Assembly: GCA_964404695.1 (NCBI GenBank)
Contig: CAYOKY010000001.1
Coordinates: 1-35,982 of the forward strand
Origin: Candidatus Micrarchaeota archaeon
GTDB taxonomy: Archaea; Micrarchaeota; Micrarchaeia; Anstonellales; JAGGVH01
Direction: 5' to 3'
Length of the DNA stretch: 35,982 bases
Shown: piece after piece, positions 1 through 35,982 of the stretch
Numbering within the stretch: position 1 is the stretch's first letter
How the letters are laid out: the number at the start of each line of letters is the position of its first letter
Notes under the pieces: generated by a model
What the model saw: the letters and a program-made list of their open reading frames with translations, nothing else
Told to the model about the DNA's origin: nothing
The model's database searches: none
Translations under genes and position numbers: made by a program

Positions 1-542
1 CGGAAGACAATTATTTCTAATAATTGTCTTCCGCCTTCAATGTAATAATATGGGTCAAGTTCAAAATAAATCGGGCCCCATGTTGCCATACGTGAAAATA
101 TGATTAATAATAAAATTAATATCAAAGCAAGTTGTGCAAACCATGTTGACCATGTTTTCAAGTGGTTGTGAAGGTCGGGTATTGATTTGATAGTTTTAAA
201 TCCATTCAAAATCGTTTTAAGTTCATTAAACGGTTTGAATAGGAATTGTTTGAACGGTTCAATACCTTCTTTTCTTACGTTATAACCTATTAATGCCAAA
301 CCAAGTAACCCTGTTATGCCAACGTTCATTAAAACCATTTCATAATTGAAAGGCATGCCTGCAAAGTTTTCAATAAAGCTTAACATTGCCGGGAAAAATA
401 AACCTATGATTAAGGATATCATTACCATTTCAAAAATACTCATTTTAGTTTTCCAAAGCAAACCTATACCTACTAATAATCCGGGTATCCATGCATAAAG
501 TATAAGCATCATAAAAAGATAAGTTGGGTCAAATAATAACAT
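1..542 (-). CDS. Polytopic membrane protein, N-terminal ~180 aa only (runs off left edge); tentatively AglB/STT3-like oligosaccharyltransferase
   Basis: Not in the ORF track because there is no stop in the window. Hand translation of the minus strand from ATG 542-540 stays open to base 1: MLLFDPTYLFMMLILYAWIPGLLVGIGLLWKTKMSIFEMV...FAQLALILILLLIIFSRMATWGPIYFELDPYYYIEGGRQLLEIIVF. It has several hydrophobic helices. A TM helix followed about 12 aa later by E-x-D-P-Y-Y-Y resembles the first-loop EFDP(Y/W)F motif of STT3/AglB, but it lies about 160 aa in, later than usual. Confidence 0.45.
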   Translation of the reverse strand, partial: MLLFDPTYLFMMLILYAWIPGLLVGIGLLWKTKMSIFEMVMISLIIGLFFPAMLSFIENFAGMPFNYEMVLMNVGITGLLGLALIGYNVRKEGIEPFKQFLFKPFNELKTILNGFKTIKSIPDLHNHLKTWSTWFAQLALILILLLIIFSRMATWGPIYFELDPYYYIEGGRQLLEIIVF

Positions 543-623
543 GTAATGCACCTCAAATATTCTATTTTAATTTTAAACATTATATTCTAAACATTAATTA
601 AACATTTATAGTACTATACCATT

Positions 624-896
624 TTAAATTTTACCTTGGATGATTCTGAGCGCATCCAGAAGGCCATGGGCATAATTTATTGAACCAAAACCTGTAACAT
701 CATCCTCTTTATCAAGGAAATATTCTGTATCTTTAGTATATCTTTTGGCCAAGTCAATAATCCTTTGAATTTCCTTTTGATCAATATGGGTTTTGTCAAC
801 TTTGATATCGTTTATCACTGATTCAATAAGTTTAACATCATCAATAATTCTTTGTTTGTCTTCTTTTTTTATCTCAGTTTCATTATTTTTATCCAT
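624..896 (-). CDS. Small conserved archaeal protein, DUF357-like
   Basis: 90-aa ORF with SD GGTGAT 5 nt upstream of the ATG (reverse complement of 899-910). The C-terminal motif SINYAHGLLDAL resembles the YAxGWLDA signature I associate with DUF357. The family call is from memory only. Confidence 0.5.
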   Translation of the reverse strand: MDKNNETEIKKEDKQRIIDDVKLIESVINDIKVDKTHIDQKEIQRIIDLAKRYTKDTEYFLDKEDDVTGFGSINYAHGLLDALRIIQGKI

Positions 897-918
897 TCAA
901 TCACCATGCTCTCAGATT

Positions 919-2058
919 TTACGGTTGAACCCATTCAATCTCATAATATTCATATTTACTTTTAGGCAGTTTAATTTTCTTTACGTTATAAAATGTTACA
1001 CTTGTTTCCCTGTCAGATATTGCTAATATCAGGCCAAGCCCCATTTTTTTAGCTTCATTCAATGCGTAAGCCAGTTCTGCGCCCCCAATATATTCTTCTT
1101 CGCCTAAATTCCACATTACATATTTTGGGCTATCTTCCTTGGGTTTGCATACGTTATCCTTTTTTCTGTGATATAATAGAAAATCTAAGCTGACATTTTT
1201 CATTTTATCTTTATCATTTTTAGGTATGGCTAGAATAAATGTTTTTCTTACAGAATGTGCAACTCTTATGGCGCGCGACCATTCTGAAATTAATAGTTTA
1301 CTTGTATACGGGAAGATGTGCAGTACATGTTTTGAATGCATCCATTTTTTATCACTGGCTTTGGGTGCTGCACCGGGGAGGTAAAGTCGGAAATGACTAC
1401 CAAATTTAAATCCTGTCTTTAAAACATAGCCTTTGTTTCTCCATTCTTCATACACATTGTACATTAAGTCAAAAAATTTATGTTTTCTTTTGGCAGTTTT
1501 GATTATGCTTTCAATGTCTTTATTTGTACTCAGTATTTTCTTTTTGATTAAATAAATGGTTTCATAAATGTCAAAATGTAAGAATTTGCCTCGGTGTTCG
1601 CTTTTATATGTGCCGAGCTGACCAAACCAATATTCGTAGTACAGTTCTTTAGCACTGTCTTCAAAATTGTCTAGAATAGTCATCAAATCTTTACTGAAAA
1701 ATGTCCCTTTAAGTTTTATTTTTGGTAATTTTATTTTTGATCCTTTATACTCTTTGGCTTTAAGCGGAGGCATTATTTTTAAAATCTCCTTTTGTGTTTC
1801 TGAATTTTTAAAATCTATGATATATAATCCTCTGTCACGCCATGCCTTATATCCATAATATTTTGACGGTTTGTTCATTAATTCTGAAAAGTTTAGTTTG
1901 CATTCTGCGTTACGAATGTCAATCAAATACATTGCTTCTTCGCAGGACAGGTAAACGTTACCTTTTTTCACTGTCCCCATATTGCCTTTAACTAGTGATG
2001 TTACTGTTTGTGCATCCTTTGCAAATACGGTTTTGCCTTTATTATCTAAGATTAGCAT
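919..2058 (-). CDS. endA: tRNA-splicing endonuclease EndA, long form (about 2-3 units in one chain)
   Basis: GFKFGSHFRLYLPG...HSKHVLHIF...WSRAIRVAHSVRKTFILAI matches the Tyr/His/Lys catalytic C-terminal domain of archaeal EndA. There is an extra N-terminal unit (YLSCEEAMYLID...YKAWRDRGLYI) and a C-terminal structural-type unit (LGLILAISDRETSVTFYNV). A TATA-like TTTATAAAA (reverse complement, about 2075-2090) lies roughly 25 bp upstream of the ATG. Confidence 0.85.
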   Translation of the reverse strand: MLILDNKGKTVFAKDAQTVTSLVKGNMGTVKKGNVYLSCEEAMYLIDIRNAECKLNFSELMNKPSKYYGYKAWRDRGLYIIDFKNSETQKEILKIMPPLKAKEYKGSKIKLPKIKLKGTFFSKDLMTILDNFEDSAKELYYEYWFGQLGTYKSEHRGKFLHFDIYETIYLIKKKILSTNKDIESIIKTAKRKHKFFDLMYNVYEEWRNKGYVLKTGFKFGSHFRLYLPGAAPKASDKKWMHSKHVLHIFPYTSKLLISEWSRAIRVAHSVRKTFILAIPKNDKDKMKNVSLDFLLYHRKKDNVCKPKEDSPKYVMWNLGEEEYIGGAELAYALNEAKKMGLGLILAISDRETSVTFYNVKKIKLPKSKYEYYEIEWVQP

Positions 2059-2204
2059 AAGTTAGTTTTGCTCTTCCTATTTTATAAATATAATGTTAAG
2101 GTTTGCGTTACTGTTTTTGTTTTAAGATTGAGGTAGCTATTAATAATATAATTAATAATTTAACCAATAATAAAAGAAATATAAAGTTAATGGTAAAAGA
2201 AGAT

Positions 2205-2792
2205 TTATCTGATTCCGATTGTTTTACATTTATAACCGTGTTTCATATTTATGCCTGTTGCTTCAAAATCTCCCGAACTGCCTTCAACCGGGGATGTTCC
2301 TGGTTCTTTTTTTGGGGGAGAGGGATTTTGTGGAACTGGTTGTATTTCAGGGTTTTTTTCTGAAGTGTTGCCAGGTGTATCTTTTTGGACAGAATTGTTT
2401 TGTTTTGGAATATCTGTTCTACTTTCTTTTTTTTCTTTTTTATCATTTGTTTTGTTTGTTTTTGTATCTTCTTCTTTTGTATCCCAGACATACCTTAAAC
2501 CATTTTCTGATTCGCTAGCTCTTCTCCCCATTTCTGTTTCAAATACTGAAGATTCTATTCCATGGCCTGTTGGTCTTGAAAATATTTTTTCTATAGGGGT
2601 AGCGCCTGCTTCACTTTCCTGAGCATATAAATTACTGGAGCAACTATAAATACTGACAAGTACAGGAACCATCAGAAATGCCGTTGCAGCTACTGTTCTG
2701 GTTGATATAGTGGGGCTTTTGTCAAGGGGCAATCTGAATTTTTTTAACAATAAACTTGATTTCTTTTCTTTTTTATATATCTTTTTTTTCAT
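2205..2792 (-). CDS. Secreted or membrane-anchored low-complexity K/E/P-rich protein with lipobox-like Cys
   Basis: N-terminal basic stretch, hydrophobic helix AATAFLMVPVLVSIYSC, then polar low complexity. SD AGGTGAT lies just upstream of the ATG, and TATA-like TTTATAAAC lies about 45 bp upstream on the minus strand. Competing plus-strand ORFs (2219-2622) lack such signals. Confidence 0.5.
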   Translation of the reverse strand: MKKKIYKKEKKSSLLLKKFRLPLDKSPTISTRTVAATAFLMVPVLVSIYSCSSNLYAQESEAGATPIEKIFSRPTGHGIESSVFETEMGRRASESENGLRYVWDTKEEDTKTNKTNDKKEKKESRTDIPKQNNSVQKDTPGNTSEKNPEIQPVPQNPSPPKKEPGTSPVEGSSGDFEATGINMKHGYKCKTIGIR

Positions 2793-3142
2793 TCAATCAC
2801 CTGTGTTTATTTGAGGTTATTAATGTTTATAAATGTATGTTTTTATTGAAAACTTCAACCATTTTGTGTAAACGTTAAATAACTATTTCATAACTTTCTT
2901 AAACTGTTTAACCTTGTCAAAGTTTGAATTTTCAAAAGCGTTATTCAAAAAGGCATTTTTGGTTAAGAAGTTATTTTAGAATTGTTAGTAATGTCATTTC
3001 CCCTATGATCAAAAAATCATGTGAAAACCAGATGATGAAATGTTAAATACGACTATAACTGCAATCTGAGAAGAACCAAATCTATTAGGACTAACTTTTT
3101 TTTTGTTAAACCTAAAAGAGAACCATTTTTATGTGTGGGCAG

Positions 3143-3520
3143 TTATTTTACATATTCAATTGTACCTGCATTATTTTGTACTTTGATTGTGCCTTGAATT
3201 GTTGTTGGTTCAATGTTACATGCAATGTATCTGCTATAATTCTGGCCATTGCCTATAACTGTAATATTGTCCCCTGTTTTGCTAATATTAATTTCTGTTG
3301 GAACTTTAACTTTCCTGACATTGCCCGGGCCGAGCACGCAAACGTTGTCTGATGCGTCTGCAATGTCTTCAAATATCATGGCCATTTCAAGTTTTTGATA
3401 GAATTCGTTGTTCCGTTGTGTAATCCCTTGCAAACTTGATAATGAAAACATAATAACAACTAAAAAAATAGCAAAAACAATTAATAATTCCAAAGAAATT
3501 TGAGCTTTCATTGTAATCAT
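3143..3520 (-). CDS. Archaeal type IV pilin-like protein (class III signal peptide)
   Basis: N-terminus M(ITM)KAQISLELLIVFAIFLVVIMF matches K-[GA]-Q-I-S-x-E plus a hydrophobic helix, the prepilin-peptidase substrate pattern. The start may be the internal ATG at 3511. A 2-bp gap separates it from the upstream pilin-like gene. Confidence 0.65.
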   Translation of the reverse strand: MITMKAQISLELLIVFAIFLVVIMFSLSSLQGITQRNNEFYQKLEMAMIFEDIADASDNVCVLGPGNVRKVKVPTEINISKTGDNITVIGNGQNYSRYIACNIEPTTIQGTIKVQNNAGTIEYVK

Positions 3521-3522
3521 TT

Positions 3523-3705
3523 TTAGTTATTCCAAGTTACACTGTCACTAACGTTGGATAGGTTTCCAATAATGTCCTTATTTGTTTCTTCAACCTGTTC
3601 ACTGGTTTCCTGTGCCATACTAACCATTTGTGATGCAACAAGTAAAGCTATTACAACTACTACTGCTAATATGATTAACATTTCAGCTGATATTTGTCCT
3701 TTCAT
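3523..3705 (-). CDS. Short archaeal type IV pilin-like protein (class III signal peptide)
   Basis: MKGQISAEMLIILAVVVVIALLVA is a textbook class III signal peptide with Glu at +5. SD AGGTGAT lies upstream. Confidence 0.7.
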   Translation of the reverse strand: MKGQISAEMLIILAVVVVIALLVASQMVSMAQETSEQVEETNKDIIGNLSNVSDSVTWNN

Positions 3706-3785
3706 TTATAATCACCTAATTTAAATAAAAAAAAGGAAAGTTATAAAGTTAACTGTTTTTGTTGGGTTTTGTCCTAACTTAAAAC

Positions 3786-4397
3786 TTAAACAACTGAATT
3801 GTTTTTATTGGCCTTGTATGACACTATCTTTTCCATTGTTTTCTTAAGTTCATCATGAGTTTCCCTTACTGATTTTTCACTGTTAATTATTATCCACTTT
3901 GCTCCGAACGGTCTTTCAGCTGCAAGTTCTTTGTAAACGTTTCTAACCTTTTTTTGTTTTTCAATATTTTTTTCAATTGTATCTTTACTTATACTTCTTT
4001 CTGCAAGAGTCCCTGGGTCTCCGTCCAATAGAATGACATAGTCAGGTTTGGGCAGTCCAAGTTTTTTAATGTCATTAATCATTTCTTTAACGCCAAGCTT
4101 TGATCCTTCATATGCAATTGTTGAATAGAAATATCTGTTGAGCATGACAACTCCGCGTTCACTTTCCAATTGTATCTCATTCTTTTCTTTAACCATTTCT
4201 CTTAAGAATTCAACAGCAAGTTCTTCATCGCTCAATTTAAGTTCACCCATCAAATGTCTGTTGATTAAAGTGTCGCCTTTTTTTGGAAACTGGTGGAGGT
4301 ATCCATTGGTTACCCACATATTTCTAAGCCATTTATATATAAGTTCCATATGAGTGTCCTTACCAGTAAAATCAATTCCTTCAAATGCAATAATCAT
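3786..4397 (-). CDS. tmk: Thymidylate (dTMP) kinase-like
   Basis: IAFEGIDFTGKDT P-loop, LNRYFYSTIAYEG (DRY..S..AY region) and PKPDYVILLD match the Tmk layout. The Walker A reads GKD rather than GK[ST], which is atypical. SD GGTGAT lies upstream. Confidence 0.7.
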   Translation of the reverse strand: MIIAFEGIDFTGKDTHMELIYKWLRNMWVTNGYLHQFPKKGDTLINRHLMGELKLSDEELAVEFLREMVKEKNEIQLESERGVVMLNRYFYSTIAYEGSKLGVKEMINDIKKLGLPKPDYVILLDGDPGTLAERSISKDTIEKNIEKQKKVRNVYKELAAERPFGAKWIIINSEKSVRETHDELKKTMEKIVSYKANKNNSVV

Positions 4398-4412
4398 ATA
4401 ATCACCGCGATA

Positions 4413-5579
4413 CTATTCAACCTTTTTATTTATAAAATGTTTGACTTTTTCCAGTGATTCCTCAAGTTCCTGTTTCTTTGGAAGGAACACTATGCGGAAT
4501 GAAAGGTCATTAATCAAAGGTGAAAACCCTGAGCCCGGTACTGCCACGACCCCTGTTTCTTTTATCATATCCTTGATCATTTCAGTACTATTTTGCCATG
4601 GTGCTTTGCCGTTAACTTTTATGAACATATAAAATGCGCCCTCTGGTTTAACAGTATGCAATTTATCAGTTTCCTTAATAATCTTGTATGCAGTATCCCG
4701 TTGTTCCCTGAACTTGTTAAGAATCGGAGTAATGTTATATGGTTGTGTGTATGCAGCAATTGCACCGCGTTGGATTTCCCAGTTTATGCATAACCGTGCA
4801 TTGCTTAATTTTTGTATTGCCTGTTTCAAGTCGTCCATGCCCTGGCCATGGAATGATAAGTAACCCAACCGTGATCCTGGGAAAATGAAAACCTTTGAAA
4901 GTCCACTGCCTCGTATAATTTTTACATCTTTGGAAAATTTTACCATTGAATGAAATTCAGCGTCAAAAACCAGTCTGTCATATATCTCATCTGCGATTAT
5001 TGGAATATCATATTCGCCTGCAAGGTTGGCGATTTGGTTTAATGTTTTGTAGGAGTATACTTTGCCAGTAGGGTTGTTAGGATTAATGACTACTATTGCT
5101 TTGGTTTTGTCATTAATCTTTTTTCTCATGTCTTCTACGTCTGGCTCATTGTTTTCGTCGCATAAATAAAAGTTTTGTTGGCCTTCATACATATCGTTTT
5201 TTGTGTTGTATAAAGGATAGCCCGGAGACGGCAACAGAAAATTGTCCCCCTTGTTCATCAATGCCTGGAACAGAAAATCAATACCTTCACTCAATCCAGA
5301 GGTTATGAAAATGTCTTTATCTTCCAGTTTTTCTTTATTTGCAATGACTTTTCGCAGTTCTGGGTCGCCTTCAGAGGGTGCATACCCGTGCCATTTGCCT
5401 TCCTTGAACGCTTGAACTATTGCATCAACAATGTGTTGTGGGGGCATGTAACCGTATTTGCAGGGATCTCCAATATTTAAATAAGTCATTTCCATGCCCT
5501 GACTTTCAATCTTCTTAGCTTCCAAAACAATGTCTCTTATAGCATAATGTAAATGGTTAATTCTGTTTGCAAGTTTCAT
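4413..5579 (-). CDS. PLP-dependent aminotransferase, class I/II (Asp/Ala aminotransferase-like)
   Basis: VINPNNPTGKVYS and SGLSKVFIFPGSRLGY (PLP lysine motif SxxK...R.GY). 388 aa. SD GGAGG lies upstream. Confidence 0.85.
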   Translation of the reverse strand: MKLANRINHLHYAIRDIVLEAKKIESQGMEMTYLNIGDPCKYGYMPPQHIVDAIVQAFKEGKWHGYAPSEGDPELRKVIANKEKLEDKDIFITSGLSEGIDFLFQALMNKGDNFLLPSPGYPLYNTKNDMYEGQQNFYLCDENNEPDVEDMRKKINDKTKAIVVINPNNPTGKVYSYKTLNQIANLAGEYDIPIIADEIYDRLVFDAEFHSMVKFSKDVKIIRGSGLSKVFIFPGSRLGYLSFHGQGMDDLKQAIQKLSNARLCINWEIQRGAIAAYTQPYNITPILNKFREQRDTAYKIIKETDKLHTVKPEGAFYMFIKVNGKAPWQNSTEMIKDMIKETGVVAVPGSGFSPLINDLSFRIVFLPKKQELEESLEKVKHFINKKVE

Positions 5580-5813
5580 TTTATCGCCTCCTAACGTCTT
5601 AATATTTAATATTTTACTAGCTTTTTTCCTACAGAAAAATTATTTATAAAGCCTTGAGTTTGGATATAAACGTAAATTTCCCGGTTTTTATTTTGGAGTA
5701 ATATTTTTAAAGATTGGGATTGTTAAATGGAATAGGTTTTTTAGAGTAGATTTGATTATGTCTAATTATTAAATATTTATGAAAATAAATATTTATGAGG
5801 GAAGGGTGAAGAA

Positions 5814-6452
5814 ATGGATGAAATGGAAAAAATGAAGACTGGTACTACAACTTTAGGTCTTGTTTGTAAGGAAGGTGTAGTTTTGGCTTCGGATAAAAGA
5901 GCAACAATGGGTTATATGATTTCTAATAAATCTGTTATTAAGGTTGAACAACTTGATAAACATATAGGTATGACTATTGCAGGGGGAGTTGGTGACGCTC
6001 AAAAACTTGTAAGATGGATGAAGAGCGAGCTTGAATTGTTCCGAATGAAAGAAGAGCAAGGAATTAGTGTTAAAGGTGCATCTACACTTTTAGCGAATGT
6101 TTTATCTAATTATAAATTTTATCCATTTTTTGTTCAGTTGATTCTTGGTGGTTATGACAATGAACCAAGATTGTTTAGCCTGGACATGGCTGGTGGAGTA
6201 ACTTCAGATAAATACGTTTCAACTGGTAGCGGTTCTCCGTATGTTTATGGTTTGCTTGAAACTGAATACAATGAGGAAATGACTATTAAGGACGCATTAA
6301 AGTTTGCTGCCAAATGTATTACTGCTGCAAGTAAGCGGGATATTGCTTCTGGCAACGGCGTAACTATGGCAGTTATAACCAAAGAAGGGTTCCGTTATCT
6401 TAGTCAGGATGAAATATCCAAGCTTGGTGTTCAGATATTGAAAGAATATTAA
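5814..6452 (+). CDS. psmB: Proteasome subunit beta
   Basis: MDEMEKMKTG|TTTLGLVCKEGVVLASDKRAT gives a short propeptide and catalytic Thr, followed by GSGS and typical Ntn-hydrolase spacing. SD GGGTGA lies upstream. Confidence 0.95.
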   Translation: MDEMEKMKTGTTTLGLVCKEGVVLASDKRATMGYMISNKSVIKVEQLDKHIGMTIAGGVGDAQKLVRWMKSELELFRMKEEQGISVKGASTLLANVLSNYKFYPFFVQLILGGYDNEPRLFSLDMAGGVTSDKYVSTGSGSPYVYGLLETEYNEEMTIKDALKFAAKCITAASKRDIASGNGVTMAVITKEGFRYLSQDEISKLGVQILKEY

Positions 6453-6479
6453 ATTAAGATAAAGTTGTTTCAATAATTT

Positions 6480-6508
6480 TAGTATACTTTTTTATTTTTT
6501 GTATACTA
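6480..6508 (+). terminator. Hairpin with T-rich loop downstream of psmB
   Basis: TAGTATAC (6480-6487) and GTATACTA (6501-6508) form a perfect 8-bp stem around TTTTTTATTTTTT, 28 nt after the psmB stop. Confidence 0.35.
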
Positions 6509-6595
6509 TTATAAACTTTTAGATTAATGTGTTGAGAATGTATTAACAATTTAAAATTTTTTTAATATTTGAAATTTTAAATTATGTAAATAAAT

Positions 6596-6650
6596 CGTAA
6601 AACTGTGACCGTAACTGTGACCGTAACTGTGACCGTAACTGTGACCGTAA
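6596..6650. repeat. Tandem repeat, 12-bp unit CGTAACTGTGAC, about 4.5 copies
   Basis: Three perfect copies at 6610-6621, 6622-6633 and 6634-6645. They are flanked by a 14-nt variant (6596-6609) and a partial copy (6646-6650). Confidence 0.9.
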
Positions 6651-6670
6651 AATAGTATATAATCATATTT

Positions 6671-6821
6671 TGTAAAAATATACCTAAAATGTGTAAATGA
6701 AATATATTTGTAAAATATATGTAAAATATACATAAAATATGCAGATACATAAAATATGTGTAAAATATCTTGTAAAAATAGATGTGACAAATCCCAATTA
6801 TTAATGAAATGTAAAAAATAT
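6671..6821 (+). repeat. Array of 8-9 same-orientation [T/C][G/A]TAAAA(A)TAT boxes, mostly about 11 bp apart
   Basis: Boxes start at 6671, 6709, 6720, 6731, 6748, 6759, 6771 and 6810 (TGTAAAAATAT, TGTAAAATATAT, TGTAAAATATAC, CATAAAATATG x2, TGTAAAATATC, TGTAAAAATAG, TGTAAAAAATAT). Confidence 0.7.
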
Positions 6822-6879
6822 TGGTTAAGAGCTAACAATTATGGATGAAGATCATGAATAAACCAGTCATGAAAAAATG

Positions 6880-6888
6880 TTATAAATA
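6880..6888 (+). promoter_or_regulatory. TATA-like box for aCPSF1 (possibly leaderless mRNA)
   Basis: TTATAAATA is centred about 22 bp upstream of ATG 6906, with no SD in between. Confidence 0.3.
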
Positions 6889-6905
6889 ATATGTATCCAT
6901 TATAA

Positions 6906-13832: not shown

Positions 13833-15404
13833 TTTGACTTTTTCCTTGTCCATAGAGTTTATGAATGGGATTAATCTTGGTCCTTTATCCTTTCCTGTTA
13901 TGCATTGATAAGCGCCTTTAAAGAAGTCGCCGAGCTTGATCTGGTTATCTTTGCAAATTTCTTTTATTGCTTTAACCTGTTCATCTTCGTTTTTGTCCAA
14001 TTCATGTGTAAACAGTTCTAACGCCTGCTTTACATTATTCTCAAGTTTTTCTTTAACCTTAGTATTTTCTTCTTTGGTGAGCATAATTAGTTTATAACTC
14101 TCGTCAGCATAACTTTCAATCCAGTTTTTGGATAGTTGTAACCTTCTCCTTGCAAATTCTTCATTTTTATTATTAACATGTCCCAGTTCTCTTAATCTTT
14201 GAATTGCCGTGTCTTCGTCCAGAATTTGTATTAACGTTGCGCAGAACGCATATGCCGGCTTTTCAATGTATTCCTTTGGTGGTTTCAAGTGCATAGCCAT
14301 TTCATACATCCTTTTGATACTTTCCTTTTTCTGTTCGCTGTATGGGCTGTTGTCTTTGCCAAAATAAATCTGTTCTGCCTCGTCAAACTCGTCAACTAAT
14401 CTGTGAATGTGTGCAAGTTCAAAATCCCTTTGCTTTTCCGGTCGTTTAGTATAATAATACAAGAATTGTTTAGGTTCAATTATTTTCATCATGTCCTGGA
14501 CGATATAAACGTTTCCTTCGCTCGCGCTCATCTTTTTGCCGTCAACTAGAAAGAATTCGTATACAAAAGGTATTGGTGGTTCATGTCCAAATATCTTGCG
14601 TGAAATGACTTTACCAGATTTCCATGACCCTTCAGCGTGATCCTTGCCAAATGGTTCATGTGTTGTATTGAACAATGCCCATAATGCTGGCCATTCAAAT
14701 CGCCATTGAAGTTTACCTTTGCTCCATTCTATCCAGCCGTCGTGACCACAACCTTCAGATTTCTTTTCCTTGATAGCTTTCCCGCCACAAACAAAGTGCA
14801 CCTTTTTGGTTTCCATGTCTATAGCATCAACGTTTGCCAACCGTCCACACTTTGGGCAGATTGCGTCAAATGGGATATAATTTTCATCTTTGGTCTTTTG
14901 AAAACTGCTAATAATTTTGCCTGCGAGTTCTCTTTTTGTAAATGTCATTTCAATGAACTTTTCCATTTTACCTTGGTTGTAAAGATCGTTGAGGGAATAA
15001 AGTTGTACTGGGATTTTAAGTTGTTTTAAACCGGACATCCAGACCTTAGTGAAATGTTCTGACCAGCTATTACAACATCCAAAAGGGTCAGGGACGCTAA
15101 ACAGCGGTTTGCCTAAATGTTCATTAAATTTTTCTTTATCTATTGTATGCCATTTGCCTTCCAGGTCTGTAATTCTAGAGGGTACATTTTTTAACGGGTC
15201 GCGATCGTCGGTAGTATGAACAAATTGACATTCATTACCTCTGTCAATGACTCCTAAATAAACAAAATAAGCTCTTACAACATCATTTAGATTACCAATA
15301 TGTTTGCCACCGCTTGGTGTTTGTTGGCATTTAATGTTTACGATTGTATTTTCCTTTTTTGCACGTTCAATACTTTCTTCTGCAAGTTGGTCTGCCCAAA
15401 ACAT
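13809..15404 (-). CDS. lysK: Lysyl-tRNA synthetase, class I
   Basis: MFWADQLAEE start, TPSGGKHIGNLNDV (HIGH-type motif) and KMSASEGN (KMSKS-type motif). 531 aa. SD AGGTGAT lies 5 nt upstream. Confidence 0.9.
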   Translation of the reverse strand: MFWADQLAEESIERAKKENTIVNIKCQQTPSGGKHIGNLNDVVRAYFVYLGVIDRGNECQFVHTTDDRDPLKNVPSRITDLEGKWHTIDKEKFNEHLGKPLFSVPDPFGCCNSWSEHFTKVWMSGLKQLKIPVQLYSLNDLYNQGKMEKFIEMTFTKRELAGKIISSFQKTKDENYIPFDAICPKCGRLANVDAIDMETKKVHFVCGGKAIKEKKSEGCGHDGWIEWSKGKLQWRFEWPALWALFNTTHEPFGKDHAEGSWKSGKVISRKIFGHEPPIPFVYEFFLVDGKKMSASEGNVYIVQDMMKIIEPKQFLYYYTKRPEKQRDFELAHIHRLVDEFDEAEQIYFGKDNSPYSEQKKESIKRMYEMAMHLKPPKEYIEKPAYAFCATLIQILDEDTAIQRLRELGHVNNKNEEFARRRLQLSKNWIESYADESYKLIMLTKEENTKVKEKLENNVKQALELFTHELDKNEDEQVKAIKEICKDNQIKLGDFFKGAYQCITGKDKGPRLIPFINSMDKEKVKLLFSSKE

Positions 15405-15461
15405 ATAATCACCTCTAATGGTTTAATACGTATGCCTATATGCCTCAAAATGAAGCAGAAA

Positions 15462-16028
15462 TCATTTATCGTGAGGTACAGTAAAAGGTTCAATCTTTTT
15501 GACTAATACTTTTAATGCCTGTTTAATTTCTGCTTCTTCTTTACAGCCTGCGATAATAATCTTTCCGTTTTTGAAAAGTAAGAATGAACATTTAGGTTTA
15601 GGTATCCTCATAATTGCCCCAGGGAACTGTTCAGGTTCATATTCAACTTCCGGAATCTTGGTTGTTATTTTGTAAAGGTCAATCCCTACTTTTAAGTTGC
15701 CCGAACTAACAATATTGACAACAGTGTATTTTGGAACATACCTCTTGGGTACTTTGGTTTCTGAGTATGGCCCAATTAATTTAAAAGCAACTCTTAATGC
15801 TTCTTTGATTGTGTCTTCGTTTTTTGCACCTGCAACAATGACTTTGCCGTTTTTGAAAACTAACAAAGAAACCCGGGGTTTAGTAAGTTTAATGATCGCT
15901 CCAGGGAACTGTTCAGGTTCATATTCTATGTCTTCCATCTTCATTGCAAGTTTGAACAGGTCTAATGTTACGGGGATAGAGCCATAGGATACAATATTTT
16001 GAATTTCATACGTAGGTTTAATTTTCAT
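15462..16028 (-). CDS. tbp: TATA-box binding protein
   Basis: Two internal repeats (IQNIVSYGSI...EYEPEQFPGAIIKL..PRVSLLVFKNGKVIVAGAK and VVNIVSSGNL...EYEPEQFPGAIMRI..PKCSFLLFKNGKIIIAGCK). The start is re-called to ATG 16028 because the GTG at 16037 lies inside the SD AGGTGA. Confidence 0.95.
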   Translation of the reverse strand: MKIKPTYEIQNIVSYGSIPVTLDLFKLAMKMEDIEYEPEQFPGAIIKLTKPRVSLLVFKNGKVIVAGAKNEDTIKEALRVAFKLIGPYSETKVPKRYVPKYTVVNIVSSGNLKVGIDLYKITTKIPEVEYEPEQFPGAIMRIPKPKCSFLLFKNGKIIIAGCKEEAEIKQALKVLVKKIEPFTVPHDK

Positions 16029-16151
16029 AAGAATCACCTATAAGTTTATATATAACTTTTATAAGTCAATGGTAAGCTTTATAAACTGTTGGCATAAGAA
16101 ATTATTTATTAGTTTTAATATTAATTTAAGGTATAATTTAAGGTGATAATT

Positions 16152-16508
16152 ATGAAAAGATCTAAAGGTAAGTTGTGTGGCAAAACACGAACAATGGCAA
16201 GAGGTATCAAGGTAATTACTGTTAATCAACATTTTAAGACTTTTGAACCCGGTGAGAGTGTATTGCTTAAGTTTAAACCAAAAGATATGTTAAAATATCC
16301 ACATGCGAGATTTAATAAAAAGCACGGTGTAATTGTCAATAAACAGGGTAATGCTTACAAAGTTAAACTTAAGGATGGCAATAAAATAAAGTATTTGGAT
16401 ATTACACCCATACATTTGGAACGTTCAGTTTCAAAAGCTCCGAAAACTAAAACTGCTAAGGTAAAAACTGAACCTAAAACTAAACCTAAATCCGAGGCGA
16501 TTAAATGA
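16152..16508 (+). CDS. rpl21e: 50S ribosomal protein L21e with Lys-rich C-terminal extension
   Basis: MKRSKGKLCGKTR..., FEPGESVLLKF, YPHARFNKKHGVIVNKQGNAYKV and ITPIHLE. The start is re-called to ATG 16152 because GTG 16143 is inside the SD GGTGAT. The stop overlaps the rpoF ATG (ATGA). Confidence 0.85.
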   Translation: MKRSKGKLCGKTRTMARGIKVITVNQHFKTFEPGESVLLKFKPKDMLKYPHARFNKKHGVIVNKQGNAYKVKLKDGNKIKYLDITPIHLERSVSKAPKTKTAKVKTEPKTKPKSEAIK

Positions 16509-17161
16509 TTGGTGAAGAAGTAATATCTAAACGTAAGGTGTCTGTAGTAGAAACATTAGACTACCTGAATGAACGTAAAAAGATCGGTGCATTATCCTAT
16601 GAACAACAGACTAGTTATGATTATTGTAAGAAGTTTAGTTATTTGCCCAAAGAGCAGGTTAAAGAACTCATTGCGAAATTGATGGAAAAGGGATTGCCCG
16701 AGGATATTGCTGTTAATATTGCAGATGTTTTTCCTGGTCATGAATCTACATTAAGTGTTATTATTTCTAAACATACTGTTGATATTAAAGAAATTCAGGC
16801 AATTTTGGATGAATATCGTGAGATTTCTAAAGAGTATAGGCAAACATTAGATATTGAAATCATTGAAGAAAAAGAAGCAAAGGATAATGAAGCCAAGGAA
16901 AAAGAAGCCAAGGAAATTGAAGATAAGGCCAAGGCAAGTGAAGTTGAGGATACCGCTGAAGTTGAGGACAAAGAAAAATCTAAGGAAACTGCGGACAAAT
17001 CTAAGGATAAAATAGTTGAAACTGAAGAAAAGGTTAAAATCAAAACTAAAGCTAAGGCAAAATCTAAAACAAAAAAACAACCTGAATCTGATGAAGCTGA
17101 ACCGGTTAAGAAACCCAAAAAAGCCAAAAAAGCCAAAAAAGTGAAGAAAGCTAAGGAATAA
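16505..17161 (+). CDS. rpoF: DNA-directed RNA polymerase subunit Rpo4/F with about 110-aa K/E-rich tail
   Basis: The N-terminal ~105 aa (VSVVETLDYL...SYEQQTSYDYCKKFS...VKELIAKLMEKGLPEDIAVNIADVFP) resembles archaeal RpoF. Its position between L21e and DUF655 matches the conserved archaeal gene order. The tail is EKEAKDNEAKEKEAKEIEDKAK...KKPKKAKKAKKVKKAKE. Confidence 0.75.
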   Translation: MIGEEVISKRKVSVVETLDYLNERKKIGALSYEQQTSYDYCKKFSYLPKEQVKELIAKLMEKGLPEDIAVNIADVFPGHESTLSVIISKHTVDIKEIQAILDEYREISKEYRQTLDIEIIEEKEAKDNEAKEKEAKEIEDKAKASEVEDTAEVEDKEKSKETADKSKDKIVETEEKVKIKTKAKAKSKTKKQPESDEAEPVKKPKKAKKAKKVKKAKE

Positions 17162-17368
17162 TCTTTTTGTTAAAAAGCAAAAGAATAAAAAACCTGACTT
17201 GTTATTAATGATATATAAGGAAACTATAAACTATTGGAAAATAGATAAATATAAATTATAGGTAAAGTAAATAATATAAATATATGAAAAAAATTTATAT
17301 GGGAATATAAACTATGAGAAAAATAGGATAATGTCTCTGAGAAATAAAATTATATATAGGTGGAAAAT

Positions 17369-17920
17369 ATGATGATGGAAGAATATGGTTATGTATTGGA
17401 CTTTATGCCGGAAGGAAGACATTCGGAAGGGTTAAGGGAACCTATAGCTTATGTTATTGGTGAATCATATTTTACTCCTTTGGAAGTTAGCATTAAACCT
17501 GATCTTGATATTAAATTGGAAAGTCGTATAGTTGTTGGGAGAGATGACAGGGAACAGGTTTTAAGGATTAAAAGAAGGGTAGGCTATGATGATCTGACTT
17601 CAACTGCGAGAAATACGTTGGAAAGGATAATCTCAGTTATTGTTGAGAAAAATGAACAAAAGTTTGTTGAATTTGTAAACAAATGTGGTCCAATCACTAT
17701 GCGCCAACACCAGATTGAACTTTTACCTGGCATTGGCAAGAAGCATATGAGAGAAATATTAGATGAGCGTGACATTAAACCGTTTGAAAATTTTGAGGAC
17801 ATGAAGGAAAGGCTGACGCTTTTCCCGGACCCTTTACAGATGTTTTCACACAGGATTTTAATGGAACTTAAAGGCGAAGATAAATATTTCCTGTTTGTTA
17901 AACCGTATCATAAGCAGTAA
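17369..17920 (+). CDS. DUF655 family protein (OB fold plus helix-hairpin-helix, putative RNA/DNA binding)
   Basis: YGYVLDFMPEGR...EPIAYVIGESYFTPLE and ...FVEFVNKCGPITMRQHQIELLPGIGKKHMREILDER..KPFENFEDM...DPLQMFSHRILMEL. The start is re-called to ATG 17369 because GTG 17360 lies in the SD AGGTGG. Confidence 0.85.
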   Translation: MMMEEYGYVLDFMPEGRHSEGLREPIAYVIGESYFTPLEVSIKPDLDIKLESRIVVGRDDREQVLRIKRRVGYDDLTSTARNTLERIISVIVEKNEQKFVEFVNKCGPITMRQHQIELLPGIGKKHMREILDERDIKPFENFEDMKERLTLFPDPLQMFSHRILMELKGEDKYFLFVKPYHKQ

Positions 17921-17933
17921 GTTGTTCACCGGA

Positions 17934-17961
17934 TTTTTTTAATTTTTAATTTTCTTTTTTT
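17934..17961 (+). terminator. Oligo-T termination region after the DUF655 gene
   Basis: T7 (17934-17940), T5 (17943-17947) and T7 (17955-17961), all within 45 nt of the stop. Confidence 0.4.
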
Positions 17962-18021
17962 CTTTGTTCCAACTTCTTATTTTCATATCTCCTTTTGTTG
18001 TTAAAAATGGTTAAAAGAAAG

Positions 18022-18030
18022 GTTTAAATA
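18022..18030 (+). promoter_or_regulatory. TATA-like box GTTTAAATA for the 1711-aa gene
   Basis: Preceded by a purine-rich AAAGAAAG (BRE-like), about 45 bp upstream of ATG 18070. SD AAGGTGAT lies at 18058-18065. Confidence 0.35.
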
Positions 18031-18069
18031 TCCCTCTCCACATACTTTATACTATAAAGGTGATTATTT

Positions 18070-21000
18070 ATGGCTAGAAATGATGGCGACCCCCCAAATG
18101 ACGAATCTGGTAATTCCAGTGAAGTCACTGATAGACGTTTTGATGAAGAACAACAATTATGGATTATTAGAACTTATTCAGATGAAACCAAATCCAGGAT
18201 AACAAAAACTGTATTTTTTAATCCTGATAATGTAAAAACAGGAATGAGGGAAATGTATTCAGATGATAGAACCAAGTATACTCATTATTACAATGACGGG
18301 TCAATAAGAACAGAAACCATTTATTCTGCAGAAGGCAAAGAAAGATATTTTGACGATGGTATTCTAGAAAGTCGTATTAATTATTCTAATAATGGCAAGA
18401 AATATGTAATGCATGAATATTACCCTGGCGGAAATGATAAAACTGATATCCATTATCATGATGACGAAACTGTAAGTTCTATAACTAATTACAATCCTGC
18501 CGGCAAAAAACAAAGTAGTATTCGCTATAATGAAGAAGGCAAGAAAACTTCTGAAGATGGATATTATCCAGATGGAACCAGACAAATAGAGACATTTTAT
18601 AATGATGATGAAACTGTAAACTTCATAAACTATTTTTATCCAAACGGCAAAAAAAGCAAATATGTTTCTTATCATAATGGTGAATCTTTAAGTAGTGAAA
18701 CAGAGTATAATGAGCAAGAAGAAAAAATCCAGGTTATTAATTATTATGATGATAGGTCTAAATCAGTTGAAAATTATGAGTATACAAGTGAAATGACTAT
18801 AACAACGACAACAATGTTTAATACTGACGATGAGCAAATCAAGATGGAAGTTGAAACCCGTAAAAATGATGACAATTTTATTGGAGAACTAATTGCAAAA
18901 CGGGTATATGATAAAGGGGTCTTGACATACAATTTTGTAACTGGTTTGGATACTGGTTCTGTGTCAACTGAGTTTTATTATAAACCTGATAGCAATGTCC
19001 CTTCGTTTGTAAAAAGATTTGATGATTTGAATGGAAATGTTAGAAAGTTACAGTTTGATGTTCGTGAAGAAAATAATAATTTCTTTAATAATTTTTTTAT
19101 AAATGAAAATAATATTCAATATGCTTATTATCATAATAAACAAGGGAAATTGAATAACATTGTAATTAGAACCTATAAACAAGTTGAAGGATCAGAAAAG
19201 CCGGTTGTGGTTAAATACGAGGATATTAATATGTCTTCAGGCAAAAAAACAACCCAAGAATATAATGATGATGGCACTAATAAGGGAAGAAAACTGAAAG
19301 AGAAATTAACTGCAGAAGCAATTAATGATTTTAAACAAAATTTATATTCTGTGTATGAAGAAGTAAAACCTGAGCTTGAAGCTTTTGCTGACAATCTTTT
19401 TATTATTACAAGTAAAAAGGTTGATGTAAGCATTTTGAGTTATGAGGCACATAACAAGGAAACTGAAATTTTTGTTGCTGAACAAAAAAGAAAAGAAACT
19501 GTCAAAGTAAATAACACTGAATTGAAAAGGCTTGGGAATGAGTTGGCAGAAATAGTTGCTAAAAGAACTTGGGAAGATTATCCTAACCTGGTTAATAAAA
19601 TCAAGGAAATTAAGAAAATTGCGGAAATAGGTGTTGAAAACAATTCTAAGCCGGCTAAGAAAATATTAAAGAAACTTGATTGGATATTGTTTGCTATTGA
19701 TGAACATGAACAAATGGCTGGCGATGTAACATCTATTCCTAAAAATAAACTTAGGGCAGATATTGTTTCTGCTGTTGAGAAGATTCCTACTTACATTGAT
19801 AAAGTTGTAACTAAATCTGAAGATACAAGAACTACTGGGGAGAAATTAATGCAGTTTATGAAACAACCCAGAACCTTTAGAAAACGTAAACCAGTGGACA
19901 CATTTGAGGAAGTAAATAAAGAAGTAAATGAAGAAGTAGTATTACCTGTAGGTGATGCAGTTGTTGCTGCAGTTGTTGGTGCAGTACCTGTAGAAGCACC
20001 TGTTGATACAGTATCTGACCCTATAGCTGAAGTAGTAGAACCTGTAGATAAAACTCCCGTAGAACCAACAAAACCAAGTGATAAAACACCTATTATTATT
20101 GCTGTTCCTGAAACTGATATCGAGCTTGCTTCTATTTTAAGTGCAGAAGATGGTTTGGAAAAGTATGATCTTTTACAGCAATGGGTTGAAAGGAAATATC
20201 TTTTGGCAACCACTCTTAATGACGTTGAACGAAAGTTGAATGAAACACTTAGGTTGAACGATGCAAACTATGCAGATTTACTTTTGGAAAATTTAAATGA
20301 CACTAAACAAATGCTTGATTCTGAAGATGCAAGTATCTTTGAAGATAGAATAAAAGATCTGATTAAATCTGTTAATGGTAAAAAGGAAAAGGAATTGTCT
20401 TCATCTAACGCTACAGATCTATTTAATTATGAAATAAAATTATTTGACGACCTAGTTGGTTCAATACGAAAAAGTAAAATCGAAAATGCTGAAAATATTT
20501 TATTGTATTTCAAGGGTCAAATTGAAACAATATACAATGATATAAATGATTTGGGTGCATATACTGAAGAAAAAGTAGATGGTAAAGAAAAAGTAGAAAA
20601 AATTGCAGAGGTTTATATTGACCAAACAAAATTAGATAAATTGTCAACAGTTGTCATTAAAACATGCGGTTTGATAAATAATATGCATCTTAATTCCAAA
20701 TCTGTAAAGGGATATCAGAAACTTATTGACAACATTCTTCAATGCAAGATTAGTTTGAATGATCTGCCTCCCACTAATACAAATGGAATTAAGAAAGAAA
20801 CCTTGAAAATGGTTAATTTATTGAAAACTGCCGCCGGTGAAAAGAAAATTAAACCTGTTAAACCTAAAAAAGAAAAAAATAAGAACGCTGAAAAAGCAGA
20901 AAAACTTGAAGTTGAAGTTGTATTTAATTCAAATGAATTTGAAGTTTTCAGTAAGTTTGCTGACCTTTTGGTTGCAAAGGAAAAGCTCAAAAAATCAAAG

Positions 21001-23205
21001 TATGACAAAGAAGTGCTTGCAAAAGAGCAGGACATTAAGAAGGAATTTACAGCAGTTTTGGATGGAAAAGTAAGTAGTTTAGATTCAGACCATAAAAATG
21101 CAGTTATGTCAAAAGCGTTTAAGTATGTAGCACTGGAAATGAACGAAAAGAGAAATCAGGATAACCGATTATTGTATGGGATTGGCAGAAAATTAAGGAC
21201 TGTCCCAGGGATTGCAATTACTATTGCAGTTGGAATAGCAGGTGTTGCACTTGCTCCTGTTTCTGTTGGCGCTTCAGTTGGGTTGCTTAGTGTTTATGCA
21301 CTTGCAAGAGGAGTATCAACTTATATGGGTGTTAACGGTATCATGACTGCTGTCCATAGGGGAATAAGACAAAAAACAGGCGACGTAACCAAAAGGTTGG
21401 GCGCGTCTATCATGTATGGTGTTGATAACAAAGGCGTTAATCAAAACATTGGAAAAAACGTGTCCCTTGTAACTGGCGCAATAAACAGTGCTGTTGAAGA
21501 TGTAGTTGATAAAACAGTGGATGCTGTTGGAGATGCAGTTGATAAAACATCGGGCGTTGTTGGAGATGCAGTTGATAAAACAGTGGATGTTGTTGAAGAC
21601 ACTGCAATTAACGTTGAAAACATTGTTAATGGAATTACTGATTACGCAACCAAGTTTAGAAATTATAAGATCATCAGGCATAGTGTTGGTGCAGTTGCCG
21701 GAATTGCAGCAATATTTTCCGCAAATACATCAGCGAATAATGTCTTTGATTATGCTAAGGATGTAATTGAAAAAGGCCCGATCCAGGCTACAAAAGATGT
21801 AATCGTTGAGGGAGTCCACAACTGGTCATTATTCTTTAAGAAGATGTTTGGCAAAGCAGAAGTTCCCTCAGTTGCTAACGCGGACAGTTTAATTGTTAAT
21901 GATTCAATACATCAAGGCAATATAATTGCTGTATCTAAAGAAGGTTTAGATGTAGCTTCAAAGGGAAGTTTAGATGTAGCTCCAAAGGGAAGTTTAGATG
22001 TAGCTCCAAAGGGAAGTTTAGATGTAGTTCCAAAGGGAAGTTTAGATGTAGCTTCAAATGGAAGTTTAGATGTAGCTTCAAATGGAAGTTTGGGTGTAGT
22101 GTCAGATACTCCTGGAATAGTGCCTAACGAAACTATAACTCCTAGTTCATCTAATGATTCCTTACTTGCACGGGCAAAGGAGTCTTTAATGCAAAAGTTC
22201 TTCCCAGATTCCGATGCATCAGTTGGGAATGTCAATGATATAATTATTTCAGGGGATCCAGTTGTTGCACCTAATTCAGTTGTTGTATCTACTCCAGTTG
22301 TTACACCTACTCCAGTTCCAGTTGTTGCACCTAATTCAGTTGTTGTATCTACTCCAGTTGTTGCACCTACTCCAGTTCCAGTTGTTGCACCTGTTGATAC
22401 TCCTCTTACAAATGTTCCAACTAGCGCAGATTCAGTTACACAGGTACAGACCAGTATGTTAAAAAAAGTGTTTGATAAACCTGCCCCTGGTTCTACAGTT
22501 GTTACAGGTGACTTAGGATTGTCGCAGATAGTTTTGGGTGACTCTCCTTTAGGTGATTCTGCAAATATTTTGGATACAACTGGATTGACAGGTGCACAAT
22601 TAGGTGATACATTATCTGATTCAAGTTTAGTTACAGGTTCAATTGATACACTGCATACTGATACTATTACAAACATTGATTCAGGTTCATTTGTGAGTGA
22701 TGTTGATACCATTATCCCTGCTGATACTATTGCAGGCCTTGATAGTCCTACACCTTTAGACACTACTATTCCTGTGAAGGGAGCAGTTGATGTGTTTAAT
22801 GGAGATAGTGGTGTTGTAAATGTTGTTATGCCTACTGCTACGGCTCAAGTGCTAGAATTTACTGCACATGAAGGCGATGGCATTTGGGATTTATCAGATC
22901 GTGCTTTGAAGTTCCATTTTGGTGAAGCTTACACCAATCTTTCTGCTGGCGACCAAAACCTTTTGACTGACCGTCTTAAAGATGTGTTTGTTGACAATCC
23001 TGGGCTAATTGGCCTGGATACTACTGAAATTTATACTTCTCCAAATCTGGATGGGATAGGTCTTAGGTTACATGCAGTTGCAGAAAAACTTGTGGACAAA
23101 GAAATGATTGACCAGGCGCTTGGTATATTCAAAAATAAGCTTGGTAATACTGCAAAAGTTGCAGGTAATCTTTCCAAGGTAACCAAGGTAAAGATGGGCG
23201 CTTAA
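18070..23205 (+). CDS. Giant (1711 aa) multi-domain membrane protein: MORN-variant/YwqK-like repeats, long helical region, internal TM helices, repeat-rich C-terminal half
   Basis: Uninterrupted 5.1-kb ORF with its own SD, promoter-like box and flanking T-tracts. No N-terminal signal peptide. About 23-aa Y..(N/D)G...Y repeats lie at roughly 18200-18800. The middle is K/E-rich helical. A P/V-rich spacer lies at roughly 19930-20110. Hydrophobic helices lie at roughly 21200-21345 and 21679-21725. Tandem peptide repeats follow downstream. Confidence 0.85.
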   Translation: MARNDGDPPNDESGNSSEVTDRRFDEEQQLWIIRTYSDETKSRITKTVFFNPDNVKTGMREMYSDDRTKYTHYYNDGSIRTETIYSAEGKERYFDDGILESRINYSNNGKKYVMHEYYPGGNDKTDIHYHDDETVSSITNYNPAGKKQSSIRYNEEGKKTSEDGYYPDGTRQIETFYNDDETVNFINYFYPNGKKSKYVSYHNGESLSSETEYNEQEEKIQVINYYDDRSKSVENYEYTSEMTITTTTMFNTDDEQIKMEVETRKNDDNFIGELIAKRVYDKGVLTYNFVTGLDTGSVSTEFYYKPDSNVPSFVKRFDDLNGNVRKLQFDVREENNNFFNNFFINENNIQYAYYHNKQGKLNNIVIRTYKQVEGSEKPVVVKYEDINMSSGKKTTQEYNDDGTNKGRKLKEKLTAEAINDFKQNLYSVYEEVKPELEAFADNLFIITSKKVDVSILSYEAHNKETEIFVAEQKRKETVKVNNTELKRLGNELAEIVAKRTWEDYPNLVNKIKEIKKIAEIGVENNSKPAKKILKKLDWILFAIDEHEQMAGDVTSIPKNKLRADIVSAVEKIPTYIDKVVTKSEDTRTTGEKLMQFMKQPRTFRKRKPVDTFEEVNKEVNEEVVLPVGDAVVAAVVGAVPVEAPVDTVSDPIAEVVEPVDKTPVEPTKPSDKTPIIIAVPETDIELASILSAEDGLEKYDLLQQWVERKYLLATTLNDVERKLNETLRLNDANYADLLLENLNDTKQMLDSEDASIFEDRIKDLIKSVNGKKEKELSSSNATDLFNYEIKLFDDLVGSIRKSKIENAENILLYFKGQIETIYNDINDLGAYTEEKVDGKEKVEKIAEVYIDQTKLDKLSTVVIKTCGLINNMHLNSKSVKGYQKLIDNILQCKISLNDLPPTNTNGIKKETLKMVNLLKTAAGEKKIKPVKPKKEKNKNAEKAEKLEVEVVFNSNEFEVFSKFADLLVAKEKLKKSKYDKEVLAKEQDIKKEFTAVLDGKVSSLDSDHKNAVMSKAFKYVALEMNEKRNQDNRLLYGIGRKLRTVPGIAITIAVGIAGVALAPVSVGASVGLLSVYALARGVSTYMGVNGIMTAVHRGIRQKTGDVTKRLGASIMYGVDNKGVNQNIGKNVSLVTGAINSAVEDVVDKTVDAVGDAVDKTSGVVGDAVDKTVDVVEDTAINVENIVNGITDYATKFRNYKIIRHSVGAVAGIAAIFSANTSANNVFDYAKDVIEKGPIQATKDVIVEGVHNWSLFFKKMFGKAEVPSVANADSLIVNDSIHQGNIIAVSKEGLDVASKGSLDVAPKGSLDVAPKGSLDVVPKGSLDVASNGSLDVASNGSLGVVSDTPGIVPNETITPSSSNDSLLARAKESLMQKFFPDSDASVGNVNDIIISGDPVVAPNSVVVSTPVVTPTPVPVVAPNSVVVSTPVVAPTPVPVVAPVDTPLTNVPTSADSVTQVQTSMLKKVFDKPAPGSTVVTGDLGLSQIVLGDSPLGDSANILDTTGLTGAQLGDTLSDSSLVTGSIDTLHTDTITNIDSGSFVSDVDTIIPADTIAGLDSPTPLDTTIPVKGAVDVFNGDSGVVNVVMPTATAQVLEFTAHEGDGIWDLSDRALKFHFGEAYTNLSAGDQNLLTDRLKDVFVDNPGLIGLDTTEIYTSPNLDGIGLRLHAVAEKLVDKEMIDQALGIFKNKLGNTAKVAGNLSKVTKVKMGA
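21493..21600 (+). repeat. 33-bp in-frame tandem repeat x3.3 (peptide V[EG]DxVDKTxxx)
   Basis: 21493-21525, 21526-21558 and 21559-21591 share GTTGGAGATGCAGTTGATAAAACA cores. Confidence 0.8.
21937..22104 (+). repeat. 24-bp in-frame tandem repeat x7 (peptide [KN]GSLDVA[SP])
   Basis: Seven consecutive 24-nt units, with AAGGGAAGTTTAGATGTAGCTCCA as the core. Copies 2 and 3 are identical; the others differ by 1-5 nt. Confidence 0.95.
22261..22393 (+). repeat. 60-bp in-frame tandem repeat x2.2 (peptide VVAPNSVVVSTPVV[TA]PTPVP)
   Basis: 22261-22320 and 22321-22380 differ at a single base (ACA/GCA). A 13-nt partial third copy follows. Confidence 0.95.
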
Positions 23206-23284
23206 TTTTTTCTTTTTTATTTATTGTTATTTACTTTTATTTACTTTATCCTTATTTTTATCTTCTATGTTTCATTTAGTTTTT

Positions 23285-23332
23285 ATTTTATTTTCTATTT
23301 TATTTTCTATTTTATTTTCTATTTTATTTTCT
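23285..23332. repeat. 12-bp tandem repeat ATTTTATTTTCT x4 in a T-rich spacer
   Basis: Four perfect copies, with degenerate T-rich copies on both sides (23206-23400). It probably also acts as an oligo-T terminator region for the giant gene. Confidence 0.9.
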
Positions 23333-23434
23333 ATTTTTCATTTTATTTTGTTCAATTTATTTTTTTACTTATTTCTGTTTATTGGTTTTTGTCTTTCCGC
23401 AATCAATAAAAACTAATGTAACTATTTATTTATT

Positions 23435-24250
23435 ATGCAAAAGAAGAAATCAATGGGTCAGATTTTCGCAACTGATAATTTGGCAAATCTTATAATTAAA
23501 TATATTACTTCTAAAGTTGACATTAAAGATAGTACAATAATTGAAATCGGTCCCGGGGATGGTAAACTTACAGAAAAATTATTGGAATGCCATCCAAAGA
23601 AACTCATTGCAATTGAAAAGGATTTTGAATATTCACAGTTTGTTAAGAACCGGTTCATAACTAATAACAATTTTGAAAGTATTAATGAGGACGTTTTGGA
23701 ATTTGCTCCAGAACAGGAAAAAATCAAAGTTGATTATGTTATTGGGAACTTGCCTTATAATCTATCTTCATCAATTTTGGAGCATGTTAGAGATTGGGAA
23801 TTTGATTCTGCTTTTTTTATGTTGCAAAAAGAATTTGCACAGCGTATGGTTGCAACACCTGGCAACAATTTTTCCAGGTTGTCTGCTATGACACAATACT
23901 TTTTTGATGTTAAACTTTTGAAAGTTGTATCACACAAGATGTTTATACCAAGACCAAAAGTTGATTCAGCTCTTGTTTATTTGAAAAAGGTTAATGCTAA
24001 GAGTTTAACTGAACAAGAGGAAATTTGTATTAGGAAATTGTATGTTCACCGTAAACAAAAACTGAAGAACGCGATTCAACATAGTTTTAAGGAATTGGAT
24101 AATGAGAGTTTAAAGGAATCTGATAAGATTTTACAACATCTTAATGAAAAATATACGGATGAATTGAACAGTAAACTGTTTTTATTATCTGGGTCTAAGG
24201 TTATTAATATCTGTAAAGAAATTTGTTCAATAATAGATTTGCAAGATTAA
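23435..24250 (+). CDS. ksgA: 16S rRNA (adenine1518/1519-N6) dimethyltransferase KsgA/RsmA/Dim1
   Basis: MGQIFATDN (GQ.F motif), IIEIGPGDGKLT (SAM-binding G-x-G), VIGNLPYNLSS and PRPKVDSALV. Confidence 0.9.
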   Translation: MQKKKSMGQIFATDNLANLIIKYITSKVDIKDSTIIEIGPGDGKLTEKLLECHPKKLIAIEKDFEYSQFVKNRFITNNNFESINEDVLEFAPEQEKIKVDYVIGNLPYNLSSSILEHVRDWEFDSAFFMLQKEFAQRMVATPGNNFSRLSAMTQYFFDVKLLKVVSHKMFIPRPKVDSALVYLKKVNAKSLTEQEEICIRKLYVHRKQKLKNAIQHSFKELDNESLKESDKILQHLNEKYTDELNSKLFLLSGSKVINICKEICSIIDLQD

Positions 24251-24307
24251 ATAGATTTACAAGATTGAATTGATTTACAAGAGTAAATAGATTTGCAAGA
24301 TAGTTAG
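24233..24307 (+). repeat. 18-bp tandem repeat x4 echoing the KsgA 3' end, each copy ending in an in-frame stop
   Basis: ATAGATTTGCAAGATTAA / ATAGATTTACAAGATTGA / ATTGATTTACAAGAGTAA / ATAGATTTGCAAGATAGT+TAG. Confidence 0.95.
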
Positions 24308-24340
24308 TTACTGGATTGATTAGCAGTAATAATTGATTTT

Positions 24341-24379
24341 ATTTGGCTTTAATATTTGGCTTTAATATTTGGCTTTAAT
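24341..24379. repeat. 13-bp tandem repeat ATTTGGCTTTAAT x3
   Basis: Three perfect copies at 24341-24353, 24354-24366 and 24367-24379. Confidence 0.95.
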
Positions 24380-24495
24380 AGTAATGTACTTTATAGGAGG
24401 GTGTGTATTGGTTTGACCAGATTATGACACAATACTTATAAAGGCTTTGTATTGTATTGTATGGTAGAATGTCATTCTAAAATGGAGGTAATTTC

Positions 24496-25371
24496 ATGAA
24501 ATCTAACCGTGGAAATAAAAGTACTATTTGTGGTGAGCAAACAGGTTCATCTGATACTAATTCAAATTTACATAAAACAAATTTAACTAATTTTTCTGGA
24601 CGGAAGTCTATCCGTGCATTTCATGGGCGTGCAATTAAACCTGTTGTTGCAGTTGTAGTTGCTACTATTATCGGCGCTTGTGTGTTAATTTTATCTGCAT
24701 GTTCAAAGTCAATGGGTCCAAAAGAACCTGCTGACAACGGCGTAACATTGAATGTATCTCCTGACACTGTAAAAGTTCCAAGTGCATTTGTTTTAAATAG
24801 TTTAGTTACAAATCCTGATGGTCGTATACAATTGGATGACCGACAACTTTTAGTTATATTATCACAAGGTGGGCATGCAATTGCTGAGACAACCTTGGTG
24901 CCAGATTCTACAAACACAATTATTTTAAAACCAGAGATTGTTGGTAATGGCGATATTAAATGTCGTGTTGCATTGTCTAATATTTATGAGGGCGTTTTTG
25001 AAGCTGAAGATTCAGCAACTATTGTGAACGAAACTGGCGGATGGACATTAAAACCTATTTCACATGTATCCGAAGGGTTCGTTGATACTGTTATGATTCA
25101 TGTTGCTGACAGCACAGTAGACAGCACAGCACTTGAGACAGTAACTTTGACTGTTGTTGGAATGGATGATGACAATGTTCGTTTCAAGATTACAAGTATT
25201 GATTTTGAGGGCAATGAACATATCTTGAATGATGTTATAATTTCACAGGATGAAGCAAGGTTTGAAGCTGTACCTGTTGCAGGCCCGTTCTCTGATGGAA
25301 GGACTTTATACATTTTAGGGCCGGTAATTAATCTTGATGGAACGACATCTTTTCAAGTTGTTTTATTTTAA
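24496..25371 (+). CDS. Putative surface lipoprotein or membrane-anchored beta-rich protein
   Basis: Polar N-terminus, hydrophobic helix VVAVVVATIIGACVLILSAC with lipobox-like L-S-A-C, then a beta-rich domain. SD GGAGGT lies 7 nt upstream. It is the first gene of a co-directional trio. Confidence 0.6.
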   Translation: MKSNRGNKSTICGEQTGSSDTNSNLHKTNLTNFSGRKSIRAFHGRAIKPVVAVVVATIIGACVLILSACSKSMGPKEPADNGVTLNVSPDTVKVPSAFVLNSLVTNPDGRIQLDDRQLLVILSQGGHAIAETTLVPDSTNTIILKPEIVGNGDIKCRVALSNIYEGVFEAEDSATIVNETGGWTLKPISHVSEGFVDTVMIHVADSTVDSTALETVTLTVVGMDDDNVRFKITSIDFEGNEHILNDVIISQDEARFEAVPVAGPFSDGRTLYILGPVINLDGTTSFQVVLF

Positions 25372-25411
25372 ATAATTAAAATTCAGAAATGATGATTAAG
25401 AGGGATTATGT

Positions 25412-28400
25412 ATGATATATAAAAATGTAAATTTACCAAATCTGTTGCCAATCTTCCTGATTGGGGTTTTAGTATTAGGTATCGGCATGTTAAACTTGGC
25501 AGTTGTGCCTATGCAACCGTTTAACGAAAAGATTACTGCGAAAGCTGATGTTGGCGATACTGTTAGTATTCATGATTATATAAAAACTTCAGACGATTCT
25601 GAAGACGACAGTGATATTGATTACAGTCCCCAGATAAATAAGCCTGTAGCTGTAGCAATAAACCCTCATACGCTTATTAAGAATGATTATTCAAAATATT
25701 CTTACAAACCGACAGATTCTGTGCCTAAACCTGTTACCTCTACCGGTACAGTTATCAAGCCACAGTTTTCCGTTGATAAAGATGCTTATCCTGTTAAGGT
25801 TCCTGCAATTGTTTCCCCAGTTGATTTGAATGATACTGAATGTTCTGAAGAGCCGGAAATTAATGTACATATTGCTCCAAGTTATGTTCAGGCAGGTGAA
25901 GATTTTTATGTTTACATTTATGTTCATAATTCCAACCCTCTGGATTGTGAACCTATTGAATATTCATACTCTTTGGATTTACCATCCAGATGGAGTTATG
26001 AAACTGAATCGTCCTCTTCAAATGTTATTGTGTCTTCTGGTTTAACGTCCACTATAATTGCCAGAGTTACACCTGAAAATATTTCTGGGAATTATGATTT
26101 TGATTTAATTGTTGAATATGATGGTGAAGAATACACTGATGAATTAACAGTTACTATTGATACTCGTGAACTTTCAGATATTGATTTACAACCTGATCAT
26201 GTTGACGTTTTAATCGGCGAAGAAATTAATTTTGAAGTTATCGGTTACGATTCATTTGGTAATCTGATAAACATTACTTCTGACATTTGCGAATGGGAAA
26301 CTACAACTGGCGATATTGATAACGGTGTTTTAACTGTTAACGAGTTTGTTAATGGTGAAGTTACAGTTAACTGCAGTGGTCATTCTGATGTTTCAACAGT
26401 TAATGTTACAGGTTGTTTAAGTTATGAACCTACTATTACTGTTAATGCTCCGATTATTGTACCTCAACTTGAAACTTTTGTAATTAATGTTACTATATAT
26501 AATAATGATAATGTATTGTGCGGTTGCACTAACTATTCAATTGACACAAGCCATGAATGGCATAGTTTGATTGGTGATGATCATGTTACTTTGGAAATAT
26601 GTCCAAACGAAACTGCTGATTTGACTTTAGAGTTTACTGCACCTTTGGAATCTGGCGAATATGATTACATTATCAACGTTTCAAATGTTGATGACAATTC
26701 AATTTATACTGATTATTCAAACACTTTGGTTGTAAGCAGTTCACCTGAATTATTCTTGACTGCATCAGATAATGATGTTTATTCTGGTGAATATGTTGAT
26801 TTGTATTACATTTTACAGGATTATGAAGGTAATATGTATGAAGGCGATACTGTTGAATGGACTGTTCTTAACGGTACAGTTGACGGTGATGTTTACATTC
26901 CCTCAGAATATAGTTGCAATGATACAGTTACACTTAATATTACAAAGAATGGTTTTGAATATATTAAACAAGTTAACATTAGTGTTACTAAAATTGACCG
27001 TGTTGAAATTATGCCTGCAAACACAACAGTTGGTGCTGGCAGTGTTATAGGTTATATATACAGGTTATACAGTGATTTGGATGAAGTAATTATTCCTGAA
27101 GATGATTGGTTTGCAATGTTTGATTCTCCTGCCGGTAGATTTAGTGGCAGTCAATTAAGAGCAGAAAACTTAGGTGAACATTATGTTCATGTTATGTTCT
27201 GTGCAAACGATCTTAGACCTTTGGAATTGAGAAGGGCAATGCCTGGTAGTGAATCAATGCCAATTTGCAATGGTAGGATTATTGATGGTTATACTAATGT
27301 AATAGTTAGTACTGGTACTATTGCAACTTTAAGAATTGAACCAAACACTGCGGACGTAGGTCCTGACGGTGAATTGTTTACTGCTTACGGTACCAACAGT
27401 ATGGGTGTTGAAGTTATATTCGTTGCAGACTGGACAGTTGCAGATCCTTATGTTGTCTTTACAACTCCCAATTCTACTATCAATGCAACAGCTTTAGGGT
27501 TTGAAGGCCCAACAGTTTTGACTGCTGATGTAGGTGGTGTTACAGCTGACGCTAATATTAATGTTGACGGTTTAGCTCCAAGGATTGATTATCTTAATCC
27601 TACTCCTGAAGAAGGTTTGATATATGCAAACCCAATAACTTTCAACGTTAGTGTTGATGATGCAAACCTTGTAAATGTTTATTTTGTTGTTGACGGCGTT
27701 GAATACGATGCAACTGTTGTCAGTGGTTATTCAAGTTACAGTTTAGACCTTACAAGTGGCATACATGAGTTAATAGTTTATGCAGTTGACTCGTTTGGCA
27801 ACAGGGCAGAATTGCCTGCAAAAGTGTTTGCAGTAATTGGTGATTCTCTCACTACAATTGTTGAAGATCCTGTTAATGAATCTTATATAACAACTACTGA
27901 AACTGTAAATTTTGTTATTGAAGATTTGAATGGATTAAATGAAATGAATTATTATGTTGATGGTATTTTGACAACTGAGCCGTTGATGGGCAATGACTAT
28001 GAATTGAACATAACTTTGGACACTGTTGGTGACCACGTTATTGAAATAACAGTCTTGGATGAATTGGGCATTTCAACAACATTTGTTTACATTTACCATG
28101 TTGAGCTTGCACCTGTCATTATTTTAGATGAACCTTTGGATGGTAGGTTATTGTTTGATGATACTGTTGGCATGGTTTCAGATGACATAGTTTTCAATGT
28201 TTATGATTCTGATGGTGACATTTTAGGAATCCCACAATATTCTTTTGATAATGTTACATGGTACTATTTCATGGGCATGACTGCTCCAGAATTCTGGCAG
28301 TTGCAAGGTTCAGACCTTGACCCAGTTTCACCTGGTGATGTTATAACTATTTACGTAAGCGCACAGGATGATGATCATCACTGGACTTATGAATCATTTG

Positions 28401-30637
28401 AGTTTGTAATCGTTGAGGGTGATGCGCACGTTGATATGTTGCCAATTTGTGGCAGTGAACTTATTGAAACCGATGTCATTACTATTGATGTAATCCCTGG
28501 CACTTTAATTGTTGACAATATTGGGTGGGATTATGAAATTGGTTACTTAACTGATTTCCCGATTACTGCAGAATTGTATACTGTTCCGATTAATGTTGAT
28601 ACAATTTTCTTTGATGAGAATGTTGAAGGCAACATTACATTAGGTGTAAGATGGTCTGAAAGTCACGGGTTTGACATGACTTGGTATGATTCATTCTGTA
28701 ATTATAATATTAATCACAAGCCAAACATAAATTTGACTTCACATGTAAATGGATCTAATATCTATGGTTCAACTGTCTTAGATTTTAATATTTTGGATTA
28801 TGACGGCATTGATTATGTTACATTTACATGGGACGGCATTTACGAGATTGTTGCTCCAGCACCTTATGATGTTCCTGTTGACTCAAGAATCATGGATGAA
28901 ATTGGTGAACATAACTTAACAGTTTATGTGGTTGACGCTAGTGGTCTTGCTAGAGAGAACAACAAATATTATGTATTTGATATTGTTCAGGGTCCAGGCA
29001 TAATTTGGTCTAATGAAGGCAATGCTACAATACTTATGGATGGCGATAACAATTTAGTAATTGCAGATGAAAATTTGGTTTTCAATATAACTTCAGATTA
29101 TGGCCTTGCAGTTTTAACATACCAGTTTGATAGTGGTCCAGTTAACAATTTATTGCCTTTGGAATCTGGTGAACATACAATTACTATCCCTGCAGATTAT
29201 GGTGAAACTAACATTACAATCTATGCTGGGGATGAGTACGGTTATAGTCACGAGGAAACTTATGATTTGATAATTGAACGTTATCCAAAAATTGTTTCAA
29301 CTAATCCTGCAAACGGTTTTTCAGTTGCTGGGTTGTATGACATAATCTTTGACATTGAGGACAATGATGATGTTATTGGTGAATATTACTGGAATGGTGA
29401 CGAAAGGTCAAGAGAAGTAATGTATGATGAATCTCCAGATTACTTTGTATCAACTTACAGGGCTCATCCTGACATGAATACATTGTACGTTGAGATTTGT
29501 GATGCAGATTATTACGATGTGCTTTGTATTGAACAAAACTATACTTTCATGGGCGAGCTTAATGCGCCTTGGTTTACTGTCAACACTACAAATGAATCGG
29601 TAATTGGTGTTGATGAAGTTATCAATGTTTCAAGCTATGATTCAGTTGGATTGGCATTCTTAAACTATACGTGCAACTTAACTGATTACTCTATCGCATT
29701 AAGTGGCAATGAATCAAATGACAGTTTAGAATGTTCATGGATTGAAGGCGAAAACATTGTTGACATTACTGTTGAAGACAGTGATGGTGTGACTGCAAGT
29801 GACACTTATGTGTTCTATTATGACAACGAGGCACCGCAGATTGTAATGGATTCACCCGTATATACTGATGGTATGACTATCTTGAATGGTGACTGGTTGA
29901 ACTTTAGCATAACTGATACCACAACTGTTACTGTAGTATACTGGTGGGATTTGGATTCAAATATTTCTTTAGCAGATCCTTATGACTTTACAGCACCTAA
30001 CAATCCTGGTGAACACACACTCCATGTTAATGCTAGTGACGGAAGCTTATGGAATCATAAAGAATATAACTTTGTCATAAACGGTTTGCCTAGTTTGCCT
30101 GGCAATATGACTGGTAGAGTTGTAGATACTGAAGGCGATGGTATAAATGCTTCAACTGTAATTTTAATCTATTCAAATGGTACTGTTGCAGGTACAAATA
30201 TGACCAATGATACTGGCTACTACCTATTCAATAGTTTTGATGCTGGGGCATATAGAGTTAATGCTTCAAAAGATGGCTATAAAGATAATTCAATGGCTTG
30301 GTTTATGATTGTTTCTGGTGAAGAAATGCCTGCTGATGATGATATTGAATTAGAACAATATGGTATAATTAAGGTGTATGTAAGGAATATTACTAATCCT
30401 TCAATTCCTATTGATGCAGATGGAGCAGTTGTTGAATTATGGGATTTTGATGCAGATCCTGCTATTAATAGTTCATTATATTTTTGTACTACGAATTCAA
30501 CTGGCAGATGTGAATTTGCTAACGTAGAAGCAGGTGGTTATAAAATTAATGCTTCACTTGGTACTTTAAATAGTACTTTCACTCCGTTTACTGTTGATAT
30601 CGGCGAAATAGAATCTCGTACTGTATTGATTAATTAG
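25412..30637 (+). CDS. Giant (1741 aa) extracellular Ig-like-repeat protein with N-terminal signal-anchor and two C-terminal carboxypeptidase-regulatory-like domains
   Basis: N-terminus LLPIFLIGVLVLGIGMLNLAVVP. A Big_2-like segment reads DIDLQPDHVDVLIGEEINFEVIGYDSFGN...VTVNCSGHSDVSTVNVT. At least 7 modules of about 95-100 aa end in G(E/D)H.(L/I).V.(A/V).D..G. The end reads GRVVDTEGDGINASTV...NDTGYYLFNSFDAGAYRVNASKDGY, which is CarboxypepD_reg-like. Confidence 0.85.
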   Translation: MIYKNVNLPNLLPIFLIGVLVLGIGMLNLAVVPMQPFNEKITAKADVGDTVSIHDYIKTSDDSEDDSDIDYSPQINKPVAVAINPHTLIKNDYSKYSYKPTDSVPKPVTSTGTVIKPQFSVDKDAYPVKVPAIVSPVDLNDTECSEEPEINVHIAPSYVQAGEDFYVYIYVHNSNPLDCEPIEYSYSLDLPSRWSYETESSSSNVIVSSGLTSTIIARVTPENISGNYDFDLIVEYDGEEYTDELTVTIDTRELSDIDLQPDHVDVLIGEEINFEVIGYDSFGNLINITSDICEWETTTGDIDNGVLTVNEFVNGEVTVNCSGHSDVSTVNVTGCLSYEPTITVNAPIIVPQLETFVINVTIYNNDNVLCGCTNYSIDTSHEWHSLIGDDHVTLEICPNETADLTLEFTAPLESGEYDYIINVSNVDDNSIYTDYSNTLVVSSSPELFLTASDNDVYSGEYVDLYYILQDYEGNMYEGDTVEWTVLNGTVDGDVYIPSEYSCNDTVTLNITKNGFEYIKQVNISVTKIDRVEIMPANTTVGAGSVIGYIYRLYSDLDEVIIPEDDWFAMFDSPAGRFSGSQLRAENLGEHYVHVMFCANDLRPLELRRAMPGSESMPICNGRIIDGYTNVIVSTGTIATLRIEPNTADVGPDGELFTAYGTNSMGVEVIFVADWTVADPYVVFTTPNSTINATALGFEGPTVLTADVGGVTADANINVDGLAPRIDYLNPTPEEGLIYANPITFNVSVDDANLVNVYFVVDGVEYDATVVSGYSSYSLDLTSGIHELIVYAVDSFGNRAELPAKVFAVIGDSLTTIVEDPVNESYITTTETVNFVIEDLNGLNEMNYYVDGILTTEPLMGNDYELNITLDTVGDHVIEITVLDELGISTTFVYIYHVELAPVIILDEPLDGRLLFDDTVGMVSDDIVFNVYDSDGDILGIPQYSFDNVTWYYFMGMTAPEFWQLQGSDLDPVSPGDVITIYVSAQDDDHHWTYESFEFVIVEGDAHVDMLPICGSELIETDVITIDVIPGTLIVDNIGWDYEIGYLTDFPITAELYTVPINVDTIFFDENVEGNITLGVRWSESHGFDMTWYDSFCNYNINHKPNINLTSHVNGSNIYGSTVLDFNILDYDGIDYVTFTWDGIYEIVAPAPYDVPVDSRIMDEIGEHNLTVYVVDASGLARENNKYYVFDIVQGPGIIWSNEGNATILMDGDNNLVIADENLVFNITSDYGLAVLTYQFDSGPVNNLLPLESGEHTITIPADYGETNITIYAGDEYGYSHEETYDLIIERYPKIVSTNPANGFSVAGLYDIIFDIEDNDDVIGEYYWNGDERSREVMYDESPDYFVSTYRAHPDMNTLYVEICDADYYDVLCIEQNYTFMGELNAPWFTVNTTNESVIGVDEVINVSSYDSVGLAFLNYTCNLTDYSIALSGNESNDSLECSWIEGENIVDITVEDSDGVTASDTYVFYYDNEAPQIVMDSPVYTDGMTILNGDWLNFSITDTTTVTVVYWWDLDSNISLADPYDFTAPNNPGEHTLHVNASDGSLWNHKEYNFVINGLPSLPGNMTGRVVDTEGDGINASTVILIYSNGTVAGTNMTNDTGYYLFNSFDAGAYRVNASKDGYKDNSMAWFMIVSGEEMPADDDIELEQYGIIKVYVRNITNPSIPIDADGAVVELWDFDADPAINSSLYFCTTNSTGRCEFANVEAGGYKINASLGTLNSTFTPFTVDIGEIESRTVLIN

Positions 30638-30646
30638 GTGATTAAT

Positions 30647-33010
30647 ATGAATATGAAAAATGTATTAATGTTTTTTGTTTCGTTGTTAGTATTCAGCGGA
30701 CTATTATTTTCTGGTTCATTTTTTGGTAAGGTCGTTGATGATGACGGAGCAGCTTTGGAAAATGTTCAAGTTAGTGCTATTAATGGCACTGTTCCTCCTT
30801 CAACTAATTATACTGATTCCTCTGGGGAATTTATTATTAATGATCTCGTTACATCTGACTATTTTTTTGAGTTTTATTATAATGTTGATTATCATACTTT
30901 TACAACGTCAACATTTACTTTAAATATTGCCGATAATATTAATTATACTATTCTTAATGCAGGACCTATAGTTTTAGATAAAAAAGATGAACCTTCTCCT
31001 GGTCCCAGTCCTTCTGGTGATGGTAAATTTTTTGGTAAAGTTCTTAATAAAAGTAATACAACCATTAATATTTCGGGGGCAGATTTATCATTATATAATG
31101 ATGATGGAGATTTAATTGCATCAAACACTTCTGACGTAGATGGAAATTATATTTTGAAGTTTAGTGATGATGATGATTATATCATTAGTGTTTCCGCAGA
31201 CAATTTTATGGGTGATACATTTAATTTTGATGATGTTATTGTTTCAGATAATAATGAGAATTTAGAACTTGAACCAGCAACATTAACCACTTATTCATTT
31301 ACTGGTGTTGTAGAAGAGTATGGTTCCAATATTCCTTTACAGTATGTTAATGTAGATTTAAGTTACCCTAATGGTACTGTAATGAGTGATACTACTAATG
31401 CAAACGGCGAATATTCCTTCCAAGTTGTTGCTGGCAATTATGGTTTAATTAAATTTACTTTGACTGGATATTTAAGTAAAGAAACAAACGTTGGTTACAT
31501 CGGTTTAAATGAAGTTTTCCAGGATATTCAACTTCATAGTTTGTCAATTGAATCAATATTAACAGGCACTGTTACTGATATTGACACTGGTAGTGTACTT
31601 GAAGAAGTTGCAATTACTAATTCATCTGGCGATGTTTTAGATACAACTGATGCAAGTGGGCAATATTCCTTTACAATTGATGAAGGTACATATGATATTA
31701 CTTATGCTTTGATTGGTTATGAATCGCAGACAATTGGGATCTTAATTGGATCTGGCACTAATGTTGAAAACGTTGTACTTGACTCTACTCCTTTTGGTCA
31801 GGTTCATGGTTATGTAACAGATGAAAACGGCGATGGTTTGGATGGTGCAGAAGTTTCAAGTTCAGGTTTTACAAACCTTACAAATGATTCTGGTTATTAC
31901 TTGTTAAATTTACCTAATGGTAGTCGTGATATTGCTGTTTCATTGAATGATTATGATAATGAAATGGAAAAGGTTAATATTGAAGAGGGTATAACTAAGG
32001 AACAAAACTTTACGTTGTCTGTTTCACATGATGATGATAATGATCGTTCATCTTCATCATCAAGAAGAACCAGTTCAACTTCAACAACAACCACTCCTTC
32101 TATTCCTTATACATCTACTACTACAACTGAACTTGACCAGGATGGGTTGCAGGTTGAACGTAAAATCGTTACAGTTAGGGATGAGGAAACTAAGGTTATT
32201 TTAACTATCACTAATTACGGTGATGATGTAGGCCCATTTGAGTTAAGGGAACATCCTCCAAGTTACATTGATGAAAATGATATTTCAGATTATTCTCTTG
32301 ATCCTTATGAAACTGTATCCAGTCCGTTGACTTTGGTATGGAGATTTGACGGTTTGAAAGAAAATGATAAAATTGTTTTTGCATATACTCTTGATAAAGT
32401 TTATAGTACGATGAAAGAGTCACATTTTGATGCAAGCATTTATGATATATCTGCAAGTGTACCTCAACCACAATTGAAAGAGGACAAAGTAATCGTGACT
32501 GCACCTACCAAAGGGTTTGTAGGGGATACGATTACTGTAATTATTACTGAAGAAGACGGTGAACTTTTGCCTAATCAGAATGTTTTAATTGTTTCACCTT
32601 ACCATAATACGTTTACCAAAACAACTAATGATGAAGGTAAAATATCTGTAACTTTGGAGATTGAAGGTGTTTACAGTTATTTGGTGCCTAACAAGGTTTT
32701 GACTGAAGATGCTACAACCGAAGCAGTTTCAAGAAGCCAGGTTCAAATAGTTGAATTGAATGAAACTAATATTACAACTACAGCTCCTAAGAATACAGAT
32801 TTCATTAGTAATTTCATGGCAACGTTGGGTGAACCGGGCATACTTTTGCCTGCAATTGGATTGATTTTCATAGGTATAGTATTGTTCCTTTTTGTCGGTG
32901 CGTATATTGGTTACTTGGCGTTTGCGCCTGAAAAAGAAGAACCTGAAGAAGAAGATAAAGATATGGGTGAAGAATCAATAGTGCTTGAAACAGGAGACCT
33001 TGAAAATTAA
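30647..33010 (+). CDS. Surface protein: signal peptide, 5 carboxypeptidase-regulatory-like domains, S/T-rich linker, beta-rich region, C-terminal TM anchor with acidic tail
   Basis: MNMKNVLMFFVSLLVFSGLLFSG, then G[KTY]V.D..G..L..V.V......T.[DT]..G.Y motifs x5, then DDDNDRSSSSSRRTSSTSTTTTPSIPYTSTTTTE, then PGILLPAIGLIFIGIVLFLFVGAYIGYLAF followed by EKEEPEEEDKD. The start is re-called to ATG 30647 because GTG 30638 lies in the SD AGGTGAT. Confidence 0.85.
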   Translation: MNMKNVLMFFVSLLVFSGLLFSGSFFGKVVDDDGAALENVQVSAINGTVPPSTNYTDSSGEFIINDLVTSDYFFEFYYNVDYHTFTTSTFTLNIADNINYTILNAGPIVLDKKDEPSPGPSPSGDGKFFGKVLNKSNTTINISGADLSLYNDDGDLIASNTSDVDGNYILKFSDDDDYIISVSADNFMGDTFNFDDVIVSDNNENLELEPATLTTYSFTGVVEEYGSNIPLQYVNVDLSYPNGTVMSDTTNANGEYSFQVVAGNYGLIKFTLTGYLSKETNVGYIGLNEVFQDIQLHSLSIESILTGTVTDIDTGSVLEEVAITNSSGDVLDTTDASGQYSFTIDEGTYDITYALIGYESQTIGILIGSGTNVENVVLDSTPFGQVHGYVTDENGDGLDGAEVSSSGFTNLTNDSGYYLLNLPNGSRDIAVSLNDYDNEMEKVNIEEGITKEQNFTLSVSHDDDNDRSSSSSRRTSSTSTTTTPSIPYTSTTTTELDQDGLQVERKIVTVRDEETKVILTITNYGDDVGPFELREHPPSYIDENDISDYSLDPYETVSSPLTLVWRFDGLKENDKIVFAYTLDKVYSTMKESHFDASIYDISASVPQPQLKEDKVIVTAPTKGFVGDTITVIITEEDGELLPNQNVLIVSPYHNTFTKTTNDEGKISVTLEIEGVYSYLVPNKVLTEDATTEAVSRSQVQIVELNETNITTTAPKNTDFISNFMATLGEPGILLPAIGLIFIGIVLFLFVGAYIGYLAFAPEKEEPEEEDKDMGEESIVLETGDLEN

Positions 33011-33540
33011 TTTAACCAGTCTACCTTTTCACTTTTAATTTTTTTAATATTTTTGTCATTTTCCCATTCTTTTATTATGTTCATTACCTTATTCTCAATG
33101 TCTTTTCGTGATTTTAGTTGTATAACCTTTTGATAATTTAATTCTGCATTGTATAAACAATAATCTATCATTTCTGCTTCAATGTTTTGGTTAATCTTCT
33201 TTTCCGGATAATCCCGTTTTGTTAACCGCTTTTTTAATGTTTTAGGATTGCATCTTAATACGATGGTTAAATCGATTTTTAGTTTCATGTCACAACCAAG
33301 GTGGCCGTCTACTATTACATTTTCCTTTGTATTCAGTATCTTATTGATTTCATTTTGCGTTTTTTTAATATTAACGATGTTTGCTCCAAACTCATCTTTT
33401 CCAGTAACATATTTATTTGCTATTTTATTAATTTCTATTATTTGATATTTAATTTTACTTTTTTCATATAACTTTTTTTGTAATGCATGGCTCATTGTAG
33501 TTTTGCCTGTGCCAGGTACTCCAGTTATTAATACTTTCAT
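33007..33540 (-). CDS. fap7: Fap7/AK6-type adenylate kinase-like NTPase (small-subunit ribosome maturation)
   Basis: MKVLITGVPGTGKTT P-loop at the N-terminus, VIVDGHLGC and LTIVLRCNPKTLKKRLTKRDYPEKKINQNIEAEMID match the Fap7 layout. I prefer ATG 33540 over 33582 because the extension would contain the TATA-like box. A 4-bp convergent overlap exists with the upstream gene end. Confidence 0.75.
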   Translation of the reverse strand: MKVLITGVPGTGKTTMSHALQKKLYEKSKIKYQIIEINKIANKYVTGKDEFGANIVNIKKTQNEINKILNTKENVIVDGHLGCDMKLKIDLTIVLRCNPKTLKKRLTKRDYPEKKINQNIEAEMIDYCLYNAELNYQKVIQLKSRKDIENKVMNIIKEWENDKNIKKIKSEKVDWLN

Positions 33541-33561
33541 ATTTTTTAGACGATAGAAATC

Positions 33562-33579
33562 ATTATAAAGCTTTAATAA
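33562..33579. promoter_or_regulatory. Near-palindromic TATA element ATTATAAAGCTTTAATAA shared by divergent genes
   Basis: The TTATAAAG half (33563-33570) is centred about 26 bp from both ATG 33540 (minus strand) and ATG 33592 (plus strand). Neither gene has an SD. Confidence 0.35.
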
Positions 33580-33591
33580 CATAATTTATTT

Positions 33592-34434
33592 ATGAGGAAT
33601 TTATTGTTATTCGTGGTTTTGGGAATTATGCTTTTAATCGTTGTGTCATATTCCGTAGATCAGATGACTTTACAACATTATGTTTATCATCACTTAGGGG
33701 ACAATCAGTATTATTCAATATCTGATGTGGATTGTAATGGTCAATATTATGTTGTATCTCTATCTGGTGAACCGCACATGATTTTAACTGTTGACAGTTA
33801 TGATCTGCCTGTTGTTGTCAAGGATAAACAAACATTACAAAAGGTTTTGGTTTGTTATTATAATTTAAACGTTCAGGATTCGTCAGCATATTTGAACAGT
33901 TCAATCCAGAACTATATGGCTTTCTATAACTCAACTGTGAACGAATATTATTCAGATAATTGTGTTAAGTTTCTTGGACTGCACAAGAATTGGTGTAACG
34001 ACGTTGAATCATGTCGTTATGTTTGTTTTCAAAAAGGTATAACTTGCCAGCCTGTTATGTTGGCTTTACGCTGGGATTTTTTGGATGCAATGGTTGATTA
34101 TGCAGACAACAGTTTAATTGTTAATTCTTCTAAGTTCGAGTATACTATCTCGGACTTCAATTCCGCAGAGGATTATAAGCAATATGTTGATAGTTTGGGT
34201 TTGCTTTGTTCAGTTAAGAATAATTATTTGAATAATCCTATAATAAACAGGTGGAGATTCTGTGGCATGCCTGAATATGATTGGGATAAGGTTGAACAGG
34301 CTTATGTTAACGGGTTGAAAGCGTATTATTCAGCTTATCCTGAACAATCTCTGGATAAGTTAAGTTCTGATATAATCTATAATACTGAACAAAGGGTACT
34401 TATGTTCAGGTCTAACAATTATTTTAAAAGGTAA
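33592..34434 (+). CDS. Cys-rich secreted or membrane-anchored hypothetical protein
   Basis: N-terminal hydrophobic helix LLLFVVLGIMLLIVVSY. About 10 Cys, including WCNDVESCRYVCFQKGITC. No recognisable family. Confidence 0.55.
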   Translation: MRNLLLFVVLGIMLLIVVSYSVDQMTLQHYVYHHLGDNQYYSISDVDCNGQYYVVSLSGEPHMILTVDSYDLPVVVKDKQTLQKVLVCYYNLNVQDSSAYLNSSIQNYMAFYNSTVNEYYSDNCVKFLGLHKNWCNDVESCRYVCFQKGITCQPVMLALRWDFLDAMVDYADNSLIVNSSKFEYTISDFNSAEDYKQYVDSLGLLCSVKNNYLNNPIINRWRFCGMPEYDWDKVEQAYVNGLKAYYSAYPEQSLDKLSSDIIYNTEQRVLMFRSNNYFKR

Positions 34435-34535
34435 AATTCAAGATTTTTTCAGTTACCAGATCAATTTTTTTTATCGTTACATATTTAATTGTTACTTTTA
34501 TATTAAATTTGAACAATTTGTTTGGGGAATAATAA

Positions 34536-35600
34536 ATGGGCATAATAATTGAAAATAACATAACCACCAGGAAAGGTTTTTTATCGTTTGTCTTAGTCAT
34601 GGTTTTAAGTTCGCTTATTGTTATCAGTTTATACGTTTACTCTCAGAGTTATACTCCTCAAAGTTATAGGCAGGCATTAATATCTGAGAAGATGTATTAC
34701 CAGACATTGGACGCCAAGCATGCGGTTGGCGGGTTTGCTGAGAACGGGATGTTTTTAGGTTCTGGAATATTTTTTATTAAGTTGGCTTTTCATTTCATTG
34801 AATGTTTTGATTTAGGTTGTGATATACTTATGGGGGTATCCTATGTTGGTACTGTAGTTACTGTGGGAGCTGGTTCTCCGATCTCTGCGTTTCTAACTAT
34901 TGTTTGTACCTCATTGGATGGTGTGAAAAATATTTTAGATATTGATACGGTTTGTGATGTGAGTGGAGATGATCTTAGTGGTGAGTTTATGGATATTGAA
35001 CCTGAAGATGACATTCGACGTTCTATAAGTCTATTATTGTTTCTTGATGAGGTTACCGTTGCAGCTGACCAAAATAATAATCAAAAAGTGTTTTATTATT
35101 GTACTGATAATGATCGGGATTTTGAAGATTGTTCTGAATCGCTTGTATCAAATTATAATCTCATTAAAGATAATTTTGATTTATCTAACGCATCTGACTT
35201 ATTTGATTTGGCTAAATGTAAATTTTTTATATTGGATGGGGATTTAGATCCAAGAAAATTAGACTGGACGTCAACTTGTGATGATAATATTAAAGTAGAC
35301 ATTGTTGGGAGCGGTTACTCTTCTGTTAAAAGAGGGTTATCTGATCGAGGTAATATGACCAGTGATAAGCTGGATCTTGATGTTAATGTAACTTTTGAAA
35401 ACTTTGGAGTTGCAATTTATGATATGGAAACACAATCTTTTGCAGTTGCTAAAATCCCTGAGAAACAAACATTTTCTTTTGTTGAACAGTTTGATGATGA
35501 TTATGTTAATGATCTTGGTTCAAGTGCATTCCAAATAAAAGATATATTTGAAACATACAGTGTTGATATAAATAAAACTATTGAAGGGATAATAAAATGA
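34536..35600 (+). CDS. Large pilin-like or pseudopilin-like protein (class III-type signal)
   Basis: MGIIIENNITTRKG|FLSFVLVMVLSSLIVISLYVY gives R-K-G-F followed by a hydrophobic helix. An acidic, Cys-containing globular part follows. The stop overlaps the next pilin-like gene start (ATGA). Confidence 0.55.
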   Translation: MGIIIENNITTRKGFLSFVLVMVLSSLIVISLYVYSQSYTPQSYRQALISEKMYYQTLDAKHAVGGFAENGMFLGSGIFFIKLAFHFIECFDLGCDILMGVSYVGTVVTVGAGSPISAFLTIVCTSLDGVKNILDIDTVCDVSGDDLSGEFMDIEPEDDIRRSISLLLFLDEVTVAADQNNNQKVFYYCTDNDRDFEDCSESLVSNYNLIKDNFDLSNASDLFDLAKCKFFILDGDLDPRKLDWTSTCDDNIKVDIVGSGYSSVKRGLSDRGNMTSDKLDLDVNVTFENFGVAIYDMETQSFAVAKIPEKQTFSFVEQFDDDYVNDLGSSAFQIKDIFETYSVDINKTIEGIIK

Positions 35601-35950
35601 AAGGACAATTATCTTTGGAAACATTATATGCTGTGTTCGTTGTCATGGCACTTATAATGTTAATTGTGTCAGTGTTTTCGTCATCATTAAATGATACATA
35701 TCAGGATGCAAATACTACGGGCAAGGTAACTTATTTATGGTATCAAAGTGTTGCACTTTCTGGAACTCCCAATTTTCATAAGGATTATACAAGTTTGTAT
35801 TATGGTGCCCAGAATTGTACTATTATTGTTAGTAATACTGTCAATGGTCCAGTTGTAAACAATGCAACTTACCAGGGTCAAAAGGTGCCTGTTGTTTACC
35901 CTAATAATGACTTTTTCAGAAGTTCCGGGCACTATCGCGAGGTTTGGTAA
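35597..35950 (+). CDS. Archaeal type IV pilin-like protein (class III signal peptide)
   Basis: MKGQLSLETLYAVFVVMALIMLIVSVF shows the same MKGQ.S.E pattern as 3523-3705. Confidence 0.65.
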   Translation: MKGQLSLETLYAVFVVMALIMLIVSVFSSSLNDTYQDANTTGKVTYLWYQSVALSGTPNFHKDYTSLYYGAQNCTIIVSNTVNGPVVNNATYQGQKVPVVYPNNDFFRSSGHYREVW

Positions 35951-35951
35951 T

Positions 35952-35982
35952 ATGGATGTAAGGAAAGCTAAAGGTTTCATTT
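35952..35982 (+). CDS. Start of a further pilin-like gene (partial, runs off right edge)
   Basis: ATG 35952 lies 1 nt after the previous stop. MDVRKAKGFI... has the R-K-A-K-G-F prepilin-type beginning. Only 10 codons are visible. Confidence 0.35.
   Translation, partial: MDVRKAKGFI

Follow-up and report, generated by a model that had tools for sequence, protein, structure and literature searches.

Gene organisation of the locus

The window, by which we mean the whole 35,982-nucleotide stretch analysed here, belongs to a metagenomic contig of a Candidatus Micrarchaeota archaeon and carries genes for ribosomal protein L21e, RpoF, DUF655 and KsgA. All four were found, in this order and on a single strand, from Pfam matches and coordinates, confirming the gene string reported in the first-pass annotation, and they match the conserved archaeal L21e-RpoF-DUF655-KsgA string in identity, order and strand. 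Between DUF655 and ksgA, and oriented like the four genes, lies an intact open reading frame for a 1711-aa protein, referred to below as the giant gene. The genes and putative signals of the region are:

16143 to 16508, + strand: ribosomal protein L21e gene (Pfam Ribosomal_L21e, 46.8 bits), syntenic in all close relatives
16505 to 17161, + strand: RpoF (Rpo4) gene, its C-terminal tail K/E-rich and of low complexity (RNA_pol_Rpb4, 30 bits)
17360 to 17920, + strand: DUF655 gene (Pfam DUF655, 202 bits)
17934 to 17961, + strand: oligo-T tract (T7, T5, T4, T7) after DUF655, read from the sequence
18023 to 18030, + strand: TATA-like promoter box TTTAAATA of the giant gene, read from the sequence
18057 to 18064, + strand: Shine-Dalgarno sequence AAGGTGAT of the giant gene, 5 nt upstream of the ATG
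18070 to 23205, + strand: giant gene, an intact 1711-aa open reading frame of composition similar to its neighbours
23206 to 23434, + strand: T-rich spacer of 229 bp between the giant gene and ksgA
23435 to 24250, + strand: ksgA, the 16S rRNA adenine dimethyltransferase gene (Pfam RrnaAD, 140.6 bits)

An open frame of 5.1 kb at 33–35% GC cannot have arisen by chance. Among the flanking genes, DUF655 shares 66–76% identity with its closest Micrarchaeota relatives, and RpoF, at 218 aa against 165–203 aa in relatives, carries tandem repeats of 9, 18 and 24 nt in its tail and reaches the RNA_pol_Rpb4 cutoff (30 bits against a gathering cutoff of 25.6) only in a scan restricted to its N-terminal 115 aa.

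The expression signals described earlier for this region were all located. The oligo-T runs begin immediately after the DUF655 stop codon and, judging from known archaeal oligo-T termination signals, they likely constitute a terminator. The TATA-like box and the Shine-Dalgarno sequence, a GGTGAT box found also upstream of six or more further genes on the contig, both precede the giant gene, and the spacer before ksgA, put at about 230 bp previously, contains the 12-nt tandem repeat TTTATTTTCTAT in 5.2 copies at 23275–23337 (96% matches). With a promoter-like box and a Shine-Dalgarno sequence of its own, and oligo-T tracts on both sides, the giant gene looks like an independent transcription unit.

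The DUF655-ksgA junction in archaea

The proposal that the four genes are usually contiguous in archaea at large was borne out, since DUF655 and ksgA are adjacent, with gaps of 47–142 nt, in 15/15 non-DPANN loci drawn from the Methanobacteriota, Thermococci, Bathyarchaeota, Desulfurococcales and Methanomethylicota. In the window the corresponding distance is 5.5 kb, and the two genes are thus not directly adjacent. Of the Micrarchaeota-labelled loci, 27 extend 3 kb or more downstream; in only two of these does ksgA lie within 150 nt of DUF655 and in 17 it is absent within 5–10 kb, while the remaining loci either carry other genes in the gap or have an inverted ksgA. For the five closest relatives, the gaps measure 80, 492, 508, 508 and 3685 nt and they contain nothing, one gene encoding 116–134 aa, or three unrelated genes, those in locus L003 encoding 134, 615 and 392 aa. 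The cargo differs between lineages: besides the 116–134-aa family, it includes a Yip1-like 210-aa protein and, where ksgA is inverted, a secreted protein of 240–280 aa.

The string is therefore routinely split in Micrarchaeota, which is one of the two outcomes that the first-pass annotation had named as refuting its reading. Because a broken DUF655-ksgA junction is normal in this group, the giant gene does not represent the invasion of a core operon, and the split is an example of ordinary lineage-specific genome plasticity.

A rare family of predicted membrane proteins

Exhaustive phmmer/HMMER searches against 1.84 billion representatives demonstrated that residues ~885–1711 of the giant protein, comprising the C-terminal ~780 aa, belong to a rare archaeal family. 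The best matches were P0122 (1.7e-46), P0123 (1e-45), P0124 (1.3e-43) and P0125 (2.4e-30), followed by more distant members, and among the approximately 14 members recovered the giant protein is by far the largest. Two representatives, MCC7570245.1 (P0122, 808 aa) and MCD6226957.1 (P0161, 631 aa), are both recorded as hypothetical proteins of Candidatus Micrarchaeota. We define here a rare and completely unannotated family of predicted archaeal membrane proteins.

The giant protein is collinear with P0122 and P0161 over residues ~955–1711, sharing in order a YADLLVAKEK motif, a transmembrane (TM) hairpin, LGASVMY, YATKFRxYKI with a third hydrophobic segment, a variable linker and a GxGIWH domain. 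It also conforms to the family consensus of [FY]AxLLxAKE, TM hairpin, LGAxxxY, YAxKxRxxK with a hydrophobic segment, and GxGxW domain, an order that was checked in alignments A2, A4 and A5 and in hydropathy profiles. Identity to P0161, P0122 and P0123 in the conserved core is only 40–47%. Unlike P0122 and P0161, which it exceeds two- to four-fold in length, the giant protein is extended at its N-terminus by ~930 residues, beta-hairpin repeats among them, and has a further ~400 residues inserted as repeats.

Genomic positions differ as well. Whereas the giant gene lies between DUF655 and ksgA, the P0122 gene occurs in the order DUF373, thyX, family gene, SHMT, about 80 kb from the DUF655 locus L006 on the same 151-kb contig, and the P0161 gene, from the same metagenome-assembled genome as L003, is also located between thyX and SHMT. 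In both relatives other genes still separate DUF655 from ksgA, which is the second outcome named beforehand as refuting the original reading. More distant members occur in yet other contexts, and at none of the 86 other loci was a family member detected within 10 kb of DUF655. The idea of a lineage-specific innovation survives in part, in that the size and position of the giant gene are lineage-specific, but the family itself is present elsewhere in relatives.

Domain organisation and predicted topology

The main features of the giant protein, with their coordinates in the window, are:

18157 to 19329, + strand: N-terminal beta-hairpin repeat region (aa ~30–420), MORN/DUF2963-like, from Pfam, DNA repeats and AF2
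20956 to 21024, + strand: family signature motif FADLLVAKEKLKKSKYDK (aa 963–985), conserved in alignments A2 and A4
21193 to 21354, + strand: predicted TM hairpin (aa 1042–1095), Kyte-Doolittle (KD) hydropathy peak 2.3–2.4, conserved in all family members
21489 to 21599, + strand: in-frame tandem repeat, 33 nt x 3.4 (DAVDKTVDVVG units), an insertion relative to the family
21667 to 21735, + strand: third conserved hydrophobic segment (aa 1200–1222), preceded by a YATKFRNYKIIRH motif, from the family alignment
21944 to 22099, + strand: tandem repeat, 24 nt x 6.5 (KGSLDVAP units), 94% matches
22257 to 22392, + strand: tandem repeat, 60 nt x 2.3, Pro/Val/Thr-rich linker, 98% matches
22858 to 23139, + strand: conserved C-terminal domain (aa 1597–1690, beginning GDGIWDLSDRAL) with a LysM-like start, from HMMER and alignments

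The N-terminal repeat unit, of about 24 residues and rich in Y, D, G and N, is reflected in 72-nt periodic DNA repeats (repeat family D4) and is predicted to form beta-hairpins; a single-sequence AF2 model consists of beta-hairpins throughout, at low confidence (pLDDT 50.6). When residues 1–300 were scanned alone, four stretches matched DUF2963 (PF11178) with a score of 25.8 bits against a cutoff of 22.6, while a scan of the full 1711-aa protein yielded no DUF2963 match, and MORN_2 (PF07661) scored 10.5 bits, far under its cutoff of 29.6. DUF2963 repeats of ~26 residues have been described as beta-hairpin-forming (bioRxiv preprint 10.1101/2025.07.14.664665). Beta-hairpin repeats of this kind, DUF2963 or "Scorpion", occur in phytoplasma effectors. 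Those proteins are small, secreted and bacterial, whereas the repeats of the giant protein, which pass the Pfam gathering cutoff, make up the N-terminal end of a large membrane protein from an archaeon, and no signal peptide precedes them. A word-based search yielded no relatives of residues 1–420 and, in the exhaustive search, the sole match to residues 512–884 was a fragment, P0129.

The C-terminal domain was matched by HMMER to P0144, P0152 and P0159 and is supported by alignments A2 and A5; the equivalent domain in a family model (pLDDT 85–94) shows helices with short strands, and comparison of the family model with the PDB and with the BFVD viral library turned up no similar fold. It opens with a strand-helix motif, v.kGeGiWhia.r, similar to that of LysM modules, and the family profile weakly matches LysM modules of LytE and YaaH (E 0.055–1.1). 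The domain of the distant relative P0159 matches Pfam LysM (PF01476) at E 3e-5, but the giant's own domain and 11 of 12 family domains fail to do so, and the domain is roughly two LysM modules long and has additional helices. LysM modules themselves adopt a beta-alpha-alpha-beta fold and bind GlcNAc-containing glycans; from the resemblance, the C-terminal domain would probably bind glycans too.

The topology may be read from three features: no N-terminal signal sequence was found in the giant protein, K/R residues are enriched on either side of the TM hairpin and precede the third hydrophobic segment, and this third segment is conserved in the family. The protein would then be a membrane anchor with its N-terminus inside and its C-terminus outside the cell. 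A cytoplasmic scaffold of ~1040 residues would lead into the TM hairpin; after a short loop on the cytoplasmic side, a third TM segment would follow, and outside the cell a repeat stalk of ~490 residues would end in the small LysM-like, probably glycan-binding domain. The third segment is weak in the giant protein, with a KD peak of 1.55 against 1.5–2.3 in homologues, and the C-terminal domain would lie in the cytoplasm should this segment fail to cross the membrane.

Origin of the giant gene

In our preferred reading, to which we assign a probability of about 70%, a permissive gap between DUF655 and ksgA holds a native, independently transcribed and hypertrophied member of the rare family, which was moved or duplicated without the aid of a mobile element. 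The boundary in Micrarchaeota would separate transcription units and be open to the gain and loss of lineage-specific genes. Since the family is found between thyX and glyA, the SHMT gene, in close relatives, the copy in the window probably came to lie where it does through a move within the genome or a duplication. After arrival it would have gained the ~930 N-terminal residues, in which a helical region accompanies MORN/DUF2963-like beta-hairpin repeats, and the in-frame tandem repeats in its linkers would also have expanded; matches of 94–98% between the DNA repeats suggest that this growth was recent.

One variant differs only in mechanism, namely that the original gene persists between thyX and SHMT and that an extra paralogue between DUF655 and ksgA was free to grow. 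The thyX-SHMT locus of this organism does not occur on the present contig, such that relocation and duplication are not separable. Comparison of the helical region with a fragment from the closer relative L096 gave a dN/dS of ~0.97 over 104 codons, and parts of the added N-terminal half may accordingly be under little constraint. This value near 1, for the only comparable fragment, together with the strong divergence of the conserved core and the large additions, would fit a redundant copy. Each relative examined carries a single family member, however, and small genomes of this kind rarely retain paralogues, such that we consider a retained duplicate possible but clearly the less favoured course of events.

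The first-pass annotation had instead proposed that the gene was placed within a core translation and transcription operon for co-expression with growth-rate genes. Its orientation would permit this, and archaeal oligo-T terminators are often leaky, but the anatomy of the gene, with its own TATA-like box and Shine-Dalgarno sequence and multiple oligo-T runs on either side, argues against it; moreover, the slot is empty or filled by unrelated genes in relatives, where the family orthologues adjoin thyX. Co-expression as the reason for the placement is therefore improbable.

A foreign origin, with the gene carried in horizontally by a mobile element or virus that has since decayed, could be considered because hardly any relatives of the N-terminal ~880 residues were detected and DUF2963 repeats are otherwise known from phytoplasma effectors. 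Against this, the C-terminal 780 residues share a family with proteins of close relatives, and the gene is not foreign in composition, codon usage, tetranucleotides or ribosome-binding site, all of which resemble those of its neighbours. Its GC content is 0.347 and GC3 is 0.221, in codon usage the gene differs from the rest of the contig by an RSCU distance of 0.119, where values across the contig span 0.07–0.21, and its tetranucleotide correlation of 0.936 exceeds the 0.84–0.89 of a conserved surface-protein gene downstream; the comparison of 18070–23205 with its neighbours thus revealed no outlier. The earlier observation that hallmarks of a classical mobile insertion are lacking was also upheld. 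The interval 17921–23434 contains a single open reading frame, with no integrase, transposase, recombinase or IS-element domain, and no target-site duplication or att site was detected, the sole flanking direct repeats being T-rich, low-complexity terminator tracts that are 73% alike. ARAGORN detected no tRNA genes in the window, and one that it missed, at 12395–12556, is the nearest and lies 5.5 kb upstream of the giant gene. We consider transfer from outside very improbable. A chimeric contig joining unrelated DNA is scarcely credible, because, although near-perfect tandem repeats can mislead assemblers of metagenomic data, the flanks are collinear with those of five relatives, composition is uniform, the frame is unbroken over 5.1 kb and two exact misjoins at the gene boundaries would be required.

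Possible function

If the predicted topology is correct, the giant protein would tie the cell envelope, or the surface of a partner cell, to a cytoplasmic scaffold. A comparable layout, in which N-terminal MORN-like repeats lead through a long helical stretch to a membrane anchor, is seen in the eukaryotic junctophilins, and it suggests a tether or scaffold, by analogy and not by sequence relationship. Junctophilins are tail-anchored through a single TM segment and they lack an extracellular domain.

A more speculative and rather unlikely extension is that, in DPANN archaea, the giant protein and its shorter relatives form a kind of trans-envelope tether not recognised before. Were this so, a LysM-derived tip outside the cell, borne on an extensible stalk of repeats, would hold on to glycans of the S-layer or of a host cell, the cytoplasmic face of the contact would be organised by junctophilin-like coiled coils and MORN-type repeats, and the length to which the stalk reaches would be adjusted through rapid growth of the tandem repeats. 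To our knowledge, very few cell-envelope or host-contact factors have been described for DPANN archaea, and proteins of this TM-hairpin/LysM-like family are candidates for such functions.

In Micrarchaeota, lineage-specific genes have repeatedly landed at the DUF655-ksgA junction, and several of them look like genes for membrane or secreted proteins. The junction is thus a handy marker locus for strain comparison.

Gene order between DUF655 and ksgA

The window comprises the entire contig of 35,982 bp, with a GC content of about 33%, and the region carrying the 1711-aa ORF, referred to here as the giant gene, is organised as follows:

15462-16037, minus strand: TBP gene
16143-16508: L21e gene
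16505-17161: RpoF gene
17360-17920: DUF655 gene
17934-17961: oligo-T runs
18023-18030: TTTAAATA, a signal described by the first-pass annotation
18057-18064: AAGGTGAT, a second such signal
18070-23205, plus strand: giant gene, 1711-aa ORF
Between the giant gene and ksgA: T-rich spacer of 229 bp, containing 5.2 copies of TTTATTTTCTAT
23435-24250: ksgA
3' of ksgA: 291-aa gene, then a pair of genes for large surface proteins (1741 and 790 aa; CarboxypepD_reg and Big domains)

The first-pass annotation had reported a gene of this size between DUF655 and ksgA, together with the oligo-T runs, the two short signals and the T-rich repeat spacer, and all of these are present in the sequence. A sigma-70 and hairpin-terminator scanner was uninformative for an archaeon. 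RpoF was recognised by Pfam (RNA_pol_Rpb4, 30 bits) only after its K/E-rich tail had been removed.

The closest matches of the DUF655 protein are Micrarchaeota proteins, and five related contigs (DUF655 identity 66-76%) show the gene order of the window on both flanks, namely LysRS, TBP, L21e, RpoF, DUF655, ksgA, a gene of about 290 aa and a surface protein of about 1700 aa. The difference in gene content falls exactly at the DUF655-ksgA junction, which differs among the DUF655 loci compared:

L002: empty
L001: 116-aa gene (L001 9375-9725)
L005 and L006: 131-aa gene (L005 10603-10998)
L003 and L004: three genes of 134, 615 and 392 aa, the small one at L003 10616-11020

The small proteins of the L001, L003 and L005 gaps (116-134 aa) constitute one family, without a Pfam match, that occupies the junction in three of the five nearest relatives and not in L002. 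It has not survived in the window, and none of the genes in the relatives' gap (116-134, 615 and 392 aa) corresponds to a piece of the giant gene.

The comparison was widened to 80 further DUF655 loci, with one genome per species. At each of the 15 loci with the label Methanobacteriota, Euryarchaeota, Thermococci, Bathyarchaeota, Desulfurococcales or Methanomethylicota, ksgA lies 47-142 nt after DUF655, whereas the two genes are adjacent at just two of the 27 loci that carry a Micrarchaeota label and extend 3 kb or more downstream. Among the remainder of these 27, one has a gap of 223 nt, four carry a gene of about 0.7 kb (Yip1-like in L011, L018 and L033), in two an inverted ksgA stands behind the gene for a secreted protein, in one the gap measures 3.5 kb and at 17 no ksgA was found within 5-10 kb of DUF655. 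Thus the L21e-RpoF-DUF655-KsgA string, described in the first-pass annotation as usually contiguous, is indeed conserved in archaea generally and yet is routinely split in this lineage, and the proposal that a core operon had been invaded is unsupported. Genome plasticity of an ordinary kind accounts for the finding; the more interesting by-product is the family to which the giant protein belongs.

A native gene

The giant gene is not foreign. Its GC content (0.347), GC3 (0.221) and tetranucleotide correlation (0.936) are ordinary for the contig, its codon-usage (RSCU) distance of 0.119 falls within the contig range of 0.07-0.21, and comparison with its neighbours revealed no deviation. The Shine-Dalgarno motif, GGTGAT, is the standard one of the contig. 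No integrase or IS element was found at the gene, no RNA gene was called by ARAGORN or Rfam, and the sole flanking repeats are the two T-rich terminator tracts, in agreement with the earlier view that this was no classical mobile insertion.

A rare family of predicted archaeal membrane proteins

In a word-indexed homology search the full protein matched only itself and residues 1-420 had no matches; low-complexity words had probably swamped the candidate lists. Residues 512-1711 were searched exhaustively with HMMER against all 1.84 billion representative proteins, yielding the family members P0122 (MCC7570245.1, 808 aa, E 1.7e-46), P0123, P0124/P0161 (P0161 being MCD6226957.1, 631 aa), P0125, P0126 and P0131, and the more distant P0138, P0140, P0141, P0144, P0146, P0152 and P0158, as well as low-complexity matches to the KGSLDVAP repeats. 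P0159 has the C-terminal domain alone in common with the family. The named members are all labelled hypothetical protein, Candidatus Micrarchaeota, and the gene neighbourhoods of the family are archaeal. No conserved partner gene was found downstream of the members. They align collinearly with the giant protein and share the following elements:

1. Variable helical N-terminus
2. Motif [FY]A-x-LL-x-AKEK
3. Hydrophobic hairpin (giant residues 1042-1095)
4. LGASVMY
5. YATKFRxYKIxRH and a third hydrophobic segment (giant residues 1200-1222)
6. Variable linker
7. C-terminal domain, GEGIWHIxERAL...IDxLKDxIxxNP...GL..EIIPRA..KGGPWL (giant residues 1597-1690)

Neither Pfam nor NCBIfam assigned the family proteins, with the single exception of the P0159 domain, which matched Pfam LysM (E 3e-5). 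For the giant protein, a Pfam scan of the whole sequence, an NCBIfam scan in four pieces (above cutoff) and PDB sequence searches with three pieces (at significance) yielded nothing. The C-terminal domain starts like a LysM module, and the family profile gave matches at E 0.055-1.1 to LysM modules in LytE and YaaH. By the Pfam criterion the domain falls short of LysM. A model of the compact member P0123, built from a 14-sequence alignment, is mostly helical (pLDDT 68.6) with a confident C-terminal domain (pLDDT 85-94), and neither the PDB nor the BFVD viral library contains a matching fold.

P0122 is encoded on the contig that also bears DUF655 locus L006, at a distance of about 80 kb, in the order DUF373, thyX, family gene, 208-aa gene and SHMT gene (glyA). 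P0161, from the MAG of L003 (GCA_021158105.1), likewise lies between thyX and SHMT, and no family member occurs within 10 kb of DUF655 at any of the 86 other DUF655 loci. The homologues in these relatives occupy a site unrelated to the DUF655-ksgA junction, and the gene orders indicate that in this clade the family originally resided at the thyX-SHMT junction. The locus of thyX lies outside this contig, and the window copy is either displaced or duplicated. The earlier suggestion of a lineage-specific innovation holds modestly, for a native family member that was much enlarged and displaced to a site whose content habitually varies.

Enlargement of the giant gene

Relative to the family, the giant protein carries about 930 extra N-terminal residues, an 11-residue repeat insertion on the C-terminal side of the hairpin and about 370 linker residues consisting largely of repeats. 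In the DNA these linker repeats comprise a 24-nt unit in 6.5 copies (94% matches) and a 60-nt unit in 2.3 copies (98% matches), and because they are near-identical they point to recent slippage-driven growth. Long repeat-filled spacers, unusual relative to the related contigs, occur at 17162-17359, 23206-23434 and 24232-24380. The first, between RpoF and DUF655, measures 198 nt with a 25-nt repeat in 2.9 copies, compared with 12-45 nt in relatives, and ksgA is preceded by a 12-nt repeat (5.2 copies) and followed by 18-nt (3.9 copies) and 13-nt (3.2 copies) repeats. The K/E-rich tail of RpoF (17019-17151) consists of 9-, 18- and 24-nt repeats. Together with those inside the giant gene, these repeats suggest a genome-wide tendency to slippage expansion.

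Residues 1-300 score above the Pfam threshold for DUF2963, a repeat that a recent preprint on phytoplasma effectors describes as a "Scorpion" motif, a beta-hairpin about 26 residues long (10.1101/2025.07.14.664665). An AF2 single-sequence model of residues 1-420 consists entirely of beta-hairpins at low confidence (pLDDT 50.6), and its Foldseek matches, to engineered OspA and Rhs repeats with TM-scores of 0.1-0.3, would indicate only an antiparallel beta-hairpin sheet. Origin of the N-terminal half by fusion with the 885-aa gene upstream of P0125 was rejected, there being no similarity.

Metagenome scans for closer giant-like genes with the P0129 alignment yielded nothing, and with the family core just two contigs, both of P0122. 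L096 (JGI 3300028219), a contig of 928 bp from a different metagenome, shows 76-78% DNA identity to window 20037-20385, a stretch within the giant gene, and this match suggests that a giant-like gene exists, or once existed, in a closer relative. Across 104 codons, dS is about 0.33 and dN/dS about 0.97; either the helical region evolves almost neutrally or the L096 copy is decaying. The contig shows a frame change upstream of the matching stretch, and downstream of it the match gives way abruptly to coding sequence of unrelated origin. L096 is a copy from a closer relative that is decaying or has been rearranged, or else an assembly chimera.

Proposed membrane layout

No signal peptide was found in the giant protein, and K/R-rich segments precede the hairpin, follow it and precede the third segment, features that favour a topology with about 1040 N-terminal residues in the cytoplasm. 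After the hairpin, which would traverse the membrane, the chain would form a cytoplasmic loop of about 100 residues and then a third span, and about 490 residues, Pro/Val/Thr-rich and with KGSLDVAP repeats, would lie outside, ending in the LysM-like domain. From this layout we infer an anchor or tether linking a cytoplasmic scaffold to an external glycan-bearing layer. In the giant protein the hydrophobicity of the third segment is only moderate (Kyte-Doolittle 1.55), and if this segment did not span the membrane the C-terminal domain would be cytoplasmic and the tether reading would fail.

Other features of the contig

Directly 3' of ksgA, a conserved cluster (24496-33010, plus strand) encodes a membrane protein of about 290 aa together with a pair of large surface proteins (1741 and 790 aa) carrying CarboxypepD_reg, Big_7 and SdrD_B domains, and it is common to L001, L002 and L005. 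Within the contig, the tetranucleotide signature deviates most at 25-30 kb (r = 0.84). A tRNA-Met(CAU) gene at 12395-12556 (plus strand), missed by ARAGORN and Rfam, carries two introns, one of 54 nt 3' of the anticodon loop (12434-12487), with a conserved C-box-like GTGATGA, and one of 34 nt in the T-loop (12508-12541); the exons are near-invariant in L001, L003 and L005, and ARAGORN calls it as tRNA-Met once both introns are cut out by hand. Finally, a 53-aa ORF at 12128-12289 (plus strand), below the usual ORF-length cutoffs, matches in position and sequence a 50-aa gene of the relatives, which carries a faint ribosomal L40e annotation in L001.

Follow-up and report, generated by a model that had tools for sequence, protein, structure and literature searches.

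The gene at 18070..23205 (forward strand, as are all features described here; 1711 aa plus a stop codon, with an ATG start) raises the question of what so large a protein, built of hairpin repeats, long helices, membrane segments and a repetitive stalk, does for a Micrarchaeota-like archaeon. The stretch of DNA analysed (the window) is 35,982 nt long, so that the genome scope of the analysis is 36 kb of the source genome. The initial annotation, made from its letters alone, had likened the protein to the eukaryotic junctophilins and proposed it as a component of cell-cell contacts. The open reading frame and all of the sequence features listed there were found to be present, and the suggested DPANN source was supported, the closest relatives of the window being Micrarchaeota MAGs. 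The stop-to-stop frame opens at 18064, only two codons before the ATG at 18070, which is thus the first possible start and leaves no room for a hidden N-terminal extension or signal peptide; the N-terminus is itself hydrophilic, and the absence of a signal peptide asserted at the outset holds. The exact 1711-aa protein occurs once in the public collection, on the 35,982-nt contig.

As a full-length query the protein matched no Pfam or NCBIfam entry (DUF2963 surfaced in segment scans only), and a word-indexed homologue search was nearly blind to its relatives, the whole protein returning itself only and a profile of its core two proteins. It was an exhaustive phmmer comparison with 1.84 billion representatives that exposed a family, with 15 non-self matches on the core, the helical region or the C-terminal domain, the best at E 1.7e-46 (1.7e-46 to 5e-25 for P0004-P0008). 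The other 24 of the 39 non-self matches fell on a KGSLDVAP block and were rejected as homologues, P0009 and P0012 as eukaryote-style low-complexity repeats and the rest by their query coordinates. Together with further members (P0043, the L028 ORF, and paralogues in L032 and L017), the family comprises about 15-19 uncharacterised archaeal proteins or clusters of 360-1230 aa, of which P0004 (MCC7570245.1) is annotated as 'hypothetical protein [Candidatus Micrarchaeota archaeon]'. The conserved core is covered by no entry of Pfam, NCBIfam, PADLOC or the PDB: its profile found nothing among PDB sequences, and scans of the relatives gave only SidA_fam in NCBIfam (24 bits vs. a cut-off of 60) and nothing meaningful in PADLOC. 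The early statement that no archaeal system of this kind had been described holds insofar as the family carries no annotation, but relatives in other archaea show that the protein does not stand alone.

Members of the family share a set order of elements. A charged YAxLLxAKEK helix and a juxtamembrane segment of basic character lead into a Gly-rich hydrophobic hairpin; the loop after it is basic, as is the amphipathic helix that precedes a third hydrophobic helix, and a P/T-rich linker, a ~100-aa 'GxGIWH' domain and a basic tail complete the protein. Ahead of this core the sequences are variable, mostly coiled-coil, and without a signal peptide. We define the family here by the membrane module and the C-terminal GxGIWH domain; the 1711-aa protein has both, and what it holds in common with the others extends from the AKEK helix through the GxGIWH domain and basic tail, at 19-37% identity over the core. 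The relatives P0004-P0008, P0020, P0022, P0023, P0026, P0028, P0034, P0040 and P0043 differ from it in having unrelated coiled-coil N-termini, neither the N-terminal array nor the VDKT insert described below, and a linker of at most ~140 aa. By this comparison the membrane module and C-domain are ancestral, and the array, the extra helices, the VDKT 11-mers and the ~370-aa stalk are additions, arising partly from recent DNA repeat expansion.

The conserved core begins at 20935..21201 (aa 956-1044) with a 'FADLLVAKEKL' helix and a basic juxtamembrane segment (alignments A1/A2), and its profile covers residues 956-1280 of the ORF (hmmsearch, E 6e-77). Next comes the Gly/Ala-rich hydrophobic hairpin (21202..21333, aa 1045-1088; KD and Hessa scans), which is kept in 14 relatives and is preceded in the family alignment by an invariant R and P upstream of helix 1. 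The cytoplasmic loop then carries conserved motifs (21334..21465, aa 1089-1132), among them MTAVHR and LGASIMY, with a near-invariant His (A1/A2). Interposed at 21466..21615 (aa 1133-1182) are the VDKT 11-residue repeats, a loop insert seen only in the 1711-aa protein and missing from every relative in alignment A1. The module closes with the basic amphipathic helix 'YATKFRNYKIIRH' and the third hydrophobic helix (together 21616..21735, aa 1183-1222; A1/A2), the latter at aa 1205-1222, nt 21682-21735. The hydrophobic helices thus lie where the initial annotation had placed them. By the Hessa scale helix 1 is strong (sum ~1.4 kcal/mol), while helices 2 and 3 are marginal, at 4-5.6 (with a span of 4.3-7 also obtained for helix 3).

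All three segments stay hydrophobic in the relatives, the third being registered in 10 of 14 at the chosen threshold, and across 12 members the mean net charge is +4.3 before helix 1, +2.8 after helix 2, +3.3 before helix 3 and -0.2 after it. These flanking charges fit an N-in/C-out arrangement, in agreement with the proposal of a three-helix membrane module that leaves the last ~490 aa outside. From hydropathy and the positive-inside rule in the 12 members we infer that the N-terminus and loop are cytoplasmic, the linker and C-domain lying on the other side; the tail domain is probably outside the cell, and some 60% of the protein mass would be cytoplasmic.

The composition of the segment that follows helix 3 also speaks for this topology. 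The stalk or linker (21736..22839, aa 1223-1590) is poor in K/R and rich in S/T/P/V/G/D, and includes an array of about seven KGSLDVAP units (nt 21944-22099, aa 1285-1345), two 20-aa P/V repeats (nt 22257-22392, aa 1395-1445; VVAPNSVVVSTPVVxPTPVP, the copies starting at aa 1398 and 1418) and a stretch rich in LGDS/D/T. From helix 3 to the GIW motif the linker measures ~383 aa, vs. ~30-140 aa in the relatives. On the C-side of helix 3 the K+R fraction is 0.063 vs. 0.150, and the N-glycosylation sequons number 8 vs. 4.3±1.8 expected. As had been proposed, the membrane module is followed by a stalk of repeats and, at the far end, by a folded domain. Repeat periods were taken from BLOSUM autocorrelation against 200 shuffles, which gives period 8 for the KGSLDVAP array (z 12.6), period 20 for the P/V repeats (z 7.8) and period 11 for the VDKT insert (aa 1130-1190, z 6.4); TRF recovers the same arrays in the DNA, as 24 nt x6.5 (94%), 60 nt x2.3 (98%) and 33 nt x3.4 (84%), respectively. 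The VDKT repeats are also the origin of weak matches to perilipin, ApoL, MT0933 and tape-measure proteins.

A different topology has to be weighed against this one, in which only aa 1045-1088 enters the membrane as a hairpin and the stalk and C-domain remain intracellular, as disordered and folded regions, much as in the monotopic reticulons and perilipins. Helix 3 is short as well as marginal, the third segment goes unseen in 4 of the 14 relatives at the chosen threshold, and the 11-residue amphipathic repeats are what draw the perilipin and ApoL matches. The third segment is nevertheless conserved in position after a conserved basic helix, with the drop in charge from +3.3 to -0.2 holding family-wide; the linkers downstream are P/T/S-rich and K/R-poor, with an excess of sequons, and in the paralogue L032_885 the C-domain again lies beyond a P-rich linker that comes after the final hydrophobic helix. 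We consider a wholly cytoplasmic protein unlikely.

The conserved 'GxGIWH' domain itself lies at 22840..23139 (aa 1591-1690; GDGIWD in the 1711-aa protein; alignment A3). The profile domain matches at E 1.8e-33, and the C-domain is also detected at E 7e-39; the parts of the protein that match the family are residues ~956-1280 and ~1590-1711. AF2 models its core, from a 15-sequence alignment, at pLDDT 87-94, so that the ~130-aa end domain of the initial annotation is real in the sense of being conserved and confidently modelled. A Lys/Ala-rich tail of low pLDDT completes the protein (23140..23202, aa 1691-1711), and the relatives have similar basic, Ala-rich tails. Within the family this copy is off consensus, with His replaced by Asp in GIWH and GGPWL lost, while the invariant Trp is kept; to judge from these substitutions its function may have drifted from that of the family.

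With Foldseek, a method that is weak for very small domains, the C-domain model had no match in the PDB (best E 0.9, no LysM) or in BFVD (best E 0.15). A PDB profile search matched LytE at E 0.005, over the first motif only, and hhalign against six LysM modules entered by hand gave a probability of 48.6% over 16 columns, about half a module. Pfam LysM (PF01476) had no match in the 1711-aa protein, and in the relative P0041 it reached 17.4 vs. 20.9 bits over 14 residues. Two relatives, P0041 and P0043, also end in LysM-like fashion, with 'VGQNIDF' and 'PGTKITCT'. The domain may conceivably be a derived LysM, and that its ligand might be a glycan is a guess taken only from the LysM-like beta1-alpha1 motif.

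Most of the remaining length lies ahead of the core. A K/E-rich helical region I (19300..19914, aa 411-615; K+R 0.19, D+E 0.17; no family match) is followed by a P/V/A-rich acidic spacer (19915..20109, aa 616-680) and by helical region II (20110..20934, aa 681-955); among family members, ~540 aa of extra helices are unique to this protein. The patch at aa 621-648 of the spacer was considered as a membrane helix and found unconvincing, being hydrophobic but Pro-interrupted and acidic. Residues 669-772 share 55% identity with a metagenome fragment of 928 nt (P0011/L030), which indicates that a closer relative with helical region II exists.

The regular beta-hairpin array occupies 18250..18780 (aa 61-237). 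Hairpin repeats are indeed present there, as first described, but the unit is a 12-aa half-unit (Y-[YN]-x-x-G-K-K), 24 aa to the hairpin, in place of the ~23 aa first given; over aa 60-240 the periods 24 and 12 have z of 6.2 and 5.2. AF2 places one strand after another here (pLDDT 55-74 for aa 121-230), and its single-sequence model of aa 1-410 consists of serial hairpins at a low-confidence mean pLDDT of 42.7. Beyond the regular units a beta-rich region runs on irregularly to about aa 410 (18781..19299, aa 238-410), as AF2 strands at pLDDT below 50 and with no family match. DUF2963 (PF11178) passed its cut-off on aa 61-237 (30.5 vs. 22.6 bits, E 2.4e-7, in five stretches), scored 21.3 bits on aa 1-410, and went unreported on the full-length protein. 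MORN_2 (PF07661) missed its threshold on aa 61-237 (19.8 vs. 29.6 bits), fell to 8 bits on aa 1-410 and gave nothing at full length, and MORN (PF02493) had no match in Pfam scans of the full-length protein or its segments; the MORN-variant or YwqK-type identity first assigned to the repeats is not upheld. Foldseek with the low-confidence model of aa 1-410 found the generic beta-sheets of OspA, Rhs and teneurin proteins (TM 0.1-0.3) and no MORN structure. A PDB sequence search with the N-terminal region found nothing, and a word-indexed search with the N-terminal 410 aa, which missed even the query itself, yielded no archaeal DUF2963-like relatives.

In genome-reduced mollicutes that depend on a host, DUF2963 proteins act as secreted effectors (bioRxiv 10.1101/2025.07.14.664665), and their 'Scorpion' arrays in phytoplasmas resemble the present one in their tandem beta-hairpin units of ~24-26 aa. 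As this is the sole family whose cut-off was passed, one may ask by analogy whether the array could be delivered to act on or in a host cell. In phytoplasmas the effectors are small proteins that a bacterium secretes, whereas the array here would form the signal-less N-terminus of an archaeal membrane protein, encoded on an archaeal chromosome and predicted to lie on the cytoplasmic side, ~1000 aa before the first membrane helix. In addition, the simple Y-x-x-G-K hairpin motif is prone to convergence. Common ancestry with DUF2963 is at most putative, and a delivered effector seems very improbable to us.

The array bears equally on the junctophilin analogy. Junctophilins combine MORN repeats, an alpha-helical spacer and a tail anchor, and the order of hairpin repeats, helix and membrane anchor in the 1711-aa protein is loosely similar. 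As originally put, MORN-type repeats would hold the cell's own membrane from within, and a helical spacer, anchor and stalk would bridge to a second cell; the MORN-like period of the hairpins, the long helical region, the N-in/C-out membrane helices and the DPANN source are all in keeping with this. Besides the better score of DUF2963 and the MORN results above, however, the alignments show the array in no other family member, and the array is thus not the family's working principle: what the family keeps is the membrane module and C-domain, the MORN-like array being an add-on of this protein. Nor is the anchor a junctophilin-type tail anchor, the 2+1 helix module being internal and followed by a further ~490 aa. 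An archaeal cell, moreover, has a single membrane and no second one inside it, and gripping that membrane at both ends would yield no junction. We regard such a staple as improbable, and the comparison with junctophilins, unsupported as membership, may serve only loosely as a description of the logic.

The gene lies on an archaeal chromosome with housekeeping genes as neighbours. DUF655 and ksgA flank its slot, which is variable and differs in content among relatives; 134-aa ORFs found in the same slot of relatives were considered as fragments of this gene and ruled out (blastp E > 0.1). Homologues sit in archaeal chromosomes among housekeeping neighbours, syntenic within lineages, and no conserved operon partner was found, neighbours being common to close genomes only. 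The variable slot, together with weak PHROG matches over aa 1031-1260 (baseplate hub, E 5.7e-5; tape-measure, E 3.4e-4), could suggest that the gene was left behind or brought in by a virus or mobile element, as a tape-measure-like or ejection protein for example. Those matches sit on a low-complexity G/A/V/D/K segment, however, and tblastn against 50,697 phage records found no match; 2.9 million viral contigs contained no relative, BFVD offered no structural match, and the locus has no integrase, tRNA or repeat boundary, which leaves a viral origin extremely unlikely. We give just as little credence to a decaying or assembly-inflated frame without specific function, which might be read from the single public occurrence, the diverged C-domain and the near-identical tandem DNA repeats, prone as these are to mis-assembly: the 5.1-kb frame is uninterrupted in a genome of 33% G+C, the core and C-domain are still detected, and repeat copy number alters length only, not frame.

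Two further kinds of known protein invite comparison. FimV and HubP are LysM-anchored scaffold proteins, and like them the 1711-aa protein appears to run from a large cytoplasmic scaffold through the membrane to a small outer domain, the C-domain starting 'Y-x-V-x-x-G-x-x-x-W-x-I' in the manner of the LysM of LytE. The orientation is reversed, however, with the outer domain at the C-terminus, and that domain is ~100 aa long with two long helices. The SPEARE proteins of Nanohaloarchaeota are giant surface proteins of DPANN archaea; the present protein is likewise very large, repeat-rich and lineage-specific, in a host-dependent archaeon, and is encoded beside other giant surface proteins (Ig/CarboxypepD_reg). 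Unlike the SPEARE type it has no protease, nuclease, lectin or Ig domains and no N-terminal signal or anchor.

The gene is a member, enlarged in its own lineage, of an archaeal family not described before, and we put at about even the chances that the family is one of polytopic membrane proteins and that this one acts as a trans-membrane tether displaying an outer domain. The family as a whole would be a tether or scaffold coupling a cytoplasmic coiled-coil platform to that domain, which in ordinary members, with linkers of 30-140 aa, would come to lie under or at the S-layer. In the Micrarchaeota-like organism the DUF2963-type beta-hairpin array and the ~540 aa of helices could form a large binding platform inside, the 11-residue amphipathic repeats of the loop could lie on the inner leaflet, and the ~370-aa repeat stalk, owed partly to recent DNA slippage, could carry the C-domain past the cell's own S-layer to a partner surface. 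At least one further Micrarchaeota genome carries a relative, as do archaea that keep genes for PurF, NadC, the mevalonate pathway and EPSP synthase. The presence of deep-branch members in archaea with such biosynthetic genes weakens a strictly DPANN host-bridge reading, and host attachment is therefore probably not the core function of the family; a general envelope role across archaea is in turn unlikely, given the rarity of the family (about 15-19 clusters). The 1711-aa protein itself is a reasonable but unproven candidate for a cell-surface or host-contact role. It is possible, if doubtful, that the C-domain of this envelope-spanning tether has a new fold or is a strongly derived LysM and binds a surface glycan or the S-layer, and that here repeat expansion has made the protein one of long-reach host contact, with an extensible stalk presenting the domain to the host and a ~1000-aa cytoplasmic platform organising the symbiont side.

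What had looked like an orphan is now placed in a defined and alignable family of archaeal membrane proteins, itself uncharacterised, whose topology can be tested. The analysis also brings out a domain that is modelled with confidence but has no structural match, and cautions against over-reading a eukaryote-style 'junctophilin' analogy. The separation of ancestral from recent parts suggests constructs for tests of topology, localisation and ligand in cultivable Micrarchaeota. The attachment of DPANN archaea to hosts is little understood in molecular terms; in a Micrarchaeota co-culture, cryo-ET has revealed contact structures, the components of which on the symbiont side await identification (PMC11329633). 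If the host-contact reading is true, this protein would for the first time give molecular access to an attachment structure that crosses the membrane of a DPANN symbiont.

The 1711-aa protein is not an orphan; it belongs to a newly delineated, unannotated family of archaeal membrane proteins. Its gene (18070..23205, (+)) is an uninterrupted ORF of 1711 codons whose frame opens just two codons 5' of the ATG, and the encoded N-terminus (MARNDGDPPNDESG…) is hydrophilic, so 18070 is taken as the true start with no signal peptide hidden upstream, in agreement with the initial annotation. The repeats listed there are all real and far above chance by BLOSUM autocorrelation against shuffles, with periods of 24 and 12 residues at aa 60-240 (z 6.2 and 5.2), 11 at aa 1130-1190 (z 6.4), 8 at aa 1285-1345 (z 12.6) and 20 at aa 1395-1445 (z 7.8). 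Matching arrays were found in the DNA with TRF (33 nt x3.4, 84%; 24 nt x6.5, 94%; 60 nt x2.3, 98%). The G+C content at 21000-23000 is 0.39-0.40 vs ~0.31 in the gene's first 3 kb; the higher value falls where the G/A/V/P-rich membrane segments and stalk are encoded, and its simplest explanation is the composition of these repeats rather than foreign DNA.

Word-indexed searches with the protein recovered itself alone, and such a search with the N-terminal 410 aa missed even that, making its negatives weak evidence. When aa 512-1711 were compared exhaustively by phmmer with 1.84 billion cluster representatives, 39 matches other than the protein itself emerged. Of these, 24 lay on the KGSLDVAP block and were rejected as homologues, the two inspected (P0009, P0012) being eukaryotic-type low-complexity repeats; the other 15 are real. 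Similarity to aa ~885-1268 is seen in P0004-P0008, P0013, P0020, P0022, P0023, P0028 and P0040 (lowest E 1.7e-46), and to the C-terminal domain in P0026, P0034 and P0041. P0011 matches aa 679-774 at 58% identity; its 928-nt metagenome fragment is 55% identical over aa 669-772, so a closer relative sharing the helical region exists. A profile search added P0043, and a metagenome scan an 816-aa ORF in locus L028; tandem paralogues adjoin P0007 (locus L032, 5272-7929 and 8001-9911) and P0022 (L017, 10001-11593 and 11629-12864). Relatives scanned against Pfam (10), NCBIfam (6) and PADLOC (2) gave nothing at threshold, and the family core profile had no match among PDB sequences.

From N- to C-terminus, the members share a variable, signal-less, mostly coiled-coil N-terminus; a helix 'YA(D/E)LL(V/R)AKEK'; ~70 helical residues; a basic segment with invariant R and P; a Gly-rich hydrophobic hairpin; a conserved '…HR…' motif with 'LGA.V.Y'; a loop; a basic helix 'YA.K.R..K..K'; a third hydrophobic segment; a P/T-rich linker; and a ~100-aa domain 'V(P).G.GIWHI…F.NLS…K..ID.LKD….NP.K.GL…EIIPRA…GGPWL..GA', then a basic Ala-rich tail. 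Three features set the 1711-aa protein apart: aa 1-955, made up of the beta-hairpin array, a P/V spacer and two helical regions; an insertion of VDKT 11-mers within the cytoplasmic loop; and a linker from helix 3 to the GIW motif of ~383 aa vs ~30-140 aa in relatives. Three of its additions are near-exact tandem repeats in the DNA, which argues for recent growth by slippage. P0043 (L018, 10001-12313) has independently acquired, within residues 465-770, a long ADS/P-rich linker past helix 3 and a 'KPDTLGG' repeat tail beyond the C-terminal domain; growth of repeats on what is predicted to be the outer side is thus recurrent in the family. The distant member P0041 (L033, 1388-5074) has an FtsK-gamma-like winged helix that stays below threshold (20.6 vs 30.6 bits) at residues 309-367, within its cytoplasmic N-terminal region.

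In the hydropathy profile of the 1711-aa protein, aa 1042-1079 form a single long hydrophobic stretch, and a shorter one lies near aa 1205-1222; in a Hessa-type sum helix 1 alone is strong. The presence of three hydrophobic segments is a recurring feature of the family. Mean net charge over 12 aligned members is +4.3 in the 20 aa before helix 1, +2.8 in the 25 aa after helix 2, +3.3 in the 20 aa before helix 3 and -0.2 in the 30 aa after it. Because this pattern matches expectation for N-in, hairpin, loop-in, helix 3 and C-out, we infer an N-in/C-out topology for the family, with helices 2 and 3 marginal. The C-terminal 489 aa of the 1711-aa protein are K/R-poor (0.063 vs 0.150) and S/T/P/G/V-rich, and hold 8 N-glycosylation sequons vs 4.3±1.8 expected.

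Structure prediction by segments, proposed in the initial annotation, yielded a confident core for the C-terminal domain (AF2 with a 15-sequence alignment, pLDDT 87-94 at aa ~1595-1684), ordered as a short beta strand, two long helices, a beta-hairpin and further helices. The domain's best Foldseek matches, at E 0.9 in PDB and E 0.15 in BFVD, are not significant. Its opening motif resembles LysM beta1-alpha1, LytE LysM repeats match it at E 0.005, and two relatives also end in LysM-like 'VGQNIDF' (P0041) and 'PGTKITCT' (P0043). P0041 scores 17.4 bits against Pfam LysM, under the 20.9 cut-off, and hhalign of the domain with a hand-entered set of LysM modules gave 48.6% probability over 16 columns. 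As the full module and fold are not recovered, the domain is not assigned to LysM; it is possibly a derived LysM. The copy in the 1711-aa protein is divergent, with GIWD for GIWH and without GGPWL. The L032 paralogue L032_885 differs in its body, where hydrophobic 'GKGIGAGI' units repeat and a spacer is acidic and rich in P/E, yet it keeps the same C-terminal domain (GEGIWHI) after the last hydrophobic helix; the domain thus behaves as a portable module.

At full length the protein matched nothing in Pfam or NCBIfam. Scanned alone, aa 61-237 passed DUF2963 (PF11178) in five stretches (30.5 bits vs a cut-off of 22.6), MORN_2 stayed below threshold (19.8 vs 29.6), and the Pfam segment scan found no MORN there. 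The array is built of 12-aa half-repeats, Y-[YN]-x-x-G-K-K…, so that each hairpin takes up 24 aa. In the phytoplasma 'Scorpion' effectors, DUF2963 forms the beta-hairpin unit, with ~26 aa per hairpin and 2-24 copies per protein (bioRxiv 10.1101/2025.07.14.664665). A single-sequence AF2 model predicted 27 consecutive strands between aa 30 and 410 at low confidence (mean pLDDT 42.7; 55-74 within aa 121-230), and Foldseek matched this low-confidence model to generic single-layer sheets alone (OspA, Rhs/YD, teneurin; TM 0.1-0.3), with MORN structures absent. A beta-hairpin repeat array at aa 61-237 is thus well supported, and its closest family at the sequence level is DUF2963; the MORN/YwqK-type repeats of the initial annotation stand as an array resembling MORN, not as members of it.

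The gene's neighbours are archaeal housekeeping genes, encoding tRNA-splicing endonuclease, proteasome beta subunit, aCPSF1/FttA, ProRS, Kae1, class I LysRS, TBP, L21e, DUF655 and KsgA. Two Candidatus Micrarchaeota MAGs encode DUF655 proteins with 70% and 66% identity to the one here, bearing out the earlier assignment to DPANN. In the related locus L002 the order is LysRS, TBP, DUF655 and KsgA, then homologues of the window's 291-aa and 1741-aa proteins, the latter being a 1716-aa orthologue (38% identity) in the same place. Between DUF655 and ksgA, the window (17921-23434) holds the 1711-aa gene, L002 (10553-11057) one unrelated 134-aa ORF and locus L001 (10556-14231) ORFs of 134, 624 and 395 aa, none of them like the 1711-aa protein; with flanks syntenic and contents differing, the gene sits in a variable slot of an otherwise conserved cluster. 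Directly 3' of ksgA, 24496-33010 encodes three further probable envelope proteins, of 291 aa (a hydrophobic segment at the N-terminus), 1741 aa (Big_7, CarboxypepD_reg, SdrD_B, Ig-like) and 790 aa (five CarboxypepD_reg domains), and possibly represents a cluster of S-layer or surface proteins. Between L21e and DUF655, a position that usually encodes RpoF/Rpb4 in archaea, lies a 218-aa ORF (16505-17161) with a ~100-aa K/E/A-rich tail and no Pfam match.

No prophage or mobile-element signs were seen in the window. A tape-measure or phage origin was considered and rejected: the weak PHROG tape-measure matches are confined to a low-complexity G/A/V/D/K segment, and neither relatives on viral contigs nor phage similarity was found. 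Every family context seen is an archaeal chromosome with housekeeping neighbours (PriS/PriL, L44e, S27e, eIF2alpha and Nop10; exosome, SBDS and ThyX; ArgRS, S12 and S7; IleRS, enolase, Trm1 and RIO kinase), none of them universal. P0004 (MCC7570245.1) is annotated to Candidatus Micrarchaeota, and the L002 genome, a close relative, may carry an 808-aa member elsewhere. For the deep-branch members, contig G+C is 44-57% and the neighbours include PurF, NadC, mevalonate-pathway and EPSP-synthase genes; given these biosynthetic neighbours, a core function confined to the most reduced symbionts is unlikely.

For function and localisation, the inference best supported by these observations is a trans-membrane tether or scaffold enlarged at both ends, with a putative ligand on the outside. 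On the cytoplasmic side the window lineage would have gained a DUF2963-type beta-hairpin platform, and on the outer side a long stalk able to carry the C-terminal domain past the organism's own S-layer. The initial annotation's likeness to junctophilins fails as membership and is weak even as a design logic, since the repeat array lies outside what the family conserves; its underlying observation is confirmed and its interpretation partly supported. What is new is an unannotated archaeal membrane-protein family, now delineated, with a domain lacking a structural match, rather than a demonstrated new mechanism, and its expanded Micrarchaeota member can reasonably be taken as a candidate for a role at the cell surface or in host contact.

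What the first reader, a model, noticed from the sequence alone, without database searches (positions are those of the whole stretch)
24496..33010. Three-gene cell-surface module: lipobox protein, 1741-aa Ig-like-repeat giant and 790-aa multi-beta-sandwich anchor protein
The genes are co-directional with 40-bp and 9-bp gaps, and each has an SD, so this is probably one operon of 8.5 kb, about a quarter of the window. Gene 1 has an L-S-A-C lipobox after a TM helix. Gene 2 has a signal-anchor, a Big_2-like domain, at least 7 modules of ~95-100 aa ending in G(E/D)H.L.V.A.D..G, and two carboxypeptidase-regulatory-like domains. Gene 3 has a signal peptide, five more such domains, an S/T-rich linker, a beta-rich region and a C-terminal TM helix with an acidic cytoplasmic tail. 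I recognise no catalytic domain. The set looks like a membrane-anchored base (gene 3), a lipid-anchored partner (gene 1) and a very long projecting element (gene 2). That would fit an S-layer substitute or a host-adhesion apparatus of an episymbiotic archaeon.
Basis: partly seen in the sequence, partly recalled or inferred. Interest (0 to 1): 0.7.

Follow-up and report, generated by a model that had tools for sequence, protein, structure and literature searches.

The report
Conserved three-gene surface-fibre operon in Micrarchaeota
Three tightly packed genes in a small DPANN-type archaeon encode three membrane-tethered proteins built almost wholly of antibody-like folds, and the set recurs in related Micrarchaeota genomes, so it is probably one cell-surface assembly of untested function.

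Summary
There are three co-directional ORFs (24496-25371, 25412-30637, 30647-33010) with a 40-nt and a 9-nt gap, and each has a Shine-Dalgarno site. Gene 1 has a hydrophobic segment ending in LSAC. Gene 2 has an N-terminal TM helix and 17 beta-sandwich domains: two CARDB-like, four Big_2-like, nine Big_7/PKD-like and two CarboxypepD_reg. Gene 3 has a signal peptide, five CarboxypepD_reg domains, an S/T hinge, two conserved beta-sandwiches, a TM helix and an acidic tail. No catalytic domain was found.

New result: the set is co-conserved. All five gene-3 homologues lie directly after a gene-2 homologue. A lipobox-type gene precedes gene 2 in all three lineages where upstream DNA exists. Two of the related contigs are labelled Candidatus Micrarchaeota.

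Genes 2 and 3 are very acidic (pI 4.05). Gene 2 is 2.5-fold enriched in N-glycosylation sequons. In both proteins the membrane-proximal ends are the most conserved and the distal CarboxypepD_reg ends diverge fastest.

Best reading: a membrane-anchored, glycosylated fibrillar surface complex for adhesion or host contact. An S-layer substitute is less likely. Complex formation and function are inferred. I rate it a new variant of a known kind, of moderate interest.

The parts
24436..24489 (+). Putative archaeal promoter and ribosome-binding region of gene 1: TTATAAA at 24436-24442 and SD GGAGGT at 24484-24489
   Evidence: Read directly from the sequence. The promoter role is inferred and not tested.
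24496..25371 (+). Gene 1: 291-aa acidic, beta-rich protein with a lipobox-type N-terminus and no Pfam family
   Evidence: The only real homologue among 1.84 billion representative proteins is P0013 (E 1.9e-4), which is encoded at the head of the orthologous trio.
24640..24702 (+). Gene 1 hydrophobic segment (aa 49-68) and lipobox L-S-A-C (aa 66-69)
   Evidence: Cys69 is an invariant alignment column and is the only Cys in both counterpart proteins.
25412..30637 (+). Gene 2: 1741-aa protein, pI 4.05, net charge -236, with 49 N-X-S/T sequons
   Evidence: Collinear orthologues of 1696 aa and 1377 aa, plus two partial ones.
25445..25510 (+). Gene 2 N-terminal TM helix (signal anchor or uncleaved signal peptide)
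   Evidence: It is 54% identical to the AUK095 orthologue, and the following P-x-x-P-F is conserved.
25517..25852 (+). Gene 2 membrane-proximal P/S/T/D/K-rich linker (aa 36-147), variable in length among orthologues
   Evidence: Alignment.
25853..27565 (+). Gene 2 N-terminal domain block A1-B1-A2-B2-B3-B4: two CARDB-like and four Big_2-like beta-sandwich domains
   Evidence: The B-type profile hits LigA/LigB, a teneurin-like protein and an S-layer Ig domain. The A type gives only weak CARDB/PKD hits.
27575..30085 (+). Gene 2 stalk: nine Big_7/PKD-like Ig modules of 83-100 aa ending in G-x-H-x-L-x-V-x-A-x-D-x-x-G
   Evidence: Orthologues carry 9, 6 and at least 5 modules.
30104..30628 (+). Gene 2 C-terminal pair of CarboxypepD_reg domains, the least conserved part of the protein
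30647..33010 (+). Gene 3: 787-aa type-I membrane protein, pI 4.05
   Evidence: Four full-length homologues exist, each directly downstream of a gene-2 homologue.
30716..32020 (+). Gene 3 arm: five CarboxypepD_reg (transthyretin-like) domains
32021..32116 (+). Gene 3 S/T/D-rich hinge. It is present in all five homologues, but its sequence is not conserved.
32117..32746 (+). Gene 3 conserved membrane-proximal pair of beta-sandwich domains (motifs FELREHPPS and PLTLVWRF), with no sequons
   Evidence: Identity to L008 is 74% for the first domain and 56% for the second.
32840..33007 (+). Gene 3 TM helix (aa 732-759) and acidic cytoplasmic tail carrying an E-S-I-V-L-E-T-G motif
   Evidence: The motif is conserved in the window, L008 and AUK095; the tail is basic in the other subclade.

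Best explanation
This is a conserved, probably polycistronic three-gene module of a Micrarchaeota-like DPANN archaeon. It encodes a membrane-anchored, heavily glycosylated, strongly acidic fibrillar surface assembly.

Gene 2 is the long fibre. It has an N-terminal TM helix and a flexible linker, followed by 17 beta-sandwich domains in series. If each is about 3.5-4 nm long, as is typical of Ig-like domains (my own estimate), the extended chain would be roughly 60 nm.

Gene 3 is a shorter companion. A C-terminal TM helix holds a conserved two-domain base, and a hinge connects that base to an arm of five CarboxypepD_reg domains.

Gene 1 is a small lipobox-type, membrane-tethered accessory protein.

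In both large proteins the membrane-proximal ends are conserved and the distal CarboxypepD_reg ends diverge fastest. I therefore infer that the distal ends face the outside. Their likely role is contact with other cells, the host or surfaces, which would make this an adhesin-like function. The conserved, sequon-free base of gene 3 would be where the partners meet.

Shown: the anatomy, the topology signals, the co-conservation, the acidity, the sequon enrichment and the conservation gradient.

Inferred: co-transcription, physical association, orientation and adhesion.
For: Gene order and short gaps with SD sites occur in the window and in the orthologous loci.

Full trios were found in two further lineages:
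- Micrarchaeota AUK095: 256, 1696 and 1004 aa by the ORF lists, or 996 aa for gene 3 as called on L006.
- A composite of L005 and L001, which overlap over 2593 nt at 99.3% identity: 239, 1377 and 824 aa.

The gene-2/gene-3 pair also occurs in L008 and L009. So 5 of 5 gene-3 homologues follow a gene-2 homologue.

Flanking genes differ between lineages, so the module is kept together as a unit.

The domain content is of the stalk type seen in Bap, LigA/B, SdrD and collagenase PKD domains.

Genes 2 and 3 have pI 4.05, against 5.65-10.4 for the 14 Pfam-annotated cytoplasmic proteins of the window, 12 of which lie between 6.6 and 10.4.

Gene 2 has 49 sequons against 19.2 +/- 4.0 in composition-matched shuffles; 0 of 500 shuffles reached 49.

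Conservation gradient:
- Gene 2 TM helix 54% identical, gene 2 CarboxypepD_reg pair 27-33%.
- Gene 3 base and TM helix 56-75%, gene 3 distal CarboxypepD_reg domains 23-35%.

The module number varies among orthologues (9, 6, at least 5).
Against: There is no expression, proteomic or imaging data.

No recognisable ligand-binding tip domain was found.

Gene 2's N-terminal helix might be a cleaved signal peptide, which would reverse the geometry.

Gene 1's Cys lies at residue 69, after a 47-aa N-region, which is atypical for a lipoprotein.

The gene-1 counterpart in the third lineage is not significantly similar in sequence.

The AF2 model of gene 1 failed (pLDDT 35). The model of the gene 3 base is only moderate (pLDDT 61).

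The 40-nt gap between genes 1 and 2 contains TTTTATTTT and a TATA-like TTTAAATA, so a separate transcript for genes 2-3 cannot be excluded.
Confidence: 0.5

Rival explanations
1. A bipartite S-layer of the SlaA/SlaB type. Gene 2 would be the secreted canopy subunit, with its N-terminal helix cleaved. Gene 3 would be the membrane stalk that holds it. Gene 1 would be an assembly factor.
For: A large gene is followed by a smaller gene with a C-terminal anchor. Both proteins are acidic, multi-Ig and sequon-rich. Gfrerer et al. note that the Micrarchaeota S-layer protein may need a separate stalk protein with a TM domain (bioRxiv 10.1101/2021.04.28.441871).
Against: There is no sequence match to any solved S-layer protein, including SlaA and SlaB. 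There is no S_layer_N hit. The gene 3 base model shows only strands and the TM helix, with no coiled-coil stalk. Gene 2's N-terminal helix is conserved and is followed by Pro, which is unfavourable for signal peptidase I (established knowledge). The module is rare: there are five gene-3 lineages in 5.8 billion clusters plus two contig collections. The number of stalk modules varies, which is typical of fibres rather than lattices.
Confidence: 0.15
2. Three co-expressed but physically independent surface proteins. They would be kept adjacent by shared regulation or a shared secretion and glycosylation schedule, not because they form one apparatus.
For: Each protein has its own membrane anchor and its own SD site. 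No docking peptide or interface could be identified. Gene 1 diverges much faster than the others: 25% identity by BLASTP (29% in the MAFFT alignment) against about 40%.
Against: The strict order and adjacency are kept across lineages that share only 25-30% identity, while the flanking genes change. The stop codon and the next SD overlap in several lineages. The sequon-free, highly conserved base of gene 3 suggests a buried protein-protein surface.
Confidence: 0.25
3. An envelope spacer or strut. Gene 3, perhaps with gene 2, would be a rigid rod of transthyretin-like domains that sets the distance between the membrane and the outer layer, as eukaryotic NOMO is proposed to do in the ER lumen.
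For: CarboxypepD_reg arrays followed by a C-terminal TM helix are the NOMO-like layout. The precomputed Pfam list for genes 2 and 3 includes PF22904, NOMO1-like_2nd. Seven domains of about 3.5-4 nm (my estimate) would span about 25 nm, and the pseudoperiplasm of Ca. Micrarchaeum harzensis measures 20-25 nm.
Against: The resemblance is at fold level only. The fast-evolving distal domains and the flexible S/T hinge argue against a precise ruler. Gene 2 is much longer than the gap.
Confidence: 0.1

Closest known systems
SlaA/SlaB two-component S-layer of Sulfolobales
   Same: Adjacent co-directional genes. A large multi-Ig glycoprotein is followed by a smaller protein with beta-sandwich domains and a C-terminal TM helix.
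   Different: No sequence similarity. No coiled-coil was seen in gene 3. Gene 2 carries its own conserved N-terminal TM helix. There is a third, lipobox-type gene. The architecture is beads on a string with a variable repeat number.
Fibrillar adhesins with Ig-like stalks (Bap, SdrD B repeats, Leptospira LigA/LigB, collagenase PKD domains)
   Same: The repeat-module profile matches Bap at 1e-9, collagenase PKD-like domains at about 2e-5 and LigA at 1e-6. Pfam SdrD_B is hit at 1.3e-9. The stalk is long, acidic and variable in length.
   Different: The host is an archaeon. The anchor is a TM helix rather than sortase or a type I secretion retention module. No adhesive tip domain was recognised. 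The protein comes with two conserved partner genes.
Micrarchaeota S-layer protein SLP_Mh (Micr_00292; PF05123 S_layer_N)
   Same: Relatives of the same phylum. It is also an acidic, glycosylated envelope protein with an ambiguous N-terminal TM helix or signal peptide.
   Different: It belongs to a different family. None of the three genes hits S_layer_N or any S-layer model. SLP_Mh homologues were reported in nearly all Micrarchaeota genomes, whereas this module is rare.
Putative SlaB-like and other multi-Ig surface proteins of Nanobdella aerobiophila (MJ1_0707 and others)
   Same: DPANN surface proteins with 4-7 Ig-like folds, many sequons and a C-terminal TM helix. They have been proposed as anchors or host-interaction factors (bioRxiv 10.1101/2023.10.27.564410).
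   Different: No homology has been shown. Those genes are not described as a conserved operon with a giant partner and a lipoprotein.
Eukaryotic NOMO (rod of transthyretin/Ig-like domains with a C-terminal TM helix)
   Same: An array of CarboxypepD_reg-like domains followed by a single C-terminal TM helix and a short tail. The precomputed Pfam lists include PF22904.
   Different: The resemblance is only at domain-fold level. No NCLN or TMEM147 partners are present. It belongs to a different domain of life and a different compartment. The NOMO function cited here is from my own knowledge.

Membership tests
CarboxypepD_reg (PF13620) domain proteins | Score above the Pfam gathering threshold for the transthyretin-like regulatory domain | tested here: met
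   Gene 3 scores 141.3 bits against 32.3, in 5 stretches. Gene 2 scores 50.4 bits. The profile hits the regulatory domain of carboxypeptidase D in the PDB at 4.8e-9.
Big_2 (PF02368) Ig-like domains | Significant match to the Big_2 model or to solved Big_2 domains | tested here: inconclusive
   The window's own four B-type domains give no Pfam hit. Three of 16 orthologous copies hit Big_2, the best at 7.4e-9. The family profile hits LigA at 1e-6.
Big_7 / PKD-like Ig modules | Significant match of the repeat unit | tested here: met
   Big_7 is hit at 4.5e-6 on the whole protein. Of 33 modules, 11 hit Big_7 and 5 hit PKD. PDB hits include Bap, GH9 Ig and collagenase PKD domains.
Lipobox lipoproteins | [LVI][ASTVI][GAS]C at the end of the hydrophobic region, with a conserved Cys | tested here: met
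   LSAC lies at aa 66-69. The Cys is invariant in the three-way alignment and is the only Cys in both counterparts, which read GSGC and FTGC.
Lipobox lipoproteins | Short signal peptide, with the Cys within about the first 35 residues (PROSITE PS51257 rule, from my own knowledge) | tested here: not met
   The Cys lies at residue 69, 52 and 48 in the three proteins, after basic N-regions of 30-48 aa. No alternative in-frame start exists.
Lipobox lipoproteins | Lipidation machinery (AliA/AliB, arCOG02177) present in the genome | not testable with these tools
   Only a 36-kb contig is available. AliA and predicted lipoproteins are reported as common in DPANN (PMC12462473).
SlaA/SlaB S-layer | Sequence homology to SlaA or SlaB | tested here: not met
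   Gene 2 gives no PDB sequence hit at E <= 0.01. The gene 3 profile hits only CarboxypepD_reg-type domains.
SlaA/SlaB S-layer | Stalk subunit with a coiled-coil trimerisation region before the C-terminal TM helix | tested here: not met
   The AF2 model of gene 3 aa 491-787 shows only strands plus the TM helix. The model is of moderate quality.
SlaA/SlaB S-layer | Forms a two-dimensional lattice and is the dominant envelope protein | not testable with these tools
   This needs imaging and proteomics.
Archaeal S_layer_N / SLP_Mh family | PF05123 or TIGR01564/TIGR01567 S-layer domain | tested here: not met
   No such hit was found in Pfam at E <= 0.1 or in NCBIfam at E <= 1.
PGF-CTERM / archaeosortase substrates | C-terminal PGF-type motif, a TM helix and a very short basic tail | tested here: not met
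   No NCBIfam sorting-signal hit was found. Gene 3 has a tail of about 30-95 residues after the TM helix.
Fibrillar adhesins | Repeated stalk domains plus a cell anchor | tested here: met
   Gene 2 has 17 tandem beta-sandwich domains and an N-terminal TM helix.
Fibrillar adhesins | A recognisable adhesive or ligand-binding domain | tested here: not met
   No lectin, vWA, thioester or other binding domain was found in Pfam, NCBIfam or the PDB.

The most novel reading that the evidence does not exclude
The trio is a previously undescribed, lineage-specific envelope apparatus of a Micrarchaeota subgroup. Three differently anchored proteins (lipid or N-terminal anchor, N-terminal TM helix, C-terminal TM helix) would assemble on the conserved base of gene 3 and project variable CarboxypepD_reg tips that dock onto the host cell. 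The conserved cytoplasmic tails would couple the contact site to the cytoplasm. These tails are the net +7 to +9 N-terminal tail of gene 1 and the acidic tail of gene 3 with its E-S-[IF]-V-x-E-T-G motif. That would make the trio a molecular handle on DPANN-host attachment.
Probability: 0.15. Interest if true: 0.75.

Novelty: new variant of a known kind. Interest (0 to 1): 0.45.

Why it matters
How DPANN archaea attach to and communicate with their hosts is largely unknown at the molecular level, and published candidates are single proteins picked by fold prediction. A conserved operon gives a concrete, testable candidate for an envelope or attachment structure in Micrarchaeota. Its features are three distinct anchoring modes, a fast-evolving outer end and a strongly conserved membrane-proximal base. 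Gene 1 and the base of gene 3 are also new protein families with no Pfam model. If the module turns out to be only a set of generic surface proteins, the result is still a useful annotation of about 8.5 kb of hypothetical sequence.

Tried and rejected
- Self-BLAST of gene 2 found no repeats, because the modules are only 16-33% identical. An iterated HMM was needed.
- There are no DNA tandem repeats inside gene 2, so the modules are old and are not a recent expansion or a phase-variation tract.
- tRNA and Rfam scans of the window were empty.
- The sigma-70 promoter and terminator scan was at chance level and does not apply to archaea.
- The AF2 model of gene 1 was unusable (pLDDT 35), so no fold search was run on it.
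- The Foldseek search with the gene 3 base model gave only generic tandem beta-sandwich matches such as transglutaminase barrels, macroglobulin and pilins, with TM-scores of 0.2-0.3.
- The A-type domains gave only isolated weak CARDB/PKD hits.
- The 239-aa protein upstream of the gene-2 homologue in L005 could not be shown to be homologous to gene 1. BLAST gave E 0.32 against gene 1 and 0.002 against P0013; the family HMM gave E 0.53 among 106 ORFs. I treat it as a positional and architectural counterpart only.
- P0014, a hit to gene 1, is a low-complexity repeat protein and was discarded.
- The remote hits P0003 (S8 protease with Ig repeats), P0005 and P0010 have no trio context.
- Literature searches found no description of this module.
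- The organism could not be placed taxonomically beyond 'archaeon whose trio relatives are Micrarchaeota MAGs'.


Full report
**Context.** The window is an archaeal contig. It encodes TBP, ribosomal protein L21e, a proteasome subunit, FttA/aCPSF1, class-I LysRS, Kae1 and tRNA-splicing endonuclease. GC content is about 33% throughout, with no compositional break at the finding. No tRNA or Rfam RNA is present.

**Observation.**
- The three ORFs are at the stated coordinates.
- Gene 1 (24496-25371) is preceded by GGAGGT at 24484-24489 and a TTATAAA box at 24436-24442.
- Gene 2 (25412-30637) follows after 40 nt, with GAGGG at 25400-25404.
- Gene 3 starts at ATG 30647. Its SD, AGGTGAT (30636-30642), overlaps the gene 2 stop codon.

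**Topology signals.**
- Gene 1 has one hydrophobic segment (aa 50-68) ending in L-S-A-C69.
- Gene 2 has one TM helix, at aa 14-32.
- Gene 3 has an N-terminal signal-type segment, a TM helix at aa 732-759 and a 28-aa acidic tail.

**Domain anatomy of gene 2.**
- Pfam finds CarboxypepD_reg at aa 1566-1627 and Big_7 at aa 819-878.
A ninth (aa 1001-1102) is recognised in the AUK095 orthologue.
- The module profile matches Bap, a GH9 Ig module, a 'bacterial immunoglobulin domain' and collagenase PKD-like domains in the PDB. Of 33 modules, 11 hit Big_7 and 5 hit PKD.
- The region before the stalk is A1-B1-A2-B2-B3-B4.
- The B type is Big_2-like: the profile hits LigA at 1e-6, and 3 of 16 copies hit Pfam Big_2.
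- The A type gives only weak CARDB/PKD hints.
- A jackhmmer run on the CarboxypepD_reg unit defines two copies at the end of gene 2 and five in gene 3.

**Domain anatomy of gene 3.**
- After an S/T/D-rich hinge come two beta-sandwich domains. The AF2 model has mean pLDDT 61 and is all-strand plus the TM helix. Foldseek matches are generic.

**Gene 1 and catalytic domains.**
- Gene 1 has no family hit, and its AF2 model failed.
- No catalytic domain appears anywhere in the three proteins.

**Co-conservation.** This is the main new result.
- The only full-length homologue of gene 3 in the word-indexed search, P0009, lies 27 nt downstream of a large truncated ORF. That ORF is collinear with the C-terminal 650 aa of gene 2, including its two CarboxypepD_reg domains.
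- An exhaustive HMMER search with gene 1 against 1.84 billion representatives found one real homologue, P0013 (256 aa, E 1.9e-4). Its contig carries the whole trio: 256 aa, then 1696 aa with no gap, then 996 aa after 25 nt.
- The same locus occurs in GTDB as 'Candidatus Micrarchaeota archaeon isolate AUK095'.
- P0004, a gene-2 homologue from another Micrarchaeota MAG (GCA_021163225.1), runs off its contig. That contig overlaps the P0009 contig over 2593 nt at 99.3% identity. Together they give a third trio of 239, 1377 and 824 aa.
- Two metagenome contigs, L008 and L009, carry the gene-2/gene-3 pair but are cut at the 5' end.
- So 5 of 5 gene-3 homologues directly follow a gene-2 homologue. 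In 3 of 3 cases with upstream DNA, a small lipobox-type gene precedes gene 2.
- The junctions are as tight as in the window. In AUK095 the gene 1 stop abuts the gene 2 ATG, with GGAGGGG inside gene 1, and the gene 2 stop is part of GAGGTGATC.
- Flanking genes differ between lineages, apart from a convergent AAA_18 kinase shared by the window and AUK095.

**Caveat on gene 1.** The 239-aa protein of the third lineage has the same layout: a basic N-tail, a hydrophobic segment, a single Cys in an F-T-G-C box and a beta-rich acidic body. It is not significantly similar in sequence. Cys69 is an invariant column, and it is the only Cys in both counterparts.

**Physico-chemical and evolutionary features.**
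- Genes 2 and 3 have pI 4.05 and only 2.9% and 4.6% K+R. The 14 Pfam-annotated cytoplasmic proteins of the contig have pI 5.65-10.4, and 12 of them lie between 6.6 and 10.4, so the acidity is not a proteome-wide halophile signature.
- Gene 2 has 49 N-X-S/T sequons against 19.2 +/- 4.0 in shuffles (z = 7.4, 0 of 500 shuffles). Cytoplasmic proteins show no excess.
- Per-domain identities show a gradient. In gene 2 the TM region (54%) and several stalk modules (45-73%) are conserved, while the terminal CarboxypepD_reg pair is the most divergent (27-33%).
- In gene 3 the base domain (74% and 59%) and the TM helix (75% and 54%) are the most conserved, and the distal CarboxypepD_reg domains the least (23-35%). 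The base domains contain no sequons.
- The number of stalk modules differs among orthologues (9, 6, at least 5). In two lineages the first gene 3 domain carries an insertion of about 150 aa.
- The cytoplasmic tail of gene 3 is acidic, with E-S-[IF]-V-x-E-T-G, in the window, L008 and AUK095. It is basic in the other subclade.

**Interpretation.**
- The data establish a conserved module of three membrane-tethered extracellular proteins built from stalk-type beta-sandwich domains.
- I infer that they act together, that the conserved sequon-free base of gene 3 is a protein-protein platform, and that the variable CarboxypepD_reg ends point outward.
- The most economical function is a glycosylated fibrillar adhesin-like assembly.
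- Whether gene 2 stays tethered by its N-terminal helix or is released and held by gene 3 is open. The helix is conserved and is followed by P-x-x-P-F, which is unfavourable for signal peptidase I by established knowledge.
- Lipidation of gene 1 is plausible. Predicted lipoproteins and AliA are reported as common in DPANN (PMC12462473). But the 47-aa N-region is atypical, so an uncleaved type-II anchor is an alternative.

**Comparison with known systems.**
- The SlaA/SlaB S-layer is the closest organisational analogue, but homology and the coiled-coil stalk were tested and not found.
- The experimentally supported Micrarchaeota S-layer protein, SLP_Mh, carries S_layer_N (PF05123). It was reported in nearly all Micrarchaeota genomes (bioRxiv 10.1101/2021.04.28.441871). 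None of the three genes matches that family, and this module is rare, so an S-layer substitute is unlikely.
- That paper also notes that SLP_Mh may need an unidentified TM stalk protein. Gene 3 has the right layout for such a role, but no homologue from the cultured strains was returned by the word-indexed protein search or the pattern-based contig scans.
- Multi-Ig proteins with C-terminal TM helices have been proposed as anchors or host-contact factors in Nanobdella (bioRxiv 10.1101/2023.10.27.564410), though not as a conserved operon.
- I found no paper that describes this trio.

**Verdict.**
- It is a new variant of a known kind: archaeal multi-Ig surface proteins, here as a conserved tripartite operon with two new families.
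- Interest is moderate, because the function remains inferred.

Noticed in passing
window 18070-23205 (+): A second giant ORF of 1711 aa has no Pfam or NCBIfam hit. It has N-terminal Y-x-D-G-type short repeats and hydrophobic segments near aa 1020-1060. It also has in-frame DNA tandem repeats at 21944-22099 (24 nt x 6.5, encoding KGSLDVAP) and 22257-22392 (60 nt x 2.3). It is not adjacent to the trio in the other lineages.
   Followed up: partly
window 33592-34434, 34536-35600, 35597-35950 (+); L008 10714-13020 (-): Three ORFs have N-terminal hydrophobic segments. The last two begin K/R-G-(Q/F) followed by a hydrophobic stretch, which looks like class-III (type IV pilin-like) signal peptides. 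None has a family hit. Orthologues at 45-58% identity are clustered in L008, but 5-8 kb away from gene 3 and on the other strand.
   Followed up: partly
window 33007-33582 (-); L007 10944-11477 (-); L008 5078-5371 (-) and 12997-13491 (+): An AAA_18 kinase gene converges on gene 3 and overlaps its end by 4 nt. The same arrangement occurs in AUK095 (54% identity). L008 has only a short AAA_18-like remnant directly after gene 3, plus a full copy 8 kb away, which suggests a rearrangement or insertion there.
   Followed up: partly
window 24232-24301 and 24340-24380: Two tandem-repeat arrays lie in the 245-nt region upstream of gene 1: 18 nt x 3.9 (AATAGATTTACAAGATTA) and a perfect 13 nt x 3.2 (TATTTGGCTTTAA). 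Both lie upstream of the TTATAAA box and may be regulator binding sites.
   Followed up: no
window 23217-23364: T-rich tandem repeats with periods of 10-14 nt fill the spacer between the 1711-aa ORF and the KsgA gene.
   Followed up: no
L012 (AKVG01000026.1) 2320-9121: P0010 is a remote CarboxypepD_reg hit to gene 3. It is a 1334-aa PQQ_2 plus CarboxypepD_reg protein that lies next to genes with His1_capsid hits. It is therefore probably an adhesion protein of an archaeal spindle-shaped virus or provirus.
   Followed up: no
window 12128-12289 (+): A 53-aa ORF has two CxxC pairs and a basic tail and looks like ribosomal protein L40e. The surrounding 12.3-13.5 kb is very AT-rich and has only short ORFs.
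   Followed up: no
L008 1-86: The gene-2 homologue in L008 is interrupted by stop codons in the first 86 nt of the contig. This is either an assembly artefact at the contig end or a disrupted gene.
   Followed up: no
L004 90-9140: P0003 is a 3016-aa protein that shares the Ig modules of gene 2 but carries a Peptidase_S8 domain. It lies next to hydrogenase and aldehyde-ferredoxin-oxidoreductase genes, so it has a different architecture and context.
   Followed up: no
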